64,000 bases of DNA, from positions 22,223-86,222 of the forward strand of contig JANWYQ010000210.1 of assembly GCA_025055015.1 (NCBI GenBank), given 5' to 3'. The translations under genes were made by a program, and so were the position numbers. This stretch comes from Caldilineales bacterium. Lineage in GTDB: Bacteria; Chloroflexota; Anaerolineae; JAAEKA01. Shown piece by piece: positions 1 through 64,000 of this stretch (within the stretch, counting starts at the first letter, position 1; each line of letters opens with the position of its first letter). The notes under the pieces were generated by a model. The model did not search any database, was not told the origin of the DNA, and was given only the letters and a program-made list of their open reading frames with translations.

Positions 1-570
1 CAGGCCGATGGCCATGTCCCGCAGCACACCGGTGGGCTGGCCGGCCGCGTCCCGGTCCACTACGCCGGCCTCCGGGTCGGGGGTGTCGGCGGCGACGCCA
101 GCGGTGCGCAGGGCCATGGTGTTGGCCACGGCCAGGTGCAGGTCGCTGCGCCAGAGCAGCACCGGGTGGTCGGCCGCGACTGCGTCCAGGTCGTGGCGGG
201 TGAGCAGCCGTGGCTCAGGCCAGTCGGTCTCGTTCCACCCCTGGCCGACGATCCAGCGGCCGGGCGGCGTGGCCTCCGCGCGGCGGCCCAGCGCGTCCAG
301 CACCGCCTCTCGCGAGCCGAGGCCGTACAGCGCCAGGCGCTGCCGGCCCAGGGCCCACCTCTGGAAGTGGAAATGGGCGTCGGTCAGCCCCGGCAGCGCG
401 CGGCGGCCCTCCAGGTCCACCGTGCGGGTGCGCGGCCCCGCCAGCGCCAAGATCTCGTGGTCGCTGCCCACGGCCAGGATGCGGCCGTGGCCGATAGCCA
501 GCGCCGTGGCGTGGGGAAAGCGGGGGTCCTGGGTCCACAGCTTGCCGTTGTGCAGGATCAGGTCAGGCAT
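1..570 (-). CDS. Amidohydrolase-family metal-dependent hydrolase (N-terminal part; gene runs off window start)
   Basis: Reverse-strand translation from ATG (complement of 568-570) reads MPDLILHNGKLWTQDP...PGLTDAHFHFQRW... (amidohydrolase-3-like HxH metal motif). Not in the ORF track because no stop lies within the window. Confidence 0.6.
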   Translation of the reverse strand, partial: MPDLILHNGKLWTQDPRFPHATALAIGHGRILAVGSDHEILALAGPRTRTVDLEGRRALPGLTDAHFHFQRWALGRQRLALYGLGSREAVLDALGRRAEATPPGRWIVGQGWNETDWPEPRLLTRHDLDAVAADHPVLLWRSDLHLAVANTMALRTAGVAADTPDPEAGVVDRDAAGQPTGVLRDMAIGL

Positions 571-737
571 CGGGCGCTCCCGTTGGGGGGTAAGGGTATT
601 ATAGCCGCGGGCGCGGCCAGGTCAAGCCGGTCGCCTCGGAGCAGCGCCCCCGCAGATCTTGCGCGACGCTGCGGCTGGCGGTTATGCGGTTATACAGTTG
701 TGGCTATAATGCAAAACGCGCGCAGCGCAAGCCAGCG

Positions 738-1289
738 ATGAACCCGTTCCACTGGGCCTTCGACCAGCTCTATCCCTTGATCCGCTTCGTGCACGAGAAG
801 GTCAGGGGCAACGCCTGGTTTAGCCAGATTGCGCCCGCCGACGGCGTGCCCGAGACCTTGTGGCTGGGCGGCGCGCCCACCTATCCCCGCGATTACCGGT
901 TCCTAGCCGACCACGGCATCCAGGCCGTGCTGGACGTGCGCGAGGAGCGGCTGGGAGACCTGGCCTTCTACGCGCAGCACGGCATCGAGCACGCCAAGCT
1001 GCGGGTGCTGGACATGGCCGTGCCGCCGCCGGAGGTGTTGGACGCCGGGGTGGCCTGGATCAAGGCCCAGGCAGCGCAGGGCCGGCCGGTGTTGGTGCAC
1101 TGCGCCAAGGGCCGCGGCCGCTCGGCCACGGTGCTGGCTGCCTACCTGATGAAGGAACACGGCATGAGCTTCGACGAGGCCCGTCGGCTGCTGGAGGCCC
1201 GCCGCCCGCTGGTGAAGCTGGAGGAACGGCATCGCCGTGGGCTGGAGGCGTGGATCGCAGCCCGACGGAGCGGCGACCATCCAGGGTGA
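738..1289 (+). CDS. Dual-specificity / tyrosine protein phosphatase
   Basis: CX5R active-site loop [12 protein letters not shown]; start chosen at MNPFHW inside ORF 684..1289. Confidence 0.7.
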
Positions 1290-1296
1290 TGGCCCT

Positions 1297-2166
1297 ATGG
1301 GCACAGCGTACGAGATCGAGCATACCACCCTCCGCGTCAACGGGCTCAGCCTGCACGTGGCGCAGGCCGGCCCAGCCAGCGGCCCGCCGGTCATCCTGTT
1401 GCACGGCTTCCCGGAGTTCTGGGGCGGCTGGCTGAGGCAGATGCCGGCCCTGGCTGCGGCCGGCTACCGCGTGTGGGCGCCCGACCAGCGGGGCTACAAC
1501 CTGAGCGACAAGCCGCGCGGGGTGGCCGCCTACGACATTGACGCCCTGGCGGCCGACGTGGTGGGCCTGATCGAGGCCACGGGCCACGGCCAGGTTGCGC
1601 TGGTGGGCCACGACTGGGGCGCGGCGGTGGCGTGGTGGGTGGCAGGTCGCTATCCCCACCGGCTGCGCCGGCTGGCCATTCTCAACGTGCCCCACCCGGC
1701 GGTGATGGTGCGGACGGTGTGGCGCTCGCCGGCCCAGCTCCGTCGCAGCTGGTACATCTTCTTCTTCCAGCTCCCGCGGCTGCCGGAGGCCAGCCTGAGC
1801 CGGGACGGCTGGACCAACGCCATCCGCACCCTGAAGGGCAGCAGCCGCCGCGGCACCTTCACCGCCGAGGACATCGAGCGCTATCGCACGGCGTGGTCGC
1901 AGCCCGGCGCCATCACGGCGATGATCAACTGGTACCGCGCAGCGGCCCGCAGCCAGGGCAAGCTGGCCGGCCTAGGCCGCATTGCCGTGCCCACGCTGAT
2001 GATCTGGGGCGCGCAGGACATCGCCTTGGGCCGGGAGCTGGCAGAGCCGAGCATCGCCCTGTGCGACCGGGGGCGGCTGGTGTTCATCGAGGAGGCCGGT
2101 CACTTCGTCCAGCACGAGGAGCCGGAGCGGGTCAACGCGCTGTTGTTGGAGTTCCTGGCCGATTGA
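1297..2166 (+). CDS. Alpha/beta hydrolase (epoxide-hydrolase-like fold)
   Basis: HGFPEFW...GHDWG nucleophile-elbow motif, typical of epoxide hydrolase / haloalkane dehalogenase family. Start at MGTAYEIE. Confidence 0.75.
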
Positions 2167-2205
2167 GGCCGCGTCGGTCAAGGCTCAGCGGCTTGTGGAG
2201 GCGGT

Positions 2206-2913
<708 letters not shown>

Positions 2914-3000
2914 CGCAGCCTCAGGCCGCATCTCTCGGGCGGTATCCCTTTGGGCGGCGGCCCGAAAGCTCGGCGGTTCTCAGAACCTCCTCGGTGAACC

Positions 3001-4827
3001 ATGTTCCCCTCGATCCGTTGGCGTATTACGGTTCCTTTTGTGGTTCTGACCCTGGTCACCATGCTGTGGATCACCGGGACCGTCACCGACCAGGTGCGCT
3101 CGGCACGGCTGGCCGACATGAGGGAACAGCTGCTCGTCCAGGCACAGCTGATCGGCGACGCCGTGGCGGAACGCCTAGCAGCTGCTCCTGTGGCCGGGTC
3201 TTTGGACCCAGAGGCGCAGCGCTGGGCGCAGGCCGTCGGCGGCCGCGTCACCATTGTGCACCGCAGCGGTGCCGTCGTTGGGGACTCGGCCCAAGCCGGC
3301 AGCCAATCGCGCGAGGCGCAAGCCTGGCCCGAAGTGCGGCGGGCGCTGAACCAGGGCGAGACGGCCGAGGCGTCGGACGTCGAGGGCAGCCTGCGCATGG
3401 CGGTTCCTGTGCGCCGCGACCAGGAGATCATCGGCGTTGTCCGCATCGTCCTCCCCTTGGGCGAAGCCCTGGCCGAGGTGCGGGCTCTGCAACAGATGCT
3501 CCTGTGGGCGGCCTTGGGCATCACCGGGCTGGTGCTGGCCATGGGCCTGTTGATCGCCAACCGCACGGCGCGTCCGGTGCTCCAGCTCACTGCGGTGGCC
3601 AATCGGCTGGCCGACGGCGACTTGAGCGTGCGCCTGCAGCCGGCCACGCGCGACGAGGTGGGCGAGCTGACGCGCGCCTTCAACCGCATGGCGGCCGAGA
3701 TGCAGGCCCAGATGGAGACTCTGGCCAAGGAGCGCGGCCGGCTGGCGGCGGTATTGGAGAACATGGCCGACGGCGTGGTGATCACCGGCCCCGACGGCCA
3801 CGTGCGGCTGATCAACCCCAGCGCAGCGCGGCTCCTGGACGTCACTCCGACGGGAGCCATCGGCCAGACCTTCGCCCAGGTGGTGCGCCACTACCAGGTG
3901 ATTGACCTGTGGCAGCAGTGCCGGCGTCAACAGGAAATCCAGGTTGGCGAGCTGGAGCTGGACCGCCGCGGCATTTTCTGGCAGGTGATCGTCACCCCGT
4001 TCCACGAGGCAGAGGAACAGGGCTACCTGGTGATCATCCAGGACCTGTCGCGCATCCGCCGGCTGGAGACCGTCCGTCGCGACTTCGTCAGCAACATCTC
4101 CCACGAGCTGCGCACTCCCCTGGCCTCCCTCAAGGCCCTGGTGGAGACCCTGCGCGACGGCGCGCTGGACGATCGGCCGGCCGCCGAGCACTTCCTGGAC
4201 CGCATGGACACCGAGGTGGACGCGCTCACCCAGATGGTCCAGGAGCTGTTGGAGCTGTCGCGCATCGAGTCGGGCCAGGTGGGGCTGCGGCTGGCGCCCA
4301 CCCCCGTCTCGGCCATCGTGGAGCCGCCGGTAGCTCGGCTGGCCGCCCAGGCCGAGCGCAAGGACCTGACCGTCACGGTGAACCTGCCGGACGACTTGCC
4401 GTTGGTGTGGGCCGACGCCGAGCGCATTCAGCAGGTGGTCACCAACCTGGTGCACAACGCCATCAAGTTCACGCCCGAGGGGGGCCGCATCGAGGTGCGC
4501 GCCCGGGCCGGCGTCGGCCATGAGATCCCGGCCAACAGCCAGCGCGCGGCGGTCACCGTGGACGGCGACGCGCCGGTGGTGATCGTGTCGGTGGCCGACA
4601 CCGGCATCGGCATTCCGGCGCGCGACCTGTCCCGCATCTTCGAGCGCTTCTACAAGGCGGACCGCGCGCGGGGGTCCGGCGGCACGGGGCTGGGCCTGGC
4701 CATCGCCCGCCACCTGGTGCAGAGCCACCGCGGGGCCATCTGGGTAGAGAGCGTCGAGGGAAAGGGCAGCACCTTCTACTTCGCCTTGCCGGCCATTGCC
4801 AACGGCGAGAGGAGAAAAGGCACATGA
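3001..4827 (+). CDS. Sensor histidine kinase (TM-HAMP-PAS-HisKA-HATPase), PhoR-like partner of upstream RR
   Basis: Two TM segments, HAMP (LADGDLSVRL), PAS, H-box SHELRTPL, and N/G1/G2 boxes (HNAIKFT, DTGIGI, GGTGLGLAI). Confidence 0.85.
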   Translation: MFPSIRWRITVPFVVLTLVTMLWITGTVTDQVRSARLADMREQLLVQAQLIGDAVAERLAAAPVAGSLDPEAQRWAQAVGGRVTIVHRSGAVVGDSAQAGSQSREAQAWPEVRRALNQGETAEASDVEGSLRMAVPVRRDQEIIGVVRIVLPLGEALAEVRALQQMLLWAALGITGLVLAMGLLIANRTARPVLQLTAVANRLADGDLSVRLQPATRDEVGELTRAFNRMAAEMQAQMETLAKERGRLAAVLENMADGVVITGPDGHVRLINPSAARLLDVTPTGAIGQTFAQVVRHYQVIDLWQQCRRQQEIQVGELELDRRGIFWQVIVTPFHEAEEQGYLVIIQDLSRIRRLETVRRDFVSNISHELRTPLASLKALVETLRDGALDDRPAAEHFLDRMDTEVDALTQMVQELLELSRIESGQVGLRLAPTPVSAIVEPPVARLAAQAERKDLTVTVNLPDDLPLVWADAERIQQVVTNLVHNAIKFTPEGGRIEVRARAGVGHEIPANSQRAAVTVDGDAPVVIVSVADTGIGIPARDLSRIFERFYKADRARGSGGTGLGLAIARHLVQSHRGAIWVESVEGKGSTFYFALPAIANGERRKGT

Positions 4828-4894
4828 TGGACGGTGGAGGCTGGATGAGCCGCCTGAGCGCAAGCCGACACCGTCCACTCGTGCACCGGCCAGG

Positions 4895-4923
4895 TTGTAG
4901 CGTCCCTGCTTGTGTGATATGAT
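4895..4923 (+). promoter_or_regulatory. Putative sigma70-type promoter (TTGTAG-17-TATGAT) for the 4988-7270 unit
   Basis: Hexamers with 17-nt spacer located 65 nt upstream of the ATG at 4988. Confidence 0.35.
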
Positions 4924-4987
4924 GGACTTCACAGCCGGACAGGGCCCCTGTCGCCGGCTGTGGACATCGGTTGGAGAGAAACCCTCT

Positions 4988-5716
4988 ATGTCTGGTGGCA
5001 ACGGCAAAACCAACGGCGACAGCGGGGCCGAGCAGCTGAGCGGCTTGTTCGCGTCCGAAGACGCGGAGATGCCGCCGCCCCCCGGCTTCTACGTGACCTT
5101 TGAGCACGTGATCAACTCGCTGCTGTGGGCCGCTACGCAGAACAAGCTGCGCGTCTACGAGCTGCGAAGCACCTTGGACATCATCACCTTGGATCGCGAG
5201 TTCAAGGCCTATGTCGTGCCCCAGAGCTGGAAGCCGCCCTATCACCTCTACGCCGAGATCTCGTTCTACTGGCCCGCCGAGTACTCGGTGGCCGGCACCC
5301 ACGGCGACGAGGTGATCTGCACCATGTATCACGACAGCGAGGAGGAGTGTCCCCACGAGCCGGGCGGCGCAGAGTTTCCCCTAGACATCGAGGTTCACTA
5401 CCAAATGCCCGATGCGCTGGTGAGCAGCGTGGACAGCGACGCCGGGGTCGAGGCCATCGCCCGGCGCATCCGCTCGCTGTTCGCCGAGGCCGCGCCCCAG
5501 TCCAACGCCGTCACGGTGGAGGTGGGCGCGTCCTTTGCCGACGATGGCCTGCGTCTGACCTCCATTGCGGCGCACGGCTTTTGGGCCCTGGAAGAGGAGA
5601 TGCGCGACCTGTCCAAGGTGGCCATGGCGCTCCTGGGATTGCTGGACGACGTTGGCCGGGCTCTGAAGCGGTTCGCCAAGGAGTTCGCACCGGGCCAGGA
5701 GGGCTTGCAGCCATGA
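4988..5716 (+). CDS. Hypothetical cytoplasmic protein (no recognisable domain)
   Basis: Readable non-repetitive ORF. Start at MSGGNGKTNG (atg 4988). Stop overlaps the next start (ATGA). Confidence 0.6.
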   Translation: MSGGNGKTNGDSGAEQLSGLFASEDAEMPPPPGFYVTFEHVINSLLWAATQNKLRVYELRSTLDIITLDREFKAYVVPQSWKPPYHLYAEISFYWPAEYSVAGTHGDEVICTMYHDSEEECPHEPGGAEFPLDIEVHYQMPDALVSSVDSDAGVEAIARRIRSLFAEAAPQSNAVTVEVGASFADDGLRLTSIAAHGFWALEEEMRDLSKVAMALLGLLDDVGRALKRFAKEFAPGQEGLQP

Positions 5717-6720
5717 CCGCGGCCGAGATGCGGCTGGAGCTGCGGCCGGCCCAAGTCTACGTCGCCGTCTACGACCGCCTCCCTCACCCCAGCCTCGGCC
5801 CTGTGCAGGAGTTCGTGTTGGAGGTGGGCATCACGGCCAACCGGCCGGTGGTGCTCACCGATGTGGTGTGGCGGGTGTTCGACCGCAACGACCACGTGGC
5901 CTTCGTGCGCCAACGCGTGGGCGAGGTGGCCATGAACGAGCTGACCGCCGGCCAGTACGGCGTGGCGCCCGGCCTGGGACTGGCCCTGCGCCGCTGCTAC
6001 TTCCTGGAGCAGGGGCTCTTGCCGCTCAGCAAGGTGCGGGTGAGCGTGGCCGGCTTCGACTATGAGACGCGCGGCATCGTGTCGGCGGCAGGCGAGGTGC
6101 CGCTGGTGTACCACCAGCAGCGGGCGCGGCTGCGATTGCCGGTGGCCGAGGGCGTCTGGTGGGCCATCACCGGCAACGACTGGACCAGCCTGCACAAGGC
6201 CGAGCCTATTAGCTGGCCCTTCGCCTACGATTTCGTGCGGCTGGGACCCGAGGGCCGCACCTTCAGCGGCAGCGGCCTGGCCAACGAGGACCACTACAGC
6301 TTCGGCCAGCCCGTGGTGGCGCCCGCAGGCGGCAAGGTGGTGGCGGTGCGGGACGACCTGCCCGACCAGCCGCCCGGCCAGCCCATGGACCCGGCGCTGC
6401 TGCAAGAGGACCCGACGCGCGTGGCCGGCAACGTGGTGGTGATCGCTCACGGCTACGGCGAGTTCAGCTACCTGGCGCATCTGCAACAGGGCAGCGTGCG
6501 CGTGCGCCAGGGCCAGCGGGTGCGCCAGGGTCAGGTGGTGGCCGCCGTGGGCAACTCCGGCCAGTCCCCCGGCCCGCATCTGCACTATCACCTACAGAAC
6601 GGACCAAACCTGTTCGTGGACCAGGGTTTGCCTGTGTTGTTCAGCGACTTCACCGCCGTGGGCGATGTCGTGGAGCAAGCCAGCATCCCCGCCCGCATGA
6701 TCGTAAGCCCGGCGCGTTGA
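5713..6720 (+). CDS. M23/LytM-domain peptidase-family protein lacking a signal peptide, with ~190-aa N-terminal extension
   Basis: C-terminal LytM signatures (GNSGQSPGPHLHYHL = HxH; NVVVIAHGYGEFSYLAHL). The first metal-binding motif reads HYSFG rather than HxxxD. N-terminus MTAAEMRLELRPAQ is not signal-like. ATGA overlap with the upstream gene. Confidence 0.7.
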   Translation: MTAAEMRLELRPAQVYVAVYDRLPHPSLGPVQEFVLEVGITANRPVVLTDVVWRVFDRNDHVAFVRQRVGEVAMNELTAGQYGVAPGLGLALRRCYFLEQGLLPLSKVRVSVAGFDYETRGIVSAAGEVPLVYHQQRARLRLPVAEGVWWAITGNDWTSLHKAEPISWPFAYDFVRLGPEGRTFSGSGLANEDHYSFGQPVVAPAGGKVVAVRDDLPDQPPGQPMDPALLQEDPTRVAGNVVVIAHGYGEFSYLAHLQQGSVRVRQGQRVRQGQVVAAVGNSGQSPGPHLHYHLQNGPNLFVDQGLPVLFSDFTAVGDVVEQASIPARMIVSPAR

Positions 6721-6787
6721 GCGCCGCCCTTCCCCCATCCTGTCTTGAGATCGAGGCGGGATCTAGACTAAAAAGGAGAACTGCAAC

Positions 6788-7270
6788 ATGGCATCAACCA
6801 ACGGCACCTCAGACGTGGTGGCGAGCGCAGAGCTGCTGGAGGACGAGCTGATCACCGAGTTGACCGACGAAGCTTACGAGGAGCTGGCCTCGCTGGAGGG
6901 CAGCCTGGTGGTGGGAGTGTCCTTCTGGGATAGCTCTCTGGCAGACGACCTGGAAGAGGGGGAAATTGCGCCCGAAGAGCGCATGCTGCTCGACCTGGAC
7001 ATCTACCTGGAGAACAACGTGACCCTGGAGCTCTACGGGGTAGCTCTCTACACCTCTCTGGAGGATCCGGAGCCCGTGGTGGGCATGGAGAACCTGGAGC
7101 AGGCTCTGGTGGCTATGGTGGACCGGGAGAGCATCTTGGACGAGGTAGCGGAGAGCGAGGACGGCGCCCTGGTGCTGGTGTTCTCTGCCGGCGGCGAGAT
7201 CACGCTGCTGGCCAGCGTCAGCGCCTGGACCATCTCCGAGTGGGACGAGCTGCCGAGCGAGGCTGACTGA
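6788..7270 (+). CDS. Small highly acidic hypothetical protein (160 aa, ~25% D/E)
   Basis: Strong RBS aaaaggagaa upstream; ORF rich in E/D/L. GC-rich hairpin at 7277-7311 follows. Confidence 0.6.
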   Translation: MASTNGTSDVVASAELLEDELITELTDEAYEELASLEGSLVVGVSFWDSSLADDLEEGEIAPEERMLLDLDIYLENNVTLELYGVALYTSLEDPEPVVGMENLEQALVAMVDRESILDEVAESEDGALVLVFSAGGEITLLASVSAWTISEWDELPSEAD

Positions 7271-7341
7271 AGCCCTGCCGCGCGGGGAGAGGAGGCCCTC
7301 TCCCCGCGTGGCCGTGACGTCCAATCCGGACAGAGCCGGCC

Positions 7342-8610
7342 GTGACTCTGCCTACCGATGCAGCCTACGCGGCGTCCCTGGACGCGCTGGACCCCCTGGC
7401 CGCCTGGCGCGAGCGCTTCGTCGTCGCCGACTCCGACCTGATCTACCTGGACGGCAACTCCCTGGGCCGGCTGCCCAAGGCCGCAGCGGAGCTGGCCGCG
7501 ACCTTGGTCAACGAGCAGTGGGGCCGAGACCTGATCCGCGGCTGGAACGCCGGCTGGTGGCAGGCGCCGGAGCGCATCGGCGCCAAGATCGCCCGCCTGA
7601 TCGGCGCCCAGCCGGACGAGGTGATCGTGGCCGACTCCACGTCGGTGAACTTGTTCAAGCTGGCAGTGGCGGCCCTGCGCTGCCAGCCCGGCCGCAGCCG
7701 CATCCTCACCGACGACCTCAACTTCCCCTCCGACCTGTACATCCTGCAAGGGGTGGTGAACCTGCTGGGCGGCCGGCATCGCATGGAGGTGATCCCCTCG
7801 CCCGACGGCGTCCACGGCCCAGAGGACGCGCTGCTGGGCCGGCTGGACGAGGACGTCGCCCTGGTCACCCTCTCGCACACGGCCTTTAAGAGCGGCTTCG
7901 TCTACGACATGGCCAAGGTGACGGCCGCCGCCCACGCAGCAGGAGCCCTGACCCTGTGGGACCTGAGCCATTCGGTGGGCGCGGTGCCCGTGGACTTGAA
8001 CGGGGCCAAGGCCGATCTGGCTGTGGGCTGCACCTACAAATATCTCAACGGCGGCCCCGGCGCGCCGGCCTTCCTCTACGTGCGCCGCGACCTGCAGGAG
8101 GCCCTGGGCAACCCTATCTCCGGCTGGTGGGGCCAGGAGCGGCCCTTCGCCTTCGACCTGACCTATCGCCCTGCTACGGGAATGCGCCGCTTCCTCACCG
8201 GCACCATGCCTGTGCTCTCCCTGGCCTTGATCGAGCCGGGGGTGGACCTGCTGCTGGCTGCAGGCATGGAGGCCGTGCGCGCCAAGTCCGTCGCTCAAAC
8301 CGAGTACCTCATCGGCCTGTGGGAGGCCGTGTTGGCGCCGCTGGGCTTTCGTTTGAGCTCCCCGCGCGACCCTCGGCGTCGCGGCAGCCACGTTTCCTTG
8401 GGGCACGACGAGGGGTTGCGGATTGACCTGGCGCTGATCCACGACATGCAGGTGTTGCCCGACTTTCGCGCGCCCGACCACATCCGGCTGGGCGTCGCGC
8501 CCCTCTACACCAGCTACACCGACCTGCACACGGCCGTGATGCGCATGGCCGCGGTGGTGCAGGGGCGGCTGTACGAGAAGTACACGGCGGCAGCGCCGAC
8601 CGTTACTTGA
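7342..8610 (+). CDS. kynU: Kynureninase (PLP-dependent)
   Basis: Kynureninase signatures (GCTYKYLNGGPGAPAFLYV; LIYLDGNSLG; DLSHSVG). GTG start. Confidence 0.85.
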   Translation: MTLPTDAAYAASLDALDPLAAWRERFVVADSDLIYLDGNSLGRLPKAAAELAATLVNEQWGRDLIRGWNAGWWQAPERIGAKIARLIGAQPDEVIVADSTSVNLFKLAVAALRCQPGRSRILTDDLNFPSDLYILQGVVNLLGGRHRMEVIPSPDGVHGPEDALLGRLDEDVALVTLSHTAFKSGFVYDMAKVTAAAHAAGALTLWDLSHSVGAVPVDLNGAKADLAVGCTYKYLNGGPGAPAFLYVRRDLQEALGNPISGWWGQERPFAFDLTYRPATGMRRFLTGTMPVLSLALIEPGVDLLLAAGMEAVRAKSVAQTEYLIGLWEAVLAPLGFRLSSPRDPRRRGSHVSLGHDEGLRIDLALIHDMQVLPDFRAPDHIRLGVAPLYTSYTDLHTAVMRMAAVVQGRLYEKYTAAAPTVT

Positions 8611-8638
8611 CAAAGGCCGTTACCAGGTTGGCGCGTTT

Positions 8639-8667
8639 TTTTGCAGCATGGTTTGATTTGTGCTATA
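8639..8667 (+). promoter_or_regulatory. Putative promoter TTGCAG-17-TATAAG with extended -10 (TGc), driving a ~180-nt leader
   Basis: Hexamers and spacer seen in a lower-GC intergenic stretch directly after the kynU stop. Confidence 0.35.
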
Positions 8668-8845
8668 AGATGTGCGTGTTCAATGCCATTCGAGAGATGC
8701 GTGCCTTCAAGGGTGGCTGTGGTCGTTTAGCTTCTTCCTCTCGTAGTCTAAGGTTGGTGTTTCGACGCAGGTTGGGGCACCTCCTTTGGCTTTCCCTCGT
8801 CCGCTTTTCCTCTCTCATTCACTCTAGAACCAAGGAGGTATCGTC

Positions 8846-9415
8846 ATGGCAGCAGCAGAAGCGTTTGCCAGCCCTAAGCCCCTGAAGTGGTGGGTTCCCC
8901 TCGTGCAGGGCATTGTGGCCATCATCGTCGGTGTGTTGTTCCTGACCGAGCCCGGCCGCACGGCCAAGATCGCGGTTTTCGCCCTAGGCGTCTACTGGCT
9001 GGTGCTGGGGGTTCTGGACCTGCTCGGCCTCTTCCGCGACCGCACGGCCTGGGGATGGAAGCTCTTCTCCGGCATCATCGGCATCCTGGCCGGCGGCTTG
9101 ATCGTCAACGGCTTCTTGGGCGGCGCTACTGCGCTGGACCGCCTACTGACCACCGTGATGGTGGGCATGGCCCTGGCCACGGTGATCGGCGTTCTGGGCT
9201 TGATCTACGGAATCTTGCTGCTGATCTCTGGCTTCCGCGGAGGCGGGGCCGGCGCCATCATCATCGGCGTGATCACCGTGATCCTCGCCCTGATTATCCT
9301 CTTCCGTCCGCTGGCGACTGCTCTAGCGCTGCCGTTGGTCATCGGCATCTGGTTGATCATCGGCGGCATCATCTCCGTGATCCTGGCCTTTAGCCTGCGC
9401 GGCGCCCAGGCGTAG
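8846..9415 (+). CDS. DUF308/HdeD-family small polytopic membrane protein
   Basis: Six hydrophobic helices with GxxxG-rich repeats. RBS caaggaggt. Confidence 0.7.
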   Translation: MAAAEAFASPKPLKWWVPLVQGIVAIIVGVLFLTEPGRTAKIAVFALGVYWLVLGVLDLLGLFRDRTAWGWKLFSGIIGILAGGLIVNGFLGGATALDRLLTTVMVGMALATVIGVLGLIYGILLLISGFRGGGAGAIIIGVITVILALIILFRPLATALALPLVIGIWLIIGGIISVILAFSLRGAQA

Positions 9416-9568
9416 CCGCCGACACCCGTCGTATGGGTCACCGATGACAAGCAAGGAGAGGGCTGCCCGTTGCGGCTCTCTCCTTGTTGTTTACCTGCGC
9501 CGAGTCGGTTGGCACGTATCTTGGCTTGACTTCGCTCTTGTACGCTGCGAACGTGAGGAGGATTGTCT

Positions 9569-10228
9569 GTGCCTAGCGACAACTTTCTCAGCGTGATGTG
9601 CTTTGCCCTCCTGGCTCTGGTGTACGGCCTCGGGCTGACGTTCTTCGGCTATCGCCTGTTCCTGTTCTTATTGCCCATCTGGGGCTTTGTGTTCGGCTTC
9701 GTCTTCGGCGCCCAAGCGCTCCAGGCTTTGCTGGGTGAGGGCTTCTTGGTGTCGGTGACGAGCTGGATCGTTGGCTTCTTCGTCGGTGCGGTGTTCGCCA
9801 TCCTGTCGTATCTGTTCTACTTCTTCGCAGTGGGTGTCGTCGCCGGCTCTCTAGGCTACTCGCTGACCACGGGCTTCTTCACCGGGCTGCTGAACATGCG
9901 CATGAACCTGCTGGTGTGGCTCATCGCCGTGTTGGTGGCGGCCGTGGTGATCTTCATCACCTACCGCTTCAACCTGCAGAAGTACGTGGTGATCGTGGCG
10001 ACTGCCGTGCTGGGCGCTGGGTCCATCGTGGCTACCTTGGCGTGGGTCTTCCGGCCGTCGCAGGAGGCGGTGGAACGGCCCGTGCGCGCTATACTGGACG
10101 CCGGTCCTCTCCTGACGGTCTTGGCGGCGGTGTTGATCGTCGCCGGCGTTCTCGTCCAGCTTCGCGCCAACCGGTATTACACGGTCGAGGAGTACAACAA
10201 CTGGGACGCGTGGAGCCGGCCTGCGTAG
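9569..10228 (+). CDS. Hypothetical polytopic membrane protein
   Basis: Six predicted TM helices. GTG start 7 nt after gaggagg (the TTG at 9563 is too close to the SD). Confidence 0.6.
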   Translation: MPSDNFLSVMCFALLALVYGLGLTFFGYRLFLFLLPIWGFVFGFVFGAQALQALLGEGFLVSVTSWIVGFFVGAVFAILSYLFYFFAVGVVAGSLGYSLTTGFFTGLLNMRMNLLVWLIAVLVAAVVIFITYRFNLQKYVVIVATAVLGAGSIVATLAWVFRPSQEAVERPVRAILDAGPLLTVLAAVLIVAGVLVQLRANRYYTVEEYNNWDAWSRPA

Positions 10229-10298
10229 GGGCTTTCGCCAACGGTTACCAGGTCCCCTAGGGGCGGCAACAGCGACCCTTACCTGAAAGGAGTACCTT

Positions 10299-11096
10299 AT
10301 GGCTGCTAGTAGCATTGCCCTCGAGAGACAGGATACCAGCAACAACCCGGCCCTCAACCAGGAGGCCTTCAACCGCGCAACGGCTCGTGGCGGCGAAACG
10401 GCCGCCCGCATGACCGCGCGCGGCGCCTACCTGAAGACCGGCCTGCTGTTGGTGCTGACGATCCTGGCTGCGGCCTGGGGCTGGTCTCAAGTAGAGGTGG
10501 TGAGCGCCTTCGGCCGCCAGGTGGCTTATCCGCCGTCGTGGCTGTTCCTGGCCTTCGTCCTGTCCTTCGTCTTCGGCGTCCTGGGGGTGTTTGCCGGCCG
10601 CTTCATTCCCATCTTCGCTATCGGCTACGCCCTGTCCTACGGCGCGCTGCTGGGCGTGGCCTCCCACTACTACAACCTGGAGTGGAACGGCATCGTGTTG
10701 CAGGCCATCGTCGCCACGCTGGCCGTGTTCGGCGGCACGTGGCTGTTGTACAGCCTGGGCATCCTCAAGGTGACCTCTGTGTTCGCCAAGGCGGTGGCGA
10801 TCGCGATGGCCGGCCTCTTGCTGCTCTACTTCACGGCGTGGATCTTCTCTCTCTTCGGCGTGAACTTCCGCTTCCTGTCCGAGCCTACCCCGCTGGGCAT
10901 CCTCTTCGCCCTGTTCGTGGTGATCCTGGCGGCGCTGAACTTGCCGCTGGACTTCGAGTTCGTTCGTCGCGCCTCGGCTGCGGGCGCACCCAAGTACATG
11001 GAGTGGTACGCAGCCCACGGCCTGATGCTATCCATGATCTGGCTATACGTGTCTATTTTGCGGCTGCTGGCACTGTTGCGCTCTCAATCCCGCTAA
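10299..11096 (+). CDS. Bax-inhibitor-1/YccA-family membrane protein
   Basis: Seven TM helices with a BI-1-like pattern. RBS gaaaggagt. Confidence 0.65.
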   Translation: MAASSIALERQDTSNNPALNQEAFNRATARGGETAARMTARGAYLKTGLLLVLTILAAAWGWSQVEVVSAFGRQVAYPPSWLFLAFVLSFVFGVLGVFAGRFIPIFAIGYALSYGALLGVASHYYNLEWNGIVLQAIVATLAVFGGTWLLYSLGILKVTSVFAKAVAIAMAGLLLLYFTAWIFSLFGVNFRFLSEPTPLGILFALFVVILAALNLPLDFEFVRRASAAGAPKYMEWYAAHGLMLSMIWLYVSILRLLALLRSQSR

Positions 11097-11132
11097 CGCA
11101 CGGCCGGCGCCGACACAGAAGGAGGTCTCTGT

Positions 11133-11684
11133 ATGTCTGCTCTTAAGGACAAGCCCTGGTGGTTCACCCTCATCTTGGGTGTCCTGGCGGTGGTGCTAGG
11201 CCTGGTGGTGTTGTTCCAGCCGGCCCGAGCCCAAGGTCTCGTCGGCCTGTTGGCCGCAGTATATCTGACGGCCGTCGGCCTGCTACGCACGGTGGCTGCC
11301 CTGGCCGGGAAGCAGGACAGCCGTCTCCCCTTGGTGCGCGCCTTGGTGGCGTTGGGCGTCGGCGCAGCCATCATCTTGCTAAGCCTGCTCAACGCTATCA
11401 CGCCCGCCACCGGCTTCTTGCTGCTGGGCATCGGCCTGGTCGTCCTGGGCGGGCTAGGGCTGATCATCCGGTTCCCGCAGCGCAAGCAGGAGGGTTTCAC
11501 CTGGGGCCCCGTGATCATCAATGCCGTACTCCTGGGTTGGGGCCTGCTCATCCTGTTGACCGGCCCCGGCTCCACCGCTCGCATCACGGTCAGCGGTTGG
11601 GTGCTGATTGCGGTGGGCATCGTCGGCATCGTCTGGGCCTGGCTCACGCGCGAGAAGGAGGCTGCGGTGGCTGAGGCACCCTGA
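11133..11684 (+). CDS. DUF308/HdeD-family small membrane protein (paralog of 8846..9415)
   Basis: Similar repeated TM architecture. RBS gaaggaggt. Confidence 0.7.
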   Translation: MSALKDKPWWFTLILGVLAVVLGLVVLFQPARAQGLVGLLAAVYLTAVGLLRTVAALAGKQDSRLPLVRALVALGVGAAIILLSLLNAITPATGFLLLGIGLVVLGGLGLIIRFPQRKQEGFTWGPVIINAVLLGWGLLILLTGPGSTARITVSGWVLIAVGIVGIVWAWLTREKEAAVAEAP

Positions 11685-11710
11685 GCCGCAGCGTTGCCCC
11701 TCCCGGTGAG

Positions 11711-11751
11711 ACAGACAGCCCGACGCCAAGGCGCCGGGCTGTCTGTTTTGT
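11711..11751. terminator. Bidirectional rho-independent terminator (12-bp stem acagacagcccg/cgggctgtctgt + TTTTG) between convergent genes
   Basis: Perfect inverted repeat followed by a T-run. Lies between the 11684 (+) stop and the 11787 (-) stop. Confidence 0.6.
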
Positions 11752-11786
11752 GGCCGGCCTGGCGCTCCCGGTCCCCCTGGCTTTGC

Positions 11787-14126
11787 TTACTTCGCCAGCT
11801 CTGCCAAAAGCACCTGATCGCCGATGGGCTGGCCGGCGGCGTCGAAGACCGGCAGCCGCTGGCCGGTGGCGGGATCGTACAGGCCTATGAACAGCAAGTA
11901 GCGGCCGGGGGGCGGGTTCTCCTGTCGCCACTCCAGGTAGTGGAAGTCCTCGCTGAACTCCCCGGCTTGCCAGCGGCTGGTAGGGGTGAAGAAGAAGCCC
12001 GGCTCGCCGTCGTGCTGGGCCCACAGCGTTCCGTTCAGGTCCACCAGGTGCAGAAAGACCTTGTAGTCTGTGGTGGGGTGCCGCAGGGCGAGCCAGTTGA
12101 GGATCACCTCGTTGGAGCCCCCCGGACGGAGCTCCGCTGGGTCGAAGTGAAAGCCCACCAGCTGGGCCTCCTGGCCGAAGGTGACCGTGGTCGGCGTTGG
12201 GGTGTAGTCCGTAGGGGCCTGATGGCGTTGGAGCGCAGCCAGGCCGATGTAGGCCAGCAACGCCACGCCGACGAGGGCCAGCCAACGCCGGCGCCGGAGC
12301 CGGACCATCCCCACCACCCACGCGGCGGCACCCAGCGCGGTTAGCAGCCAGCCTGCGCAGCGCACCGGCGTGGCGCCGAACCGAAAGACGACCTCGTGCT
12401 GGCCGGCGGGAACATCGGCGGCCGCCAAGGCCAGGGGACCCTCGGCGCGCACGGGCGTGGGCTGGCCATCCACCGTCGCCTGCCAGCCCGGGAAGAAGAA
12501 CTGGTGGAGCTGCGCCGTCCACGGCTCGGCCGAGCGCACGGCGAAGCGCCGCTCCAGCGGCCGCTGCCGACCCGCCGTCGCCTGCACTGCCAGGGGCGCC
12601 TCTTCAGCGGCAGCCGGCCCCGCGCTCAGGAAGAACCGGTCCCGCAGGGGCAGAGCCCCCACCGGCATGTACTCGAACATCCACGGGCTGCCGTGCTCTC
12701 GCAGCCAGAGCCCGCGGTGATAGTCGTACAGCGCCAGGGTGCGGCGGTCCACGGTGGCGTCGGTGACGGGGATGTCGGTGTTGGGGTAGACGGTGTCCCC
12801 TTGCCAGGGCAGGCGCGGGAGCGCCGCGCTCATCAGCAGGCCGGCCACGGCCGAGGTCATCAACGCGGCCAGCACGGCTCCTCGGGCGCTTCGTCCTGCG
12901 GCCGACGGCGGACTTTCCGCCAGCAGCCCCGCGTAGGCGGTGAGCAGGGCCGTGGCTACGGCCGCCACCAGCTGCCAGCGCCAGGGGAACTGGAGCATCA
13001 TCAAGCCGGGCACGCGCCAGACCGGCTGCGACCACTCGGACTGCATGAACAGGGCGAAGGCCAACAGCGCCGCCCACAGGGGCATCGCCAGCTGCGCCCG
13101 CCTGGATAACCGCTTTCGCCGCGCCAGGCCCACGGCCAGACCGGCCAGCGCCAGCAGCCCCTGGGCCATCCCCAGCGGGTGCATCACGTCGGGTTGGTCC
13201 AGGATCGTGTAGCGCTGGGCCCAGGTGTGGCTGACCAGGAACGCCGGCCGGGCCATCATGCTGCGCCAGAGGGCGGTGTCGTCGGGCGCCTGGCCGGTGA
13301 GCACCTGGGGCAGCTCGACGATGGCGGGCAGCCAGTAGAACGCGCTGAGGAGGACGCCCAACAGGGCCATCAGCAGAAAGGCTCGCAGCAGATCGGGCCG
13401 CTGCGCCTTGGCCGCGGTGGCCAGCAGGAAGGCCCCCCAGGCCGTTGCCACCGGCGCAGCCAGCAGCACGGACAGGTTGTGGGTGACCACCAGCCCGGCC
13501 ACAGCCAGGCTGCCCCCTAAAGCTGCCGTCCTTTGCGGCCGGCCTTCGGCGCAGGCCGCCCTCAGCATGGCCCACAGGAGCAGCGGAATCCAGACGAAGG
13601 CGAGCTGCTCGGCCAGCGCGCCGCGCACCCAAGTGTTGGTCAGGTGGTAGGGCGCCCAGGTGTAGGCCACGGCGGCCAGCGCACCGCTCCACGGTCCCAG
13701 CAGGCTGCGGCCGAACAGGTACATGGCCGCCGCGGCCAACAGCAGGCCGGCCGCCAGCGTCAGCTCCAACGCGGTGACGTAGCCCGCGCCCAGCCAGCGA
13801 AAGACCAGCCCGGCGTAGTAGGCCAGGGGCGCGTAGAAGTTGAGCACGGGAAAGCCGTAGCCAAAGCCCTCGTCGGCCAGCCAGCGCACGTCCCAGTGGC
13901 CGGCTCGCAGCGCTAGGTCCAGGCTGTACAGCCGGAACAGGTGGTGCAGGCCGTCGTCCATCTGTTGCAGCCCCGGCTGCCACAGCGCGCGCAGGGCGGG
14001 CAGGGTCAGCAGCAAAGCCAGGAGCAGGGCTGCCCAGTCCTCGGCTCGCCAGGGGCGGCGTGGGGGGCTTTCCACCGCAAGCTCAGTAGGCATAGGGAAA
14101 AGGCGTGTGCCGTTGGTGAGTAGCAT
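11787..14126 (-). CDS. Large polytopic membrane protein, YfhO-like / GT-C-superfamily putative glycosyltransferase
   Basis: About 12 TM helices, then a soluble beta-rich region, a late TM and a C-terminal domain. Start set at an internal Met (14126; 14093 is an alternative) because the upstream part of the ORF is Arg-rich shadow sequence. Confidence 0.5.
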   Translation of the reverse strand: MLLTNGTRLFPMPTELAVESPPRRPWRAEDWAALLLALLLTLPALRALWQPGLQQMDDGLHHLFRLYSLDLALRAGHWDVRWLADEGFGYGFPVLNFYAPLAYYAGLVFRWLGAGYVTALELTLAAGLLLAAAAMYLFGRSLLGPWSGALAAVAYTWAPYHLTNTWVRGALAEQLAFVWIPLLLWAMLRAACAEGRPQRTAALGGSLAVAGLVVTHNLSVLLAAPVATAWGAFLLATAAKAQRPDLLRAFLLMALLGVLLSAFYWLPAIVELPQVLTGQAPDDTALWRSMMARPAFLVSHTWAQRYTILDQPDVMHPLGMAQGLLALAGLAVGLARRKRLSRRAQLAMPLWAALLAFALFMQSEWSQPVWRVPGLMMLQFPWRWQLVAAVATALLTAYAGLLAESPPSAAGRSARGAVLAALMTSAVAGLLMSAALPRLPWQGDTVYPNTDIPVTDATVDRRTLALYDYHRGLWLREHGSPWMFEYMPVGALPLRDRFFLSAGPAAAEEAPLAVQATAGRQRPLERRFAVRSAEPWTAQLHQFFFPGWQATVDGQPTPVRAEGPLALAAADVPAGQHEVVFRFGATPVRCAGWLLTALGAAAWVVGMVRLRRRRWLALVGVALLAYIGLAALQRHQAPTDYTPTPTTVTFGQEAQLVGFHFDPAELRPGGSNEVILNWLALRHPTTDYKVFLHLVDLNGTLWAQHDGEPGFFFTPTSRWQAGEFSEDFHYLEWRQENPPPGRYLLFIGLYDPATGQRLPVFDAAGQPIGDQVLLAELAK

Positions 14127-14322
14127 GAAAACAACGGCGTAGAGCGCTCCCCAGTATCTCCGGAGCGCCGGTTCTGTCAAACTCCACTTGCTCCCGGTCG
14201 TCGGCTGCCTGGCTTGGTTTTTTTCTATCTTCCGTCCCTTGTGATATGATGTCGCCAACGCAAGCCGGCGGCAGTTTTCTGCACCTTGTCCTCCCTTAAT
14301 CTTTCCCCGTAAGGAGCTCGCT

Positions 14323-14721
14323 ATGGCAAGCCAAACCAGGCATCGTCCCTTCGGCATCACCGTGCTGGCCATCTTGGTCCTACTGTCGTTCATCATCGCC
14401 ATCCTTGGCCTGTTGCAGGCGCTGGCGATCCTGCCGCCCCTGTTGAACCCCGGCCCCCGGTCCTTCAACCTCTGGGCTGCGATCATCTGGGCCTTGATGG
14501 CGTGGGTGTACTTCTGGCTGTTCCAAATGTTGTGGCGGGTGGACCCCCAAGGGTGGCTGTTCCTGGCGGTCGTCAGCGTGTTTAACCTCGCTATCAACTT
14601 CGCCATCCTGCTCACCGGGGGAGGCACCTTCTCGGAGCTGGCCATCAGCTTCATTCTCAACGCGCTGATCTTGGCCTACATCATGCTGCCGGGAGTGCGC
14701 AAGGCCTTCGGCCAGCCATGA
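14323..14721 (+). CDS. Small 4-TM membrane protein, hypothetical
   Basis: RBS gtaaggagc. Four hydrophobic helices. Divergent from the large membrane protein gene. Confidence 0.5.
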   Translation: MASQTRHRPFGITVLAILVLLSFIIAILGLLQALAILPPLLNPGPRSFNLWAAIIWALMAWVYFWLFQMLWRVDPQGWLFLAVVSVFNLAINFAILLTGGGTFSELAISFILNALILAYIMLPGVRKAFGQP

Positions 14722-15002
14722 TCCCGGCTACTATTCACACGTGAACAAAAGCGCGTCGCAGAACGTGCATTGCTACGAGCCAGCAACGGCTCTGGCCGCT
14801 TGCCACCCATGTCGTTTGCCGCACACGCAGAAAGGGTTGACGAGCCAGTCTGCGGTTGTTGTCTCCTATCACCTCACGATCACCTACCAGGACGTCCAGG
14901 ATCCTCGCCCGCTGGTCACAGCTCCGGCTACGGATACCGCTGCGGTGGCCGGCGAAGCGAGGTCAGGGACGGCCCGGTAGGTCCGCTTGAAAGGAGCTGT
15001 TG

Positions 15003-16865
15003 ATGAACAAAGCCACAGTGAGAGTCACCCTTCTGCTGATGTTGGCGCTGACGCTGGGGCTGGCGGCTTGCCAACCGATGGCGGCACCGACGCCGCCCGC
15101 GCCGTCTGCGCCGCAAGCGCCCGAGGCGCCGTCTGCGCAGACACTCACGCCGATGGTCGCTGCTCCGGCAGCCGGCCCGGCCCGTTCCCTCGCCGGCACC
15201 AGTTGGCTGTTGGTCACTCTCAACGGCGAGCGCGCGCTGGCCGACGTCAACGTCACCCTGGAGTTTGGGCGGGACGGCGAGGTCTTTGGGAACGATGGCT
15301 GCAACGCTTTCCGCGGCACCTACGTCCAGCAGGGCGATCGGCTGAGCTTCCCAACCCCCTTGGCCGGCACGCTGAAGGCCTGCGAGCCCGAGGTGGAGGC
15401 GCAGGCTGCGGCCTTCCGCGAGGCTCTCGGCCGAGTCACCGGCTTCACCGCCAGCCCGCGCCAGCTGGTGCTCTTCGCAGGCGATGACATCGTGGCGGTG
15501 TTCATCGCTGCGCCGACCGACCTCACGGACACGGTCTGGGAGGTGATCTCGTACAACAACGGCCAGGGCGCGGTCGTGACCCTGATCGTGGGCACGGAGG
15601 CCACCGTGGAGTTCGGCGTCGGCGGCCTGCTCTCGGGCAACGCCGGCTGCAATCAGTTCGCAGGCGAGTACGCCGCTGCCGACGGCGCCATCCAGATCTT
15701 CCAGCTGGCCTCCACCGCCCGCCTGTGCCCCATGCCCGAGGGGCTGATGGAGCAGGAGCAGGCTTTCCTGGCCGCGCTGCGCAGCGCGGCCACCTACCGC
15801 ACCGACGGCGACACCCTGGAGCTGCGCACCGCCGACGACCAGATCGCGGTGACGATGGCGCGCAAGGAGGTGGTGGACCTGCCGGCGCCTGAGCCGACAC
15901 CAGCCGTGCCGCGCGGCCGCGTCGTGGGCGCCCAGGCGCTCAACGTGCGCTCCGGCCCCGGCACCGTCTACCCGGTGATCGCCGTGGCCCGTGAGGGCGA
16001 CGAGGGCGAGATCGTCGGCCGCAGCGCAGACGGCCGCTGGTGGGCCGTGAAGGCGCCGAGCTTGCCTGGCGGCATCGCCTGGGTGTCGGCTGACTTCGTG
16101 CTGGCCACCAACGCCGAGAACGTGCCCGTGATCCCGGCCCCGCCTACGCCTACCCCGCAGCCTACGCCGACGCGTCTGCCGCCCACGCCCACCCCGGTGC
16201 CCCCGCCTCCCCCTCAAGCCCAGATCGCCTTCTGGGCGGACCGCACCAACATCAACCAGGGCGAGTGCGCCACCTTGAGCTGGTCGGTGCAGAACGTGCG
16301 CGCGGTGTGGATGTATCCCCAGGGCCAGCCGTTCCAGCAGTTCCCCCGCACCGGCCAGGGGAGCGAGGTGGTCTGCCCGCCCAACACCACCACCTACGAG
16401 CTGCGGGTGGAGCTGGTGACGGGCCAGGTAGAGTTCCGCCAGATCACCATCAACGTGAACGTGCCTCCGCCACCTCCGCCGCCTCCGCCGCCCAGCGATC
16501 CCCTGCGCGGCACCGGCTGGATGGTGGTGAACCTCAACGCCGGCGGCGCCATTGTGACGCTGGTGCCCGGCACCAACATCACCATGGTCTTCAGCCAGGA
16601 CGGCCGGATCAGCGGCAACGCCGGGTGCAACTCCTACAACGGCACCTATCTGGTCGGCGGCGGCAACAGTATCTCCTTCGGCGCACTGGGTGCCTCCATG
16701 CAGATGTGCGCGAACCCGCCGGGCGTGATGGAGCAGGAGGCCCTGTTCCTGAGTCTGTTGCGCCAGGTCAACTCCTTCGAGGTGACCGACGGCGGCCAGA
16801 CCCTCATGCTGAAGAGCGGCGGGCAGGTCCTGGTGGTGCTGAAGCGCGCGTTTATGCCGGCGTGA
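15003..16865 (+). CDS. Secreted lipoprotein with three META (HslJ-like, DUF306) domains, one SH3b domain and Pro-rich linkers
   Basis: Lipobox LGLAAC. Three repeats of GTSWxLVxLNGxxx...GNxGCNxFxGxY (META). The segment NVRSGPGTVYPVIAVAREGDEGEIVGRSADGRWWAV is SH3b-like. PPPPPPPP linkers. RBS aaggag. Confidence 0.7.
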   Translation: MNKATVRVTLLLMLALTLGLAACQPMAAPTPPAPSAPQAPEAPSAQTLTPMVAAPAAGPARSLAGTSWLLVTLNGERALADVNVTLEFGRDGEVFGNDGCNAFRGTYVQQGDRLSFPTPLAGTLKACEPEVEAQAAAFREALGRVTGFTASPRQLVLFAGDDIVAVFIAAPTDLTDTVWEVISYNNGQGAVVTLIVGTEATVEFGVGGLLSGNAGCNQFAGEYAAADGAIQIFQLASTARLCPMPEGLMEQEQAFLAALRSAATYRTDGDTLELRTADDQIAVTMARKEVVDLPAPEPTPAVPRGRVVGAQALNVRSGPGTVYPVIAVAREGDEGEIVGRSADGRWWAVKAPSLPGGIAWVSADFVLATNAENVPVIPAPPTPTPQPTPTRLPPTPTPVPPPPPQAQIAFWADRTNINQGECATLSWSVQNVRAVWMYPQGQPFQQFPRTGQGSEVVCPPNTTTYELRVELVTGQVEFRQITINVNVPPPPPPPPPPSDPLRGTGWMVVNLNAGGAIVTLVPGTNITMVFSQDGRISGNAGCNSYNGTYLVGGGNSISFGALGASMQMCANPPGVMEQEALFLSLLRQVNSFEVTDGGQTLMLKSGGQVLVVLKRAFMPA

Positions 16866-16899
16866 TGGGATCCTGAGCGGTCCGGCTGCCACGGCTCGT

Positions 16900-18780
16900 A
16901 TGTTTCCATCGGCGGCGGGTTGGACGGACAAGGTTGAGCCATCGGAGCTCGACCGCCGGCCAGCCCGCCGGCCGCTTTGGTGCGTCGTTGTGCGTCGTTC
17001 GAACCTGGCGTGGCTGCCTCTGTCGCTGGTTCTCCTGGCCGGCTGTGTAGTGCTGCAGCCGGAGATGCCTACACCTCCCGCTCCGCCGGAGGCGACGGCG
17101 CTCCCCACACTGCTGGAGACCCCGGCCGTTCCGGCTGCAACGCCTGAGCCTGAGGCGCCGACCCCGGAGCCGCCGTCCGCCGTGTTCTACAACCTGGGCG
17201 ACGCGACGGTGGTGCAGGCGCGCTTTCCCAAGGGCAACCGCTTCCGCAACATGCCGGTGCGGCTGAACGGCGCGCTGGCCGCGCCGACTGAGGGCGAAGG
17301 CCCCTTTCCGGTGGTGGTGATCCTGCACGGCACGCACGTCGGCTGTCCTGTGGGCGCCGGCGAGGCCGACGTTTGGCCGTGCGCGCCGGAGGAGGAGCAG
17401 CCCAACTACAGCGGCTTCGAGTACCTGGTGCGCAGCTTGGCTGCCCACGGCTACGTGGCCCTAGCGCCCAACATCAACGCCGAGTACACCGTCGGCTTCG
17501 GCGAGCCGACCTTCGGCCAGCGGGCCAAGCAGCTGCTGGACCTTCACCTGCGCGGCCTGGTGGAAGCGGCTGCGGGCAAGAGCACAGCCTTCGGGGTGGA
17601 CCTGGCTGGCCGTGTGGACCTGGGGCGGCTGGCGCTCTTCGGCCACTCGCGCGGGGGTGAGCTGGCCTGGTACCTGGTGAATCGCCTGGACTGGCCAGCG
17701 ACGGACAGCAGCTACGGCCCGGTAGCGGGGGTTCTGCAGATCGCAGCAGCCTCCAGCGTCGCCGATCCCTGGCAACCGTCGGCTGTGCCCTTTGCTACCG
17801 TCCTGGCTTCGTGCGACGGCGACATCATGACCCAGGACGGGCAGTTCTTCTACGAGGGCGCGCGGCTGTCCGCCGACCAGTCGGCGTGGGCTGCGTCGGT
17901 CTGGCTAGAGCGGGCGAACCACAACAACTTCAACGCCTTTCTGAAGCCCGACTATCAGCCCGTGGATCGCCCGGATTGCGCCACGGTCCTGGAACCCGAG
18001 GCGCAGCGCGGCTGGCTGGTCGCCTATGCCGCCGATTTCCTAGCGGCGGTGTTAGCGCCGGAGCCGGAGGCGGCTGCTCAGGCGTTGGCGCGGCTGGGCC
18101 TGGACGTGGCCGCCCCTGCGCCCACCGAGCTCTATGGCCTGCCGGCGCGCGTGGCTTTCCTGCCGCCTGCGGCCAACCGCCAGACGCTGTGGACGCCGGC
18201 CAGCGAGGAGGAGCTCGCCATCCATCGTCTGGGCGGCCAGGTGCTGGCCGAGGACGTGAGCGTGGTGTTCTGCCCCAGCCGATACTACCTTCCCAACCAG
18301 GCGCCGGACAAGGGGGCCTGTCGGCGGCACTACGTGACGGTGCCCGGCCAACCGGCGTTTGCGGCCGTGGCGTGGGAGCGCCGTGGAGCCGCCCTGCGCT
18401 TCTCCCTGCCGCAGGGCGCCGCCGACCTGAGCGGCTACGCGGCCATCACCCTGCGCGCGGCTGTGGACCCGGCCTCTCCCCTGAACGCGGCCGACCGGCC
18501 GCAAGCCCTCAGCCTGAGTCTGACCGACCGGGCCGGCAACGTGGCGGTGGTCTCCACGTCGCCGGAGGAACCGGCGCTGGCCTTCCCCACCGGCTACATG
18601 AAGGAGAGCGGCGTGTGGGAGGAGGGGATCTTCGTCGGCCGGGTGGTGTTGACGACCCTGCGGCTGCCGCTGGCGCTCTTCTCCGGCGTGGACCTGGCCA
18701 ACGTGGCCGAGGTAGCCCTGGTCTTCGACCAGACCGACAGCGGCTCGCTCTGGCTGGCGGATCTGGAGTGGGCGCGCTAG
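16900..18780 (+). CDS. Lipoprotein alpha/beta hydrolase (chlorophyllase/PAF-acetylhydrolase-like, GHSRGG) with C-terminal beta-rich domain
   Basis: Signal and lipobox LLAGCVV. Nucleophile elbow LFGHSRGG. Pro-rich linker. N-terminal start uncertain. Confidence 0.6.
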   Translation: MFPSAAGWTDKVEPSELDRRPARRPLWCVVVRRSNLAWLPLSLVLLAGCVVLQPEMPTPPAPPEATALPTLLETPAVPAATPEPEAPTPEPPSAVFYNLGDATVVQARFPKGNRFRNMPVRLNGALAAPTEGEGPFPVVVILHGTHVGCPVGAGEADVWPCAPEEEQPNYSGFEYLVRSLAAHGYVALAPNINAEYTVGFGEPTFGQRAKQLLDLHLRGLVEAAAGKSTAFGVDLAGRVDLGRLALFGHSRGGELAWYLVNRLDWPATDSSYGPVAGVLQIAAASSVADPWQPSAVPFATVLASCDGDIMTQDGQFFYEGARLSADQSAWAASVWLERANHNNFNAFLKPDYQPVDRPDCATVLEPEAQRGWLVAYAADFLAAVLAPEPEAAAQALARLGLDVAAPAPTELYGLPARVAFLPPAANRQTLWTPASEEELAIHRLGGQVLAEDVSVVFCPSRYYLPNQAPDKGACRRHYVTVPGQPAFAAVAWERRGAALRFSLPQGAADLSGYAAITLRAAVDPASPLNAADRPQALSLSLTDRAGNVAVVSTSPEEPALAFPTGYMKESGVWEEGIFVGRVVLTTLRLPLALFSGVDLANVAEVALVFDQTDSGSLWLADLEWAR

Positions 18781-18991
18781 AGACAAGAAAGGGCCAGTTT
18801 TGTTGCGGTCGACTTCATCGAGCACATTCCAAAAAGCGGTTTGGTAGCACACCACCAAGCTCCGTTGACGGGGTGCCCTCTTTTAGCCGGAGGACTTCAT
18901 CCTCCGGTGGTCGCCGGCGCATCCCAGGTCTGGCGTTTTCGCTGGATTGATTTGTTGAGCTCCGGGAGATCGGCCCGGTCTATTTCTGATT

Positions 18992-19879
18992 ATGTCCACC
19001 GACTTCTACAGCCACCCTGTTCGCACGTTGAGCAACGGCCACCTGCGGGTAGATGTGCTGGCGCAGGCCGGGCCCCGCGTGGTGCGCCTGATCCCGAGCT
19101 GGCTGGACGCCAACCTGTTGGCCGAGACGCCCGATCTAGGGTGGGAGACGCCCGCAGGCTGGTCCCCGCTGTGGGGCGGCCATCGCCTCTGGCACGCGCC
19201 GGAGGCCTTCCCTCGCACCTACTTGCCCGATGGCGACGGCCTGGCCATAGACGAGCTGGCGGACGGCATCCGCCTGCGCGGGGCGCCGTCCCCGGCCGCC
19301 GGCCTGCAGAAGGTGATGGAGGTGCGGCTGGACCCTGACCGGCCGACCCTCACTCTGCACCACAGCCTCCACAACCACGGCCTGTGGCCTGTCACCCTGG
19401 CGCCGTGGGCCATCACGCAAATGGCGCTGGGGGGCGTGGCCATCCTACCCCAGCAGGCGCCCGTCCCCTCGCCCTACCTGCCGCACCGCCACCTGGCCCT
19501 GTGGCCGTACACCCGCCTGCGCGACCCGCGTCTGCGGCTGGACGACGACCTGGTGCTGGTGCACGGCCAGGCCCACGAGCAGCCCTTCAAGATCGGCTAC
19601 TTCAACCACGCGGGCTGGATGGCCTACCTGTGGGGCGAGGCGCTGTTCGTCAAGCGCTTCACGCCGCTGCCCGGCCGTCCCCATCCCGACCTGGAGAGCA
19701 ACTGCGAGGTCTACGTCTGGAACCGCTTCCTAGAGCTGGAGACCCTCGGCCCGCTGGTAGCCCTGGAGCCGGGCGCGGTCGCCGAGCACATCGAAACCTG
19801 GGAGGTTCACCGCGTTCCCGGCGCCGAGCCGACGGTTGACGGCATCCGCGGCCTGACCCGCTCCTTGGACCTTGCCTGA
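18992..19879 (+). CDS. Hypothetical protein (possibly mutarotase-like beta-sandwich)
   Basis: Clean ORF with typical codon usage; no confident motif. Confidence 0.45.
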   Translation: MSTDFYSHPVRTLSNGHLRVDVLAQAGPRVVRLIPSWLDANLLAETPDLGWETPAGWSPLWGGHRLWHAPEAFPRTYLPDGDGLAIDELADGIRLRGAPSPAAGLQKVMEVRLDPDRPTLTLHHSLHNHGLWPVTLAPWAITQMALGGVAILPQQAPVPSPYLPHRHLALWPYTRLRDPRLRLDDDLVLVHGQAHEQPFKIGYFNHAGWMAYLWGEALFVKRFTPLPGRPHPDLESNCEVYVWNRFLELETLGPLVALEPGAVAEHIETWEVHRVPGAEPTVDGIRGLTRSLDLA

Positions 19880-19894
19880 TCGCCCTTTCTGTCC

Positions 19895-20608
19895 ATGAAG
19901 ATCCTCATCTTCTCCGACCTGCACGCTAACTGGGAGGCGCTGCTGGCGCTGCAGCAGGCCGAGAGCCAGCCGGATGCCATCCTCTTCCTGGGCGACGTGG
20001 TGAACTTCGGTCCGGACCCTCAGCGCTGCCTGGCCTGGGTGCGGACTAACGCCACCGCGGTCGTCCGGGGCAACCACGACCACGCGGTGGCCTTCGGCGG
20101 CAGCCTGGGCGTCAACCCGGCGTTGCTGCCCATCTTCGAGCCGGCGCGGGACTTCACGCAAAGCGTGCTCTCGACCGAGGACCGGGCCTGGCTAGGCAAC
20201 CTGCCCTTGAGCCAAACCGTCGAGCTGGACGGAGCCATCTTCCACCTGGTGCATGCCATGCCCAGCGATCCCCTGGCCAAGCGGGTCTCCCTGGTCACCG
20301 CGCGCCAGGAGGACCTGGAGGCGGAGCTAGCTCTGCTGGAGCCGCGGCCCGACGTGTTGCTGGTGGGCCACACCCACCTGCCCGGCCTGCGCCAGGTCGG
20401 CCGCACGGTGATCGTCAACCCCGGCAGCCTGGGGCAGCCGCGCAACGGCACCCCCGACGCCACCTACGCCGTCTGGCGCGACGGCTTTCTGCAGATCCAC
20501 CACCTGCACTACGACCACGATACCACCCAGCGCAAGCTGATGTCGCTGCCTCTGGACCCGGACGTGATTGACCGGCTGCAGGAGATCTTGGAGACGGGGA
20601 GCGCTTAG
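19895..20608 (+). CDS. Metallophosphoesterase (calcineurin-like, YfcE-type)
   Basis: Motifs DLHAN, GDVVNFG, GNHD, GHTH. Confidence 0.8.
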   Translation: MKILIFSDLHANWEALLALQQAESQPDAILFLGDVVNFGPDPQRCLAWVRTNATAVVRGNHDHAVAFGGSLGVNPALLPIFEPARDFTQSVLSTEDRAWLGNLPLSQTVELDGAIFHLVHAMPSDPLAKRVSLVTARQEDLEAELALLEPRPDVLLVGHTHLPGLRQVGRTVIVNPGSLGQPRNGTPDATYAVWRDGFLQIHHLHYDHDTTQRKLMSLPLDPDVIDRLQEILETGSA

Positions 20609-20822
20609 GGAGATGAGAAGGCGTGGAACGGGGAAGGTGAGGTGCGAAGACGCCATGCGCGTGGGCTTGATCTCGACCTGGTTGAGCTGATCAACCAAGT
20701 GAAAGCGCTGGCGCCGTTGGCTGATCCGGCAGTCTGTTGCGCTAGCCTTTGTGTGTTTTCTGCGCTATAATGCGGCGCAAAATCCTAGACTGGAAACTTT
20801 GCGCCAGAGGGAGAAAGGCTAC

Positions 20823-21059
20823 ATGGCCAAGGTCCACATGGCGATAGTAGATCGTCTCTACGAACAGCAGATACGCTCTCTGTCGGCTGCCGATCGCTTG
20901 CAACTGGTCTCTCGCATCATCGAAGATTTAATCGCGGACGAGCCCCGTGCCAAGCGGAGGATTACGGAGTTGCGCGGCCTGGGCAAGAGAATTTGGCAAG
21001 GTGTTGATGCCCAGCAATATGTCAACGATCTGCGCGACGAGTGGGAGCAGCGCGCATAA
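20823..21059 (+). CDS. Putative type II antitoxin (VapB-like) upstream of PIN toxin
   Basis: Small ORF 5' of and overlapping the PIN gene. TATAAT box at 20766-20771 upstream. Confidence 0.5.
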   Translation: MAKVHMAIVDRLYEQQIRSLSAADRLQLVSRIIEDLIADEPRAKRRITELRGLGKRIWQGVDAQQYVNDLRDEWEQRA

Positions 21060-21094
21060 GGCGAGTTGACGTTGCGCTCCAGGGTGTTGCTAGG

Positions 21095-21508
21095 TTGGGA
21101 GTCGACACGGCGCCATTCATCTACTATATCGAGGAGAACCCGACTTATCTAGCGCGCATCGCTCCCATCTTCTTGGCCGCCGACGCAGGTCAGATCACGT
21201 TGGTCACTTCTACCATTACAGTGGCAGAGGTATTGATCCATCCGCTGCGCTTGGGGGCCGACGATCTGCGGAGGGAATACCTCGACCTCTTCTTGAACAG
21301 CGCAAATCTGGAAATTCAGAGTATTGACATAGAGGTCGCGCAAAGGGCGGCGGAGCTGCGCGTTACTCACAATGTGCGGTTGCCTGATGCTTTGCAAATT
21401 GCGGCTGCGCTGTACGCTGGGTGTACTGCCTTTCTGACGAATGACAGGCAGCTCGGCCACGTGACCGACCTGCGCATTTTGATCGTGGACGAGCTCGAGC
21501 TTGAGTGA
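21095..21508 (+). CDS. vapC: PIN-domain toxin VapC
   Basis: PIN acidic residues ([11 protein letters not shown]..., TNDRQL). Start uncertain: TTG at 21095 preferred; the ORF track starts it at 21041. Confidence 0.6.
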
Positions 21509-21525
21509 AAGGGGATCACAAGCCC

Positions 21526-22296
21526 ATGCTAGACCTCGCCAACAAGGTCGCCATCATCACCGGTGCATCGCGCGGCATCGGCCAGGCCATCGCCGAGGCC
21601 TACGCCCAAGCAGGCGCTGCCGTTGTCCTCACCAGCCGCAAGCTGGAGAACGTCGGGCCCGTGGCCGAGGCCATCCGCGCCGCCGGCGGCCGCGCCCTGG
21701 CCCTGGCCGCCCACGCCGGAGACCCGGCAGCCGCCGAGGCCGTGGTCCAGGCCGCGCTGGCGGAGTTCGGCCGCGTGGACATCCTGGTGAACAACGCGGC
21801 CACCAACCCCCACTTCGGACCACTGCTGACCGCGGAGGCCAGCCACTGGGACAAGATCATGGAGGTCAACGTCAAGGGCTACTTCTTTGCGGCCAAGGCG
21901 GCCGTGCCGGCCATGCAGGCCCAGGGCGGCGGCAAGATCATCAACATGGCCAGCATCGCCGGCATCAACCCGGGGCCGTTGATGGGGGTGTACAGCGTCA
22001 GCAAGGCTGCCGTGATCATGCTGACCAAGGCGCTGGCTGCGGAGCTGGCACCGGCCAACATCCAGGTCAACGCCATTGCGCCGGGGTTCATCAAGACGAA
22101 GTTCTCGGCTGCGCTGTGGAGCAACCCGGCGTTGAGCCAGGCCATCCAGCAGCTCACGCCGGCCGGCCGCATCGCCGAGCCCGCGGAGGTGGTGGGCGCG
22201 GCGCTGTACCTGGCCTCGGACCTGTCCGGCTTCACCACGGGCAGCGTGCTCGTCGTGGACGGCGGCTACCTGCTGGGTGCCACGCCGCGGCCGTGA
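21526..22296 (+). CDS. Short-chain dehydrogenase/reductase (FabG-like SDR)
   Basis: TGASRGIG Rossmann motif, NNAA, YxxxK (YSVSKAAV). Confidence 0.85.
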
Positions 22297-22335
22297 TCCG
22301 TGACCCGTGATCGGCCATCGGTGATCAGCCATTAG
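22292..22335. repeat. Heptanucleotide tandem repeat (CGTGATC-like, ~6 units) overlapping the SDR stop codon
   Basis: ccgtgatccgtgacccgtgatcggccatcggtgatcagccatt shows 7-nt periodicity. Confidence 0.6.
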
Positions 22336-22460
22336 CGAGTGCATGCGGGCGCGACGCCTCTCACCGGGAGGAGCGACCTCGGTGGACTGTAGCGCCTGTT
22401 ACCGTTCGCAGTGTACCGCCCACCGCGGTTTGCCCGCCTAGGCCCTTGGCGGTACAATAG

Positions 22461-24077
<1,617 letters not shown>

Positions 24078-24151
24078 GTGACGCGGACCGAGCCATGGGC
24101 AACCCGTAACACCTCATCCAGCATCAGGAGCGGTTACGGGGTACAAGCGCC

Positions 24152-27100
24152 GTGTTGCTCCCTCGTTGGAGACCAGAAAACGTGATCTATCGTGTCGAAG
24201 TGTCGCTCAGGCCAGGCCTCCCGGACGCGCGCGGGGCGGCGCTGCTGCGGCAGGCCGAGGCGCTGGGGGTGAGGGGGGTGCACTCCCTGGCAGTGGCCGA
24301 CCTGTACTTTCTGGCCGGCGAGCTGGACGAGGACGCCTTGCAGCGGCTGGTGGCCGAGCTCCTCCACGACCCGGTGGTGGAGGAGGCGCTGTGGCGACCT
24401 GTGTCGGCAGGCGCAGAGCCGGCAGCGCCCGCTGACGCCTGGTCCGTCGAGGTGACCTTGCTGCCCGGCGTGACCGACAGCGTGGCCGAGAGCCTGATGG
24501 CCGGCGCTGCGATGATCGGCGTCCACGGCCTGCGCCGGGCTGCCTCCGGCCGTCGCTATACGTTGACGGGGGACCTGAGCGAGGTGGACGTGCACCGAGT
24601 GGCCCGCGGCCTGTTGGCCAACGAGGTGATCCAGCGCTACTGGGTCAACCGGCCGGCGAGGCCGCCCTTCCTGGAGGATGGGCGCGACGGCGCGTCAGGG
24701 GAGGCAGATGGGGCGCCGTGGGTGGAGGTCATCCCCTTGCGGGAGGCGGACGACGCCGGCCTGCTGGCCATCAGCCAGGCGCGGCGGCTGGCCTTGGACC
24801 TGGCCGAGATGCGGGCGATCCAGGCCTACTTCCGGGCGGCGGCGCGCGAGCCCACCGACGTGGAGCTAGAGATGCTGGCCCAGACCTGGTCCGAGCACTG
24901 CGTCCACAAGACCTTCAAGGCCGTCATCGAGTACGTCGGACCGCCTCCGGGCCCGGTGGAGCCAACCAGCGCTCACCGGTCACCGCTTGCCGCTCAGCGA
25001 ATAGACGGCCTGCTCAAAACCTACATCCGCGCGGCCACGGAGAAGGTGGCCAAGCCCTGGGTGCGCTCTGCCTTCGTGGACAACGCCGGCATCGTGGCCT
25101 ACGACGACCGGTTCGACGTGGCCTTCAAGGTGGAGACCCACAACCATCCCTCGGCGTTGGAGCCCTTCGGCGGCGCCAACACCGGCGTGGGCGGCGTGGT
25201 CCGGGACATCATCGGCGTCAGCGCGCGGCCGATCGCCAACACCGACGTCCTGTTTTTCGGCCCGCGCGACCTGCCCTGGGAGCAGCTCCCGGCCGGCGTG
25301 TTGCACCCGCGGCGCATCGCCGACGGCGTGGTCGCCGGCATCGAGGACTACGGCAACAAGATGGGCATCCCCACGGTCAACGGCGCCATCTTCACCGACC
25401 CTGGCTACACGGCCAACCCGCTGGTGTTCTGCGGCTGCGTGGGCATCCTGCCTCACGGCTCCCACCGCACCCAGCCCCAGCCGGGCGATCTGGTGGTGGT
25501 GATCGGCGGCCGCACCGGCCGCGACGGCCTGCGCGGCGCTACCTTCTCCTCCATGGAGATGGACCACCAGACGGGGGAGATCGCCAGCAGCGCGGTGCAG
25601 ATCGGCCACCCGATCCACGAGAAGCAGGTGCTGGAAGCGGTGCTGCAGGCGCGGGACGAGGGGCTGTACAACGCCATCACCGACTGCGGCGCAGGCGGGC
25701 TCTCCTCGGCCATCGGCGAGATGGCCAAGGCGCTGGGCGCGGTGGTGCACCTGGAGCGGGCGCCGTTGAAGTACACCGGCCTGCGGCCGTGGGAGATCTG
25801 GCTCAGCGAGGCGCAGGAGCGGATGGTGCTGGCCGTGCCGCCCGCCCGATGGCCGCGCTTCCAGGCCATCTGCGCAGGGCTGGACGTGGAGGCCACGGCC
25901 TTGGGCGAGTTCACTGGCGATGGCCGTCTGCGCATCTTCTACGGCGAGCACCTGGTGGGCGACGTGGACGTGGCCTTCCTGCACGATGGCATCCCGCAGC
26001 GGCAGCTCAGGGCGGAGTGGCGCCCTGGTCAATGGTCAATGGTCAATGGTCAATGGCCAATGGTCAATGGCCGATGGTCAATGGCCAATGGTCAATGGCC
26101 GATGGTCAATGGCCAATGGTCAATGGCCAATTTGACGGAGGTGCTGGTGGCGCTGCTGGGCATGCCGGAGACGCGCAGCAAGGAGCCTGTGGTGCGGCAG
26201 TACGACCACGAGGTGCAGGGCGGCACCGTGGTCAAGCCCTTGGTGGGCGCGGGGAACGCCGGGCCCGGCGACGCCGCCGTCCTGATCCCGCTGGACGTCC
26301 TGCGTCGAGCGGCGAGCGGTGAACCGTCTGCGGTGAAGCGTGAGGCTGTGCGCGGGATCGCGTTGGCCGTCGGCGCCAACCCCTTCTACACGGCGCTGGA
26401 CCCCTACTGCATGGCCTGGGCGGCAGTGGACGAGGCGGTGCGCAACGTGGTGGCGGTGGGCGCGGACCCCGACCAGGTGTCCCTGCTGGACAACTTCTCC
26501 TGGGGCAATCCTAACCTGCCCGACCGGCTGGGCAGCCTGGTGCGCTGCGTGCAGGGCTGCCACGACGCGGCCGTGGCCTATGCCGCGCCTTTCATCAGCG
26601 GCAAGGACAGCCTGAACAACGAGTACACCGGCGCGGACGGCCAGAAGCACGCCATTCCCGGCACCCTGGTGATCTCGGCCCTGGGCATCGTGCCGGACGC
26701 CGGCCGCACCGTGACCATGGACCTGAAGCGCGCCGGCGACTGGCTGTACATCGTCGGCCTGACGCGCGGGGAGCTGGGCGGGTCGAGCTGGTTGCGCCGC
26801 TTCGGCGCCGCTGCAGTGGGCGTTCCGCCCCAGCCGCCCACGGACGCCCTCGACCTGTATCGCCGCTTGCACCGGGCTATCCGCCAGGGGCTAGTGCAGG
26901 CCTGCCACGACTGCTCCGAGGGAGGCCTGGCCGTGGCCGCGGCCGAGATGGCGCTGGCCGGCGGGCTCGGCCTGGAGCTGCGCCTGGCCGCGGTTCCCCG
27001 CACGGCCGAGGCCGACAGCGACGCCGTCGTCGCTTTCTGCGAGTCCCTGGGCCGGCTGCTGGTGGCCGTGCGCCCCTCCGCCTCCGACGCCTTCGAGGCC

Positions 27101-27235
27101 CTGCTGGCCGGCCACCCTGTGGCCCGCATCGGCCGCGTGCGCAGCGACAACAGGATCGTCGTGACAGGCCTAGGCGGCCAGCCGGTCATCGAAACCGATC
27201 TGACCGCCGTGGAAAAAGCCTGGCGCAGCGAGTGA
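24152..27235 (+). CDS. purL: FGAM synthase subunit PurL with two fused N-terminal PurS-like domains (PurS-PurS-PurL)
   Basis: Two ~85-aa PurS-like repeats followed by PurL motifs (SEHCVHKTF, DCGAGGLSSAIGEMA, duplicated AIRS-like halves). Contains an in-frame heptamer repeat (see repeat feature). Confidence 0.85.
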   Translation: MLLPRWRPENVIYRVEVSLRPGLPDARGAALLRQAEALGVRGVHSLAVADLYFLAGELDEDALQRLVAELLHDPVVEEALWRPVSAGAEPAAPADAWSVEVTLLPGVTDSVAESLMAGAAMIGVHGLRRAASGRRYTLTGDLSEVDVHRVARGLLANEVIQRYWVNRPARPPFLEDGRDGASGEADGAPWVEVIPLREADDAGLLAISQARRLALDLAEMRAIQAYFRAAAREPTDVELEMLAQTWSEHCVHKTFKAVIEYVGPPPGPVEPTSAHRSPLAAQRIDGLLKTYIRAATEKVAKPWVRSAFVDNAGIVAYDDRFDVAFKVETHNHPSALEPFGGANTGVGGVVRDIIGVSARPIANTDVLFFGPRDLPWEQLPAGVLHPRRIADGVVAGIEDYGNKMGIPTVNGAIFTDPGYTANPLVFCGCVGILPHGSHRTQPQPGDLVVVIGGRTGRDGLRGATFSSMEMDHQTGEIASSAVQIGHPIHEKQVLEAVLQARDEGLYNAITDCGAGGLSSAIGEMAKALGAVVHLERAPLKYTGLRPWEIWLSEAQERMVLAVPPARWPRFQAICAGLDVEATALGEFTGDGRLRIFYGEHLVGDVDVAFLHDGIPQRQLRAEWRPGQWSMVNGQWPMVNGRWSMANGQWPMVNGQWSMANLTEVLVALLGMPETRSKEPVVRQYDHEVQGGTVVKPLVGAGNAGPGDAAVLIPLDVLRRAASGEPSAVKREAVRGIALAVGANPFYTALDPYCMAWAAVDEAVRNVVAVGADPDQVSLLDNFSWGNPNLPDRLGSLVRCVQGCHDAAVAYAAPFISGKDSLNNEYTGADGQKHAIPGTLVISALGIVPDAGRTVTMDLKRAGDWLYIVGLTRGELGGSSWLRRFGAAAVGVPPQPPTDALDLYRRLHRAIRQGLVQACHDCSEGGLAVAAAEMALAGGLGLELRLAAVPRTAEADSDAVVAFCESLGRLLVAVRPSASDAFEALLAGHPVARIGRVRSDNRIVVTGLGGQPVIETDLTAVEKAWRSE
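26016..26120 (+). repeat. 15 x 7-bp tandem repeat (TGGTCAA/TGGCCAA/TGGCCGA), in frame within the purL inter-domain linker
   Basis: 105 bp of perfect 7-nt periodicity encoding GQWSMVN/GQWPMVN x5. Confidence 0.9.
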
Positions 27236-27320
27236 CGGCCATTGCGTAACCCGGAACCGCAACCACTCTGCTGATAGCACCATCGTTGCCCTAGTCCCGC
27301 GTGGCGCCTAGCTTGTCCCT

Positions 27321-27348
27321 GGTTACCGTTCACCGCTCACCGTTCAGC
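27321..27348. repeat. Heptamer repeat GTTCACC-like (4 units) in the purL-purQ intergenic region
   Basis: ggttaccgttcaccgctcaccgttcagc. Confidence 0.55.
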
Positions 27349-27352
27349 GATT

Positions 27353-28186
27353 ATGCTCCCACCCATCCTGATCCTCCATGCCACCGGCACCAACCGCGAC
27401 CGCGAGGCGGCGTGGGCGTGTGAGCTGGCCGGCGGCGCGCCGGAGATCGTGCACATGAACCAGCTCCTGGCCGGCGAGCGCCGCCTGATGGACTACCGCA
27501 TGCTGGTGTTACCCGGCGGCTTCAGCTACGGCGACGACCTGGGCGCGGGCAAGCTGTGGGCCGTGGCCCTGCGCCATGGCCTGGGCGACGGGCTGGAAGC
27601 CTTTGTGGCCGCCGGCCGGCCGGTGTTGGGCATCTGCAACGGCTTCCAGGCCCTGGTCAAGGCCGGCCTGTTGCCTGCCCTTCGCGACATGGAGCCTTTG
27701 TCCAATCTATCCATCTCTCCATCTACCAACCAACAAGCCACCCTCACCCGCAACGACTCGGGCCGCTTCGAGTGCCGTTGGGTCTACCTGCAGCCGCAGG
27801 CCGGCAGCCCGTGCGTGTTCACCCAAGGGCTCCACGAGCCGATTTACTGCCCGGTGGCCCACGGCGAGGGCAAGTTCGTGGCGCGGGACAAGGCCACCCT
27901 GGCCGCCATCGAGGCACAGGGGCTGGTGGCGCTGCGCTACGCGCGCGAGCCGCACGCGGCTGAGGCCGCCGCTGCCGAGGGGGTGGAATACCCCTGGAAC
28001 CCCAACGGCTCGCAGAACGACATCGCCGGCGTGTGCAACCCGGCCGGCAACGTCTTCGGCCTGATGCCGCATCCGGAGGACCACATCGTGCCCCACCAAC
28101 ATCCGCGCGCCCACCGTGGCGAGCACGGGTGTCTGGGCTTGCCGCTGTTCGTCAACGGCGTGCGCTACGCCGCGGAGGTTGGTTGA
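27353..28186 (+). CDS. purQ: FGAM synthase glutaminase subunit PurQ (class I GATase)
   Basis: LPGGFSYGDDL, GICNGFQ (Cys nucleophile), HPE motif. Contains a low-GC ~50-nt insertion at 27699-27750 with 7-nt periodicity. Confidence 0.85.
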   Translation: MLPPILILHATGTNRDREAAWACELAGGAPEIVHMNQLLAGERRLMDYRMLVLPGGFSYGDDLGAGKLWAVALRHGLGDGLEAFVAAGRPVLGICNGFQALVKAGLLPALRDMEPLSNLSISPSTNQQATLTRNDSGRFECRWVYLQPQAGSPCVFTQGLHEPIYCPVAHGEGKFVARDKATLAAIEAQGLVALRYAREPHAAEAAAAEGVEYPWNPNGSQNDIAGVCNPAGNVFGLMPHPEDHIVPHQHPRAHRGEHGCLGLPLFVNGVRYAAEVG

Positions 28187-28218
28187 GGGTAAAGCTAGAG
28201 GAGCGAGGAAACCATACT

Positions 28219-29190
28219 ATGTTAACCACCGACCAAATCATCGCTGCCATCCCCCATGCCCTGCTGCGCGTGGACCTGGAGGGCTTTGGACCGCGGCTGG
28301 AGGGCAAGGTGCGGGACATCTACATCCAGGACGGCCGCCGCATCCTGATCACCACCGACCGGGTGTCGGCCTTCGACCGGGTGCTGGGCGCTATCCCCTT
28401 CAAGGGCCAGGTGCTCAACCAGCTCAGCGCCTGGTGGTTCGACCAGGTGAGCGACATCGTGGCCAGCCACGTGATCAGCGTGCCCGACCCCAACGTGACC
28501 ATCGCCCACGAGGCGCAGGCCCTGCCGGTGGAGGTCATCGTGCGCGGCTACATCACCGGCGTCACCAGCACCTCGCTGTGGACGCTGTACAAGCAGGGCG
28601 TGCCGCGGCCCTACGGGCTCGACCTGCCGCCGGGGCTGCAAAAGAACGATCCCCTGCCCCAGCCGGTGATCACCCCCACCACCAAGGCTACCGGCGGCGC
28701 CCACGACGAGCGGCTCACCTCCGCCGAGGTAGTGGAGCGCGGGCTGGTGCCGCCCGACCTGTGGGAGGAGGTGCAGGCCGTGGCGCTGGAGATCTTCCGC
28801 CGCGGGCAGGAGGTCGCCCGCCGGGCGGGCCTGATCTTGGTGGACACCAAGTACGAGTTCGGCTTGATCAACGGCCGGCTGGCGCTGATTGACGAGGTGC
28901 ACACCCCCGACAGCAGCCGCTACTGGGTGGCCGAGAGCTACGAGGCCGCTCGTCAGGCCGACCGCGAGCCGGAGAGCTTCGACAAGGAGTTCCTGCGCCT
29001 GTGGTTCGTGGCCCAGGGCTACCGCGGGGAGGGCCAGCCGCCTGCCATGCCGGCGGAGTTCATCGCCCAGGTGGCCCAGCGCTACATCGCCGCCTACGAA
29101 CGGCTCACCGGCCTGCCCTTCGAGCCCGGCGCGCAGCCGGCCGCGGAGCGCATTCGGCAGGCGCTGCTGCGCGTAGCCGGTGAACCGTAA
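28219..29190 (+). CDS. purC: SAICAR synthetase (long form)
   Basis: GKVRDIY, DRVSAFD, and LVDTKYEFG motifs. Start at MLTTDQ (atg 28219). Confidence 0.85.
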   Translation: MLTTDQIIAAIPHALLRVDLEGFGPRLEGKVRDIYIQDGRRILITTDRVSAFDRVLGAIPFKGQVLNQLSAWWFDQVSDIVASHVISVPDPNVTIAHEAQALPVEVIVRGYITGVTSTSLWTLYKQGVPRPYGLDLPPGLQKNDPLPQPVITPTTKATGGAHDERLTSAEVVERGLVPPDLWEEVQAVALEIFRRGQEVARRAGLILVDTKYEFGLINGRLALIDEVHTPDSSRYWVAESYEAARQADREPESFDKEFLRLWFVAQGYRGEGQPPAMPAEFIAQVAQRYIAAYERLTGLPFEPGAQPAAERIRQALLRVAGEP

Positions 29191-29231
29191 AGGCGAAACG
29201 GTGTCCGCTGCACGGCAGCTTGTTCGAGCGC

Positions 29232-29298
29232 GATCACCGGCGGACGATCACTGCTGACCGACCATCGGTCACCGATCACCCTCACTGACCACCGACAA
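29232..29298. repeat. Heptamer repeat GATCACC-like (~9 degenerate units) upstream of purE
   Basis: gatcacc|ggcggac|gatcact|gctgacc|gaccatc|ggtcacc|gatcacc|ctcactg|accaccg. Confidence 0.6.
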
Positions 29299-29308
29299 GG
29301 AGGAACCA

Positions 29309-29800
29309 ATGGCCTTCGTTCCCATCATCATGGGCTCCAAGTCCGACTTGAAGCACGGCCAGGAGATCGCGGCGGAGCTGGCCAAGTTTGGCATCGCCAG
29401 CGAGATCCGCGTCGCCTCGGCCCACAAGGTCCCAGCCTACGTGCTGGAGCTGCTGGCCGCCTACGAGGCCGACCCGCAGCCCAAGGTCTACATCACCGTG
29501 GCCGGCCGCAGCAACGCGCTCAGCGGGCTGGTGGACGGCAGCGTCAAGGCGCCGGTCATCGCGTGCCCGCCGGCCTCCGATCGCTTCGGCGGCGCGGACA
29601 TCTTCTCGTCGTTGCGCATGCCCTCCGGCATCGCGCCGGCCGTGGTGCTGGAGCCGTCCGCGGCTGCCTTGCTGGCCGCCAAGATCCTGGCCCTGGCCGA
29701 GCCGGCCCTGCGCGAGCGGGTTGAGGCTGCCCAGCAGGCTGCGCGGCAGGCGATCGTGGACGATGATAGGGCGGTGCGGGGCGTCAAGGGCAGCCCGTAG
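29309..29800 (+). CDS. purE: N5-CAIR mutase PurE
   Basis: IIMGSKSD, SAHK, AGRSNALSG motifs. RBS caaggagga. Confidence 0.85.
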   Translation: MAFVPIIMGSKSDLKHGQEIAAELAKFGIASEIRVASAHKVPAYVLELLAAYEADPQPKVYITVAGRSNALSGLVDGSVKAPVIACPPASDRFGGADIFSSLRMPSGIAPAVVLEPSAAALLAAKILALAEPALRERVEAAQQAARQAIVDDDRAVRGVKGSP

Positions 29801-29939
29801 CCCGTAAGCCGCCCAGTGGATGCATCTCATGTGTGACGAGTGATGCGTAACAAGCAATGCGCAAGGTGTGAGCGGCGTGGGCGCGCGGCCTTGCCGGTTG
29901 TGCCTTGCTCGTTGCTTAGGGCATCTTCAGTCGGCTCCA

Positions 29940-31421
29940 ATGGATCAAGACCCCTTCCCCTACGACCTCGACCGCCCCCGCGAGGCCTGCGGCGTCTTCG
30001 GCATCTACGCGCCCGGCGTGGACGTGGCGCGCACGACCTTCTTTGCCCTCTACGCCTTGCAGCACCGGGGGCAGGAGAGCGCCGGCATCGCCACGTGCGA
30101 CGGCCAGGTGGCCTACATCCACAAGGGCATGGGGCTGGTGCACCAGGTGTTCAACGAGGACAACCTACGGCCCCTCAAGGGCCACCTGGCCATCGGCCAC
30201 AACCGCTACTCCACCACCGGCGGCAGCCACCTGCGCAACGCCCAGCCCTACCTGATCGAGACCATGCACGGCCCCCTGGCGGTCGGCCACAACGGCAACC
30301 TCACCAACGCGCTGCGCCTGCGCCAGAAGCTGTTGGAGCGCGGGGTAGGGCTGATCTCCTCCAGCGACAGCGAGGTGATCACCCAGATGCTGGCCGCGCC
30401 GCCGCCGGGCGCCGGCCTGGCCAAGCCCGACTGGGAGGCTCGACTGGCGGCCTTCATGGCCGAGGCCGAGGGCGCCTATTCCCTGGTGATCCTGACGCGG
30501 CACGCGGTCTACGGCGTGCGCGACCCGCTGGGCCTCCGGCCGCTGTGCATCGGCCGGCTGCCGGAGAACGGCCACGCTGCCGGCTACGTGCTGGCCTCGG
30601 AGTCCTGCGCGCTAGGCACCATCGGCGCCGAGTTCGTGCGCGAGGTGCGGCCGGGTGAGATCGTCCGGCTGGACGCCGACGGCCTGCACGCTATCCAGGC
30701 CGTGGAGCCTGCCCGGCCGCCCGCCTTTTGCATCTTTGAGTACGTCTACTTCGCGCGGCCCGACTCGGTCATCGAGGGCCAGACCGTGCACCGGGTGCGC
30801 CAGCGGCTGGGCGAGACGCTGGCCCGCGAGGCGCCGGCCGACGCCGACATCGTGGTGGGCGTGCCCGACTCGGCCACGCCGGCCGCCATCGGCTATGCCA
30901 TCGCCTCCGGCCTGCCCTACACCGAGGGGCTGACCAAGAACCGCTACATCGGGCGCACCTTCATCCAGCCCGACGACCGGCTGCGCAAGGCGGGCGTGCA
31001 CCTCAAGTACAACCCCCTGCGCGCCAACCTGGAGGGCAAGCGGGTGGTGTTGGTGGACGATAGCATCGTGCGCGGCAACACGGCCGGGCCGCTGGTGCGC
31101 CTGCTGCGGGAGGGCGGCGCGGTGGAAGTGCACGTGCGGGTCAGCTCGCCGCCGGTGCGCTATCCCTGCTTCATGGGGATTGACATGGCGCGCGGGGAGG
31201 AGCTGATCGGCTACGCCAAGACCGTGGAGGAGATCCGCCAACACATCGGCGCCGACAGCCTGGCCTACCTCTCCCACCAGGGCATGATGCGCGCGGTGAT
31301 GGCCGAGCTGCGGGGCGAGGGCGGCCACTGCAGCGCCTGCTTCACCGGCTCCTACCCCATCCAGCTCGAGGAGTGGTGGACGGCCAAGGAGAAGCTGGCC
31401 TTCGAGGGAATATGGGGCTAG
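29940..31421 (+). CDS. purF: Amidophosphoribosyltransferase PurF
   Basis: N-terminal Ntn glutaminase CGVFGIY after propeptide, PRTase motif VVLVDDSIVRGNT, C-terminal 4Fe-4S Cys ligands (CxxC...C). Confidence 0.9.
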   Translation: MDQDPFPYDLDRPREACGVFGIYAPGVDVARTTFFALYALQHRGQESAGIATCDGQVAYIHKGMGLVHQVFNEDNLRPLKGHLAIGHNRYSTTGGSHLRNAQPYLIETMHGPLAVGHNGNLTNALRLRQKLLERGVGLISSSDSEVITQMLAAPPPGAGLAKPDWEARLAAFMAEAEGAYSLVILTRHAVYGVRDPLGLRPLCIGRLPENGHAAGYVLASESCALGTIGAEFVREVRPGEIVRLDADGLHAIQAVEPARPPAFCIFEYVYFARPDSVIEGQTVHRVRQRLGETLAREAPADADIVVGVPDSATPAAIGYAIASGLPYTEGLTKNRYIGRTFIQPDDRLRKAGVHLKYNPLRANLEGKRVVLVDDSIVRGNTAGPLVRLLREGGAVEVHVRVSSPPVRYPCFMGIDMARGEELIGYAKTVEEIRQHIGADSLAYLSHQGMMRAVMAELRGEGGHCSACFTGSYPIQLEEWWTAKEKLAFEGIWG

Positions 31422-31426
31422 GGGGC

Positions 31427-31455
31427 TTGACCTGGGTCCCATCCTGCATTATACT
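31427..31455 (+). promoter_or_regulatory. Canonical sigma70-type promoter TTGACC-17-TATACT driving the TA module
   Basis: Exact 17-nt spacer, 21 nt upstream of the ORF start. Confidence 0.5.
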
Positions 31456-31491
31456 GGCATCAGACCGGTTCCTAGCGTGCAAGGTGTGGCC

Positions 31492-31728
31492 ATGACAGTT
31501 ACTGTGTCTGTTTACGAGGCAAAGGCCCTGTTTTCTGAGCTTTTGGATCGCGTGGTCGCCGGCGAAGAGGTACTTATCGCCGATGCCGGGAAGCCTGTAG
31601 CCCGCCTGATGCCGTTCGTCGAGCAGCCGACACAAAGAACACCAGGCACGGCGATAGGCAAGATCACCATAGCCCCAGATTTCGACGATCCCTTGCCTGA
31701 CGAGATTTTGGACCTCTTCGAGGCATGA
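31492..31728 (+). CDS. Type II antitoxin, Phd/YefM-like
   Basis: MTVTVSVYEAKALFSELLDRV...PVARLMP fits the Phd/YefM fold. Stop overlaps the vapC start (ATGA). Confidence 0.55.
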   Translation: MTVTVSVYEAKALFSELLDRVVAGEEVLIADAGKPVARLMPFVEQPTQRTPGTAIGKITIAPDFDDPLPDEILDLFEA

Positions 31729-32111
31729 GAGCGTTGCTAGACACGCACGCGTTTCTGTGGTGGATCACCAATGATCCACGGCTAACTGCACGCGTGCAGA
31801 AGACCGTCCAGAACCCTGGAAACCTCATCTTCTTGAGCGCAGCTAGCGGATGGGAGCTTGCTATTAAAGCGAGCATCGGCAAACTTCATGTGTCTCAAGA
31901 TCTCGATACGTTTATCAGTGAACAGTTGACGCTCAACCGCATTGATGTGCTGCCCGTACTGATGAGCCACGCTCTCTTCGTGCGCAAATTGCCCGCGCAC
32001 CACAGAGACCCCTTTGATCGTTTGTTGGTGGCCCAGAGCCTTGTTGAAGGGATGCCCCTGATAACAAGCGATCCGCTAATCGCGAAATACTCCGTGCAGG
32101 TGATCTGGTAG
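31725..32111 (+). CDS. vapC: PIN-domain toxin VapC
   Basis: LLDTHAFLWW..., SAASGWELAIK, and ITSD motifs of VapC. Confidence 0.75.
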   Translation: MRALLDTHAFLWWITNDPRLTARVQKTVQNPGNLIFLSAASGWELAIKASIGKLHVSQDLDTFISEQLTLNRIDVLPVLMSHALFVRKLPAHHRDPFDRLLVAQSLVEGMPLITSDPLIAKYSVQVIW

Positions 32112-32127
32112 GGAGCCGAGCTCGAGA

Positions 32128-33441
32128 ATGGAACTTGTTCTCGTCATCGGTCGCGGGGGCCGTGAGCACGCGCTGGCCTGGAAGCTGGCGCAGTCCTCGC
32201 GCGTGCAGCGGGTGTGGGTCGCGCCGGGCAACGGCGGCACGGCGCTGGCGGGCGGCAAGATCGCCAACGTTCCCCTGCCGGAGAGCGACTTCGCAGGGCT
32301 GATTGCCTTCGCCAGGCAGAACGGCGTGACCCTGACCGTGGTGGGGCCGGAGGCGCCGCTGGCCGAGGGCATCGTGGACGCCTTCCAGGCCGCGGGCCTC
32401 CGCTGCTTCGGCCCCTCCAGGGCTGCGGCGCAGATCGAGGCCTCCAAGGCATTTGCCAAGGACTTCATGGCCCGCCACGGCATCCCCACCGCCCGCTATG
32501 CCATCTTCACCGACTTCGACGCGGCCCTGGCCCATCTGCGCCGGGTAGACTACCCGGTGGTGATCAAGGCCTCGGGCCTGGCTGCCGGCACAGGGGTGAT
32601 CGTGCCGGATACGCCGGACGATGCCGAGGCGGCCCTGCGCCAGATCATGGTGGCACGGGAGTTCGGCGCAGCCGGCGATCAGGTGGTGATCGAGGAGCGG
32701 CTGGAGGGGCAGGAGGCGTCGGTGTTGGCTTTCTGCGACGGCCGCACGGTGGCGGTGATGCCGGCCGCGCAGGACCACAAGCGGGTCTTTGACGGTGACC
32801 AAGGCCCCAACACCGGCGGCATGGGCGCCTATGCGCCGGCCCCCCTGGTGACCCCGCAGCTTCTGGAGGAGGTGCGCCGCACCGTCCTGCAGCCGGCGGT
32901 GGACGGCCTCGCCGCCGAGGGCGCTCCTTACGTCGGCGTCCTCTACGCCGGCTTGATGATCGCCCCGAGCCGCTCACCGCTCACCGTTCGGGGCTCATCC
33001 CTCCACGTTCTCGAGTTCAACTGTCGCTTCGGCGACCCCGAGACCCAGGCCATCCTGCCCCTGTTGGAGAGCGACCTGGTGGAGGTGGTGGAAGCCTGTC
33101 TGGACGGCCGGCTGGCCGAGGCAGACGTGCGCTGGCGGCAGGGCTCGGCGGCCACCGTAGTCGCCGCGTCGGAGGGCTACCCCGGCCCGTATCCCAAGGG
33201 CCGCGAGGTCGCCGGCGTGGCCGAGGCCGAGGCGCTGCCGGGCGTGGCAGTGTTCCACGCCGGCACGCGGCTGACGGAGGACGGCCGGCTGGTGACCGAC
33301 GGCGGCCGCGTGCTGGCCGTCACCGGCGTCGGCGACGACTTGACGACGGCGCTGGCCCGCGCCTACGCTGCCATCGAGCGCATCCGCTTCCAGGGTATGC
33401 ACTATCGTCGCGACATTGGCGCCAAGGCCATCGTAGGTTAA
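32128..33441 (+). CDS. purD: Phosphoribosylamine-glycine ligase PurD
   Basis: ATP-grasp PurD motifs (VLVIGRGGREHALAWKL, VIKASGLAAGTGV, EFNCRFGDPETQ). Small in-frame repeat-derived insertion at 32971-32991. Confidence 0.9.
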   Translation: MELVLVIGRGGREHALAWKLAQSSRVQRVWVAPGNGGTALAGGKIANVPLPESDFAGLIAFARQNGVTLTVVGPEAPLAEGIVDAFQAAGLRCFGPSRAAAQIEASKAFAKDFMARHGIPTARYAIFTDFDAALAHLRRVDYPVVIKASGLAAGTGVIVPDTPDDAEAALRQIMVAREFGAAGDQVVIEERLEGQEASVLAFCDGRTVAVMPAAQDHKRVFDGDQGPNTGGMGAYAPAPLVTPQLLEEVRRTVLQPAVDGLAAEGAPYVGVLYAGLMIAPSRSPLTVRGSSLHVLEFNCRFGDPETQAILPLLESDLVEVVEACLDGRLAEADVRWRQGSAATVVAASEGYPGPYPKGREVAGVAEAEALPGVAVFHAGTRLTEDGRLVTDGGRVLAVTGVGDDLTTALARAYAAIERIRFQGMHYRRDIGAKAIVG

Positions 33442-33464
33442 AATGCAGCCATGGCCGAGCCGGG

Positions 33465-34037
33465 ATGTACGATGGGCCGGCAGAGCTGTTGACCTACTTC
33501 CCGGACTTCCGCTACTGGCTGGTGGATCTCAGCCAGTTCACCGACCAGGAGGTCCGCGGCGAGGCGGTCTTGCGGCTGGTCCTCCTGGCCATGAAGCATG
33601 TCAACGACCCAGACGGCATCCGTCGGGTCTGCGAGATCTTCGACCTAATGGAGCGGCTGTGGCAGACGGAGAGCACGGCGGAGGTCGTAGCCTTGGTCTT
33701 GCGCTATCTCGCCACAGGCAGCACCACCATGACGGAAGCAGACCTGCGAGACGCCATGGAGCAACATTGGCCCGAAGGAGTGACGATTATGGCAACGATA
33801 GCAGACAATTGGTTGCGGCAGGGCATTCAGCAAGGCATTCTGCAAGGGCGACGTGAGGGCTTGATTGACGCGATCAGCCTGGGCATCCGCCTGCGCTTCG
33901 GCAAAGAAGGGCTGCCGCTCCTGCCCGAAATCCGCAGGATCGAGGACATCGCGGTGTTGGAGGCCATCTACGACAGCTTTGAAACCATCGAAAGCCTCGA
34001 CGACCTGCGGCGCATCTACGCCCGACCCCAGCCATGA
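33465..34037 (+). pseudogene. Rpn/YhgA-like putative transposase, C-terminal portion only (DUF4351-like); N-terminal PD-(D/E)XK domain missing
   Basis: C-terminal ...WLRQGIQQGILQGRREGLIDAISLGIRLRFG... resembles Rpn-family tails. The ORF is ~190 aa versus ~300 for intact members. Wedged between purD and purM. Confidence 0.4.
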
Positions 34038-35050
34038 GCCCTTCCGCCTACGCAAGGGCCGGAGTGGACATCGCTGCCGGCAACCGCGCCGTGAAGCTGA
34101 TGCGCGACGCAGTGCGCTCCACCTACGGCCCTGAGGTGCTGCTGGGGATCGGCGCGTTCGGCGGCCTGTTCAACGCCGCCGCGCTGAAGGCCATGGACGC
34201 GCCGGTGCTGGTGGCGTCCACCGACGGCGTGGGCACCAAGACCAAGGTCGCTGCGGCCCTGGTCCGCTACGAGACCATCGGCCACGACCTGGTCAACCAC
34301 TGCGTCAACGACATCCTGGTGCAGGGCGCGCGGCCGCTGTTCTTCCTGGACTACATTGCCAGCAGCCGGCTGGACCCGGAGATGGTGGCCACGGTGGTGA
34401 GTGGCGTGGCCGCCGCCTGCCGAGCGGTGGGCTGCGCGCTGCTGGGCGGCGAGACCGCAGAGATGCCCGATGTCTACGCCCCCGGCGAGTTCGACCTGGT
34501 GGGGACCATCGTGGGCGTGGTGGACCGCCGGGAGATCATAGACGGCTCGGCTGTGCGGCCGGGCGATGCGGTGATCGGCCTGCCCTCCTCAGGCCTGCAC
34601 ACCAACGGCTACTCCCTGGCCCGCCGTGTGTTGGACGGCTGGGACCTCCGGGCGGAGGCACCGGAGCTGGGCCGGCCGCTGGGCGAGGCGCTGTTGGCGC
34701 CCCACCGCTGCTATTTGGCCGAGGTCCAACGCCTGCGCCGGGCCGGCGTTCGCATCAATGCACTCGCCCACATCACGGGCGGCGGCCTGATAGACAACCC
34801 GCCGCGCATCCTGCCCCCCGGCACGGCCATCCGCCTGCGCCGCGGCAGCTGGCCTATCCCTCCCCTCTTCCACCTCCTCCAGCGCGTCGGCCAGATTGAC
34901 GACGCCGAGATGGCCCACGTCTTCAACCTGGGCCTGGGCATGCTGATCGTCCTCCCCGCCGATCAGGCAAACCTGGCCCTGAGCGTTCTGGGCGAGGGTT
35001 GGCTGGTGGGTGAGGTGGTGGAGGGCGAGCCGCAGTGTGTGATTGCGTAA
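34034..35050 (+). CDS. purM: AIR synthetase PurM
   Basis: Motifs GVDIAAGN, VASTDGVGTK, GGETAEMP. ATGA overlap with the upstream ORF. Confidence 0.9.
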   Translation: MSPSAYARAGVDIAAGNRAVKLMRDAVRSTYGPEVLLGIGAFGGLFNAAALKAMDAPVLVASTDGVGTKTKVAAALVRYETIGHDLVNHCVNDILVQGARPLFFLDYIASSRLDPEMVATVVSGVAAACRAVGCALLGGETAEMPDVYAPGEFDLVGTIVGVVDRREIIDGSAVRPGDAVIGLPSSGLHTNGYSLARRVLDGWDLRAEAPELGRPLGEALLAPHRCYLAEVQRLRRAGVRINALAHITGGGLIDNPPRILPPGTAIRLRRGSWPIPPLFHLLQRVGQIDDAEMAHVFNLGLGMLIVLPADQANLALSVLGEGWLVGEVVEGEPQCVIA

Positions 35051-35057
35051 TCCCTCC

Positions 35058-35675
35058 ATGCCCCCTCGCCTCGCCGTTCTCATCTCCGGCAGCGGCACCA
35101 ACCTGCAGGCCATCATGGACGCCATCGCAGCTGGCCGGCTCGACGCACAGATCGTGGTCGTGGTGTCCAACCGCCGCGACGCCTATGGCCTGGTGCGCGC
35201 GGGGCGGGCCGGCATTCCTACCCTCTACGTTCCCCTCAAGCCCTACACCGAGGCAGGCCGGCCGCGCGCGGACTACGACGCCGACCTGGCCGAGCGGGTG
35301 GCGGCCTACGCGCCCGACCTGGTGGTGTTGGCCGGCTGGATGCACGTGCTCAGCCCGTCCTTCCTGGATCGCTTTCCCGGCCGCGTTCTCAACCTGCACC
35401 CGGCGCTGCCCGGCCAGTTCCCCGGCACCCATGCCATCCAGCGCGCGTTCGAAGCTTTCCGGCGGGGGGAGATTGACCACACCGGCGTCATGGTCCACTG
35501 GGTGGTGCCCGAGGTGGATGCCGGGCCGGTGATCGCCAGCGAGGTTGTCCCCATCCTCCCCACGGACACGGTGGACGACCTGGAGGCGCGTGTCCACGCC
35601 GTCGAGCATCGCCTGTTGGTGGAGGCTATCCGCCGCGCGTTGGGGGAGCGGTGGTCGGTGAACGGTGAACGGTGA
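35058..35675 (+). CDS. purN: GAR formyltransferase PurN
   Basis: LISGSGTNL, NLHPALPG..G, HxV..ExDxGP motifs. C-terminal tail (GERWSVNGER) is encoded by heptamer repeats. Confidence 0.85.
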   Translation: MPPRLAVLISGSGTNLQAIMDAIAAGRLDAQIVVVVSNRRDAYGLVRAGRAGIPTLYVPLKPYTEAGRPRADYDADLAERVAAYAPDLVVLAGWMHVLSPSFLDRFPGRVLNLHPALPGQFPGTHAIQRAFEAFRRGEIDHTGVMVHWVVPEVDAGPVIASEVVPILPTDTVDDLEARVHAVEHRLLVEAIRRALGERWSVNGER

Positions 35676-35692
35676 ACGGTAAACGCTGAACG
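35654..35692. repeat. Heptamer repeat GGTGAAC x ~5 spanning the purN stop codon
   Basis: ggtggtcggtgaacggtgaacggtgaacggtaaacgctgaacgg. Confidence 0.7.
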
Positions 35693-35693
35693 G

Positions 35694-35935
35694 TTTTTGT
35701 GGAGTGCGCACCCCCAGGTGCGCACGGGGGTTGGGTTTTGCGAAGTGCGCCCTCCAGGTGCGCGCCAGCCCCTAGGTTTTCGGAGTGCGCACCCCTAGGT
35801 GCGCAGGGGGGCTGGGTTTTGTGGAGTGCGCTCCCTGGGTCCGCGCCAGCCCCTAGGTTTTCGGAGTGCGCCCCCCAGGTGAGCACGGAAAGGTTGCACC
35901 CCTAGGTGCGCACGGGAGGGTTGCCCCCGTCTTGC
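35694..35935. repeat. Tandem array of ~6 degenerate 41-bp units, each with a 9-bp GC hairpin (GTGCGCACC-cccA-GGTGCGCAC) and a TTTT tract; REP/BIME-like
   Basis: Units TTTTGyGGAGTGCGCnCCCCyAGGTGCGCrsGGGsyGG repeated head-to-tail between convergent purN and the exonuclease gene. Confidence 0.75.
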
Positions 35936-35945
35936 GAACCCCGGA

Positions 35946-37358
35946 TCAGCTCGACGGATCTGCCCTGCTGGCGTCCCCCGTCGCCTCCGGCCGCCGGCCG
36001 GCCAGCTTGGCCTCGATGCGCGCCAGGCGATGGCGCAGCTCGGCCAGGACTTGCTCGCGGTCGGGTCCGGCCGGCTGGCCTTGCGCCAGGTGCAGGGCCC
36101 ACAGCGTCCACTTGCGCGCGGCCGCCAGGTCCCCCTCCCGCCACTCGGCGTGCTTGGCCAGCTCCACGTACGGGGTCAGATCGGGGCCGGACACGCTGGT
36201 GATCCACTCCAGCCACACCTCTGCGGCCTCGGCGTGCCGTCCCTGGCGCTTGAGCAGGTCGCCCAGCCGGCTCAAGGCGGCGCGGCGCAGCTCCGGCGCG
36301 AGGGACGAGGCCAGCGCCCGGCGATAGGCCGCCTCGCTGCGCGCCAGCCAGCCCAGCTCCTCGTACGCGCGGCCCAGGCTCACGCCATCGGCCGGATGCG
36401 AGGGGAAAAGGATCTCAGCGTCGGCGCCCCCGTCGAACGGCGCGCACAGGATCGCCGCCAAAGGCGCCATGCTGAGCACGTCCTCCCGGTTGTGGTAGAA
36501 GACCGGCGCCACCACGTCGAAGTTCCCCGTGGCCGCGTAGTCCCGGTAAAGGGAGGGGATCAGCCAGCCGGGCACGTCCTCCTGGCTGCGCCGGAAGGCC
36601 AGGATGTCCCGCTCCAGCGCCGACATGGCGCAGGAGGGCAGGCGCCAGCGCCAGCGCTGCCGGGCCAGGGGCAGCAGGTCCAGGTGGGGCAGGCCGTGCA
36701 GCGAGGAGGGCAGGCGGTTCAGCGCAAAGCGGGTCGCCAGCAGGGGCGCGTCGAACGCGCGGCCGTTGAAGCTCACCAGGCCGGCGCAGCGGCCCAACAG
36801 CTCGGCCACCACGTGCAGCAGCGCGCGCTCCTCCGCCGGGCTGCGCATGAACACCTGGCGCACCACGAAGGCGCTCGCCTCGCCCGCCGTCGGCTCGAAG
36901 GCGCCGATCCCCACCATGAAGGCCAGCGTGCCGGCCCCGCCCGACAGGCCCGTGGTCTCGGTGTCCAAGAAGGCTGCCCGGCGCAGCTCGAAGCCGGCCG
37001 GGTCGGCGCCGTGCGCGCAGGCCGCCACCGCCTGGCCGGAGATGCGCAGCAGTGCGTCCAGCGACACACCCCCGCGCACGGTGGACAGCGGATACGCCGC
37101 CTCCACCACCAGACAAGGCCCGTAGGGGGTGAGCACCTCCTGGCCCGGCGCAGGCGACGAGTGGGGCCGGTCTCCGACGCCGGTCCAGTTTCCCCGGTGG
37201 TCGTGCACCTGCTGCGGAGGGGTTGCCGGGGGCGCAGCCTTCGGCGGAGGCGACTTCAGACCGGCGACCCCGCGCTGCACGCCCAGGTGCTGCAGGCGGC
37301 GCAGTCGCTCGGCGACGTTGTCGGCGGGGCGGCGGCTGCTCGGTGGCTCGTCGCTCAT
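35946..37358 (-). CDS. RNase-H-fold 3'-5' exonuclease-like protein (YprB family) with C-terminal TPR repeats
   Basis: FLDTETTGLSGG exonuclease motif I, then FNGRAFDAPLL; C-terminal helical TPR-like repeats. Confidence 0.55.
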   Translation of the reverse strand: MSDEPPSSRRPADNVAERLRRLQHLGVQRGVAGLKSPPPKAAPPATPPQQVHDHRGNWTGVGDRPHSSPAPGQEVLTPYGPCLVVEAAYPLSTVRGGVSLDALLRISGQAVAACAHGADPAGFELRRAAFLDTETTGLSGGAGTLAFMVGIGAFEPTAGEASAFVVRQVFMRSPAEERALLHVVAELLGRCAGLVSFNGRAFDAPLLATRFALNRLPSSLHGLPHLDLLPLARQRWRWRLPSCAMSALERDILAFRRSQEDVPGWLIPSLYRDYAATGNFDVVAPVFYHNREDVLSMAPLAAILCAPFDGGADAEILFPSHPADGVSLGRAYEELGWLARSEAAYRRALASSLAPELRRAALSRLGDLLKRQGRHAEAAEVWLEWITSVSGPDLTPYVELAKHAEWREGDLAAARKWTLWALHLAQGQPAGPDREQVLAELRHRLARIEAKLAGRRPEATGDASRADPSS

Positions 37359-37361
37359 GGC

Positions 37362-38330
37362 TCATTGCACCAGGGAGGCCAGCATGACGGTGACGAAGTT
37401 GTAGCCGAAGTGGGTTAAGATGCACACCGTCAGGTTGGTGCGCTGGCGCAACACGCCCAACACCAGGGCGATCATCAGGATCAGCAGCGTGGCCGGCGAG
37501 AAGCCGTACTGGCTGTGCAGCACGGTGAACAGCGCGGCGGGCACCAGCAGGCCGAAGCGGGGCTGCAGCGCGCCCCGGAACACCAGCTCCTCCCCCACCG
37601 CTGCCGTGAAGCCGAGGGTGAAGGCAGCCAACGGCCCGGAGAACTCGCCGAACAGCAGGTTGCTGGCGTTGCTCAGCCGATCGAACCCGGCGGGGTCCAG
37701 GCTGCGCCAGATCAGCGCTACCATCACCTGGGCGCTGAAGAGGAACGCCACCGCCAGGCCGGCCACCACTGCGTGGCCGACGGTCGGCCAGGTCAGCCCC
37801 AGGCGCTCTGCCACCTCCCTTGGGGAGCGATGGACGAACAGGCCCACGCCCGACACGGCTAGCAGCACCATGCCCAGCGCCTGGCTCCACGCCAGCGCCG
37901 AGGTGAGCCGCAGCTCGAGGGACTGTACCACCGCCGGGTCGGTCAGCAGCCGCTGCTGGCCGATGCCGAGCCCAACGACGTACACTGCATACACCAGCGC
38001 CGTGGTGTGCACGGGCGACGCCGGGTCAATGGGGATCAGCCGCGCCAGCCCCCGTCGCACCGGGGGCAGCAGGGGTAGAAAGGCCACCAGCCCGGTGAAG
38101 CCGATCCCGCGCAACAGGGCATCGAGGGCGGGCTCCGCTTCTGGAGGAATTCCGACCAGCTCCGTCTGGGGAGCCAGGCTGGCCAGGCCGGCGTTGAGCA
38201 TCAAGAGGTTGAGAGCGATGAGCGCGCCGTAGGTGAGCCAGGTAAAGGCGGGGCTGTGGCGTCCCAGGTTGGCCAGCACCAGCACGATGGAGAGCAACAC
38301 AAAGGGCAAGAGGGTAAAGCCAATTTCCAC
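37362..38330 (-). CDS. CPBP-family intramembrane metalloprotease (CAAX protease / Abi-like)
   Basis: Motif 1 EELVFRG, motif FxxxH (TVLHSQYG), and motif 3 HFGYN, inside a polytopic membrane protein. Confidence 0.75.
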   Translation of the reverse strand: MEIGFTLLPFVLLSIVLVLANLGRHSPAFTWLTYGALIALNLLMLNAGLASLAPQTELVGIPPEAEPALDALLRGIGFTGLVAFLPLLPPVRRGLARLIPIDPASPVHTTALVYAVYVVGLGIGQQRLLTDPAVVQSLELRLTSALAWSQALGMVLLAVSGVGLFVHRSPREVAERLGLTWPTVGHAVVAGLAVAFLFSAQVMVALIWRSLDPAGFDRLSNASNLLFGEFSGPLAAFTLGFTAAVGEELVFRGALQPRFGLLVPAALFTVLHSQYGFSPATLLILMIALVLGVLRQRTNLTVCILTHFGYNFVTVMLASLVQ

Positions 38331-38351
38331 GCATGCCTCCTGAGGAACGGA

Positions 38352-39923
38352 TCATCGGCTACGGGCCTGGGCCACCGCGGGGCGGGCGCGCCACCGCTCC
38401 AGCGCACGCGCCACGTTGGGCGGCAGGGCGTCGCCCACCTGCTCGCGCAGGTAGGCAAGGATGCGCTGAGCCGTGATGCCCTGGGCCGCCGCCCGACGTA
38501 GGCCGTTCTGCGTGATCCGATAGCGAAAGGGTGGGCCGCCCGGCGTCCAGGTGGTGAAGCGGCTCACCCGGAACCGCTCTAGCAGCGGCGCGTCGGCCGG
38601 CACCACCACCGTGAAATCGGGCAGCACCGCTATTCGTCCGTCGCACGGCTCCGGCGGCGGTGGATCGCCGGCCAGCCAGGCCCGGCCGGCAGCGGTCCAG
38701 TGCACCGCGGCGTGGTCGGTCGGCCGCAAGGGCTCGACGGCCTCCGCAACCTCTGTCGCGTCCAGCTCCACAGCGCCCAGCCAGAAGAGGGGGCCGGTGA
38801 ACAGAAAACGCAGCAGCGCCCCCTCGACGGCGTCCCAGTGCTCCACGCCCCGCAGGTAGCGCGGCTCCGCCCGCAGGCGCACGTACCACGTGTCGAAGCC
38901 GTCCTCCCCGCGTTGGAAGTCGGGGGCCAAGCGCCGGATCGCTGCGATCAGGTCCGCCAGGCTGGCCCAGCGGTCGTCCAAAAGCTCCAGAGCGAGGGGC
39001 AGCACCCGCGCCCGCGTGGCTGTCGGATCGTTGGCCCAGGAGCCGGTGGCCTCGCAGCGCAGCGAGGGCGTGCGGCACAGGTCGTTCCAGGCTGTAGACG
39101 TGCGCCAGGCGTCCAGCAGCGTGCGTCGCTGTACCGCGCGCGGCGCAGCCAGCCACTCGTGGGCGGCGCGGTGGTCGAGCGTCCAGCGGCCTCGACTGCG
39201 GCGAACCCAGCCCAGCTCGTGCGCCAGCGTCAAGACCAGCGCAGCGGGGCCGGCCGCGTCCGCAGCAGAGAAGTCCTCGTCGGACGGCGGCGGGTGCAAC
39301 AAGAAGCGGCGCAGCTCGTAGAGAGTGCTGGAGCGCCAGGCCATGCCGGTCCCGGCCGTCGCCGGTTGCGCCTGCCCCGCCTGGACGAAGGCCAACAGCG
39401 TGCCCATGTCGTGGAGCAGGCCGTCGCCGAAGGCGTGAACCCGGCTTGGCGCCGGCTGGGCGGGCAGGCTCGCCGAAGGCACCGGCGTCGGCGGCAGCGA
39501 CAGCTGTTGGGCCACGTCGGCGGGGATGTAAACGAACTCCGCCAGCCCCGCGCCCGCCGAGCGAAAGCCCCGGAAGATCAGGCCGCGATACCACAGCTCC
39601 TCGGCCGGGCTGGCCGGCGCTCGGTGGGGCTGTTCTCGCTCCAGACGGCCGGGCCCCATGGGCCGGATGAAGCCGTAGCGCAGCGCGAAGGTGGTCCAGG
39701 GCATGTGGCCGCCGCGATCGAGCAGGTCGCGCAGGGCAGCCTGCGCCGGCAGCGAGCACGACGCCACCACCGCCGGCAGGTAGGCCGGGTCGCTCAGCTC
39801 CTTCGCCAGCTGCTCGGCCATGGCGCGAGCCGCGTTGCTGGCCAGCCTCACGCCGTTGACCTCGGCGATGGCCCGCAGCATGGCCGGCGGATGGTCAAGC
39901 AGGCTGTGCAGCAGGTCGCTCAT
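38352..39923 (-). CDS. Hypothetical protein (~520 aa), possible helicase-associated/winged-helix domains
   Basis: Start taken at MSDLLHSL (atg complement 39921-39923). No confident catalytic motif. Confidence 0.45.
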   Translation of the reverse strand: MSDLLHSLLDHPPAMLRAIAEVNGVRLASNAARAMAEQLAKELSDPAYLPAVVASCSLPAQAALRDLLDRGGHMPWTTFALRYGFIRPMGPGRLEREQPHRAPASPAEELWYRGLIFRGFRSAGAGLAEFVYIPADVAQQLSLPPTPVPSASLPAQPAPSRVHAFGDGLLHDMGTLLAFVQAGQAQPATAGTGMAWRSSTLYELRRFLLHPPPSDEDFSAADAAGPAALVLTLAHELGWVRRSRGRWTLDHRAAHEWLAAPRAVQRRTLLDAWRTSTAWNDLCRTPSLRCEATGSWANDPTATRARVLPLALELLDDRWASLADLIAAIRRLAPDFQRGEDGFDTWYVRLRAEPRYLRGVEHWDAVEGALLRFLFTGPLFWLGAVELDATEVAEAVEPLRPTDHAAVHWTAAGRAWLAGDPPPPEPCDGRIAVLPDFTVVVPADAPLLERFRVSRFTTWTPGGPPFRYRITQNGLRRAAAQGITAQRILAYLREQVGDALPPNVARALERWRARPAVAQARSR

Positions 39924-40088
39924 GGGATCGAAGGGCGCCGGGCCGGCAGGGACAAGGCGACCGGATGGCCGGCGCCGTCGGTTTGGCAAGGCTTGAGCGC
40001 CGGGGTATAATCGCTCTCGGCGCCGCAAAATCGCTCACGCTTGTGCTGTGAGCAGTTCGGCTGAAAATCGCTCACGGAGACCGCACTG

Positions 40089-40478
40089 ATGACCCAAAAC
40101 GTTCACGACGAGGAGCGACGACGAGGCTTTCTGTCGGAGCTGATCGCCAACTTCCAACTGGCCCTGCGGCTCATGGCGGACTCGCAGGTGCCGCTGGGCA
40201 CCAAGCTGCTGCTGCCTTTGCTGACCCTGGGCTACTTCGCGTTGCCCGTGGACCTGCTGCCCGACGTCGTTCCCTTCCTGGGACAGTTCGACGACCTGAT
40301 CGCGCTGGTGCTGCTCACCCGGCTCTTCATCGCTCTGGCGCCGGCCGACGTGGTGGCAGCCCATCGCGCTCAGATGGGCCTGGGCAGCAAGGAGGCGGGT
40401 CGGCGAGGCAAAGACAGCAGCGCCCAGCGTGCCGAAGAGGTGATTGACGCCGATTTCCGGGTGATGCGCGATGGTTAG
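40089..40478 (+). CDS. DUF1232/YkvA-family small membrane protein
   Basis: LLPDVVPFLGQFDDL, cf. the family motif DxIPxxGxxDD. Confidence 0.6.
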   Translation: MTQNVHDEERRRGFLSELIANFQLALRLMADSQVPLGTKLLLPLLTLGYFALPVDLLPDVVPFLGQFDDLIALVLLTRLFIALAPADVVAAHRAQMGLGSKEAGRRGKDSSAQRAEEVIDADFRVMRDG

Positions 40479-41265
40479 CCCGGCGTCGGCGCCCTCTCGA
40501 CCGGAGCCCGACCGGCCCGGCGGCGCCATCTTGCGGCCGGCCGAGGCAGCCGAGGCGTTGTCCGTCAGCCCTGCTACCCTGCGGCGCTGGTCGAGGCGCT
40601 TCGCGCCTTTCCTGAACGCTGCCGAGACGACCGGGGAGGGGGGCCACCGTCGCTACACGCCGGAGGACCTGGCCACTCTGCGCCTGATCAAAGAGCAGCT
40701 GGAGGCTGGCGCCACCTACGACGAGGTGGAGGAGGCGCTGCGCCGATCGGCGGCCGATGGAGCCTCCCCTGCTGCACCGCGCCCATCGGCGCCGGCGCCG
40801 GAGCCTAGCCCGGCGGCAGGCGGGGCGTTGGTGGCCGCGGCGCCGGCAGCCCGCAGCGCAGCGGCCCCGGCCGACGAGTGGCCGCCTGCTGCGCAGATGC
40901 TGCGCGATGCGCTTCACGCCGTGGCCGACAACCAGCAGCTTCTGCTCAACGCGCAGCAGGCCAACCGGGAGCTGCTGGGGGTGGTGATCCAGGACAACCT
41001 CAACCTGAAGGACGAGGCCGCCGGCCTGCAGGAACGGATGCTGGAGCTGGAGCGGGAGCTGGCGGAGCTCCGTCGCCACTACGCCGACTATCGGGAGCGC
41101 ACCGAGACGCGGCTGCGGGTGCTGGAGGACGCGGTCGCGGAGCTGATGGCGCAGCGCTATGCGCCGCCGGCCGGCGCACCGCCTCGCCCGCCGAGCCCGC
41201 CGCCGCCCTCTGGCGGCCAGCCCCCAGAGCGCCGCGGGTTCTGGTCCAAGCTTCTGGGCGGCTAG
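40471..41265 (+). CDS. MerR-like HTH regulator with Ala/Pro-rich linker and C-terminal coiled coil
   Basis: LRPAEAAEALSVSPATLRRWSRRF (MerR HTH). C-terminal heptad-rich LQERMLELERELAELRRHY. Confidence 0.5.
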   Translation: MVSPASAPSRPEPDRPGGAILRPAEAAEALSVSPATLRRWSRRFAPFLNAAETTGEGGHRRYTPEDLATLRLIKEQLEAGATYDEVEEALRRSAADGASPAAPRPSAPAPEPSPAAGGALVAAAPAARSAAAPADEWPPAAQMLRDALHAVADNQQLLLNAQQANRELLGVVIQDNLNLKDEAAGLQERMLELERELAELRRHYADYRERTETRLRVLEDAVAELMAQRYAPPAGAPPRPPSPPPPSGGQPPERRGFWSKLLGG

Positions 41266-41287
41266 ACGGCATCGTCTTCCTGGGGGT

Positions 41288-42769
<1,482 letters not shown>

Positions 42770-42867
42770 AGACGCTCAGGCTTGAGGCGGAAGTCGCAGG
42801 CGGACTCCACGCTCAGAGGGCCGCACTCCAGGATCGCCAAGGGCCAGGTTACACCGAGCCGGGACAG

Positions 42868-42904
42868 AAAAAAGTAGCGAAGCGCACCGACGCGACTTCG
42901 CTAC
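42868..42904 (-). terminator. Rho-independent terminator downstream of rodZ-like gene (hairpin GTAGCGAAG...CTTCGCTAC + T6 on minus strand)
   Basis: 9-bp perfect stem, 13-nt loop, followed by TTTTTT on the transcribed (minus) strand. Confidence 0.7.
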
Positions 42905-42939
42905 CTACAACGGCTAGGGCAAGAAGAGAAGCCGACGGG

Positions 42940-43914
42940 TCAGCCGCTGGGCGCCGGCGTGGGCGTGGGCGTCCGGGTGGGCAGCGGCGTGGGCGTGGTG
43001 ACCACCACTGCGCCGTCGCTCAGCTCCCAGCGGAGAGCCACCACCTGCCCGCGGCTGCCAAGGGGGCCGACCGGCTCGCCGTTCAGGGTGAGCTGCACGC
43101 CTGCTGCGTTGCCGGTGCGCACAGCGATGGACTGTTGCCCTTCCCAGCGCCCGCTCTGGCCCGCCTCCAGGGTGGTCTCCAGCACCTTCTGGTCGTCCAC
43201 CACCACGCTGACCCACGAGCGCTCGGTGGTGATGAGCTCCAGCAGCAACACCGATGCTGCCGGCGCCGACGGCGTTTGCTCTGCGGTCTCGGCCGGCGCT
43301 GTGGCGGTTGGCTCTGGCGTCGGGGTCTCGATGGCTGCAGGCGGCTGGGCCGGCGTAGGCCTGGCGGCTGAGGTCGCCGTTGGCGTCGCCGTGACCCGCA
43401 ACACGATGCGAGTCGGCGTAGGCGTGGGCCCAGCGCTGATGGCCGATCCGGACCCGAGCGTGAGCAGTTGCGACAAGAGCGCGTCCCACCCCTGTCGCCA
43501 GGTGTCCCGCTGCGTCCAGGCCCACCACCCGCCGGCTGCCAGGCCTAGAAGCAGCAAGCCGGTCAGGATGGCCCGCCACGGCAGGCGGCGAGGCGGCGCT
43601 TCTTGCAGCGCCAAGTCTATGGGCTGGTACTCGGCCGGTCGCTCAGGGGGCGGCGTCGGCAGAGGGATGGGCGGCGCTGCGTCGGGCACGCTGCGCCGGT
43701 AGCGGTTAACCGCCTCCTGAGGGTCGAGCCCCAGATAGGCGGCGTACTTGCGCAGAAAGCCGAGGGTGGCCACCTCGCCGGGCAGCGCATCCCACTGCTC
43801 CGCCTCCATGGCCGCCAGGAACTTCTGGCGAATGCGCAGGGTGGCCTCGACCTCGGCCAGGCTCAGGTTCTTGGCCTCGCGCGCAGCGCGCAGCCACGAG
43901 CCAAGCTCGCTCAT
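42940..43914 (-). CDS. rodZ: RodZ-like cytoskeleton protein (XRE HTH + TM + Pro/Thr-rich linker + DUF4115-like C-terminus)
   Basis: N-terminal HTH LGSWLRAAREAKNLSLAEVE, single TM, low-complexity PTPT linker, C-terminal beta domain. Confidence 0.6.
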   Translation of the reverse strand: MSELGSWLRAAREAKNLSLAEVEATLRIRQKFLAAMEAEQWDALPGEVATLGFLRKYAAYLGLDPQEAVNRYRRSVPDAAPPIPLPTPPPERPAEYQPIDLALQEAPPRRLPWRAILTGLLLLGLAAGGWWAWTQRDTWRQGWDALLSQLLTLGSGSAISAGPTPTPTRIVLRVTATPTATSAARPTPAQPPAAIETPTPEPTATAPAETAEQTPSAPAASVLLLELITTERSWVSVVVDDQKVLETTLEAGQSGRWEGQQSIAVRTGNAAGVQLTLNGEPVGPLGSRGQVVALRWELSDGAVVVTTPTPLPTRTPTPTPAPSG

Positions 43915-44277
43915 ACGGTGCTCCGCGTCGGGTCAGCCAGACCAGCGCAACCCAGCGCTCCGTTCGCTTGTTGATGCTGCATAGCCGACACTATACACAC
44001 CGCAAAACGGTTTGTCAAACGGTGGTGCCGTTTGCTTTTTGTTTTCCTCCCGGTTCGGACTGTGCTGTTTGGTGGTTGTGGCCGGCGATGCTACAATGCG
44101 GGCGGCCGCAGACGGGGCTCTGGCTACGGATTGTGAGCCGGGTCCCTGCCCCGGTTGGGCTGGCTGGCTATAGTTAGCGACAGCACAACCCGACGGCTGG
44201 GAGCAGGCCGCTCGGCAGCCTCCCGTGAGCGGCCTGGGCAATCAGCGAGAAGACACGTTTGAGACCGAGAAAGAGCT

Positions 44278-45555
44278 ATGCGCATCCTGTTGTTCACCGG
44301 AAAAGGCGGCGTGGGCAAGACCAGCGTCTCCGCCGCGACCGCTCTGCGCCTCGCCGAGCGGGGCTATCGCACTATCGTGCTCAGCACCGACGCCGCTCAC
44401 AGCCTGGCCGACTCCTTCAACTTGGCCATCGGCAACGAGCCGACCCCCCTGGCGCCGAACCTGTGGGGCCAGGAGATTGACCTGCTGCACCAGATGGAGA
44501 TCCACTGGGGCCGGGTGCAGAACTACTTATCGGCTCTGTTCGTCTGGCGGGGGATGAACGAGCTGGTGGCCGAGGAGACCAGCGTGCTGCCCGGCATGGA
44601 GGAGCTGGCCAGCCTGATGCAGATCAACTACCTGGCCGAGACGGGACAATACGACGCCATCGTGGTGGACTGCGCGCCCACTGGCTCCACCCTGCAGCTC
44701 CTGGCCTTTCCCGAGATGGCGCGCTGGTATCTGGACAAGATCTTCCCCATCGAGCGCACGGCGCTGCGGGTGGCGGGGCCGGTGATCAAGCGCATGACCG
44801 ACCTGCCGCTGCCCGACGACGCGCTGATGGACAGCATCGAGGACCTGATCCTGCAGCTCGAGCGGATGAGCAAGCTGCTGAGCAACCGCGACATCACCAC
44901 GGTGCGCTTGGTGCTGAACCCGGAGAAGATGGTGGTGAAGGAGGCGCAGCGCGCGCTCACCTACCTGAGCCTCTACGGCTACGCCACCGACCTGGTGATC
45001 TGCAACCGCATGATCCCCAGCTCGGTGACCGATGCCTACTTTGCCCACTGGAAGGACATTCAGGCCAAGTACCATCAGCTGGTGGAGGAGGCCTTCAGCC
45101 CGCTGCCGATTCGCGATATCCCCCTGTTCTCGGACGAGGTGGTGGGCGTGGAGATGCTGCGCCGCATGGGCGAGGCGCTGTACGGCGACACCGACCCGGC
45201 CACCATTTTCTATCGCGGCCGCGCCCAAGAAGTGGTGAAGAACAACGGCGTCTATCAGCTCCGCATCCCCCTGCCGTTCCTGGAGCGGTCAGCCGTCCGG
45301 CTCACCCGCTCGCTGAGCGACGAGCTGATCGTGCACATCGGCAACTGGAAGCGCAACATCGCCCTGCCGCGGGTGCTGAGCGGGTTGGCCGTGCAGGGCG
45401 CGCGCTACGAGGACCAGACGTTGGTGGTGTCGTTCCGGGCGCCGGAGGGAGCTTCGACAGGCTCGGCTTCAACAGGCCCAGCCGCCGCTGCGACAAGGTC
45501 GGCGGCCGCTGCGACAGGCTCGGCAGCCGCTGCGGGGACAGCTTGCGCGGGATGA
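44278..45555 (+). CDS. ArsA/GET3-family anion-transporting-type ATPase
   Basis: Deviant Walker A FTGKGGVGKTS, switch DTAP/DCAPTG. C-terminal Ala-rich tail is encoded by ~21-bp repeats. Confidence 0.8.
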   Translation: MRILLFTGKGGVGKTSVSAATALRLAERGYRTIVLSTDAAHSLADSFNLAIGNEPTPLAPNLWGQEIDLLHQMEIHWGRVQNYLSALFVWRGMNELVAEETSVLPGMEELASLMQINYLAETGQYDAIVVDCAPTGSTLQLLAFPEMARWYLDKIFPIERTALRVAGPVIKRMTDLPLPDDALMDSIEDLILQLERMSKLLSNRDITTVRLVLNPEKMVVKEAQRALTYLSLYGYATDLVICNRMIPSSVTDAYFAHWKDIQAKYHQLVEEAFSPLPIRDIPLFSDEVVGVEMLRRMGEALYGDTDPATIFYRGRAQEVVKNNGVYQLRIPLPFLERSAVRLTRSLSDELIVHIGNWKRNIALPRVLSGLAVQGARYEDQTLVVSFRAPEGASTGSASTGPAAAATRSAAAATGSAAAAGTACAG

Positions 45556-45562
45556 AACCTGG

Positions 45563-45603
45563 AGGGTGGCCAACCGTTCCGACGTTGGCCACCCTGTTTT
45601 CTT
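45563..45603. terminator. Bidirectional rho-independent terminator (13-bp stem AGGGTGGCCAACG/CGTTGGCCACCCT + TTTTCTT) between convergent genes
   Basis: Perfect inverted repeat with T-run; overlaps the stop of the minus-strand gene. Confidence 0.7.
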
Positions 45604-46390
45604 ACCCGTTCTCAAGCACCAACTCGGCGAAGGGGAGGGCAAAGGCCACCGGCCGCGCCGGCCCGCGGCAGTTGAACACCATGCCGTCCAGCGCCGTCAT
45701 GGCGGCCACCCGGCTGAACAGGTCCCGGCCACTGAGCTCCAGCATGGACAGCAGCGCCTTGGCATCCTCGCTCTCGCCCTCCAGGAAGGCTTCCACGGCG
45801 TCCCGGTGGGTGAAGATCGCCAGCAGCCGGCGGTCGCGGTCGTCGGGCGCCAAAGCCAGGAAGGTGCGCCCCTCCGCCGTCCACAACACCACGAGGTAGT
45901 GGGGGTAGTCCAGCACCAGGGAGAAGGCGTTGGGGACCTCCTCCCCCGCGCGCAGCGCCACCAGCGCTTGCTCCACTTGGACGGCCTGGGCCATGGCCGC
46001 CAAGGCGGGAAAGCTCTGCTTGCCGTAGCTGAGCCGCCACGGGGAGGCGGGGTCAATCTCCACGTAGTCGAATTGGTCCAGGGGCAGAGCGTTGATGGCC
46101 CACGCGCCGTCGGCGGTGAGCAGGAGCGCGCCCGACGGGCTCTCGCCCGTGGCCTGGCAGAAGGCGGCGTAGGCGTCGGCGTCGGAGAATAGGTAAAAGC
46201 GGCGAATACCGCCGGGGTCCTCGCTGTAGCGCAGGCGCACCCCCTCGCTGCCCGTGGGCTCGCCTTCCGCCACCCGCGAGACCGGCACCAGCCACTCGCG
46301 GTAGGACAGGAGGCGGCGCATGAGTTGCGCGCCGGTGATCTGTTGGGACTGCCAGGCAGCGATGGCTTCTTGAACAGGCTTCTTGGGCAT
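45602..46390 (-). CDS. Hypothetical cytoplasmic protein (SseB-like?)
   Basis: Start at MPKKPVQ, with RBS gaaggagac on the minus strand. Confidence 0.45.
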   Translation of the reverse strand: MPKKPVQEAIAAWQSQQITGAQLMRRLLSYREWLVPVSRVAEGEPTGSEGVRLRYSEDPGGIRRFYLFSDADAYAAFCQATGESPSGALLLTADGAWAINALPLDQFDYVEIDPASPWRLSYGKQSFPALAAMAQAVQVEQALVALRAGEEVPNAFSLVLDYPHYLVVLWTAEGRTFLALAPDDRDRRLLAIFTHRDAVEAFLEGESEDAKALLSMLELSGRDLFSRVAAMTALDGMVFNCRGPARPVAFALPFAELVLENG

Positions 46391-46515
46391 GGACGTGTCT
46401 CCTTCGGCGATCAGAGGGGAAAAGCACAGATCAATCAAGGGCGCCCATGTGAACACGCTCTCGGCCCTGGCCGACACGTCATGCCGCAAGGTGCGAGAGG
46501 CGCAGACGCAACGGG

Positions 46516-47463
46516 CTAGGTCTGCTCTTTGGGAGCGGGCTCGTCACCCGAGGGCGGCGCCGACTCCAGGAGCTGGTAGATGTCCGCAGGTTCGTCGGCC
46601 GAGGTCTCCGGCTGTGGTGGCTTCGGCGCGACGGGCGCTGCCGGCTCGACCAGGGTGATAGGCGCACGGGCAAAGCGCGCCGGCTGCGGCGCTGGCTCGG
46701 CCATCGCATGGACCTCGGCGCCGGGCGCGGGCGCGACCTCTGCGGGAGCCGGCTCGGCCGGCAGCGCTACAGGCGCCGGCTCCTTGCCCGACCGGGTAAT
46801 GGCCACCACGAACAGGGCTACTCCCAGCCCGATCACCAACAGCGGCCACAGGTTCACCAGCGCCTCCATGGTGGGATAGCGCTGGCGCAGGCCGCTGGCC
46901 AGGCTCACCAGCGCCATGGCGGCCAAGACGGCCGTCGGCACCAGCGGCCAGTGGCCGGTGCTCCGCTCCGGCGTGAGCAGGTAGATCAGCGCAAAGGTGA
47001 GGCTCAGGCCGCCGAACATCACCGCGCCCAGGAAAGGAGGCGTGACGCCTGCGTCGTTCAGCACCACCATGGCCACCAGCACCAGCAGCGCGCCGAAGGG
47101 GATCAGCCCCCACCAGCGCTCTCGACGGTTGGTGAAGTAGATCACGGCAAAGGCCAGCGCCAGCGCCACGAAGAGCACCACGCCCATCCAGACGAAGGGC
47201 ACTTGGCGCCAATACAGGTAGACCAGGCCCCCCACCGCCAACAGAGTAAATCCGGGGATCACCAGCCACCAGCTTTGGCGCCGAAAGACCATGTAGGCGA
47301 CCAGGTAGCCCAGGCCGGCCACGGCAAACAGGCCGGCCGCCACCAGGGCCATGGTCTGCGCGTTGGCCGAGAAGACGCCGAAGTTCCAGAGCAGGAACAG
47401 CAGGCCGACCACCACCAGGAGGATGCCGGCCAAGATGGGGTTGCGAACGCTCTTAGACTGCAT
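46516..47463 (-). CDS. Polytopic membrane protein with internal TM-pair repeats and Pro/Ala-rich C-terminal tail
   Basis: ~8 TM helices in repeated pairs. C-terminus is PAPAEVAPAPG low complexity. Confidence 0.55.
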   Translation of the reverse strand: MQSKSVRNPILAGILLVVVGLLFLLWNFGVFSANAQTMALVAAGLFAVAGLGYLVAYMVFRRQSWWLVIPGFTLLAVGGLVYLYWRQVPFVWMGVVLFVALALAFAVIYFTNRRERWWGLIPFGALLVLVAMVVLNDAGVTPPFLGAVMFGGLSLTFALIYLLTPERSTGHWPLVPTAVLAAMALVSLASGLRQRYPTMEALVNLWPLLVIGLGVALFVVAITRSGKEPAPVALPAEPAPAEVAPAPGAEVHAMAEPAPQPARFARAPITLVEPAAPVAPKPPQPETSADEPADIYQLLESAPPSGDEPAPKEQT

Positions 47464-47494
47464 GAGGGCTACACTCCTTGGATGAAACAGTCCG

Positions 47495-47809
47495 CTAGCG
47501 GCGCAGGCTGCGCCAGGCCGCGAACGCCTGCCAGGCGAACAGCAGGGCCAGCACGGCCCAGGCGGCCGTCTCCCACCAGCGCGGGCTGCTGAGGGCCAGG
47601 CCGACGCTGAAGAGCACCATGCCCAGGCCGGCCGCCGCCTGAAAGCCGGCGCTGCCCAAGGCTTGGCGCAGGCTCAGGCGGGGGGACTGGATGCGCCGCC
47701 ACCAGTCGGCGTAGCTGAAGGCCGCCAGCACCACGGCCAGGCCCAGCACCCACAGCGCGTTGCGAAAGACGCCGTACCAGTCAATCATGGTCCTAGCCCA
47801 GGTAGCCAA
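47495..47809 (-). CDS. Small 3-TM membrane protein
   Basis: Hydrophobic ORF. Overlaps the end of the upstream AlkP gene by ~17 nt. Confidence 0.4.
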   Translation of the reverse strand: MATWARTMIDWYGVFRNALWVLGLAVVLAAFSYADWWRRIQSPRLSLRQALGSAGFQAAAGLGMVLFSVGLALSSPRWWETAAWAVLALLFAWQAFAAWRSLRR

Positions 47810-49511
47810 GCCCGGCCAGCCGCTCCCGCACCTGGGCCGCCTCGGCGTCGCTGTAGTCCACCGCCGCTCCGGCGGCCTGGAAGCCCAGCTCGGCCAACGG
47901 CGTGGTCTCTACCGCCTGCGCAGCCGGCTGCAGCGCCTCCACCAGCGCGCGGCCGTCCATCTCCGCCGGCGCCGGCAGGCCGAGCAGGTGCAGGGCCGTG
48001 GGCGCCACGTCCACCAGGTTGGCGCCCTGGACGCGGCTGCCCGGCTGCACCAGCGGGCCCCAAGCCAGGAAGATGCCGTCCTGGCGATGGCAGCCGCTGA
48101 TGGGCCGCTGGGCCAGCTCTTGCCGGCTCAGGTGGCGCACCGGTGAGGGCCCACGGTAGGTCCCGCGCTGCTTGAACATGTCCGGGTACTCAGCCTCCAC
48201 CACCAGGTCGGGCAGGCGCTCCAGGAAGGGGCCGGCGTACAGCTCCTCGCGGCGCCACACGCGGCGGATGGGTCGGCTGCCCGTGAGGGGGTCGGTCAGG
48301 CTGGGCAGCTCCGCCACGATCCGGTCCCGCAGGGCCTCGTACTCTGCGCCGGGCTGCACGATGCCCTGGGGATCGCGGCCGGCCAGGTTGATCCAGATGT
48401 TGCCCCGCAGCTCCTCGCTGAACGCGCGCGTGCGGCTCCAGTCCACGCCGGGGAAGAAGGTCTCTGCGCCCAGCCGCGCGCGCAGGCTGTCCGGCCACAG
48501 GCGGCGCAGCTTGGCCAGGGTCTGGAAGGGGATGCGGCCGTGGACCAGGCGCCGCGCTCGCTGCACCGCGCGGGCCGCCAGGGCTGTGGCCTGCTCGCTG
48601 GCGCTGCGGCGTTCGTCCGCCCCGTGGAAGCGCAGCAGGCCGGCCTGTTCCAGCCACAGGTTCAGGTGGATGGCCACCGGCCCCATCGGCCCTTGGCCGT
48701 GGTCCGACACCACCAGCACATGGCAGTCGCCCAACGACGCCGCGTAGTCCAACACCTCGGCCAGGCGCCGGTCGCAGGCCTGGTAGACCTCGCGCAGGGT
48801 CTCGCCGTAGCGGGCGGCCTCGGCCGGGTCGTGGAGGGGATGAGCGGGGTCGTGGTACTTCCAGAAGAAGTGGGCGGCGCCGTCGGGTGCGCTGGTCACG
48901 AAGAAGGCCAGGCGCCACGGCCGGGTGCGCATCAGGTGCATGGCCACGTCGAAGCGCACCTCCACCTCGCGCAGCAGCTCCTCGCGCGCCCGATCCGGAC
49001 GGCCCCGCTGCATCCACATCCAGTCGTCCGGCACGATGACGTAGGGCGTGCGGCTGACCCGGTCCAGCTCGGCCTTAAGCTCAGGGGGATGGGTGTAGGC
49101 CGCGTCCAGGCCGGGGGTGTCGCGGCCGCTGACCATCACCCCGCGGATCGGCTCCGGCGGGTAGGTGTGGGGCACGTTGACCACCAGGGCCTCCAGCCCT
49201 TGGCGGCTCAGCAGGTTCCACAAGGCCGGAAAGGCGCGGTGGCTGGCGTTCACCAGGCGAAAGCCGTAGGTGGTGAAGTCCCGTTCCCAGAAGTCGAAGA
49301 TGCGGTGCTTGCCCTGCTGCACGCCCGTTACCATGGAGGTCCACGCCTGGGCTGTAAAGGGGTGGAGCACGGAGCGCAGCCGGCCCCAGGCGCCCTCGGC
49401 CATCAGCCGGCGGAGGGTGGGCAAGGCGCCGGCCGCGGCCCACGGCTCGATCAGGTCGAAGGTGGCGCCGTCCAGGCCCACGATGATCAGGCGGGAAGGA
49501 GGAGTGGACAT
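47793..49511 (-). CDS. Alkaline-phosphatase-superfamily protein (type I phosphodiesterase/nucleotide pyrophosphatase family, PF01663-like), cytoplasmic
   Basis: N-terminal LIIVGLDGATFDL metal-ligand motif, SDHG. No signal peptide. Start at MSTPPSRL. Confidence 0.7.
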   Translation of the reverse strand: MSTPPSRLIIVGLDGATFDLIEPWAAAGALPTLRRLMAEGAWGRLRSVLHPFTAQAWTSMVTGVQQGKHRIFDFWERDFTTYGFRLVNASHRAFPALWNLLSRQGLEALVVNVPHTYPPEPIRGVMVSGRDTPGLDAAYTHPPELKAELDRVSRTPYVIVPDDWMWMQRGRPDRAREELLREVEVRFDVAMHLMRTRPWRLAFFVTSAPDGAAHFFWKYHDPAHPLHDPAEAARYGETLREVYQACDRRLAEVLDYAASLGDCHVLVVSDHGQGPMGPVAIHLNLWLEQAGLLRFHGADERRSASEQATALAARAVQRARRLVHGRIPFQTLAKLRRLWPDSLRARLGAETFFPGVDWSRTRAFSEELRGNIWINLAGRDPQGIVQPGAEYEALRDRIVAELPSLTDPLTGSRPIRRVWRREELYAGPFLERLPDLVVEAEYPDMFKQRGTYRGPSPVRHLSRQELAQRPISGCHRQDGIFLAWGPLVQPGSRVQGANLVDVAPTALHLLGLPAPAEMDGRALVEALQPAAQAVETTPLAELGFQAAGAAVDYSDAEAAQVRERLAGLGYLG

Positions 49512-49691
49512 GGTCAGAGGGAACGTCTGTCCGGGCTGGGCACGTCGAGGCCGGCCGGAGCCGGGGCGCAAGCCCGCTTTAACGATTAGCTGGTCAGGCG
49601 ACTGCCCGCCGCAGGCTGTGTCACGCGGCGTCGGTACTATACACGAGGGGCCGGGTTCTGCCAAGACGGCTACCTCGGCCACCGGCGGCCG

Positions 49692-51332
49692 CTAGCCGAG
49701 GTAGCCCAAGGCCGCCAGCCGTTCCTCCACGCGCGCGGCGTCGGCGTCGGTGTAGCCGCCGGCCTCGCCCAGGTCCACCGCCGGCAGCGGCAGGTCGGCG
49801 TGGACGGGCGGACGGCGCTGCAGGTAGGTGGGGTCGAACGCGGCCTCGATCACCCGGCCGTCCAGCGCAGTGGGCACCGGCAGGCCCAGGGCGTAGAGCA
49901 GCGTGGGCAGGGCGTCGGCGATGTCGTGGGGCGGCAGGGCAGCGCCGGCCCGCACGCCGGGCCCCAGGGCGATGAACACGCCGTCGGGCTGGTGGATGCC
50001 TGCGCCCTCGGCCGCGGCGTCGCTGAAGCAGCCCTGGGCCAGCGGCTCGCCGGAGGGCTCGTAGCCGGGAGCCAACGCCAGCAGCAGGTCGGGCGCCTCG
50101 GCCACGTAGGGGCCGCTGTACAGCGCCTCGCGGGGGTAGACAGCCTGCACCGCCGGCCGGCCGGTGGCGGGGTCCTGCAGGGCCAGGAGCGCATCGGCCA
50201 CAGCGCGGCGCAGGGCGTCGTACTCGTCGGCGGGGACCACGCCCTGCGGCTCCCGCCCGGCCAGGTTGACGTAAATTGCGTGCTCCATGCTGCGGCCGCT
50301 GTACACGCGGGTGTGAGACCAGTCCACCAGCGCAGCGGTGGCCAGGGCACGGCGTCCCCGCAGCAGCAGCGAGCGGGGTAGAAGCCGCTTCACCCGCTGC
50401 ACCGGCCCGCGCAGCCGGCGGCGCAGGGTGGCCCGGCCGGCTGCGTAGCGCAGCCACCCCTGCTGGGCCAGCCAGGCGTCTACGTGGAAGCGCCGTCGCA
50501 GCGGCCCAAAGCCATGGTCCGACACAAAAAACACAGGCGTCTCCGGCCCTGTCAGCTCCGCCAGCAGGCGGCCCACCACCCGATCCACCTCGCGGTAGCA
50601 GGCCAGCACGGTCGCGTGCAAGGTGGACCGCCGCGCGGCCGCGTCGCCCTCGGCCGCCAGCTCCTCCAGGACCCGCCAGGCGTAGTGTTGCAGCCGGTCC
50701 ATGGTCTCGAACACCACCACCAGCACGTCCACCGGCCGCTCCGCCAGCAGGCGAAACAGGGCGGCCTCTCGGCGCAGCAGGGCCGTGTGCAGGTCGCGGG
50801 CCACGGCGGTGAGCCCTTCGGCGGTGGCCACGTCCCGCTCGTGGAGCTTGATGCGGATGTCGCAGATGTAGCCGGCGCGGCGCAGGCCCTCGGCCAGGTC
50901 GGGCGGGTAGGTGAAGGGGTGCTCGGTGTCGGGGGTGAGCATGCCGGTGATCATCCAGCCGCCGGCGGGCATGGGCTCCGGCGGCCAGGAGATGGGCATG
51001 TTGACGCAGGCGGTGGCGAGGCCGTGCTGGGCGAGCCAGTGCCACAGCCGCGGGCCGCGCAGGGCCGTGCCGTCAATGAACTCCCGCGCCATGCTGCCCG
51101 GACGGCGGCGCTGGAAGGAGAAGACGCCGTGCTTGCCGGGGTTGACCCCGGTGAGGAACGTGCCCCAGGCGGGCGCGGTCAGCGGGGGCACGGTGGAGCG
51201 CAGGACGCCGGCCGCGCCCCGCTGCGTTGCGGCCTGCAGGTGGGGCAGCCAGCCGTGGGCTATGAAGGGCCGCAGCAGGTCGAAGGTGGCGCCGTCCAAG
51301 CCGATCACTAGGCCGCGCAGGGGAATGGTCAT
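49692..51332 (-). CDS. Second AlkP-superfamily (PF01663-like) protein, paralog of downstream gene
   Basis: LVIGLDGATFDLL, VSDHGFGP. Start at MTIPLRG. ATGA overlap with the flippase stop. Printed coordinates in this area appear to differ from the ORF track by about 1 nt. Confidence 0.7.
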   Translation of the reverse strand: MTIPLRGLVIGLDGATFDLLRPFIAHGWLPHLQAATQRGAAGVLRSTVPPLTAPAWGTFLTGVNPGKHGVFSFQRRRPGSMAREFIDGTALRGPRLWHWLAQHGLATACVNMPISWPPEPMPAGGWMITGMLTPDTEHPFTYPPDLAEGLRRAGYICDIRIKLHERDVATAEGLTAVARDLHTALLRREAALFRLLAERPVDVLVVVFETMDRLQHYAWRVLEELAAEGDAAARRSTLHATVLACYREVDRVVGRLLAELTGPETPVFFVSDHGFGPLRRRFHVDAWLAQQGWLRYAAGRATLRRRLRGPVQRVKRLLPRSLLLRGRRALATAALVDWSHTRVYSGRSMEHAIYVNLAGREPQGVVPADEYDALRRAVADALLALQDPATGRPAVQAVYPREALYSGPYVAEAPDLLLALAPGYEPSGEPLAQGCFSDAAAEGAGIHQPDGVFIALGPGVRAGAALPPHDIADALPTLLYALGLPVPTALDGRVIEAAFDPTYLQRRPPVHADLPLPAVDLGEAGGYTDADAARVEERLAALGYLG

Positions 51333-52993
51333 GGATGGCCTCGCGACAGTCGGAGCATGGCGCGGATGCCCTCGATCTCGTCGGCGTCGAAGGCGCGCAG
51401 GAGGAAGAGGCCGGCCACGAAGGCCGCCACGCCCAGGCTGCCCAACACGGCCAGCTCGGCCACGGCCAAGGCGGCGCTGGGGGGAGCGCCTCCGGCGGCC
51501 ACCAGCCGCTGCCACGCTGCGTCGCCTGCCAGGAAGACGCCGCCTGCGGCCGCGCAGGCCAGGGCGATCTTGGCCAGGGAGGGCGCCGTGCGTCGCCACC
51601 GAAAATGAGGCCACAGGGCGGCCGTGCCTACGACGAAGATAGCGCCCTCGGCAGCCAGGATTGCCATGGCTACCCCCACGGCGCCCAGGGCCGGGATGGC
51701 CCATGCCGCCACCGCAAAGCCCACCACCAGGCCGAGGGCCAGGCCCAGGGTTTCCAGCCGCTGCTTGCCCAGCGCCACCAGGGTGACGCCGTAGAGCCAG
51801 TTGGGGAAGTAGAGCACGATCACCCAGCCCAGCACCGCGAGCACCTGCGCCGCGCCGGCCAGGTCAATGCGGCTGCCCAGCAGCAGGCGCACCAGGGGGT
51901 CGGCCAGGAAGGTGGCCGCCAGGGCGATGATCAGGCTGATGGCGAAGAAGAGCTTGATGCTCTTGACGAAGGCGGTGTCGAAGTCCTCTGGACGGCTAAC
52001 GGCTCGGTTGCTGAGCACCGGCAGCATGGCCGTGGCGAACGCGGCCGGCACGATGCGCAGCTGCTGCACCGCGCGCAGGGGACCGTACAGGACGCCGTTC
52101 ACTTGCTCGCCCTGGGCCTGGCCCAGCCACAGCACCGTGAGCACCACGCCGGCGCGCCAGATGTAGGTGCGCAGCAGCAGGCTGATCCCCACCGGCACTG
52201 CCTCCACCACCATGCGCCAGGCCAGCCGGGCGTCCTCCCACGCCGGCCCCAGCCGCTGCCCCAGCTCTGGGAGCACCGCGCGCCACGGTCGGCGTCGAAC
52301 CAGCGCAACCGGCAGGCTGACTACGGCCAGGGCCAGCGCGGGCGCCAGGCCCCACATGACCGAGCCAGCGGCGAAGCGCCGACGGCTGATCTGCCACACC
52401 CACAGGAGCTTGGCCGCGTTGGCCACCAGCCGGGCCACGAACACCGCCAGCAGCCCCAGGTCCAGCCACACGACGCCCAGGGTGAGGACCAGCCACAGCA
52501 CCTGGTGGGCGCCCAGGGTCCAGAACTGGTACTCCATGCGCTGGAAGCCGTGGAAGACGCCGTTGTACACGTCCCCCAGCAGCCACAGCACCTGCGCTGC
52601 AAAGTAGATCAGGGTGGCCAGCCAGAGCTGCGGGTCCCGGCTGGTCGCAGCGAGGACCGCCAAAATGGCCAGCACCACGACGCTGAGCAGCAGGCGCACG
52701 GTGAGCGCAGCGCTGACGAAGCGGTCTGCCTCGGCCTTGTGGCGGGAAATCTCGCGGGTCAGGATGCGGTTCAGCCCCAGGTCCACAAACGCAGCGAACA
52801 GCTCGATGAAGCTGACCACGTAGCCGTAGCGGCCCAGGCCGGCCTGGCCCAGGTAGCGGGCCAGGATGCCCACCACCACGATGCTGACCACGGCCTGGAA
52901 GCCAAAGGCGGCCAGCAGCAGGCCGGAGTTGATGGCCACGCGGCGCTCCGGTCGAGGGCCTTCGGCGAAGGAGACGGACAGAGGGTCGGACAT
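51329..52993 (-). CDS. Wzx-like oligosaccharide flippase (MOP/polysaccharide biosynthesis protein family)
   Basis: 14 TM helices with typical Wzx N-terminus. Start at MSDPLSV. Confidence 0.7.
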   Translation of the reverse strand: MSDPLSVSFAEGPRPERRVAINSGLLLAAFGFQAVVSIVVVGILARYLGQAGLGRYGYVVSFIELFAAFVDLGLNRILTREISRHKAEADRFVSAALTVRLLLSVVVLAILAVLAATSRDPQLWLATLIYFAAQVLWLLGDVYNGVFHGFQRMEYQFWTLGAHQVLWLVLTLGVVWLDLGLLAVFVARLVANAAKLLWVWQISRRRFAAGSVMWGLAPALALAVVSLPVALVRRRPWRAVLPELGQRLGPAWEDARLAWRMVVEAVPVGISLLLRTYIWRAGVVLTVLWLGQAQGEQVNGVLYGPLRAVQQLRIVPAAFATAMLPVLSNRAVSRPEDFDTAFVKSIKLFFAISLIIALAATFLADPLVRLLLGSRIDLAGAAQVLAVLGWVIVLYFPNWLYGVTLVALGKQRLETLGLALGLVVGFAVAAWAIPALGAVGVAMAILAAEGAIFVVGTAALWPHFRWRRTAPSLAKIALACAAAGGVFLAGDAAWQRLVAAGGAPPSAALAVAELAVLGSLGVAAFVAGLFLLRAFDADEIEGIRAMLRLSRGHP

Positions 52994-53098
52994 ACGGAAC
53001 CAACGACGAGAAGGAGCTAGGGCCACCAATTCTAGGAGGCGGCAGAATTCGTCCAGTTCGTGAAATGCGTGGCAAGACCCAGGCTTGCGCCAGGCGGG

Positions 53099-54976
53099 TC
53101 AGATCACAAACGCAGCCCGCAGCAAGCTCAGCAGGTCTAGGGCCAACAGCAGGGCCAGGGCCACGGCCAGGCGCCGTGGGCGGCGGTCCAGGTCCAAGGC
53201 GGCGTTCAGGCCTACCAGCAGCAGGCCGGTGATGGGAAAAAGGGCCGGGAACAGGTAGCGCCCCTGGGGCTGCCACGCTCGCCCCAGCATGGGCAGCAGG
53301 GCCTGCAGCAGCGCCAGCGCGGCCGCCAGGAGCCACTGCGGAACGAAACGGGCGGGATCGGCCGGGCTAGCCCCTGGGCTCCCGTTGGGCCGGCCGCTCC
53401 GGCCCCCGCCGATCCACGCCCGCGCCAGGCCGACGAGGGCCACAGCGCACACGGCGGCCAAGGCCACGTACACCGGGATGGGCAACGGGCGATTCAGCCA
53501 GCCGAAGTTGCCCCAGAAGCCGGGGAAGAGGAGGGCGGTGTAGAGGGCATAGCGACCGAGGGCCTCGGGGGTGAGCGCTGCCCCCGGGTCCAGACGCGGG
53601 GCAAACTCCTCCCACCGTCGCTCCAACGGCCTGTAGACCGCTACTTCGACCCAGCGGGCGGGCTGGACGAAGTCGGGATTGCGCAACAGGTTGAGACCCG
53701 GGGACTCGGCGCGACTCAGAGTAGCGCTGTCCAGAAGCAGGCGGCCTGTGCTGGTTGGTTGACCGTCGGTAGGTGCCACAATGAGCTTGACATAGGGGGT
53801 GGCCAGCGCCACGGTGTGGGTCAAGACCACCCGGCGCCATCGGTCGTCCGCCAGGAAGGCCATCTGCGAGTAGTGGGCTGCATCGCGCACCGTTAGGCGG
53901 CCCGGCTGCGGCTGGCCGGTGCCAGAGCGCACGAGAACGCTGGCGACTACCGGCTGCCCCTGCAGCGCCTGAGGAACGCGAACGCTCTGGAACAGGCGGC
54001 CTGTGTCACGACGGGAATGATCGGTTACCTGGGCGCCCCAGCCGTCGGCGCTGTCCGGCAGCGCTATGCGTCCCCGGCCCAGGGGTTGCAGGCGGCCATG
54101 CCAGTGCGCAGGTGCTGCTGAGGGTGCTGCCAGCCAGCCGATCAGCAGGCCAATGATTACCCCCGCAACCAGGAGGACGCGGCCAGGTTGGCGCTGCCAT
54201 GCCTGTAAGCGAACCAACCGGCGACGACCGGCCGCCGCTCCCAGCAGAAGCAGCCAGGGCAGCAGAAACGCGTTGGTCTTCTTGCTGAACAAGGCTATGG
54301 TTAGCAGCAGAAGCACACCCATGGCGCGCGACCAAGACCAACCCAAGCGCTGCAGGCGAGTCAACGCAGCAAAGACCGCCGTGGCGGTTGCCAGGGCCAG
54401 GGCGTCGTTGTTAGCCGAGCCCGAGATAAAGGCCGGCATCGGCAACAGCGCCATGAACAACCCGTGTTGCAAGCCAAAGGAGCCAGCAGCGGCCGTACGG
54501 CCTGACTCCCACGCCCAAACCGTGATTACCCCAGCGAGGCCGAACAGCACTGCGCCGAGCAGCCGCATAGCCAGGAGCTGAGCTTCCGCTGACCAGCCGA
54601 TCCGACAAAGCGCGGCCGGCAGGACATAGTACAGCGGAGGCTCATCGCCGATCTGTTGGCCGGAGCGGACCAGGAAGGGATCGGCGGCAAAGGCAGCGGG
54701 CAAAGGGGAGGGCTGTTCCCGGCCGGTCCGACGCCAAAAATCGGAGCGGTCCAGGCTGGCGATGATCCAGCCCTGAAGAACCGGGGAGCGATCGTCTTTC
54801 TCCGGCGTGCGGCCCAGCTGCGCCATCAGGCAGGCGTACTCCACGTGGCTTGGCTCGTCAGGGGCCTGCCAGGCCGGCACCAGCCACGCGAAGGCTGCGG
54901 CGTGCAAGAGGGCCACATAGAACGCCGCTACTGCCGCTACTATGGAGCCACGGCCGGAGCGCAGGAAGTTGCGCAT
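53099..54976 (-). CDS. GT-C-fold polytopic membrane glycosyltransferase-like protein (ArnT/PMT/DUF2142-like)
   Basis: N-terminal TM, then PDEPSHVEYA loop motif (acidic DE in first periplasmic loop), then >10 TM helices and a C-terminal soluble domain. Start at MRNFLRS. Confidence 0.55.
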   Translation of the reverse strand: MRNFLRSGRGSIVAAVAAFYVALLHAAAFAWLVPAWQAPDEPSHVEYACLMAQLGRTPEKDDRSPVLQGWIIASLDRSDFWRRTGREQPSPLPAAFAADPFLVRSGQQIGDEPPLYYVLPAALCRIGWSAEAQLLAMRLLGAVLFGLAGVITVWAWESGRTAAAGSFGLQHGLFMALLPMPAFISGSANNDALALATATAVFAALTRLQRLGWSWSRAMGVLLLLTIALFSKKTNAFLLPWLLLLGAAAGRRRLVRLQAWQRQPGRVLLVAGVIIGLLIGWLAAPSAAPAHWHGRLQPLGRGRIALPDSADGWGAQVTDHSRRDTGRLFQSVRVPQALQGQPVVASVLVRSGTGQPQPGRLTVRDAAHYSQMAFLADDRWRRVVLTHTVALATPYVKLIVAPTDGQPTSTGRLLLDSATLSRAESPGLNLLRNPDFVQPARWVEVAVYRPLERRWEEFAPRLDPGAALTPEALGRYALYTALLFPGFWGNFGWLNRPLPIPVYVALAAVCAVALVGLARAWIGGGRSGRPNGSPGASPADPARFVPQWLLAAALALLQALLPMLGRAWQPQGRYLFPALFPITGLLLVGLNAALDLDRRPRRLAVALALLLALDLLSLLRAAFVI

Positions 54977-55128
54977 GGGCTCGCAGTATAGCACAGCCGC
55001 AGCCGCTGGGCCAAGCGGCTGCCGCACGACCGTTGGGCAGGGGCGCGGCGGGGTTGGTGGCGCTGTGCAGGCGACGCCGCGCCGGCAAGCGCAAGCCTTG
55101 GTCGCTCCACCGCTGGCGCCGGTGCGCC

Positions 55129-56328
55129 TCACCTCTCGCAGCGTTCCCTCGCCAGGCCTCGGTAGACCTCCTCGATCTGGGAAGCGGCGTGCTCCCAGGT
55201 GAAGCGCTCCAAGACGCGCTGGCGCAGCAGGCGGCCGCGCGCAGCCGCCTGCTCGGGCTCGCTCAGGGCCTGGTAGAGGGCAGCCGCCAGGGCGGCGGGA
55301 TCGCCGAGGGGCGCGTAGTAGCCGAGGTCGCCCAGGTACTCCCGATGCACCGGGGTGTCGAAGGCCGCCACGGGCAGGCCGGCAGCCATGTAGGTGAGCA
55401 GCTTGCCGCTGCCCTCGGTGGCCGAGAGCTTGGGCGCCACGGCCACGTCCCCCACGGCCAGGTAGAGCGGCGCGTCCTCGTAGGGCACCACGCCCGTGAA
55501 GTGGACGTACTCGGCCAGGTCTGCGGCCAGGCGCCGGTAGTGGGCCACGTTGGGGAACCCCATGATCAGACAAAAGGGGGGCGACGGCCGGCGCGCCAGC
55601 AGCCGCAGGCTCTCCAGCAGCAGGTCAATGCCTTGGTAGGGCGCCAGCAAGCCCAGGTAGACGATCACCGGCCGGCCGGCGGGGATGCCCAGCTGTCGGC
55701 GCAGCGCGGCCAGGTGGCCGGCGGGCAGGGTGTCGCGCGGGCGGAAGATGGCCGGGTCTACGCTGTCGGGCAGGGTGTGGACACGGCTGCGGGGAACGCC
55801 GAATTGGTCGGCCAACAGAGCGGCGGCGTGGGCCGAGCTGGCCAGGATGGCGTCGGGGCGGTGGTCAATCCACTGCTCCAGGCGGCGCAGGGCGGGCAAC
55901 ACCGATGAGGTACGTGCAACGAAGCGGTGGTCCACCATCTCGGCGGTCAGGCTGCCCTGGAAGTCGAAGACCAGCGGCGCCCGCACCAGCCGGCTGATGG
56001 CCCAGCCCATCAGGGCACCCTCGTGCAGGAAGGCGTGTACCACGTGAGGCCGGCCGCCGGGGAAGCGCAAGGCTGCGGCCAAGGCAGTGGGCGCCAGCAG
56101 GGCGTCCAGGGCCACCTTCAGCCACGAGGAGCCCACGGGCATCTCCTGGCGGCGGGGCCACAGCGGTGGCCGGCAGGTGGCCAGCCCCTCTACATCCCGT
56201 CCCCCTGGGTAGGTGGCGATGAGCACGGTATGCCCCCGGCGGGCCAGGGCCGCCATCTGCCCGCGGATGCGCACGTGGCAGCCGTAGTCGGCGAAGAAGC
56301 CGGTCGGGGCGATGGCCAGGATGCGCAT
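55129..56328 (-). CDS. Glycosyltransferase family 4 (GT-B, retaining)
   Basis: GT4 C-terminal motif EGSGKLLTYMAAGLPVAAFDTP...E. N-terminal MRILAIAP. Confidence 0.8.
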   Translation of the reverse strand: MRILAIAPTGFFADYGCHVRIRGQMAALARRGHTVLIATYPGGRDVEGLATCRPPLWPRRQEMPVGSSWLKVALDALLAPTALAAALRFPGGRPHVVHAFLHEGALMGWAISRLVRAPLVFDFQGSLTAEMVDHRFVARTSSVLPALRRLEQWIDHRPDAILASSAHAAALLADQFGVPRSRVHTLPDSVDPAIFRPRDTLPAGHLAALRRQLGIPAGRPVIVYLGLLAPYQGIDLLLESLRLLARRPSPPFCLIMGFPNVAHYRRLAADLAEYVHFTGVVPYEDAPLYLAVGDVAVAPKLSATEGSGKLLTYMAAGLPVAAFDTPVHREYLGDLGYYAPLGDPAALAAALYQALSEPEQAAARGRLLRQRVLERFTWEHAASQIEEVYRGLARERCER

Positions 56329-56369
56329 GGGAAGGCAGTTTCCGGGTCAGCGGCGGCTTCCCCGGAAAC

Positions 56370-57155
56370 TCAGAGGTCGGGCGGCTCGCGCCACAGGCGC
56401 AAACGGAAACGCCAGAGCTCGCGAAAGGCGCGGGCGATGACGTGGGGCTTGGCGCCGGTGGGGGAGCCGGCCCGCCGCGGCAGGTGGCTCACCGGCACCT
56501 CGACGATGCGGAAGCCGGCGCGGCGAGAGAGCACCAGCCACTCGGCGCTGAAGGTGGCCCCGCGCGACTGGATGAAAGGCGCCACCCGCTGGAAGGTGGC
56601 GCGGCGCAGCATCTTAAAGGCACAGTCAATGTCGCGGGCGGTGTAGCCGAACAGGAGGGTCACCAGCGCGCTCCAGCCGTGGCCGAACAGCACCCGCAGG
56701 AAGGGGTCGCGCCGCGGCGCGCGATAGCCCGCCACGATGTCGCCTTGGTCCAACAGCGGCACCAGCTTGTCCACCTCCTCCAGCCGGAACTGCCGATCGG
56801 AGTCGGTGAAGAAGATGACCTCTTTGCTGGCGTTGCTGAGCGCGGTGAAGACCGCCGCGCCGTAGCCCTGGTTCACGGCGTGGTCCACGGGCTTGAGCTG
56901 CGGGTACTGCTGCGCCAGCTCCCGCAGCACCTCGCCGGTGCGGTCCTTGCTGCCGTCGTTGGTGACCACGATCTCGAAGTCGGCAAAGCGCGGCTGCATG
57001 GTGGCCACCACGTCGGCGATCATGGCGGGCAGGTTCTCCTCCTCGTTGTAGGCCGGCATGCAGACGGAGAGGCTGAAGGGGTAGGGAACGGGTTGGGTAT
57101 TTGGCTGGGTCACAAAAGGGTTCCTGGCCGGCCTGGGCAGAGCCAGGCCCGGCAT
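56370..57155 (-). CDS. Glycosyltransferase family 2, polyprenyl-phosphate sugar synthase-like (DPM1/GtrB/ArnC-like)
   Basis: LSVCMPAYNEEENL, VVTNDGSKDRT, and DSD motifs. Possibly starts at the GTG at 57113 instead. Confidence 0.8.
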   Translation of the reverse strand: MPGLALPRPARNPFVTQPNTQPVPYPFSLSVCMPAYNEEENLPAMIADVVATMQPRFADFEIVVTNDGSKDRTGEVLRELAQQYPQLKPVDHAVNQGYGAAVFTALSNASKEVIFFTDSDRQFRLEEVDKLVPLLDQGDIVAGYRAPRRDPFLRVLFGHGWSALVTLLFGYTARDIDCAFKMLRRATFQRVAPFIQSRGATFSAEWLVLSRRAGFRIVEVPVSHLPRRAGSPTGAKPHVIARAFRELWRFRLRLWREPPDL

Positions 57156-57317
57156 GGGCGATCGGCTTAGCTTGTGGGCGACGGATCCGAGGGGAAGGGC
57201 GTGCTGGACGAGAGGCGCTCCCGACGTTGATCCTACCGCAGCGCATTGTACGCCACGCAGCGGTCGGCGTCAACACCGCAGCCGTCGCTGAGCAGCGGGA
57301 GGGGCCAACGGCGGCGC

Positions 57318-57587
57318 TCACGGCGTTGGCCCAGGCTGCCGCACCAGCCGTTCCCGATAGCGCCTGCCGCGACGCTTGATCTCCGCTTCTCGCCGCATGG
57401 CCGAGGCTCGATCGGGCTGAGGCTCGTGGTAGACCAGGGCGACGGGCCGCCGGCCGCGCGTGTAGGCAGCCCCGCGGCCGGCGTTGTGCTCCGCCACCCG
57501 GCGGTCTAGGTCGGTGGTCCAGCCGGTGTAGAGGCTGCCGTCGGCGCAGCGCAGAATGTAGACGTAGAAGGTAGCTGGGTCGGCCAT
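57318..57587 (-). CDS. GIY-YIG nuclease-family small protein (UPF0213-like)
   Basis: FYVYILRCADGSLYTGWTTDLDRRVAEHN (GIY..YIG..R..EH). Start at MADPATF. Confidence 0.65.
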   Translation of the reverse strand: MADPATFYVYILRCADGSLYTGWTTDLDRRVAEHNAGRGAAYTRGRRPVALVYHEPQPDRASAMRREAEIKRRGRRYRERLVRQPGPTP

Positions 57588-57711
57588 AGGACAGGGGGAT
57601 TGTAGCACAACCACCTGTCGGCGGCGAAGGCAGCCGTGGCCTCTGCTCGATGTGTCCACCCTGGACGGCCAAGCGGCAGGTCGCCCCTGTCCTGTCCCCA
57701 TAGCCCGGAAC

Positions 57712-57745
57712 TTGACCCAGGGGTGATATTGGCTACAATGCTGCT
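57712..57745 (+). promoter_or_regulatory. Putative sigma70-type promoter TTGACC-16-TACAAT for the sugar ABC operon leader
   Basis: cttgacccaggggtgatattggctacaatg. Confidence 0.4.
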
Positions 57746-57808
57746 GTGGGTCGCGTGGAAAATAACATACGCTTCACGAACGACTTAACTCCTCTTAGGA
57801 AGGAGGCC

Positions 57809-57841
57809 ATGAAGCCCGGCAGCTTCGCACCGAGTACTTAA
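57809..57841 (+). other. 10-codon uORF (MKPGSFAPST) with very strong SD aggaaggagg in the leader of the ABC transporter operon
   Basis: ATG 6 nt after an 8/9 SD match; followed by a ~200-nt leader before the SBP gene. Confidence 0.25.
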
Positions 57842-58046
57842 CCCCCTATCGTTCCATCCCCGTGTAGCTGTTCTTCGGTGATCCACGCCATCTCAGGCTG
57901 CTTCTTCGACCAACCGCGTGTCTTGTTAGGCAGAACGTCCATTGGCGAGCCCAGCCTGGCGATGCCCGATGCGATCACCGGCCAGGTGGTTTTTCGTCAC
58001 CTATCTCACCACCCCCAACTCTCTACAGAAGGAGGAGAGCTCCAAT

Positions 58047-59183
58047 ATGTCTGGCAAGGTTGCTAAACTGGCTGTCTTCTTGGTTCTGGTGGTGTCGGTG
58101 TTGGTCTTGGCCGCCTGCCCTGGCGGCCAGGCCCCGGCGACCACCGGTCAGCAGGGCCAGGGCGGGCTCCAGGTGGGCATCGTCCTGCCCACCAAGGACG
58201 AGCCCCGCTGGCTTCAGGACGAGGCGCGCTTTCGCGAGCTGCTGAAGAACGCCAACGTCTCGGTGGAGATCCTGTTCAGCCAAGGCTCCTCGGCCACCGA
58301 GAAGGCCAACGTGGAGTCGCTGCTGACCAAGGGCGCCAAGGTGATCATCATCACCCCGCACGACGGCGCGGCAGCCGCAGCAGCCGCCGAAGCGGCTCGG
58401 AAGGCCGGCGCCAAGGTCATTTCCTACGACCGCTTGATCTTGGGCACCGACGCCGTGGACTACTACGTGACCTTTGACAGCGTCGCGGTAGGCGAGGCTC
58501 AGGCCAAGTACCTGGTGGAGAAGGTCGGCAACCGCAAGGGCGCGCCCCTCTACCTGTACGCTGGCGCGGCGACCGACAACAACGCCTTCCTCTTCTTCGA
58601 GGGCGCCTGGAACGTGCTGCAGCCCAAGATTGTGGATGGCACCTTCGTGATCAAGAACTCCACGGCGGCTGAGGCGCTCAAGGACAAGCCCAAGCTGACC
58701 CGCGACGAGATGGCGCAGATCATCGGCCAGATCACCACCAACTGGGACTTCAACACCGCCAAGAACCTGGCCGAGGCGAACCTCACCGCTGCCAAGAAGG
58801 AGGACAAGGGCGACGTCTTCATCTTGGCCCCCAACGACGGCACTGCGCGCGCAATCGCCGACGCGTTCGCCGTGGACCCGGACGTCACCAGCTACGTCAT
58901 CACCGGCCAGGACGCGGAGATCGCCTCCGTTCAGTACATCATTGACGGCAAGCAGTCCATGACCGTGCTGAAGGACACCCGCACCCTGGCCAAGGACGCC
59001 ATTGACGCAGCCCTGGCCTTCCTCAACGGCCAGACGCCGCCCAAGACCACCACCTACAACAACCAGAAGATTGATGTGCCGGCCAAGCCCACCGAGGTCA
59101 TCACGGTGGACAAGAGCAACGTCAAGGCGGCCATCATCGACTCCGGCTACTGGCCGGCTGACAAGTTCACCGGCCTGCCATAG
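58047..59183 (+). CDS. Sugar ABC transporter substrate-binding lipoprotein (PBP type I, xylose/ribose-binding-like)
   Basis: Lipobox LAAC. Periplasmic-binding-protein type I fold motifs. RBS ggaggag. Confidence 0.8.
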   Translation: MSGKVAKLAVFLVLVVSVLVLAACPGGQAPATTGQQGQGGLQVGIVLPTKDEPRWLQDEARFRELLKNANVSVEILFSQGSSATEKANVESLLTKGAKVIIITPHDGAAAAAAAEAARKAGAKVISYDRLILGTDAVDYYVTFDSVAVGEAQAKYLVEKVGNRKGAPLYLYAGAATDNNAFLFFEGAWNVLQPKIVDGTFVIKNSTAAEALKDKPKLTRDEMAQIIGQITTNWDFNTAKNLAEANLTAAKKEDKGDVFILAPNDGTARAIADAFAVDPDVTSYVITGQDAEIASVQYIIDGKQSMTVLKDTRTLAKDAIDAALAFLNGQTPPKTTTYNNQKIDVPAKPTEVITVDKSNVKAAIIDSGYWPADKFTGLP

Positions 59184-59265
59184 CCGTCGGCTAGTGTGGG
59201 GCGTAGCGACGCCGACGGCCGTCGCTACGCCCCTTTTCACAATCGCCAGGGGCATCGGAGGTGGT

Positions 59266-60786
59266 ATGGACACGCCGATTCTGGAGATGAGAAACATCAC
59301 CAAGACGTTCCCCGGCGTTAAAGCCTTGGACAACGTCAGCTTTCGCGTCGCCAAGGGGGAGATCCACTGCCTGGTAGGTGAGAATGGCGCCGGCAAATCC
59401 ACCCTGATGAAGGTCCTCAGCGGCGTTTGGCCCTACGGCACCTACGAAGGGGAGATCCTCTTTGAGGGCGAGGTGCAGCGCTTTCGCGGCATTGCCGACA
59501 GCGAGCGAGTAGGCATCGCCATTATCTACCAGGAGCTGGCGCTGGTGCCGGAGATGACGGTCTACGAGAACATCTTCCTGGGCCACGAGGTGCGGCGGGG
59601 GGCCACAGTGGACTGGAACGAGACCGTCAAGCGCGCCCGCGACATCTTGCGCAAAGTGCGGTTGGACGTGAACCCGGCCACCAAGGTTAAGGACCTGGGC
59701 GTGGGCAAGCAGCAGCTGGTGGAGATTGCCAAGGCGCTCAGCAAGAACGTCAAGCTGTTGATCCTGGACGAGCCAACAGCCGCCCTCAACGAGACCGAGA
59801 GCGAGAACCTGCTCAACCTGCTGCGTGAGCTGAACCGGCAGGGGGTCACGTGCATCATGATCTCCCACAAGCTGAAGGAGGTCATCTCCATCGCCGACAC
59901 GGTCACCGTGCTGCGCGACGGACGCACGGTGTGCACCCTGGACGCACGCAAGGGAGAGGTGTCGGAGCCGGTGCTGATCAAGCACATGGTAGGCCGCGAG
60001 ATCGAGAACATCTATCCCAGACGCCAACGCAAGCCCTCCGACCAGGTGGTCTTCGAGGTTAGGAACTGGAGCGCCTACAGCCCGACGTTGGGGCGGCAGA
60101 TCCTCCGCGACGTGAGTTTTCACGTCAAAAGGGGCGAGATCGTAGGGTTTGCCGGCCTGATGGGATCGGGACGCACGGAGCTGGCTCTCAGCCTGTTCGG
60201 CAACGCGCCTCGCTACCAGGTCAAGGGCGAGATCCGCATGGACGGCCAGCCCAAACAGTTCCATCAACCGGCGGACGCGGTGGCTGCGGGCCTAGCCTAC
60301 GTCACCGAGGATCGAAAGGCCAAGGGGCTCATCCTGATCCAGGACGTGAAGTCCAACATCACCCTGGCCAACTTGCGCGAGATTGCCCGGCGCGGGGTGG
60401 TGAACGACAACGCCGAGGTCAAGGTGGCCAACGAATACCGGGTCAGCCTCAACATCAAGACCCCCAGCGTCGAGCAGAAGGTGCGCAACCTGAGCGGCGG
60501 CAACCAGCAGAAGGTGTCGCTGGCCAAGTGGCTGTTTGTGAAGCCTCGGGTGCTCATCCTAGACGAGCCGACGCGCGGCATTGACGTCGGCGCCAAGTTC
60601 GAGATCTACACCCTGATGAACCGGCTGGTGGAACAGGGGATGAGCATCGTCATGATCTCGTCGGAGCTGCCTGAGGTGTTGGGCATGAGCGACCGGGTCT
60701 ACGTGGTGGCTGCGGGCAGGATTGCCGGCGAGCTGCCCATCGAGGCGGCGACCCAGGAAAAGATCATGGAACTGGCGACCGGCTGA
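59266..60786 (+). CDS. Sugar ABC transporter ATP-binding protein (duplicated ABC domains, XylG/MglA/RbsA-like)
   Basis: Two Walker A sites (GENGAGKST, GLMGSGRTE), signature LSGGNQQK, Walker B ILDEPT. Confidence 0.85.
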   Translation: MDTPILEMRNITKTFPGVKALDNVSFRVAKGEIHCLVGENGAGKSTLMKVLSGVWPYGTYEGEILFEGEVQRFRGIADSERVGIAIIYQELALVPEMTVYENIFLGHEVRRGATVDWNETVKRARDILRKVRLDVNPATKVKDLGVGKQQLVEIAKALSKNVKLLILDEPTAALNETESENLLNLLRELNRQGVTCIMISHKLKEVISIADTVTVLRDGRTVCTLDARKGEVSEPVLIKHMVGREIENIYPRRQRKPSDQVVFEVRNWSAYSPTLGRQILRDVSFHVKRGEIVGFAGLMGSGRTELALSLFGNAPRYQVKGEIRMDGQPKQFHQPADAVAAGLAYVTEDRKAKGLILIQDVKSNITLANLREIARRGVVNDNAEVKVANEYRVSLNIKTPSVEQKVRNLSGGNQQKVSLAKWLFVKPRVLILDEPTRGIDVGAKFEIYTLMNRLVEQGMSIVMISSELPEVLGMSDRVYVVAAGRIAGELPIEAATQEKIMELATG

Positions 60787-60797
60787 GGAGGCTCTTT

Positions 60798-61979
60798 ATG
60801 TCCTTCGTTCAAGACCTGCAAAAAGTCCTGCGCGAGAACGTGCGCGAGTACGGCATGTACATCGCCCTGTTTGTGATTATGGCGATCTTTGCCGTGCTGA
60901 CCAACGGCCTGTTCTTATCCTCCCGGAACATCAGCAACTTGATCAACCAGACCGGCTACATCGCTGTGTTGGCCGTGGGCATGACCCTGGTGATCGTCAT
61001 TCGCCACATTGACCTGTCGGTGGGGTTCCTGGCCGGGTTCTTGGGCGCCGTGGCCGCAATCGCTTTGGTGCAGTGGAAGCTCCCCGTGCCTGCCGTGATC
61101 GCGATGGTGCTGGCCATGGGGACCCTCGCCGGTTCCATCACCGCCTTCCTGGTCACCTACTTCGGCATTCCGGCCTTCGTGGCCACGCTGGCGGGCTGGC
61201 TGATCTACCGCGGCTTGCTGCAGCTGGCCACGGCGGCCACCGGCACCATCATCATCCCCAACGAAAGCTTCAATGCTATCGGCAACGGCTACATCCCCGA
61301 CCTGCCCTTCCTGGGCTTCCTCCCCGGCCACGGCCTCACGTTGTTGTTGGGCATTGTGGGGATTGTCCTGCTGGTGTTGAGCCAGATCAAGGGCCGACGG
61401 ACCAAGCTGGCCTACGGCTTCGAGGTGCTGCCGCGCGAGATCTTCGTGCTCAAGCTGATCCTGCTCTCGGCCATCATCGGCGTTGTGTGCTGGGTGCTGG
61501 CCGGGTACAACGGCCTGTCGTGGACCGCGGTGATCGTGCTCCTGGTGGTGGGCATCTACCACTTCGTGACCACGCGGACGGTGCTGGGCCGCCACATCTA
61601 CGCCGTAGGCGGCAACCCAGAGGCGGCCGAGCTGAGCGGCATCAGCGTGCGCAAGATCACCTACGTGGTCTTCGCGTCCATGGGCTTCCTGTCGGCGCTG
61701 TCGGGCATCCTGTTCACCTCGCGATTGCAGTCTGCCACGACCACGGCCGGCACGCTGTTCGAGCTGGACGCCATCGCCGCAGCCTACGTGGGCGGTGTGT
61801 CGGCGGCCGGCGGCGTGGGCAGCGTCATCGGCTCCCTGATCGGCGCGCTGGTGATGAGCTCCCTGAGCAACGGCATGAACCTGATGCAGATTGACATCTC
61901 GTGGCAGTACATCATCCGCGGGTTTGTGCTGGCTGCGGCCGTGATCTTCGACGCCACCACTCGCCGCCGCGGTCGCTGA
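60798..61979 (+). CDS. Sugar ABC transporter permease (XylH/RbsC-like)
   Basis: ~10 TM helices. Conserved permease loop. Follows the ATPase by 11 nt. Confidence 0.85.
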   Translation: MSFVQDLQKVLRENVREYGMYIALFVIMAIFAVLTNGLFLSSRNISNLINQTGYIAVLAVGMTLVIVIRHIDLSVGFLAGFLGAVAAIALVQWKLPVPAVIAMVLAMGTLAGSITAFLVTYFGIPAFVATLAGWLIYRGLLQLATAATGTIIIPNESFNAIGNGYIPDLPFLGFLPGHGLTLLLGIVGIVLLVLSQIKGRRTKLAYGFEVLPREIFVLKLILLSAIIGVVCWVLAGYNGLSWTAVIVLLVVGIYHFVTTRTVLGRHIYAVGGNPEAAELSGISVRKITYVVFASMGFLSALSGILFTSRLQSATTTAGTLFELDAIAAAYVGGVSAAGGVGSVIGSLIGALVMSSLSNGMNLMQIDISWQYIIRGFVLAAAVIFDATTRRRGR

Positions 61980-62006
61980 GCCTCGTTTCGCGCCGGGTGC
62001 ACAGAA

Positions 62007-62055
62007 ACGCCTTCGGGGCCGCTGATAGCCTCGAAGGCGTTTTCGTTTCGCCACA
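62007..62055 (+). terminator. Rho-independent terminator after ABC permease (stem AAACGCCTTCG/CGAAGGCGTTT + TTTTCGTTTCG)
   Basis: 11-bp inverted repeat followed by a T-rich tract. Shared with the convergent aroE gene. Confidence 0.65.
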
Positions 62056-62082
62056 GGCCTGGCCTTGCCTTGCCGAAGGGGG

Positions 62083-62961
62083 CTAGGGGGTTTCCGCCAA
62101 AGCAGCGCGCGCAGCAGCCAGCATCACCGCCAGCGGCGGCTTCACGCCGGTCCACCGCTCGAAGGCAGCTGCGCCCTGCACTACCAGCATCTCCAGCCCG
62201 CCCACGGTGGCGCAGCCGGCGGCCTCCGCCTGCTGGAGAAACCGGGTGCGCTCCGGCCGGTAGACCAGGTCGTAGACCAGCGCGCCTTGGGGAAACGGCA
62301 GGTCGTGTGGCCACGGCGACGCGTCCACGTGGGGCCACATGCCCACGGGGGTGGTGTTGACGATGAGGTCGGGAGGCCGTTGCACGGTGAACGGAGAACA
62401 GTGGACGGTCAGAGCGGGGAAGAGGGACTGCGCGTGGCCGGCCAGCTCGGCGGCGCGCGCCGAGCTGCGGGCCCAGAGAGTCAGGTGAGCCAGCCCCCGT
62501 TGCGCCAGGGCGTAGACCACAGCGCGGGCGGAGCCGCCGGCGCCCAGCAACAGGGCGGACTTCCCGGCAGGATCGAACCCCAGGGCGTCTAGGGGGTGCA
62601 GGAAGCCGATCCAGTCGGTGTTGTCGCCGTAGAGCACGGGAAGGGCAGGGCCTTGCCCCGCTGAGGTCGCCGGCTCCGGTGGCCGCTGGACCACCACCGT
62701 GTTCACCGCGCCGATGGCCTGTGCTGCCTCGCTCAGCGCATCCAGCAGGGGCATGACGGCCTGCTTGTGGGGGATGGTCACGTTCACCCCGCGATAGCCG
62801 GCCGCAGCCAGGCCGGCCACGGTCTCCGCCAGCTGCTCCGGCGGCGTGGGCAGCGACTCATAGCGGCCGTCCAGCCCCAGCGCGCGGAAGGCCGCGTTGT
62901 GCATAGCCGGGCTGACGCTATGGCCGAGGGGGTAGCCCAGGAGGCCGGTGAGGAGGGTCAT
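62083..62961 (-). CDS. aroE: Shikimate dehydrogenase AroE
   Basis: GYPLGHSVSPAMHNAAF, GVNVTIPHK, GAGGSARAV NADP-binding motif. Confidence 0.8.
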   Translation of the reverse strand: MTLLTGLLGYPLGHSVSPAMHNAAFRALGLDGRYESLPTPPEQLAETVAGLAAAGYRGVNVTIPHKQAVMPLLDALSEAAQAIGAVNTVVVQRPPEPATSAGQGPALPVLYGDNTDWIGFLHPLDALGFDPAGKSALLLGAGGSARAVVYALAQRGLAHLTLWARSSARAAELAGHAQSLFPALTVHCSPFTVQRPPDLIVNTTPVGMWPHVDASPWPHDLPFPQGALVYDLVYRPERTRFLQQAEAAGCATVGGLEMLVVQGAAAFERWTGVKPPLAVMLAAARAALAETP

Positions 62962-63084
62962 GGCTGCGCCCCGTTGATAGACGCAAACCGCCTGCCCGCG
63001 CAACTGCACTGCGAAGCGGTTGCCTTCAGCATTACCTCCAGCAGTCCCCTGGTGAGTGCCATGGCGATTTCCTCTCTGTACCGG

Positions 63085-64000
63085 TCACTCCTCCAGCCCC
63101 AGCTCTACGCCGAGCACCTGAAGGCTCTGCTCGAACCCTGGAAAGCTGTCGCTGACGCACTCCGCCTCTTCCACCAGCACCGGGCCCGACGCGACCAGGC
63201 CCGCCACGGCTAGGGCCATGGCTAGGCGGTGGTCGCCGTGGCTCCAGACGGCCGCGCTGCGCAGCTGCACCGGTCCCTCCACGGCGAAGCCGTCGGGGAA
63301 CTCCTCGATCTGCGCGCCCAGTTTGCGCAGCTCCTGGGCCACGGTGGCAATGCGATCGGTCTCCTTCACCCGCAGCTCGGCCGCGTCCCGCACCACAGTG
63401 CGGCCGCGCGCCTGGGTGGCCAACACCGCCACCACGGGCAGCTCGTCAATGGCCCGCACCACCAGGTCGCCGCAGATCTCGGTAGCGTGCAGCTCGGTGT
63501 GCTCCACCACCAGGTCGGCCACCGGCTCGCCCCCCTCCTGGCGCAGGTTCTGCGCTTGTACCTGCGCGCCCATGGCCTGCAGGATGTCCAGGATGCCGGT
63601 GCGGGTGGGGTTGACTCCGACGCCGACGATGGTCACCCGGCTGCGAGGCGCCAGCAGGCCGGCCGCCAGCAGGAACGCAGCCGAGGAGATGTCGCCGGGC
63701 ACGGCCATGTCCAGCGGCGCCAGAGGCCGCCGTGGGCGCTCGCTGGTCACCACGGACCCCAGCACTTGAACGGGCGCGCCCATGGCCGCCAACATGCGCT
63801 CGGTGTGGTCGCGGGCCGGGCCCGGCTCCCGCACCACCACCAGGCCGTTGCTGTACAGCCCGGCCAGCAGCAGCGCAGACTTGACCTGCGCGCTGGCCAC
63901 CGGCAGGGCGTAGTCCAGGTGGTGCAGCGGACTGCCCTGGATGGCCAACGGCGCTAGCTTGCCTCCTTGCCGGCCCCAGATCTGCGCGCCCATCCGGCGC
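63085..64000 (-). CDS. aroA: 3-phosphoshikimate 1-carboxyvinyltransferase (EPSP synthase) AroA, C-terminal part; gene continues beyond window end
   Basis: EPSPS motifs LGNSGTA-like region absent (N-terminal part off-window). C-terminal RVKETDRI and DHRLAMALAVAGL present. Confidence 0.85.
   Translation of the reverse strand, partial: RRMGAQIWGRQGGKLAPLAIQGSPLHHLDYALPVASAQVKSALLLAGLYSNGLVVVREPGPARDHTERMLAAMGAPVQVLGSVVTSERPRRPLAPLDMAVPGDISSAAFLLAAGLLAPRSRVTIVGVGVNPTRTGILDILQAMGAQVQAQNLRQEGGEPVADLVVEHTELHATEICGDLVVRAIDELPVVAVLATQARGRTVVRDAAELRVKETDRIATVAQELRKLGAQIEEFPDGFAVEGPVQLRSAAVWSHGDHRLAMALAVAGLVASGPVLVEEAECVSDSFPGFEQSLQVLGVELGLEE

Follow-up and report, generated by a model that had tools for sequence, protein, structure and literature searches.

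A heptanucleotide repeat array in the inter-half linker of a PurS-PurL fusion gene from a Caldilineales bacterium

Introduction

A long tandem array with a unit of seven nucleotides was observed in the middle of a purine biosynthesis gene, and the locus raises the question of whether the array is an ordinary simple sequence repeat or a switch. Both readings, a recently expanded simple sequence repeat and a contingency-type switch, had been offered in a preliminary description of the same DNA. The window analyzed (the whole stretch of 64 kb) belongs to the MAG of an uncultured Chloroflexota bacterium with a G+C content of 69%, annotated as Caldilineales. According to the survey of long simple sequence repeats (LSSRs), as cited in PMC4679880, heptanucleotides outnumber all other classes among prokaryotic repeats with units of 5-11 nt (Mrazek et al. 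2007), and units with a multiple of three nucleotides are the most frequent class within coding regions (Mrazek, Guo and Shah 2007, via PMC4679880, PMC11868660). No heptanucleotide repeats were found reported for Chloroflexi/Anaerolineae in a literature search, which also gave no match to the MAG and run accession numbers, and no LSSR example with an Anaerolineae/Caldilineales host was found in the searchable literature.

Results

The repeat array

Direct reading of the sequence placed a gap-free heptanucleotide array of 15 units (105 bp) at 26026-26130 on the plus strand. The earlier coordinates, 26016-26120, lay ten bases too far to the left, whereas the length, the unit number and the three unit variants had been given correctly. 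The units are TGGTCAA (8), TGGCCAA (5) and TGGCCGA (2). Units 1-8 read TGGTCAA four times, TGGCCAA, TGGTCAA, TGGCCGA and TGGTCAA, and units 9-15 read TGGCCAA, TGGTCAA, TGGCCGA, TGGTCAA, TGGCCAA, TGGTCAA and TGGCCAA. Tandem Repeats Finder (TRF) reported a single array at 26026..26131 with a period of 7, 15.1 copies and 0% indels; read at period 14 the array had 94% matches, and a higher-order period of 14/28 bp was apparent. The two-unit pattern TGGYCRATGGYCRA, with at most one mismatch, had 17 matches in the window; the expectation from shuffling was 0.31, and none of 100 shuffles gave as many. When periods 4-15 were searched, long tracts were present in the window at period 7 only, plus its multiple 14 at the same places. 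There were two of them, the present array and a second at 35650-35694. Uninterrupted copies of a short unit and a length beyond chance are two properties that the array shares with a simple sequence repeat or LSSR.

The host gene and the site of the insert

The array is in frame in an open reading frame at 24152-27235 (plus strand). A start at 24152, the first possible position, gave no match in an exact look-up, and the product starting from the GTG at 24182 was identical to NCBI MCS6845743.1. The host gene is listed as follows.

24182..27235, plus strand: purSL, fused PurS-PurL FGAM synthase subunit, 1017 aa, GTG start (Pfam, PDB matches, NCBI identity)

The Pfam domains of the product, an N-terminal PurS, an FGAR-AT linker, and AIRS and AIRS_C in two stretches each (the duplicated halves), are those of PurL / FGAM synthase. 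The best PDB matches to PurL structures were 3viu at 2e-86 and 3d54 at 3e-69 (HMMER). The gene lies in the cluster guaB-purSL-purQ-purC-purE-purF-purD-purM-purN. The assignment of the array to purL was thus confirmed, with the refinement that the gene is a PurS-PurL fusion. That the array falls into the linker joining the two AIRS-like halves agrees with the Pfam domains and with the HMMER alignments to 3d54 and 3viu, which break off at EWRPGQ and restart at LTEVL.

Translation of the array gave P, the five heptads GQWSMVN, GQWPMVN, GRWSMAN, GQWPMVN and GQWSMAN, and L; the five in-frame heptads had been described as copies of GQWSMVN, which they resemble while varying in sequence. They are located about 18 residues N-terminal of RQYDHEVQG, with the array at about residue 617 of 1017. 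In an AlphaFold2 model of the product (pTM 0.83) residues 619-642 were coil with a pLDDT below 50, a low value expected anyway for an insert missing from the other rows of the alignment. The linker of the fusion is probably structurally permissive and disordered.

Linker history in orthologues

The linker segment FLH...PET is 44-45 aa long and non-periodic in most of the 105 homologues. In a clade of 68-85% identity it is 45 aa long with two heptads (QLSIVNC, QLTIDNC, PLTINHS), in one orthologue (P0011) 52 aa with three, and in the present protein 66 aa with five, so the in-frame heptad number differs between species (2, 3 and 5). The DNA of related loci carries CGGTTAA/CGGTGAA units (L087) or CCATTNN units (L002) at the same site. 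It is the 7-nt periodicity that is conserved between species and not the peptide sequence of the heptads. It had been reasoned that orthologues lacking the tract and carrying an unrelated insertion, together with population reads of constant length, would speak for a fixed insertion; the close clade instead has related 7-bp arrays in the same place. The difference between two or three heptads in the orthologues and five here, at one site, fits a recently expanded simple sequence repeat. On the comparison with relatives, insertion of a mobile element was rejected: their 7-bp arrays occupy this very site and share its reading frame. An inversion of the unit was also considered, TTGACCA in orthologues being the reverse complement of TGGTCAA, and was rejected on the basis of a same-orientation chain, TGGTCAA-TTGTCAA-TTGACAA-TTGACCA, in which every single-base step was observed in orthologues.

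Period-7 tracts in the window, related loci and metagenomes

Four further period-7 segments were found in and near the pur genes of the window.

24941..25000, plus strand: another purSL loop, with a decayed period-7 segment (PTSAHRSPLAAQ); lag-7 identity 0.47 against 0.26-0.38 at other lags
26290..26345, plus strand: a third purSL loop (ASGEPSAVKRE), with a decayed period-7 segment of the CGGTGAA type; lag-7 identity 0.57 against 0.16-0.36 at other lags
27322..27346, plus strand: spacer between purSL and purQ, with three TTCACCG-like units shortly before the purQ start codon (ATG at 27353) (TRF 27325-27346, period 7; sequence)
35650..35694, plus strand: (CGGTGAA) x5.6, overlapping the end of purN (TRF, sequence, ORFs)

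Orthologues have long TTCACCG-type arrays at the loop corresponding to 24941..25000, for example repeated TDDRSPT in P0003, and the same orthologue carries TVNGERSTVNGE at the loop matching 26290..26345. The CGGTGAA array at 35650..35694 provides the purN stop codon TGA (35673-35675).

In 1.46 Mb of sequence (80 purSL loci, the conspecific locus described below and the window) 82 period-7 tracts were counted, against 10 at period 6, 20 at period 8 and 5 at period 9. Within the 80 loci, purSL (227 kb in total) contained 34 period-7 tracts and the flanking DNA (1,153 kb) contained 28 (p = 6e-12). This corresponds to an approximately six times higher density inside purSL, where the tracts recur at a few loop positions across Chloroflexota. 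A single intact reading frame was present in each of the 19 other orthologues whose purSL has period-7 tracts. Only one further locus of the 80, L007, had a split purSL, due to a 1-nt deletion in a G-run and unrelated to any repeat. (TGGTCAA)n with n of at least 3 was found in at least 120 unrelated metagenome contigs, in some of them in frame within MetH, a Clp ATPase or an altronate dehydratase.

Two alleles in conspecific MAGs

A conspecific MAG, GCA_033578055.1, was 99.9% identical over 45 kb and collinear with the window at 298-45050; the differences were about 44 SNPs, a 1-bp indel between genes and a 28-bp indel in the repeat (blastn, MAFFT). The latter, the sole multi-base indel over the 45 kb, leaves 11 units in the purSL array against 15 here, and purSL of this MAG is annotated as two genes of 641 aa and 370 aa (6001-7926 and 7914-9026 of its locus, L001).

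26046..26073, plus strand: 28 bp (four units) missing from GCA_033578055.1, placement within the array arbitrary (blastn and MAFFT, window against L001 and L082)
26123..26125, plus strand: ATG across the junction of units 14/15, start of the 370-aa C-terminal gene (MANLTEV...) in the 11-unit allele (L001 annotation, translation, simulation)
26133..26135, plus strand: TGA 3 nt past the array, in the frame for a unit number of 2 modulo 3; with 11 units it ends the 641-aa N-terminal gene (sequence, simulation)

A metagenome scan for the left flank plus the repeat junction gave no further conspecific purSL. Look-ups of purQ and of the C-terminal half of purSL returned the same second MAG only, with no Logan contig across the array, and therefore gave no third allele.

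Simulation of alleles confirmed that only multiples of three units keep the frame; other unit numbers resulted in truncation at 641-715 aa, and the N-terminal product of the 11-unit allele (P0022) ends in GQWPI. An ATG is formed at every unit junction, and for each copy number from 9 to 18 one of these was in frame with the C-terminal half. Since the junction ATGs are combined with a stop-free unit and with the TGA 3 nt past the array, out-of-frame alleles would yield two open reading frames cut exactly at the inter-half linker, PurS-PurL(N-half) and a separately initiated PurL(C-half). The expected loss of frame upon single-unit slippage was thus correct, while the claim that it would inactivate the enzyme was too strong. 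Translation of the units showed that TGGTCAA, TTGTCAA and TTCACCG are stop-free in all frames and that TTGACCA, TTGACAA, CGGTGAA and CGGTTAA contain stops.

Discussion

The array is probably a long simple sequence repeat that was expanded in place, by slippage as we infer, and is tolerated as an in-frame linker extension of 35 residues; neutrality of this Trp-rich insert is assumed. A point against this reading is that one whole MAG has an out-of-frame consensus allele, which sits uneasily with a fused gene that is strictly essential. Chloroflexota of the Anaerolineae/Caldilineales type are prone to 7-bp repeats, and the inter-half linker of purSL is an old, repeatedly used site for them. The close clade has about six units of related heptamers (TTGTCAA, TTGACAA, TTGACCA, CGGTTAA) at the linker, and in the present species the unit would have become TGGTCAA. 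As TGGTCAA is stop-free in every frame, growth to 15 units could have proceeded without truncation of the protein. The quasi-palindromic core TGGCCA/TGGTCA would allow the array to fold back on itself, and slipped-strand intermediates may thereby be favoured. Selection would hold the unit number at a multiple of three, and the latest changes appear to have shifted blocks of two or four units.

An explanation for the 15 against 11 units could be an assembly artefact at a locus that is monomorphic and in frame in nature, and we give this an even chance of being correct. Units 4-10 plus 5 nt recur exactly 28 bp downstream, so that about 55 nt are repeated without a mismatch. Any k-mer graph built with k up to 55 loops at this point, and one skipped loop gives exactly the 11-unit sequence; the missing block is exactly one 28-bp higher-order period of the array. 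The k=31 Logan assembly of the species has contigs elsewhere in the window and none for purSL or purQ. The shorter repeats at 35650-35694 and a REP-like array are the same in both MAGs. The 11-unit allele also breaks an essential gene. However, slippage in vivo between the same 28-bp periods would lead to the identical product, and single 150-nt reads can cover an array of 77-105 bp. The comparison of alleles in related genomes, as proposed in the preliminary description, therefore gave a length difference between 99.9% identical MAGs that real slippage and collapse of an assembler loop explain equally well.

Alternatively, purSL could be a contingency (phase-variable) locus, in which slippage toggles the fused gene in and out of frame and causes reversible purine auxotrophy or altered flux as a form of bet-hedging. 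The array is long, near-pure at period 14 and built from a unit that is not a multiple of three, it is placed mid-ORF as in contingency loci, and its two alleles differ in frame between nearly identical genomes. Precedents exist in the heptanucleotide coding switch of neuO (PMC13001214) and in the phase-variable metabolic gene glpK (PMC11868660). Nevertheless, this explanation is unlikely. Contingency loci typically, though not by strict definition, encode products under fluctuating selection, whereas PurS-PurL is a housekeeping enzyme of a pur operon and not a surface or restriction-modification protein. The intact frame in 19 of 19 tract-bearing orthologues contrasts with the 65.6% OFF among complete K1 genomes carrying neuO, and the OFF allele, one of two known, is what collapse of a de Bruijn loop would give. 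The more far-reaching proposal, that the array is a reversible fusion/fission (or ON/OFF) switch and that the 7-bp enrichment in purSL across Anaerolineae reflects selection for mutable sites, is considered very unlikely; if true, the population could change back and forth between fused and split (or inactive) enzyme. It is similarly improbable that the insert is functional, either as a longer Trp-rich linker that adjusts how the PurL halves contact each other or PurQ, or as a strong mRNA hairpin at the domain boundary that slows ribosomes for co-translational folding. Fold predictions show the array to be self-complementary (-89.9 kcal/mol and z = -6.9 as RNA; z = -3.0 as DNA), with a long hairpin in the RNA, and heptads are kept at the site throughout the clade of 68-85% identity. 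The six-fold enrichment of period-7 tracts at recurrent loop positions of purSL is unexplained by simple tolerance, and a function could be possible. Against this, the heptad peptide is not conserved, most homologues manage with the non-repetitive linker, orthologue units such as CCATTGA would, from reading of the units, give no hairpin based on G.U pairs, and no Rfam family, promoter or terminator signal was found at the array.

Like the LSSRs, as far as they are described in the citing papers, the array consists of head-to-tail 7-nt units far beyond chance length, for which polymerase slippage is the proposed mechanism; unlike the usual coding LSSR it has a 7-nt unit, located mid-gene in a housekeeping enzyme. 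In neuO of the E. coli K1 prophage CUS-3 an array of 3-53 units of 5'-AAGACTC-3' occupies the 5' end of a capsule-modifying gene, and switching was measured in culture (PMC13001214). Both arrays consist of coding 7-nt units and give the full-length protein and heptad peptides when the unit number is divisible by three; natural length alleles exist for neuO (PMC13001214) and would be shared by purSL if the 11-unit form is real. In contrast to the 5'-terminal, prophage-borne O-acetyltransferase array, the TGGTCAA array occupies the interdomain linker of a biosynthetic gene on the chromosome; it is known in two alleles and is not homologous to neuO. The glpK gene of Mycobacterium tuberculosis, to the extent that it is presented in the citing paper, has a frameshift-prone, reversible homopolymer with a drug-tolerance phenotype (cited in PMC11868660). 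It resembles purSL in having a frameshift-capable tract in a metabolic rather than a surface gene, but is a homopolymer with demonstrated drug tolerance, whereas the purSL tract has a 7-nt unit and is known here from sequence.

Marine Beggiatoaceae and cyanobacteria have a lineage-wide family of TAACTGA direct repeats, the great majority of which lie between genes and ahead of start codons; in one orientation every frame contains stops, and the other is open and found within ORFs, mostly at protein peripheries (MacGregor 2015, PMC4679880). As with the stop-bearing orientation, which can only end genes, the CGGTGAA array here ends purN. Unlike these intergenic repeats with one shared unit, the present units are diverse and the tracts in the 80 loci are enriched inside purSL. 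The cyanobacterial STRR sequences, with the heptanucleotide units CCCCAGT, TTGGTCA and CAACAGT, occur in heterocystous cyanobacteria, are mainly intergenic and have served as fingerprinting targets. TGGTCAA differs by one base from the STRR2 unit and is not a rotation of any of these three units. Compared with STRR, the purSL array has a different unit, a Caldilineales host and a coding location. In L002, a Caldilineales locus, a (CCCCAGT)n tract was observed directly before purSL.

The purSL array is best read as a slippage-prone simple repeat of an ordinary kind that this lineage commonly has. Should the length difference be an artefact, the array would be no more than a simple repeat, recently expanded, in a permissive loop. 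In Chloroflexota MAGs heptanucleotide arrays repeatedly give rise to genes that look split or like pseudogenes, and to low-complexity inserts with a periodicity of seven residues, and annotators are advised to treat such genes and inserts with caution. If the difference is real, it would represent natural variation of a slippage-prone non-triplet repeat mid-way in an essential biosynthetic gene of a free-living bacterium, where the frameshift divides the enzyme at a domain boundary and does not destroy it, and it would bear on gene fission/fusion and linker evolution driven by simple repeats.

The heptanucleotide array in purSL

Tandem Repeats Finder identified a single array with a period of 7 and 0 indels (26026-26131, 15.1 copies) inside purSL, the fused purS-purL gene of the window; scored at period 14, the same array gave 94% matches. 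Direct reading of the sequence resolved 15 units, composed of eight TGGTCAA, five TGGCCAA and two TGGCCGA, with units 11-14 being an exact copy of units 7-10. The preliminary description had placed the repeat 10 bases too low, and described it correctly otherwise. When periods 4-15 were scanned, long tracts turned up at only two places in the 64 kb, 26026-26130 and 35650-35694, both with period 7 and, beyond that, only with its multiple 14. A degenerate two-unit pattern matched 17 times in the window vs 0.31 expected from shuffles.

Repeats and gene order in the window (window coordinates, forward strand)
26026-26130: heptanucleotide array, 15 units (direct sequence reading)
27322-27346: three TTCACCG-like 7-bp units between purSL and purQ, the last one ending 6 nt short of the purQ ATG
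35650-35694: (CGGTGAA) x5.6, overlapping the purN 3' end and providing its TGA stop codon
35695-35928: GC-rich palindromic REP-like array, 40/81-bp period, e.g. GGAGTGCGCACCCCCAGGTGCGCAC
Gene order: guaB-purSL-purQ-purC-purE-purF-(toxin/antitoxin pair)-purD-(Transposase_31-like ORF)-purM-purN

The CGGTGAA array has the same copy number in the window and in the conspecific MAG GCA_033578055.1. The REP-like array, which follows it directly in the spacer downstream of purN, is identical in both. The purine operon region also contains two small gene pairs (20823-21508 and 31492-32111), each with a PIN-domain gene. A 78-aa ORF without a Pfam match lies upstream of the first PIN gene, and a PhdYeFM antitoxin gene is present in the second pair. 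The 190-aa ORF between purD and purM (33465-34037) showed a weak Transposase_31 match.

The repeat is in frame with ORF 24152-27235. Translation of purSL in fact starts at the GTG at 24182 and gives 1017 aa, the same sequence as NCBI MCS6845743.1, which an 88,951-bp MAG contig carries under the name 'PurL [Caldilineales bacterium]'. The Pfam domains of PurSL are PurS, FGAR-AT linker, AIRS and AIRS_C, the latter two in two stretches each. Among solved structures, PurL from T. thermophilus (3viu, 2e-86) and from T. maritima (3d54) matched it best. HMMER alignments to solved PurL break off at EWRPGQ and restart at LTEVL. The linker that joins the first AIRS/AIRS_C half to the second thus has an insertion of 35 residues encoded by the repeat (PGQWSMVN GQWPMVN GRWSMAN GQWPMVN GQWSMAN). 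In an AlphaFold2 model (98 homologues in the alignment, pTM 0.83) residues 619-642 were predicted as coil with pLDDT <50, between a strand (608-612) and a helix (643-647). This is consistent with a disordered loop, a low pLDDT being expected anyway for a segment that the other alignment rows lack.

An eleven-unit version in a second assembly

A protein search retrieved a 641-aa homologue (P0022) that covers the first 62% of the query at 100% identity and ends in ...GQWPI*. It originates from GCA_033578055.1 (contig JAVQXR010000002.1, 131,731 bp), whose annotation divides purSL into two genes (641 and 370 aa) with a 13-nt overlap. The contig is collinear with window positions 298-45050 at ~99.9% identity, differing by ~44 SNPs, one single-base indel and one 28-bp deletion. 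The deletion, corresponding to four units, lies inside the repeat and leaves 11 units. The sole other indel in the 45 kb is intergenic, at 8643 beside a T7 run. With 11 units, the first gene ends at a TGA 3 nt past the array (window 26133-26135), and the ATG that opens the second (window 26123-26125; MANLTEV...) spans the point where the last two units meet. When 9-18 units were simulated, an in-repeat ATG was in frame with the C-terminal half at every copy number, and out-of-frame alleles gave N-terminal products of 641-715 aa. Elsewhere, one gene was called at different lengths in three conspecific sources: 532 aa in L084 (9399-10997), 596 aa in L083 (16692-18482) and up to 626 aa in the window (16900-18780); with no indels in the DNA, this is a difference in start-codon calling and not a length polymorphism.

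Two origins of the 11-unit allele were judged equally probable. Slippage in vivo, with one higher-order period of 28 bp lost or gained during replication, predicts exactly the 11-unit product. The same sequence would result from an assembly artefact: units 4-10 plus 5 nt recur exactly 28 bp downstream, and this exact repeat of ~55 nt therefore forms a loop in a k-mer graph with k <=55, which gives 11 units if skipped once. That the in-frame 15-unit allele of the window is an artefact is unlikely. No third allele was found in a scan of metagenome contigs or by purQ and C-terminal-half look-ups.

Period-7 tracts in purSL orthologues

The linker was compared in 105 homologues of 900-1150 aa. In most of them the segment from FLHxG to PET has 44-45 residues and is non-periodic, e.g. 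...WTPPAVSEPDWPCPSDLT... In the clade 68-85% identical to the window protein it has 45 residues and two heptads (QLSIVNC-QLSIVN, QLTIDNC-QLTIDN, PLTINHS-PLTINH or EQLTVNG-ERLTVN), in the homologue P0011 three heptads (52 aa) and in the window five (66 aa). The DNA at this site reads CAGTTAA CGGTTAA CGGTGAA CGGTTAA CGGTTAA in an 85%-identical orthologue (L087) and six CCATTNN units in the related locus L002. The unit TTGTCAA matches the heptad LSIVNCQ, TTGACAA matches LTIDN*Q (stop mutated to Cys) and TTGACCA matches LTIDH*P. Since all three connect to TGGTCAA through single-base steps, the linker site is read as a heptanucleotide array of long standing that has kept its 7-nt period through changes of the unit itself.

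Two further purSL loops carry 7-residue periodic inserts in orthologues, repeated TDDRSPT at about residue 259 (P0003) and TVNGERSTVNGE at about residue 714, and a decayed lag-7 signal was present in the window at both. In the close orthologues P0003 (residues ~288-347) and P0010 (~312-343), a purSL loop other than that of the 15-unit array carries TTCACCG-type heptads (TDDRSPT/TDHRSPI) in very long runs of 4 to at least 8; this loop separates the FGAR-AT linker from the first AIRS domain.

Tracts were counted in 1.46 Mb, comprising the window, the conspecific locus and 80 purSL loci (L002-L081), which come from genomes sampled at one per species and belong mostly to Anaerolineae-type Chloroflexota. 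Period 7 was represented by 82 tracts, vs 10 for period 6, 20 for period 8 and 5 for period 9. After overlapping tracts were merged, 34 period-7 tracts fell inside purSL (227 kb) vs 28 in the flanks (1,153 kb) of the 80 loci, a six-fold excess (binomial p = 6e-12). They clustered at relative gene positions 0.08-0.14, 0.21-0.35, 0.62-0.74 and 0.79-0.92, the window site being at 0.62. The enrichment may be due to the large size of the fusion protein, with several loops that are long and permissive. One intact reading frame was found in 19/19 tract-bearing purSL genes of the 80 loci. purSL was split in a single locus (L007), by a one-base G-run deletion that resembles a sequencing error in a homopolymer more than an effect of a repeat (12440-12500 in Caldilineales MAG ABC2.10; GCCGGGATCTGATC).

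Three or more perfect copies of TGGTCAA were present in at least 120 contigs from metagenomes (33-69% G+C), and on unrelated contigs the array was in frame as NGQWSMVNGQ in MetH, Clp ATPase and altronate dehydratase. (TGGTCAA)4-7 was in frame on contigs L101, L186, L202 and L104 of unrelated organisms (~50-57% G+C); L104 had two NGQWSMVNGQ-type inserts within one ORF, and L101 had SSLFTLxSSL heptads besides its TGGTCAA array. In a further MAG of the Caldilineales (L002, 2540-2574), a (CCCCAGT)n tract was observed shortly before the start of purSL; CCCCAGT is presumably the unit of cyanobacterial STRR1.

Expansion and possible function

A simple repeat generated by slippage and tolerated in a permissive linker is the best-supported explanation. 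TGGTCAA is open in three frames; TTGACCA, TTGACAA, CGGTGAA and CGGTTAA contain stops. Because its unit is open in all frames, a pure TGGTCAA array could grow without truncating PurSL. The TGGCCA core is a palindrome, as is TGGTCA if G.T or G.U pairs are allowed. The computed fold of the array is a long hairpin (RNA -89.9 kcal/mol, z = -6.9; DNA z = -3.0), which could stabilise slipped-strand intermediates. The open-frame unit and the self-pairing core plausibly explain the greater length here than in relatives. Searches of the tract and its surroundings gave no Rfam family and no promoter- or terminator-like site. Species differ in the heptad peptide, and this speaks against a protein function tied to its sequence.

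The preliminary description also raised a contingency switch, in which slippage of units would turn purSL ON (in frame) and OFF (out of frame). The formal prerequisites are present, namely a unit length not divisible by three, a position in mid-ORF and a long array, and one ON (15 units) and one OFF (11 units) allele are on record. The closest precedent is neuO, whose AAGACTC heptanucleotide array gives full-length protein only at unit numbers divisible by three, and which is OFF in 65.6% of the complete K1 genomes carrying it (PMC13001214). glpK is described as a phase-variable metabolic gene (PMC11868660). However, purSL is a housekeeping gene, all other tract-bearing orthologues are in frame, and the sole OFF allele may be artefactual. 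A switch is regarded as improbable, and its narrower version, a fusion/fission switch of purSL, as slightly less probable.

Heptanucleotides are the most abundant class of 5-11-nt repeats in prokaryotes, according to Mrazek et al. 2007 as summarised in PMC4679880. Coding heptanucleotide repeats are already known from the 'reverse' TAACTGA repeats in Beggiatoaceae ORFs (PMC4679880) and from neuO (PMC13001214). A literature search of incomplete coverage found no description of such repeats in Chloroflexota or in purL. The main points of interest are the frame-breaking allele and purSL as a hot spot for period-7 tracts.

Follow-up and report, generated by a model that had tools for sequence, protein, structure and literature searches.

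The purine operon considered here, ordered guaB-purSL-purQ-purC-purE-purF...purD...purM-purN, raises the question of how FGAM synthase is built where no purS gene is present. It lies in a 64-kb stretch of Caldilineales DNA (hereafter the window), and a six-frame HMM search of this window found no stand-alone PurS-like ORF in any frame. A sequence-only reading of the same DNA had placed two PurS-like domains and a small-type PurL in one open reading frame, with purQ as a separate gene. Profile and fold comparisons confirmed this layout (Table 1), and the separate purS that would have spoken against it was not found within the 64-kb window. We consider it highly probable that the gene, here called purSL, encodes a PurSL (mdPurL-type) subunit of FGAM synthase (FGAR amidotransferase, EC 6.3.5.3) whose partner is the separate PurQ. 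An Rfam scan of the whole 64-kb window returned no riboswitch or other RNA family.

Table 1. Features of the purSL-purQ region, in window coordinates
Feature	Position	Strand	Remarks
purSL (PurS-PurS-linker-PurL fusion)	24182..27235	+	1017 aa from likely GTG start
PurS-like domain 1	24185..24400	+	residues 2-73 from 24182; best PF02700 stretch
PurS-like domain 2	24437..24646	+	residues 86-155 from 24182; PRK06423 and PRK05974 matches
Flexible connector, PurS pair to FGAR-AT linker domain	24647..24766	+	low pLDDT
FGAR-AT linker domain PF18072	24767..24910	+	E = 1.7e-18; residues 206-253 (24152 numbering)
First AIRS/AIRS_C half, FGAM synthetase core	25079..25942	+	AIRS residues 310-432, AIRS_C 443-597
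Heptanucleotide array (TGGTCAA/TGGCCAA) x 15	26026..26131	+	105 nt, in frame; connector between PurL halves
Second AIRS/AIRS_C-like PurL half	26132..27232	+	second PF00586 and PF02769 stretches; PF22689 at 731-844
purSL-purQ spacer	27236..27352	+	117 nt; imperfect array ACCGTTC x 3.1 at 27325-27346
purQ, separate glutaminase subunit	27353..28186	+	277 aa; Cys-His-Glu triad intact

The longest open reading frame for purSL spans 24152..27235 (+) and begins with GTG at 24152 (1027 aa). Translation probably starts at the GTG at 24182: this codon is preceded by a GGAG box at about 9 nt, and both the homologues and the PGAP call (protein P0053) begin with 'MIYRVEV' at their N-terminus. The spacer to purQ, earlier given as 118 nt, is one nucleotide shorter by our measurement.

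Evidence for the PurS pair came from profiles and from predicted fold. The Pfam PurS model PF02700 (cut-off 22.2) scored 41.4 bits when run on the whole chain and 47.8 bits when restricted to its first 203 aa, so that the check proposed in the sequence-only reading for the first ~200 residues did return PurS domains. The model matched two stretches of the N-terminus, the better one at residues 14-78, and NCBIfam PurS models (PRK06423, PRK05974) placed the second copy at residues 98-167 (both in 24152 numbering). Aligned with each other, the two halves were 34% identical over 65 residues (pairwise E = 1e-10). Queried against the PDB with phmmer, the purSL N-terminus gave no more than a marginal PurS match (E = 0.38), and profile and structure comparisons were required for the assignment. 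AlphaFold2 modelled the first 193 residues (pLDDT 88, pTM 0.81) as two successive beta-alpha-beta-beta-alpha-beta units, with pLDDT above 90 in the unit of the first PurS-like domain. After the pair, pLDDT fell below 50 at residues 167-181 in this model and at residues 166-177 in the full-length model. In structure, the N-terminal model came closest to the N-domain of large PurL from Salmonella and human (E = 1e-7 to 1e-5 over 154-181 columns); the single PurS subunits 1twj, 2yx5, 1gtd, 1vq3 and 3d54_B came after these (target-normalised TM 0.5-0.8).

The remainder of the chain resembled a small PurL. The small-PurL model TIGR01736 scored 567.4 bits (cut-off 525.75) with an alignment reaching residue 1025, and Pfam found two copies each of AIRS and AIRS_C, preceded by the FGAR-AT linker domain that is the usual N-terminus of PurL. 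The large-PurL models TIGR01735, PRK05297 and TIGR01857 gave 258.7, 285.1 and 282.9 bits, respectively, against cut-offs of 1123, 783 and 1057. Judged by these profiles, the catalytic core is of the small-PurL type. The purSL chain lacks a C-terminal glutaminase; its reading frame ends at 27235 and the GATase_5 domain is in the next ORF. This purQ scored 181.8 bits with TIGR01737 (cut-off 177.8) and matched GATase_5 at E = 1.6e-75, and its 'GICNGFQ' and 'MPHPE' motifs align with catalytic motifs of Salmonella PurL.

By analogy with known enzymes, these parts suggest how the complex may work. The three-protein enzyme contains PurL, PurQ and PurS in a 1:1:2 ratio (PMC10912719). The tandem PurS module of purSL would stand in for the free PurS dimer, as comparison with that enzyme and with large PurL suggests, and would dock on the PurL core as the large-PurL N-domain does, helping to form and couple the PurQ interface. 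PurQ would hydrolyse glutamine, and the ammonia released would pass to PurL and its ATP-activated FGAR intermediate; tethering would set PurS:PurL at 2:1, so that a separate purS gene would no longer be needed. In the full-length model, about 1100 columns aligned with large PurL (query-normalised TM 0.61-0.64). How the PurS pair docks on the PurL core in this model is suggestive, since model confidence was only moderate (pLDDT averaged 74.8 and dropped under 50 in places within the first AIRS domain).

Comparison with known systems placed purSL among catalogued forms. As in large PurL (Salmonella 1T3T, E. coli, human PFAS), which was the top structural match of both the N-terminal and the full-length models, a PurS-pair-like domain, a linker and a synthetase core follow one another in the same order; in contrast to large PurL, purSL has no fused glutaminase and falls far below all three large-PurL cut-offs. 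With the three-protein PurL/PurQ/PurS enzyme (Bacillus subtilis, Thermotoga maritima, PDB 3D54), it shares a small-type PurL core, a PurQ on its own chain and two PurS units for each PurL, but here one continuous chain links the PurS units with one another and with PurL, and the window holds no free ~80-aa purS. KEGG has a purSL orthology entry. Proteins named 'phosphoribosylformylglycinamidine synthase subunit PurSL' by JGI have the same four domains at 59-85% identity and ~960-1100 aa; we see no difference of substance from this class, and purSL is a member of it. The archaeal form that Brown et al. 2011 (Biol Direct 6:63, PMC3261824) described in methanogens as an intermediate form and named 'mdPurL' has ~200 extra N-terminal residues, a separate purQ and no purS in five of six genomes. 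Like purSL, it carries its extra N-terminus where large PurL has the PurS-like domain, and keeps purQ apart. The mdPurL extension was reported to have low identity to PurS (PMC3261824), whereas the N-terminus of purSL is clearly two PurS copies, and its host is bacterial (Anaerolineae). Given mdPurL and the JGI names, a PurS-fused PurL with separate PurQ is already known and is not new, contrary to the earlier premise that only two FGAM-synthase architectures are established. We found no description of a bacterial PurSL fusion in the literature.

Relatives were found by a genome scan with a tandem-PurS alignment of close sequences, and 350 species genomes, mostly of Anaerolineae, encode them. 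The architecture is common in Chloroflexota. Nearly all of the best 120 full-length matches combined PF02700, PF18072, PF00586 and PF02769. Intact PurSL with separate purQ occurred at 38 of the best 80 loci, and the spacer between the two genes was 0-18 nt in most genomes. Another 23 of these loci carried fully fused PurS-S-L-Q genes, and one locus, L085, had tandem purS overlapping purL and then purQ, all as separate genes. A word-indexed search with the N-terminal 233 aa had returned solely proteins of 130-401 aa, which suggested a stand-alone PurS-PurS-linker protein; we rejected this candidate, as genomic context identified these as frameshifted or contig-truncated purSL fragments.

The earlier proposal that this architecture is an evolutionary intermediate stands in part. 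Separate tandem purS with purL and purQ, PurSL with purQ, and PurS-S-L-Q form a colinear local series in and around Chloroflexota, but this series does not appear to lead to canonical large PurL. The domain order of purSL matches that of large PurL, its N-terminal pair can be superposed on the N-domain of the latter, and the series itself would be expected of an intermediate between the three-protein enzyme and the canonical single-chain form. Against this, the fused Chloroflexota proteins pass the small-PurL and PurQ models (561-596 bits on TIGR01736, with TIGR01737 also passed) and fail all three large-PurL models, with just 409-478 bits against cut-offs of 783-1123, and E. coli large PurL branches outside the entire group, at a very great distance from it. 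In the tree, the fused forms cluster together among PurSL forms, which flank them on both sides, with the unfused PurL of L085 sister to all; this nesting had a weak bootstrap of 17/100, the only outgroups being a single large PurL and a single unfused small PurL. We therefore regard descent of canonical large PurL through such a form as improbable. The fully fused Chloroflexota forms instead look, from their profile scores and placement, like a separate, parallel fusion and not ancestors of canonical large PurL.

A history in the opposite direction, in which a fused PurS-S-L-Q ancestor later lost its purQ part by fission in this lineage, appears less probable still. The low support and two-outgroup rooting of the tree leave room for it, and one member of the fused group (L078) has its PurQ part out of frame, which means that a fused gene does break, at least in assemblies. 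However, the position of PurSL forms on either side of the fused group and of L085 outside them argues for fusion, and short spacers typical of coupled separate genes prevail in PurSL lineages. That an assembly or frame error joined purS-purS to purL can be practically dismissed. Frameshifts abound in related long-read assemblies, and purSL is called as two pieces in GCA_033578055.1, but the break in the near-identical GenBank genome falls at residue ~640 inside PurL and not at the PurS-PurL junction. Over 100 independent full-length proteins and 61 intact loci from different genomes preserve this junction without a break.

A more unusual feature than the fusion is the in-frame heptamer array. 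The (TGGTCAA)15 array in purSL had a TRF score of 184, matched by 0 of 100 shuffles, and 26026..26131 encodes the peptide QWSMVNGQWPMVNGRWSMANGQWPMVNGQWSMAN, within a loop predicted to be disordered (pLDDT below 50 at residues 619-645 of the full-length model). The near-identical GenBank genome, 99.75% identical over 21.9 kb, has 11 copies instead of 15, and its purSL is frameshifted; either the gene is not intact in every genome, or the frameshift stems from misassembly. A copy number divisible by three would lengthen the disordered linker, and any other would disrupt the reading frame, in keeping with the 15 and 11 copies of these two genomes. Similar heptamer arrays recur at linkers of purSL genes across the clade, and in the purSL-purQ spacer of the closest relative (L010) the unit seen in the spacer here, ACCGTTC, recurs 28 times (as GTTCACC). 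Split purSL genes do not generally break at such arrays: only those of L004 and L068 do, and the other split loci (L014, L020, L030, L058, L063, L069 and the fragmented L001-L003) have generic frameshifts. We found no description of heptanucleotide repeats in Chloroflexi in the literature. We tentatively raise the idea, doubtful as it is at present, that heptamer microsatellites of Anaerolineae favour the connectors between domains and the surface loops of purSL and purSLQ, as well as purSL-purQ spacers, where they might be a source of linkers, perhaps fusing purQ through stop-codon bypass, as a counterpart of STRR repeats.

Taken alone, the fusion adds little, being another bacterial case of an FGAM-synthase architecture already catalogued, though it accounts for the missing purS gene in this purine operon. 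Together, stand-alone tandem PurS, PurSL and the Chloroflexota-specific full fusion provide a clean natural series in which to study how the large-PurL domain order may arise repeatedly. The heptamer arrays may matter for annotation, through split purL calls, and for linker evolution; if the idea above is true, they would be to Chloroflexota what the STRR heptamers are to cyanobacteria, but at work within a housekeeping gene that is essential.

The window gene purSL encodes two PurS-like domains fused to PurL, and purQ follows as a gene of its own. The N-terminal 203 residues, in which the sequence-only reading had placed two PurS-like domains, scored 47.8 bits against the Pfam PurS model PF02700 (cut-off 22.2 bits). 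The full protein scored 41.4 bits, with two matching stretches, the best at residues 14–78 (domain matches are counted from 24152), and NCBIfam PurS models place the second copy at residues 98–167. The product also contains FGAR-AT_linker (residues 206–253), two AIRS and two AIRS_C domains (Pfam). Judged by family models, the core is a small-type PurL: TIGR01736 scored 567.4 bits (cut-off 525.75), and three large-PurL models scored 259–285 bits (cut-offs 783–1123). The probable start is GTG 24182, with a GGAG box ~9 nt upstream; the N-terminus of homologues and of the PGAP protein, 'MIYRVEV', fits this start. The purQ product matches GATase_5 (E = 1.6e-75) and TIGR01737 (181.8 bits, cut-off 177.8), and its 'GICNGFQ' and 'MPHPE' line up with Salmonella PurL at its catalytic Cys and His/Glu. 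PurQ is separate, as had been read, but the spacer is 117 nt rather than 118.

Features of the purine locus and its surroundings (window positions)
Feature	Position	Strand	Remarks
PIN gene	near 21059-21508		another PIN gene, upstream of short-chain dehydrogenase
purSL	24152..27235	+	1027 aa, ORF call
Heptamer array (TGGTCAA/TGGCCAA) x 15	26026..26131	+	105 nt, in frame
ACCGTTC x 3.1	27325-27346		purSL-purQ spacer
purQ	27353..28186	+	277 aa, ORF call
PhdYeFM-antitoxin/PIN pair	~31492-32111		breaks purine operon between purF and purD; from gene calls of twin (L004)
Transposase_31-like gene	~33465-34037		between purD and purM; from gene calls of twin (L004)
CGGTGAA x 5.6 plus 40/81-nt repeats	35649-35928		heptamer array downstream of purN

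Four lines of evidence identify the N-terminus as a PurS pair. Its halves are 34% identical to each other over 65 residues (pairwise E = 1e-10), so the N-terminus is an internal duplication. An AlphaFold2 model of residues 1–193, counted from 24182, is confident (pLDDT 88, pTM 0.81) and shows beta-alpha-beta-beta-alpha-beta twice (residues 2–73 and 86–155), with a disordered connector after. Its top Foldseek matches in the PDB were the N-terminal domain of Salmonella and human large PurL (154–181 columns, E = 1e-7 to 1e-5), followed by single PurS subunits (1twj, 2yx5, 1gtd, 1vq3 and 3d54_B; ~75 columns each, target-normalised TM 0.5–0.8). The full-length model (pLDDT 74.8) aligned best with large PurL (~1100 columns), then with Thermus small PurL. 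A six-frame HMM search found no further PurS-like ORF in the 64-kb window. PurL, PurQ and PurS have a reported stoichiometry of 1:1:2 (PMC10912719), which one tandem PurS per PurL fits.

GenBank holds a twin contig, from an Anaerolineae MAG (GCA_033578055.1), with 99.75% identity across 21.9 kb. Its operon, in which purS is absent, runs guaB-purSL-purQ-purC-purE-purF, PhdYeFM/PIN pair, purD, Transposase_31-like gene, purM, purN. An Rfam scan of the whole window found no riboswitch. Directly after the CGGTGAA array, a 40/81-nt unit containing GC-rich hairpins (GTGCGCACC...GGTGCGCAC) is repeated about five times in tandem, an arrangement that resembles a REP-like cluster. In window 8001–12000 the AT skew is strongly negative (-0.32, -0.23), and in several stretches of 46001–56000 it is positive (up to +0.27).

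The 15-heptamer array adds 35 residues to the connector that joins the two halves of PurL; this insert is disordered in the full-length model (pLDDT <50 at residues 619–645). The twin has 11 copies (77 nt) there, which puts its purSL out of frame, and gene calling splits it into pieces of 641 aa and 370 aa. In the window, period 7 is the sole period with three or more exact tandem copies. Across 80 related loci (825 kb), such arrays number 43 for period 7 and 0–9 for each other period from 4 to 12; period-7 arrays dominate the short repeats here. Thirty-one of the 43 lie inside purSL/purSLQ; purSL accounts for 28.9% of the sequence (binomial p = 6e-9). They cluster at inter-domain connectors and loops: window residues 67–89 (PurS1–PurS2 connector), 252–272, 610–654 (containing the window array), 701–725 and 871–885 and, in fused forms, the PurL–PurQ boundary and loops within the PurQ portion. 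Repeat units differ among genomes (L005–L084). The closest relative, L010, carries 28 copies of the ACCGTTC unit at the same spacer position (3331–3526). We found no description of heptanucleotide repeats in Chloroflexota in the literature; the nearest known analogue is the STRR heptamers of filamentous cyanobacteria, which published work mentions.

PurSL with a separate PurQ is an architecture already known. Taking only two architectures as established, three separate proteins or one large PurL, is wrong, because the same intermediate form was described in six methanogens and named 'mdPurL', with ~200 extra N-terminal residues, a separate purQ, and no purS in five of those genomes (Brown et al. 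2011, PMC3261824). A full-length search returned at least 120 matches; nearly all of those listed were 960–1100 aa with PF02700, PF18072, PF00586 and PF02769. Nearly all the listed matches came from Anaerolineae or Chloroflexota MAGs, several under the JGI name 'subunit PurSL'. Scanning one genome per GTDB species found relatives in 350 genomes. Among the best 80 of these loci, 38 had intact PurSL and separate purQ (21 adjacent, 9 further downstream, 8 not in the locus), 23 were fully fused PurS-S-L-Q, 12 were cut by a contig end and 7 were frameshifted or split. PurS-plus-linker fragments carrying the names Geobacteraceae, Syntrophaceae and Thermodesulfobacteriota indicate that the fusion occurs outside Chloroflexota too. 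In MAGs labelled Hyphomicrobiaceae, Alphaproteobacteria, Myxococcota, Deltaproteobacteria or Gemmatimonadales, PurSL nested among Chloroflexota sequences (L035, L042, L051, L058, L038, L040, L065, L066); the explanation is either wrongly labelled bins or gene transfer.

The observation of a fusion is confirmed, and its interpretation as an evolutionary intermediate is partly supported. Three states were seen with the same gene order throughout: separate tandem purS, purL and purQ; PurSL plus purQ; and PurS-S-L-Q. Stand-alone tandem PurS proteins (~150–170 aa) form a family of >100 clusters (proteins P0295–P0370), with members named from Gemmatimonadetes and Endomicrobiia. In the unfused locus L085 (7001–10861), tandem purS runs 4 nt into the start of an 809-aa purL, and purQ comes after; in most PurSL genomes the purSL-purQ spacer is 0–18 nt. 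Fully fused Chloroflexota proteins are ~1250–1330 aa (loci L037, L047, L050, L052–L055, L057, L059–L061, L064, L067, L070–L073, L077, L080–L084; proteins P0122, P0140, P0150). Because the 23 fused genes pass the TIGR01736 and TIGR01737 cut-offs but reach only 409–478 bits with the three large-PurL models, far under the cut-offs, they appear to have arrived at the large-PurL domain order independently. Neither the family models nor a neighbour-joining tree (779 core columns), which puts E. coli large PurL far outside, ties PurSL to how canonical large PurL arose, and that part of the interpretation was not supported. In the tree, the fused forms are one group nested among PurSL forms (bootstrap only 17/100), including L078, which resembles a frameshifted fused gene, and the L085 PurL is sister to all PurSL and fused forms. 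Both the heptamer arrays and the stepwise series of fusions deserve more work; given the nesting and the position of L085, a Chloroflexota-specific protein with the domain order of large PurL plausibly descends from PurSL.

Follow-up and report, generated by a model that had tools for sequence, protein, structure and literature searches.

The purine biosynthesis operon of an uncultured Anaerolineae clade carries a toxin-antitoxin pair, phd-vapC, between purF and purD, and the pair is selectively maintained there across lineages whose synonymous divergence is high or saturated. The explanation that we favor, and consider likely as a whole, is that phd-vapC was gained once and long ago together with its own promoter, has since been inherited vertically and maintained, and now has a promoter that may feed the distal pur genes; a second gene, rpn, was fixed in the operon as well and was later deleted at its 5′ end in the lineage described here. 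The phd-vapC operon would have entered from the mobile pool in the ancestor of the clade, at a gap of 40-80 nt between purF and purD, with vertical inheritance ever since. This account builds on domain assignments, synteny, purifying selection, hexamer conservation and deletion anatomy, all of which are established in this analysis.

The DNA under study, referred to as the window, is a stretch of 64,000 nt (contig JANWYQ010000210.1 of assembly GCA_025055015.1, positions 22,223-86,222), and coordinates given below are window positions unless they carry another label; L-numbers designate relatives' loci or contigs and P-numbers designate protein clusters. The ORF list and Pfam matches place in the window a purL-Q-C-E-F-D-M-N operon with all genes co-oriented (Table 1). 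The purF-purD interval measures 706 bp and is occupied by two small ORFs, phd and vapC. The probable start of purF is the Met at 29940, which is where relatives begin. With a metagenome-assembled genome (GCA_033578055.1, here L081, labelled at NCBI as Caldilineales or Anaerolineae bacterium) the window shares 99.6% identity without being an exact copy of it, and an exact-protein look-up with the window PurD returned zero matches. Rfam, run over the whole window at gathering thresholds, reported zero riboswitches or other RNA families.

Table 1. Features of the purine operon and its inserted genes, in window coordinates.
Feature	Position	Strand	Basis
purL	24152-27235	+	
purQ	27353-28186	+	
purC	end 29190	+	
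purE	29309-29800	+	
purF, amidophosphoribosyltransferase, left flank of phd-vapC	29868-31421 in ORF list	+	Pfam GATase_6/7, Pribosyltran
Sigma-70-type promoter of phd-vapC (-35 TTGACC 31427-31432, 17-nt spacer, -10 TATACT 31450-31455)	31427-31455	+	consensus scan
phd/yefM-type antitoxin gene, 78 aa	31492-31728	+	PF02604, TIGR01552
vapC PIN-domain toxin gene, 128 aa	31725-32111	+	PF01850
purD, GAR synthetase, right flank of phd-vapC	32128-33441	+	Pfam GARS_N/A/C
Second promoter-like site TTGGCG-17-TAAAAT, over purD stop	33416-33444	+	consensus scan
Residual rpn start ATGGCCGAGCCG (= MAEP), then deletion junction	33451-33492	+	DNA alignment with L085, L097 and L181; translation
C-terminal 190 codons of Rpn (YhgA-like) gene	33465-34037	+	PF04754, partial match
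purM, AIR synthetase, downstream flank	34034-35050	+	Pfam AIRS, AIRS_C
purN	35043-35675	+	

Tandem repeats were observed in several of these operons. In the window, a heptanucleotide array (TGGTCAA/TGGCCAA, about 15 units) lies within purL at 26026-26131, where its in-frame translation reads GQWSMVNGQWPMVNG..., and in the 99.6%-identical genome (L081 329-409) the same array is 4 units shorter, a 28-nt gap that causes purL to be called as two ORFs. The difference may reflect a true change of copy number within an essential gene, or it may come from the assembly. Period-7 arrays with differing units are scattered over the pur operons of the clade (purL at L091 1448-1564, purD at L085 8609-8663, intergenic sites in L083 and L085, and window 35649-35694), some of them within coding DNA, and none was found in the outgroups L001, L002, L006 and L007. 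At the end of the operon, (CGGTGAA)x5.6 makes up the 3′ end of the window purN ORF, and the gap 3′ of purN (35695-35888) contains an 81-nt repeat in 2.3 copies with an 87% match.

The identity of the pair is clear from profile searches. The initial annotation had proposed a Phd/YefM antitoxin and a VapC PIN toxin, coupled through ATGA, between purF and purD, and both the ORF positions and the Pfam models agree with it, each domain scoring above its curated cutoff. Phd matches PF02604 (PhdYeFM_antitox, E=2.3e-9, 37.3 bits versus a cutoff of 29.8) as well as the NCBIfam model TIGR01552 (phd_fam, E=1e-8), and VapC matches PF01850 (PIN, E=3.4e-13, 50.7 bits versus a cutoff of 23.6) over profile positions 2-116 of 120. 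The acidic residues of the PIN domain (three Asp and one Glu: D6, E44, D95/D98 and D116) are present in VapC and are invariant or nearly so in 18 homologues, and NCBI annotates an identical protein as a VapC family toxin. The stop of phd and the start of vapC share the ATGA at 31725-31728, a layout that is identical in all relatives; the phd ATG at 31492 is invariant among them, and the upstream GTG at 31477 is unneeded. Other resources were silent: NCBIfam gave zero VapC-model matches for the window VapC, a PDB sequence search with VapC gave none at E<=0.01, and PADLOC gave no match for Phd or VapC. As far as its sequence tells, phd-vapC is an ordinary type II toxin-antitoxin member of the Phd/VapC class, in which VapC, a PIN-domain ribonuclease by family, is predicted to be an active toxin. 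Phd would neutralise VapC and would probably repress the conserved promoter described below, an autoregulatory mechanism presumed from the family.

The location of the pair is conserved among close relatives. VapC homologues form a group at 70-79% identity, followed by a gap down to 64% or less. When VapC clusters were looked up (P0001, which is the window's own at 100%, and P0004, P0005, P0007, P0011, P0012 and P0013, at 70-77% identity), 7/7 showed the same slot of phd (78 aa), vapC (128 aa) and purD, with purF upstream wherever the contig extends; the P0005 contig begins inside phd, so that phd-vapC-purD alone is visible there. Members of this clade, which were located through exact-protein look-ups, are 87-92% identical to the window in PurF, 80-85% in PurD, 72-82% in Phd and 70-77% in VapC, ranges that exclude L083 (a long-read contig broken by frameshifts). 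The relatives are metagenomic contigs, and membership of the clade is defined by sequence distances, not by a genome phylogeny. By these distances L001 is an outgroup, both in PurF (79-82% versus 88-95% within the clade, the window PurF being at 82%) and in PurD (69-75%). A PurD scan that retained one genome per species supplied seven genomes of more distant Anaerolineae/Chloroflexota in which the operon has the same gene order (L001-L004, L006, L007 and L016), and in each of them the distance from purF to purD is below about 100 bp, with no toxin-antitoxin pair in between. Since these genomes are pair-less at purF-purD, phd-vapC is not ancestral to the class. The purF-purD-purM synteny therefore has two sides for the insertion that was originally suggested: within the clade the pair is conserved in place, which speaks against that reading there, and outside the clade it is absent.

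Further afield, the family is found without purine genes. Among 80 more distant VapC homologues (40-63% identity) none has pur-gene neighbours, and a Phd gene lies upstream in 69 of the 80 loci. In JGI metagenome contigs all VapC homologues were at 63% identity or less and none adjoined pur genes. The VapC family is frequent on plasmids (538 records, at 51% identity or less), and a search of viral contigs found no VapC relative. In Nostoc mirabile a homologous phd-vapC (37-44% identity) sits 3.5 kb upstream of purD (L013 1894-2494), which is probably a coincidence. The idea that mobile elements have passed through the operon thus survives in part: a foreign origin is supported by the absence of the pair from the seven distant genomes and by the presence of the family on plasmids, whereas recency is contradicted by the clade-wide slot and by purifying selection.

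The borders of the insert are shared as well. On the left, 6/6 aligned lineages have the identical arrangement of purF stop, about 5 nt and CTTGACC, and on the right the junction is identical in 5/5 aligned lineages (TGGTAGGGA). One old acquisition in the ancestor of the clade followed by vertical descent would be the simplest history for this pattern. In pairwise Phd/VapC distances, L091, L097 and L183 group more tightly than they do by PurF/PurD, and some recombination of the phd-vapC cassette between lineages is possible from these distances. The string 'IW*TAGGG', which occurs at the ends of both purF and vapC, was considered as a duplicated junction and rejected, because VapC proteins in other contexts natively end in IW. 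Around 31422-32127 and 33442-34033, the search for terminal inverted repeats or target-site duplications found no bracketing repeat pair, and no transposase was found in the region.

Other genes have entered other junctions of the operon. A GNAT acetyltransferase gene (Pfam Acetyltransf_1, E=3.5e-16) lies between purC and purE in some relatives (L085 4505-4972, L091 4547-5014 and L083 5056-5529) and is absent from the window, where the purC-purE spacer is 119 nt, and from the outgroup L001. Unrelated inserts occur at further junctions in distant Anaerolineae (L002 7260-10714, L006 7242-8719, L003 8265-10356, L007 8189-9468, and purE-purF in L002 and L004); from translations read by eye, purK and a purH-like gene are among them, along with a sugar-kinase-like ORF, a tandem pair of ORFs like P-loop kinases and a large ORF that resembles a secreted protein. 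The intergenic junctions of the operon are generally permissive to gene gain.

Once in place, phd-vapC has been kept under purifying selection and is selectively maintained. By the Nei-Gojobori method in four lineages, dN/dS is 0.06-0.17 for phd, 0.09-0.14 for vapC, 0.08-0.15 for rpn and 0.12-0.22 for the pur genes; the values for phd-vapC are approximate because dS is saturated (synonymous divergence of 0.65 to >2). The ORF lengths of 78 and 128 aa are constant in every complete copy found (the end of the L184 contig cuts phd). The pair has also kept a distinct composition. In the window, phd-vapC has a GC content of 52-57% versus 68-75% in the flanks, and across four lineages phd/vapC range from 52-59% in GC and 55-72% in GC3, compared with 68-72% and 83-95% for the pur genes. 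Given that the low GC and GC3 are stable across all four lineages, the atypical composition is no sign of recent transfer here.

The promoter upstream of phd is conserved to a similar degree. TTGACC-17-TATACT, which the initial annotation had pointed out ahead of the pair and which is indeed present, agrees with the consensus at 10/12 positions, and a scan of 10 kb found 2 promoter-like sites versus 0.6 +/- 0.8 in shuffles. When the purF-phd spacer (73 nt) is aligned across six lineages, neither CTTGACC nor TATACTG varies and their spacing is fixed at 17 nt; a TCCT located 5 bases upstream of the -10 is also invariant, and other spacer and leader positions vary freely. Free-standing members of the family have a TTGAC-N17-TATACT-like site upstream of phd in 23/56 cases, versus 0.016 expected per 110 nt. 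As the same promoter type is found in these members, the promoter arrived with the cassette. The usual form in free-standing members is TTGACTTAGTCCAGGACCTAGTCTATACT, overlapped by two GACTTAGTC-like palindromes. Palindromes of this type are not conserved in the pur-embedded clade; a search for a clade-wide palindromic operator found none, and the sole inverted repeat around the -10 occurs in L091 and L183.

Transcription from this promoter could extend beyond the pair. The vapC stop and a Shine-Dalgarno-like motif (TAGGGAG) are conserved, the gap from the vapC stop to purD is 10-16 nt (16 nt in the window), and a scan of 27-37 kb found no terminator-like sites on the + strand. Because no terminator lies between vapC and purD, transcripts from the phd promoter would run on through the distal genes purD, rpn, purM and purN, and transcription continuing from purF would also cover phd-vapC. 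Internal transcription of purD-purM-purN from the phd promoter is plausible in light of the conserved hexamers, the short gap before purD and the missing terminator, and it would be the best-supported functional consequence of the insertion. Promoter use, autoregulation and co-transcription with the distal pur genes are predictions from these sequence features.

The second insert, between purD and purM, has a related history. The initial annotation described a truncated, C-terminal Rpn/YhgA-like transposase fragment two genes after the pair. The truncation holds: the window ORF matches Pfam Transposase_31 (PF04754) at profile positions 137-200 of 203 only (E=1.5e-6), and it is recognized as truncated because homologues are 318-331 aa long (318-338 aa, at 65-85% identity, for the full-length Rpn homologues overall). 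Its position was miscounted, as a single gene (purD) separates it from the pair, and it is not the trace of a passing element: it is a 5′-deleted rpn that relatives keep full-length at the same site. The purD-purM slot of L085, L091, L097 and L181 holds a full-length rpn of 330-338 aa that shares 59-85% identity with the window ORF over the C-terminal part, the L085 protein matches PF04754 end to end (positions 1-200, E=9e-56), and the frameshift-ridden long-read contig L083 has Rpn-like sequence in the same slot, split over several called ORFs. Rpn genes are themselves described as nuclease toxin/antitoxin defence genes, not conventional transposases, and the nuclease is blocked by RpnS, a small protein that corresponds to the C-terminal domain and is translated either from an internal start or from its own gene (PMC10400941). 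Of the N-terminal PD-(D/E)XK-type nuclease domain, the window copy is missing about the first 136 residues; by its sequence it is a remnant, not RpnL. The number of four-residue repeats (QGIQ/QGLQ/QGIS) differs among the window, L085, L091, L097 and P0122-P0129. Pfam DUF4351 had no match to Rpn at E<=1, and PADLOC gave marginal matches only.

The deletion itself can be read from the alignment. The old rpn start is joined out of frame to an internal ...GGGATGTACGATGGG, and the old frame now forms a 13-codon ORF ending in TGA; relative to L181 about 394 bp are missing, out of frame, with GCCG at both ends. On the favored account, the purD-purM slot of this clade acquired rpn as a fixed gene, and the nuclease half was then lost in the window lineage between GCCG microhomologies. 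The deletion is also present in the 99.6%-identical L081 (L082 stops short of that site), and no full-length rpn exists elsewhere in the 64-kb window. Among Rpn homologues five in-frame Mets are conserved, and the first Met of the surviving ORF is conserved in 7/8 full-length homologues aligned. The overlap of the rpn stop with the purM start (ATGA) is found in the window, L085 and L181. Compared with L181, the fragment has a pairwise dN/dS of 0.136, with 5 amino-acid changes on the window branch versus 11 on the L181 branch and 12 versus 13 synonymous changes, so either the deletion may be recent or the fragment may still be constrained. Expression of the fragment, or a role for it, would be a further supposition from these patterns.

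A second promoter-like site precedes rpn. TTGGCG-17-TAAAAT is invariant in five rpn-bearing lineages, and the Ile codon inside its -35 is ATT in 5/5 of them, compared with ATC in the rpn-less outgroup L001. ATT is an unusual codon against the ~90% GC3 of purD. The -10 of the site stops 6 nt short of the original rpn ATG, a spacing that suggests a leaderless rpn transcript or one with a very short leader.

How the two inserts came to be where they are could be explained in other ways. A recent visit by mobile elements, in which a toxin-antitoxin cassette and a transposase passed through and the low GC marks their recency, would account for the contrast between phd-vapC and its ~70% GC flanks, for the abundance of the family on plasmids and for the lack of the pair in more distant Anaerolineae. 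Such an event is very improbable, because slot, junctions and promoter are the same in lineages with PurD down to 80-85% identity, and the low GC and GC3 recur in all four lineages despite saturated synonymous sites; neither insert has terminal inverted repeats or target-site duplications, and no relative is found on viral contigs. Nor do the pur flanks show the near-identity that would be expected if one recombinant segment had spread. Independent arrivals of related cassettes at a purF-purD hotspot in several lineages seem less probable still. Different inserts do occupy other operon junctions in more distant relatives, and distances for the toxin-antitoxin genes do not fully match those for the pur genes, but the left junction is the same in six lineages and the right junction in five, and the VapC proteins of the clade form a tight group of at least 70% identity, the next homologues being at 64% or less with none examined near pur genes. 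A single old gain therefore remains the preferred history.

The reason for retention is a separate matter. If selection acted on the promoter only, as a driver of purD-purM-purN, phd and vapC would be decaying passengers, which fits the invariant hexamers and the degeneration, within the clade, of the operator-like palindromes of free-standing relatives. Decay is not what the genes display (both ORFs are intact and of constant length in every complete copy, dN/dS is ~0.1, and the catalytic acidic residues and the ATGA overlap are kept), and we give this possibility little credence. The opposite extreme is that phd-vapC (and Rpn) have been co-opted as functional, promoter-bearing parts of the operon that tie purine transcription to growth control or phage defence through the toxin-antitoxin balance. 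In its variants, purF read-through would shift the toxin:antitoxin ratio, or the autoregulated promoter would tune the distal pur genes and be physiological for purD-purM-purN, and the orphan Rpn ORF would be an RpnS-like antitoxin in the window lineage. Long-term retention under purifying selection is consistent with such a role, as are the tight packing with ATGA overlaps at phd/vapC and rpn/purM, the conservation of both promoter-like sites and an Rpn fragment without relaxed constraint on the window branch; separately encoded RpnS genes are known in other bacteria (PMC10400941). Against it, the rpn deletion (shared with L081) may be simply recent, the 13-codon out-of-frame ORF overlaps the ATG of the fragment and argues against its efficient translation, and the 64-kb window has no full-length rpn. 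Taken together, full integration of this kind is a tentative and rather unlikely proposal, and old acquisition with simple maintenance of the pair is still the explanation that we prefer.

Toxin-antitoxin pairs on chromosomes are usually regarded as cargo that is selfish, turns over fast or belongs to defence islands. In this clade, a Phd/VapC pair of ordinary type and an Rpn gene have kept the same slots of a core operon through divergence that saturates synonymous sites. The operon could therefore offer a natural system for studying how a toxin-antitoxin promoter is recruited as an internal operon promoter and how an intact toxin is preserved in the long term. It also carries a caution, in that the atypical GC and GC3 of the inserts are no indicator of recent transfer here. 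What is unusual is the context: both modules are fixed in a purine operon, with 4-nt overlaps, 9-16-nt gaps, conserved promoter-like sites and purifying selection. Searches of the literature gave no relevant account of a toxin-antitoxin pair located within a pur operon.

The closest known counterparts of the pair are VapBC-class modules with a Phd/YefM antitoxin (PF01850 plus PF02604). These share with phd-vapC the antitoxin-toxin order, the 4-nt overlap, the sizes of 78 and 128 aa, the acidic residues and a sigma-70 promoter; plasmid copies carry the same annotation, and Phd is the usual partner of this VapC (69/80 loci). The window pair differs in lying inside a purine operon, co-oriented with it and syntenic across a clade, and in that the promoter-overlapping GACTTAGTC-type repeats of free-standing relatives are not conserved in the clade. 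For Rpn, the counterpart is the RpnL/RpnS system (YhgA-like, PF04754), in which a stand-alone RpnS copy of E. coli, YpaA, is ~61 aa long. The relatives' 330-338-aa proteins resemble RpnL in their end-to-end PF04754 match and their variable QGIQ, QGLQ and QGIS repeats; the window copy differs in being without most of the nuclease domain, and its 190-aa fragment is much longer than YpaA. Zhong et al. (2023) describe both variable-number C-terminal four-residue repeats and stand-alone C-terminal-domain genes, and they do not describe a location within a pur operon in which the gene overlaps purM by ATGA (PMC10400941).

Toxin-antitoxin pairs that are co-transcribed with a housekeeping or regulatory operon have precedents. 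In E. coli, mazEF is linked to relA. In Listeria, mazEF is described as lying directly upstream of the sigB operon (PMC5308263). As in the purine operon, these pairs have a stable linkage and a shared orientation with core genes, and their promoter can feed the genes downstream. They differ from phd-vapC in the toxin (MazF versus VapC), in the operon (here a purine operon) and in the phylum, and for phd-vapC co-transcription with the pur genes is a prediction.

Follow-up and report, generated by a model that had tools for sequence, protein, structure and literature searches.

In the 64-kb stretch of DNA analysed here (the window), a tandem array of hairpin units occupies positions 35694-35935, between the 3' ends of two convergent genes. 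On the plus strand, purN (phosphoribosylglycinamide formyltransferase, 35058-35675; Pfam Formyl_trans_N, E 1.4e-53; called gene L001 11025-11642) closes a long pur cluster and points with its 3' end towards the array. On the minus strand, an RNase_H_2 and TPR gene (YprB-like, 35946-37358; Pfam RNase_H_2, E 1.8e-32) is the last member of a gene block that is syntenic in relatives. This location had been given in an earlier note on the same DNA and was confirmed by gene calls and Pfam. The array is abutted by a heptamer tandem repeat, (CGGTGAA)n at 35649-35694 on the plus strand (TRF period 7, 5.6 copies, 87%), which encodes the final codons and the stop of purN and is a family distinct from the hairpin unit. 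Two ORFs, at 35699-35905 (+) and 35626-35886 (-), were considered as peptide genes and rejected as repeat artefacts; no gene is called there in the deposited record.

At 99.8-99.9% identity, the window corresponds to contig JAVQXR010000002.1 in the MAG GCA_033578055.1, which is labelled as an Anaerolineae bacterium. The two differ by SNPs (0.05-0.25%), one 1-bp indel near 8636 and a 28-bp repeat difference, and they are two strains or assemblies of one species. Non-synonymous SNPs separate purN of the window from purN of the deposited record. The array itself is base-for-base equal in both, the nearest SNPs lying at 35358 and 37207, and because the same array is found in this independent 99.8%-identical assembly it is no assembly artefact. 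Variation of copy number between strains, which the earlier note had proposed to check, was not seen in the two strains compared, and the array is stable at the divergence between them.

The 28-bp difference lies in another repeat. A heptamer/14-mer repeat (TGGTCAA/TGGCCAA, 7.6 copies of 14 nt) at 26026-26131 is inside ORF 24152-27235 (+), which is purS-purL-like, has 1027 aa and is read in frame through the repeat in the window. JAVQXR010000002.1 has 28 bp fewer at this repeat, which results in a frameshift and in called ORFs of 641 and 370 aa. This is either microsatellite frame switching of an essential purine gene at the strain level or a repeat collapse in the MAG assembly. The heptamer families (CGGTGAA)n and (AATGGTC)n occur at several sites of the contig, mostly intergenic (window 35649-35694 and 27325-27346; L082 13598-13644; L081 5866-5892 and 7222-7275), and presumably resemble the STRR heptamer repeats of cyanobacteria. 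The purine cluster is also interrupted by a PhdYeFM/PIN toxin-antitoxin pair and a YhgA/Transposase_31-like (PD-(D/E)XK) gene (about 31492-32111 and 33465-34037), and these insertions sit between purF/purD and purD/purM.

Anatomy of the array

The whole of 35694-35935 is filled by the tandem repeat. TRF gave a period of 40 (4.6 copies, 70% matches, score 167) and, with a far higher score, a period of 81 (2.3 copies, 87% matches, score 292); a repeat search found two 81-nt copies of 85% identity. The array had been described as about six hairpin units of 41 bp. The tandem array is real and has six units, but its true repeat is an 81-bp dimer in which two unit types, A and B, alternate. On the plus strand the order is A1, B1, A2 and B2, followed by a truncated A3 and a 5'-truncated A4. 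Type A is composed of GYGGA, the hairpin GTGCGCACC-CCYA-GGTGCGCAC, a G-rich tail (GGGGGYTGGG) and TTTT, and type B of a degenerate hairpin, a C-rich tail (GCCAGCCCCTAGG) and TTTT. Units are 83-88% identical inside one type and 67-69% identical between types; the divergence is thus 12-17% and 31-33%, respectively, and not the 5-15% estimated earlier. B1 and B2 are 83% identical, and their tails are identical.

Unit A1 (35699-35739, +) begins with the tag GTGGA and has a perfect 9-bp hairpin, GTGCGCACC-CCCA-GGTGCGCAC, at 35704-35725, followed by the tail GGGGGTTGGG and TTTT; its MFE is -17.9 kcal/mol and its nhmmer E-value 1.4e-8. Unit B1 (35740-35780, +) has the tag GCGAA, a degenerate hairpin at 35745-35765, a C-rich tail with CCAGCCCC at 35765-35772, and TTTT. 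Besides one mismatch, the B1 hairpin contains two G-U wobbles, permitted on the plus strand only, and it folds at -14.2 kcal/mol on the plus strand and at -11.1 kcal/mol (z +1.0) on the minus strand. Unit A2 (35781-35820, +) has the tag TCGGA, an 8-bp hairpin at 35786-35805 with the loop CCTA, the tail GGGGGGCTGGG with GGGGCTGG at 35808-35815, and TTTT. Unit B2 (35821-35861, +) keeps the tag GTGGA and a B1-type tail, and its hairpin has decayed, with two mismatches and the canonical stem unformed. Unit A3 (35862-35895, +) is truncated and decayed to GTGCGCCCC-CCA-GGTGAGCAC (nhmmer E 1.7e-5; -7.4 kcal/mol, z +0.5) and no longer forms the hairpin. Unit A4 (35896-35935, +) is 5'-truncated to GCACC-CCTA-GGTGCGCAC, a 6-bp remnant, and carries a second small stem, GGGAGGGTTGCCCCCGTC; it is 95% identical to A1 over 21 nt in the repeat search and closes the array 10 nt from the stop of the RNase_H_2 gene. 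A near-intact 9-bp/CCCA hairpin is therefore kept in two of the six units (A1 and A2) and has decayed in the others, so the earlier statement that each unit contains the palindrome does not hold: it is perfect in A1, 8 bp in A2, a 6-bp remnant in A4, defective in B1 and absent from B2 and A3.

All six units lie head-to-tail: on the plus strand each has its loop in the same polarity (CCNA), the tag on the 5' side and the T run on the 3' side. T runs of 4-5 nt, confined to the plus strand, lie 10-13 nt past the simple stem. The segments between the hairpins are 18-19 nt long and are two alternating sequences, themselves repeated, so that the array has no unique spacers, as the earlier note had said. 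The palindromic 8-mer GTGCGCAC occurs five times in 64 kb, four of them inside 203 bp of the array, where about 0.008 would be expected.

Copies elsewhere on the contig, in metagenomes and in relatives

For the copy search the contig was extended by 8 kb on each side of the window. In the 64-kb window, nhmmer with --max and a five-unit profile matched within the array only. A 20-nt pattern with up to three mismatches gave three hits there, all in the array, against 2.3 expected by chance, and is uninformative alone. A second array of the hairpin was found at L082 15610-15840, about 2.4 kb past the right end of the window and about 30 kb from array 1. It comprises three copies of 54 nt (91% match) and one solitary copy, and its hairpin is GTTCGCACC-CCCA-GGTGCGAAC; the 14-nt inner stem and loop is exactly as in array 1, and stem position 3 shows a compensatory change from G-C to T-A. 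The source contig thus carries two clusters (6 and 4 copies) in the approximately 80 kb examined. The earlier note had proposed a search of the genome for other copies and had taken uniqueness, together with read-through of transcripts, as evidence against a REP-type element or terminator; with a second array on the contig, the unit is not unique to its locus. Array 2 lies between two co-directional DAHP-synthase paralogues and may mark the junction of the DAHP-synthase duplication. These paralogues (L082 14564-16868, window-equivalent about 65.4-67.7 kb) are arranged in tandem in an aromatic amino-acid cluster.

The exact pattern GGAGTGCGCNCCCN{2,3}GGTGCGC was also run against 185,579 species-representative genomes. 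This search gave 20 single hits in unrelated taxa, which is the chance level, and none of the 20 had the A1 loop or flanks; the source genome is absent from this collection. Either the hairpin family is narrow or the exact-match pattern is too strict. The same exact pattern scanned against metagenome contigs gave 49 loci, mostly chance matches or homologous coding stretches. The exact 23-mer GGAGTGCGCACCCCCAGGTGCGC of A1 was present in five metagenome contigs (L049, L061, L067, L068 and L070; GC 62-67%) with unrelated flanks. These five are identical to A1 at all four free positions of the pattern, for which the expectation is roughly below 0.1 among about 30 independent hits. A second, diverged copy lies 75-125 nt away in the same orientation in three of the five, and L061 has an inverted doublet. 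The short-read contig L068 starts inside a hairpin copy, as expected of repeated DNA. The genes neighbouring the copies are housekeeping genes (RNase J, DnaJ/MerR, a methyltransferase, a radical SAM protein and gltD), and tblastx of the five contigs against the source contig found no genes in common. The named homologues of the gltD-like protein of L070 come solely from Anaerolineae MAGs, and on account of these source names L070 was assigned to the Anaerolineae; in the Anaerolineae contig other than the source contig, one hairpin cluster was found in 12.7 kb. A scan of viral contigs for the hairpin pattern gave 0 hits.

In L049 (Ga0170475_126984491, 250-440), the hairpin copy is bracketed by inverted heptamer arrays, with (GGGTTTA)n to its left and (CCCTAAA)n to its right. 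These TTTAGGG-like brackets suggest that hairpin copies and heptamer arrays are in some way linked in these genomes.

Relatives of the locus differ in whether they carry the hairpin. In a relative whose RNase_H_2 gene is 80% identical, a hairpin lies about 55 nt past the stop and agrees with A1 at every position of a 30-nt stretch; in three samples of this relative the contig breaks inside the hairpin, and in a fourth it ends about 28 nt before it. In an 81%-identity relative the 165 nt past the RNase_H_2 stop contain no hairpin, and in relatives at 60-63% identity no member of the family was found in 10-21 kb each. The block ArsA-RodZ-MiaB-MerR-DUF1232-helicase_C_3-Rce1-RNase_H_2 is conserved (L084, L086, L088 and L027) and ends exactly at the array. 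In the 60-63% relatives it is followed by SCP2/Fe-ADH/AFOR or a SAF-domain gene, in contrast to the convergent pur cluster found here. Since the conserved block of these relatives ends at the RNase_H_2 gene, the array sits at a synteny break. The idea that it acts as a recombination hotspot, also raised in the earlier note, receives circumstantial support from this break with the approximately 60% relatives; against it, copy number is equal in the two strains, unlike that of the heptamer repeat.

An independent pair of filled and empty sites was found between gltD and EamA. In L089 and L090 this spacer is 295 nt long and contains two hairpins and a duplicated gltD 3' end (CTCGTAGGGGCGAGGC), whereas in an 89%-identity relative it is 41 nt long and free of hairpins. 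The comparison of such filled and empty sites points to gain or loss of the hairpin, probably followed by reiteration together with flanking DNA, and not to a conserved regulatory site.

Folding, termination and rival explanations

The core of the hairpin is a 9-bp stem, GTGCGCACC/GGTGCGCAC, with a near-invariant CCCA loop and usually GNGGA 5' of the stem. We aligned 19 hairpin copies and scored them against a 12-bp stem. The inner nine pairs hold in nearly all of the copies and the outer three (GGA/TCC) in some. At pair 12-29, 12 copies have GC, 3 have UA, 1 has AU and 1 has CG, which amounts to three compensatory variants independent of one another. At pair 11-30, UA occurs in 9 copies and UG in 7, and the wobble is legal only on the strand with the CCCA loop. 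Seven cells were changed on both sides, a number reached by 0 of 500 shuffles. This pattern, mainly through one variable pair, is better explained by one strand folding, as ssDNA or RNA, than by a dyad site in double-stranded DNA. The tag GTGG lies 1 nt 5' of the stem in 5 of the 19 copies (A1, B2, L022, L049 and L067a), and the other copies have GAGG, GCGG, TCGG or GCGA; the consensus is GNGGA, which resembles GT[AG]G loosely. Searches of Rfam 15 with array 1 gave int-alpA as the best match, at 19.7 bits against a cut-off of 35.8 (E 0.19). Nothing was found for array 2 in an E-value scan, or in the whole window at the gathering threshold.

The array could be a selected RNA element, that is, a stack of intrinsic terminators and/or 3'-protective hairpins of the pur operon, and possibly of the RNase_H_2 gene too, built in situ by duplicating the purN terminator. 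It directly follows purN, with which the pur cluster ends, and has convergent genes on its two sides; as in intrinsic terminators, GC-rich stems and T runs follow the last gene of an operon on its sense strand, here after each unit. The G-U wobbles favour folding of the plus strand, and in array 2 and L067, too, the strand with the CCCA loop is sense to the gene upstream. One structure resembles a terminator, a composite stem in which CCAGCCCC of the B1 tail (35765-35772) pairs with GGGGCTGG of the A2 tail (35808-35815) around hairpin A2, followed by GUUUU. The composite (35762-35822) has -31.6 kcal/mol and z -2.3 and is present in the MFE structure of the whole region; 35765-35815 is the sole stem with GTTTT directly after it. 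However, a scan of 35300-36300 for the terminator consensus (a GC-rich stem with a T-rich run, at least 5 of 8, within 0-2 nt) gave 0 sites on both strands, and the T runs have only 4-5 nt and stand 10-13 nt away from the simple stems. The minus strand has no T runs, array 2 has none either, and the hairpin pair of L070/L089 is antisense to both of its neighbour genes, so the stacked bidirectional terminator envisaged in the earlier note is not borne out. Half of the units have decayed without compensatory repair, and the orthologous sites of relatives lack the hairpin. Folded as a whole, the plus strand of the region is no better than shuffles (z -0.67); the minus strand gives z -2.7, to which little weight is attached in a context of 69% GC. 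On balance, we regard a selected RNA element as unlikely.

The other explanations fare worse. The GTGCGCAC palindromes, spaced alternately by 13-14 and 27 bp, might be double-stranded binding sites for a dimeric protein such as a regulator or a nucleoid protein, or a centromere-like site. Since GTGCGCAC is a perfect 8-bp palindrome, each hairpin can also be read as two direct dyad copies, and the near-invariance of the inner stem and loop across contigs is what sequence-specific recognition predicts. Yet the T-G wobbles in 7 of the 19 copies would correspond to A-C mismatches on the opposite strand of the dyad, the three compensatory changes preserve pairing while altering sequence, and the ninth pair (C-G) extends inverted, not direct, symmetry. 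The copies lie at gene 3' ends or within operons and not at promoters, with no promoter-like site present, and no DNA-binding gene accompanies them; binding sites of this kind are quite improbable. A purely local tandem duplication, with similarity elsewhere by chance, would agree with the confinement of matches to the array within the 64-kb window and with the chance-level single hits in representative genomes. The exact inner stem and loop of array 2 with its compensatory outer change, the five independent metagenome contexts and the presence of the same 30 nt at the corresponding gene end of a relative already contradict this reading, which we consider very improbable. A degenerate CRISPR or other spacer-bearing array is equally contradicted and scarcely credible: the repeats are regularly spaced and partly palindromic, but the 'spacers' of 18-19 nt are themselves repeated in two alternating types, no cas genes occur in Pfam calls over about 62 kb of the source contig, and viral contigs contain no matches. 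The earlier note had likewise judged the array not to be CRISPR.

Relation to known repeats and proposed origin

REPs are palindromes of 20-40 nt whose stem foot carries a GT[AG]G or CGTC tag. As a rule they are abundant, in many cases they are linked to a RAYT, and they form inverted pairs or BIMEs (PMC2817692, PMC3733652, PMC6006769). The definition that we used takes a stem of 7-20 bp, a loop of 2-5 nt and, following PMC6006769, GT[AG]G or CGTC within 0-2 nt of the stem foot. The palindrome found here has a 9-bp stem, a 4-nt loop and -17.9 kcal/mol (A1), with compensatory changes over 19 copies. Like REPs, including GTAG-23 of Thermomicrobium roseum and Roseiflexus castenholzii (PMC3733652, PMC6006769, PMC2817692), it is a GC-rich hairpin of 22-28 nt with a 9-bp stem and a 4-nt loop, and its copies are extragenic, following the 3' end of a gene or separating two co-directional genes. 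Four G-rich nucleotides, in some copies GTGG, precede the foot of the stem at a distance of 1 nt, and the copies occur as singletons, an inverted doublet and tandem clusters with flanking DNA, patchily in related genomes. Tandem reiteration of REPs together with flanking DNA has been described, as has clustering at few loci in the Chloroflexi member T. roseum, where the REPs likewise lie inside small GC palindromes (PMC3733652). The hairpin shares this clustering at few loci with T. roseum, GTAG-23 having been compared by description and not by consensus sequence.

The differences from classical REPs are equally plain. There are two clusters in about 80 kb here, compared with more than 100 copies per genome in classical REPs. 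The tag is a degenerate GNGGA, neither GTAG nor CGTC. No RAYT (Y1_Tnp) was found in the Pfam calls at record positions 26.9-47.6, 58.7-79.7 and 85.4-106.6 kb (about 62 kb), or beside the copies in other contigs. The units of the array are head-to-tail, an arrangement that is reported to be rare for tagged REPs (PMC3733652). The earlier note had called the array REP-like and BIME-like. The first term stands in a functional, descriptive sense, given the second array on the contig and the exact copies at unrelated intergenic sites of Anaerolineae-type contigs. The second has to be dropped, because all units are head-to-tail and BIMEs alternate in orientation (PMC2817692). With the BIMEs of E. coli (Y and Z REPs, including the tandem arrays of BIME-2) the array shares two alternating subtypes with alternating linkers, a tandem arrangement and a position between convergent genes; its units are nevertheless all direct in loop, tag and T run. 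The BOX elements of Streptococcus pneumoniae are also intergenic hairpin modules of about 45 bp (tandem boxB) that lie head-to-tail in variable number, and they have defined boxA and boxC end modules. No terminal modules were seen in the array, and BOX is unrelated in taxon and in sequence. A literature search with GTGCGCACC returned only primers and other unrelated uses, and we found no paper on this hairpin sequence or linking Anaerolineae with REPINs.

The array is probably a cluster, amplified in tandem and by now decayed in part, of hairpins from a low-copy, lineage-restricted, REP-like extragenic family of uncultured Anaerolineae (Chloroflexota). Because the hairpin recurs at other intergenic sites of Anaerolineae, we take it for an ordinary REP-like repeat and neither a purpose-built terminator stack nor a CRISPR array. 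By REP-like we mean, with the same reasonable degree of confidence, that it would work as a REP cluster; membership of a RAYT-mobilised family is only putative.

Under this REP-like reading, the hairpin core would fold in single-stranded form, as ssDNA or RNA, on the strand with the CCCA loop. Intergenic sites would gain and lose copies about as fast as species diverge, the copies being mobilised perhaps by a RAYT-like HUH enzyme or by some other process. A resident copy would then be reiterated head-to-tail with local flanking DNA, the reiterated unit being the 81-bp dimer in array 1, 54 bp in array 2, and about 125 bp including the 3' end of the upstream gene in the other Anaerolineae contig. 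The block that was presumably duplicated at purN is a hairpin within an older GC stem with a T run (CCAGCCCC...GGGGCTGG-TTTT). We would suggest, with low confidence, that the older stem was purN's own terminator, that a hairpin copy came to lie inside it and that the composite was later duplicated. Transcripts of purN could end in, or run through, several stable hairpins, where 3'-exonucleases or RNA polymerase might be slowed. REPs of E. coli can slow 3'-exonucleases or RNA polymerase. By this analogy a side effect of the array may be to stabilise the 3' ends of mRNAs, through 3'-end protection and pausing. The available comparisons favour selfish or neutral spread, with amplification by slippage or unequal exchange, over selection for termination.

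A bolder proposal is that GNGGA with GTGCGCACC-CCCA-GGTGCGCAC defines an undescribed mobile or self-amplifying family of the Anaerolineae, which would insert into pre-existing terminator stems and expand head-to-tail with its co-duplicated flanks. A putative divergent HUH/Y1 transposase, or another system, would read the inner stem and loop on one strand, and arrays would mark rearrangement junctions such as that of purN and RNase_H_2. We put this forward tentatively and hold it to be rather doubtful.

The hairpin array opens no long-standing question and will not surprise a specialist. It is nevertheless a structure open to mis-annotation as a terminator or as a CRISPR-like array, and the repeat breaks short-read assemblies at the hairpin, as in the three samples of the 80% relative. 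The filled and empty gltD-EamA sites provide a clean case for studying the arrival and amplification of a hairpin. Small palindromic repeats are poorly catalogued outside Proteobacteria, and the hairpin described here adds a sequence-defined family for uncultured Anaerolineae.
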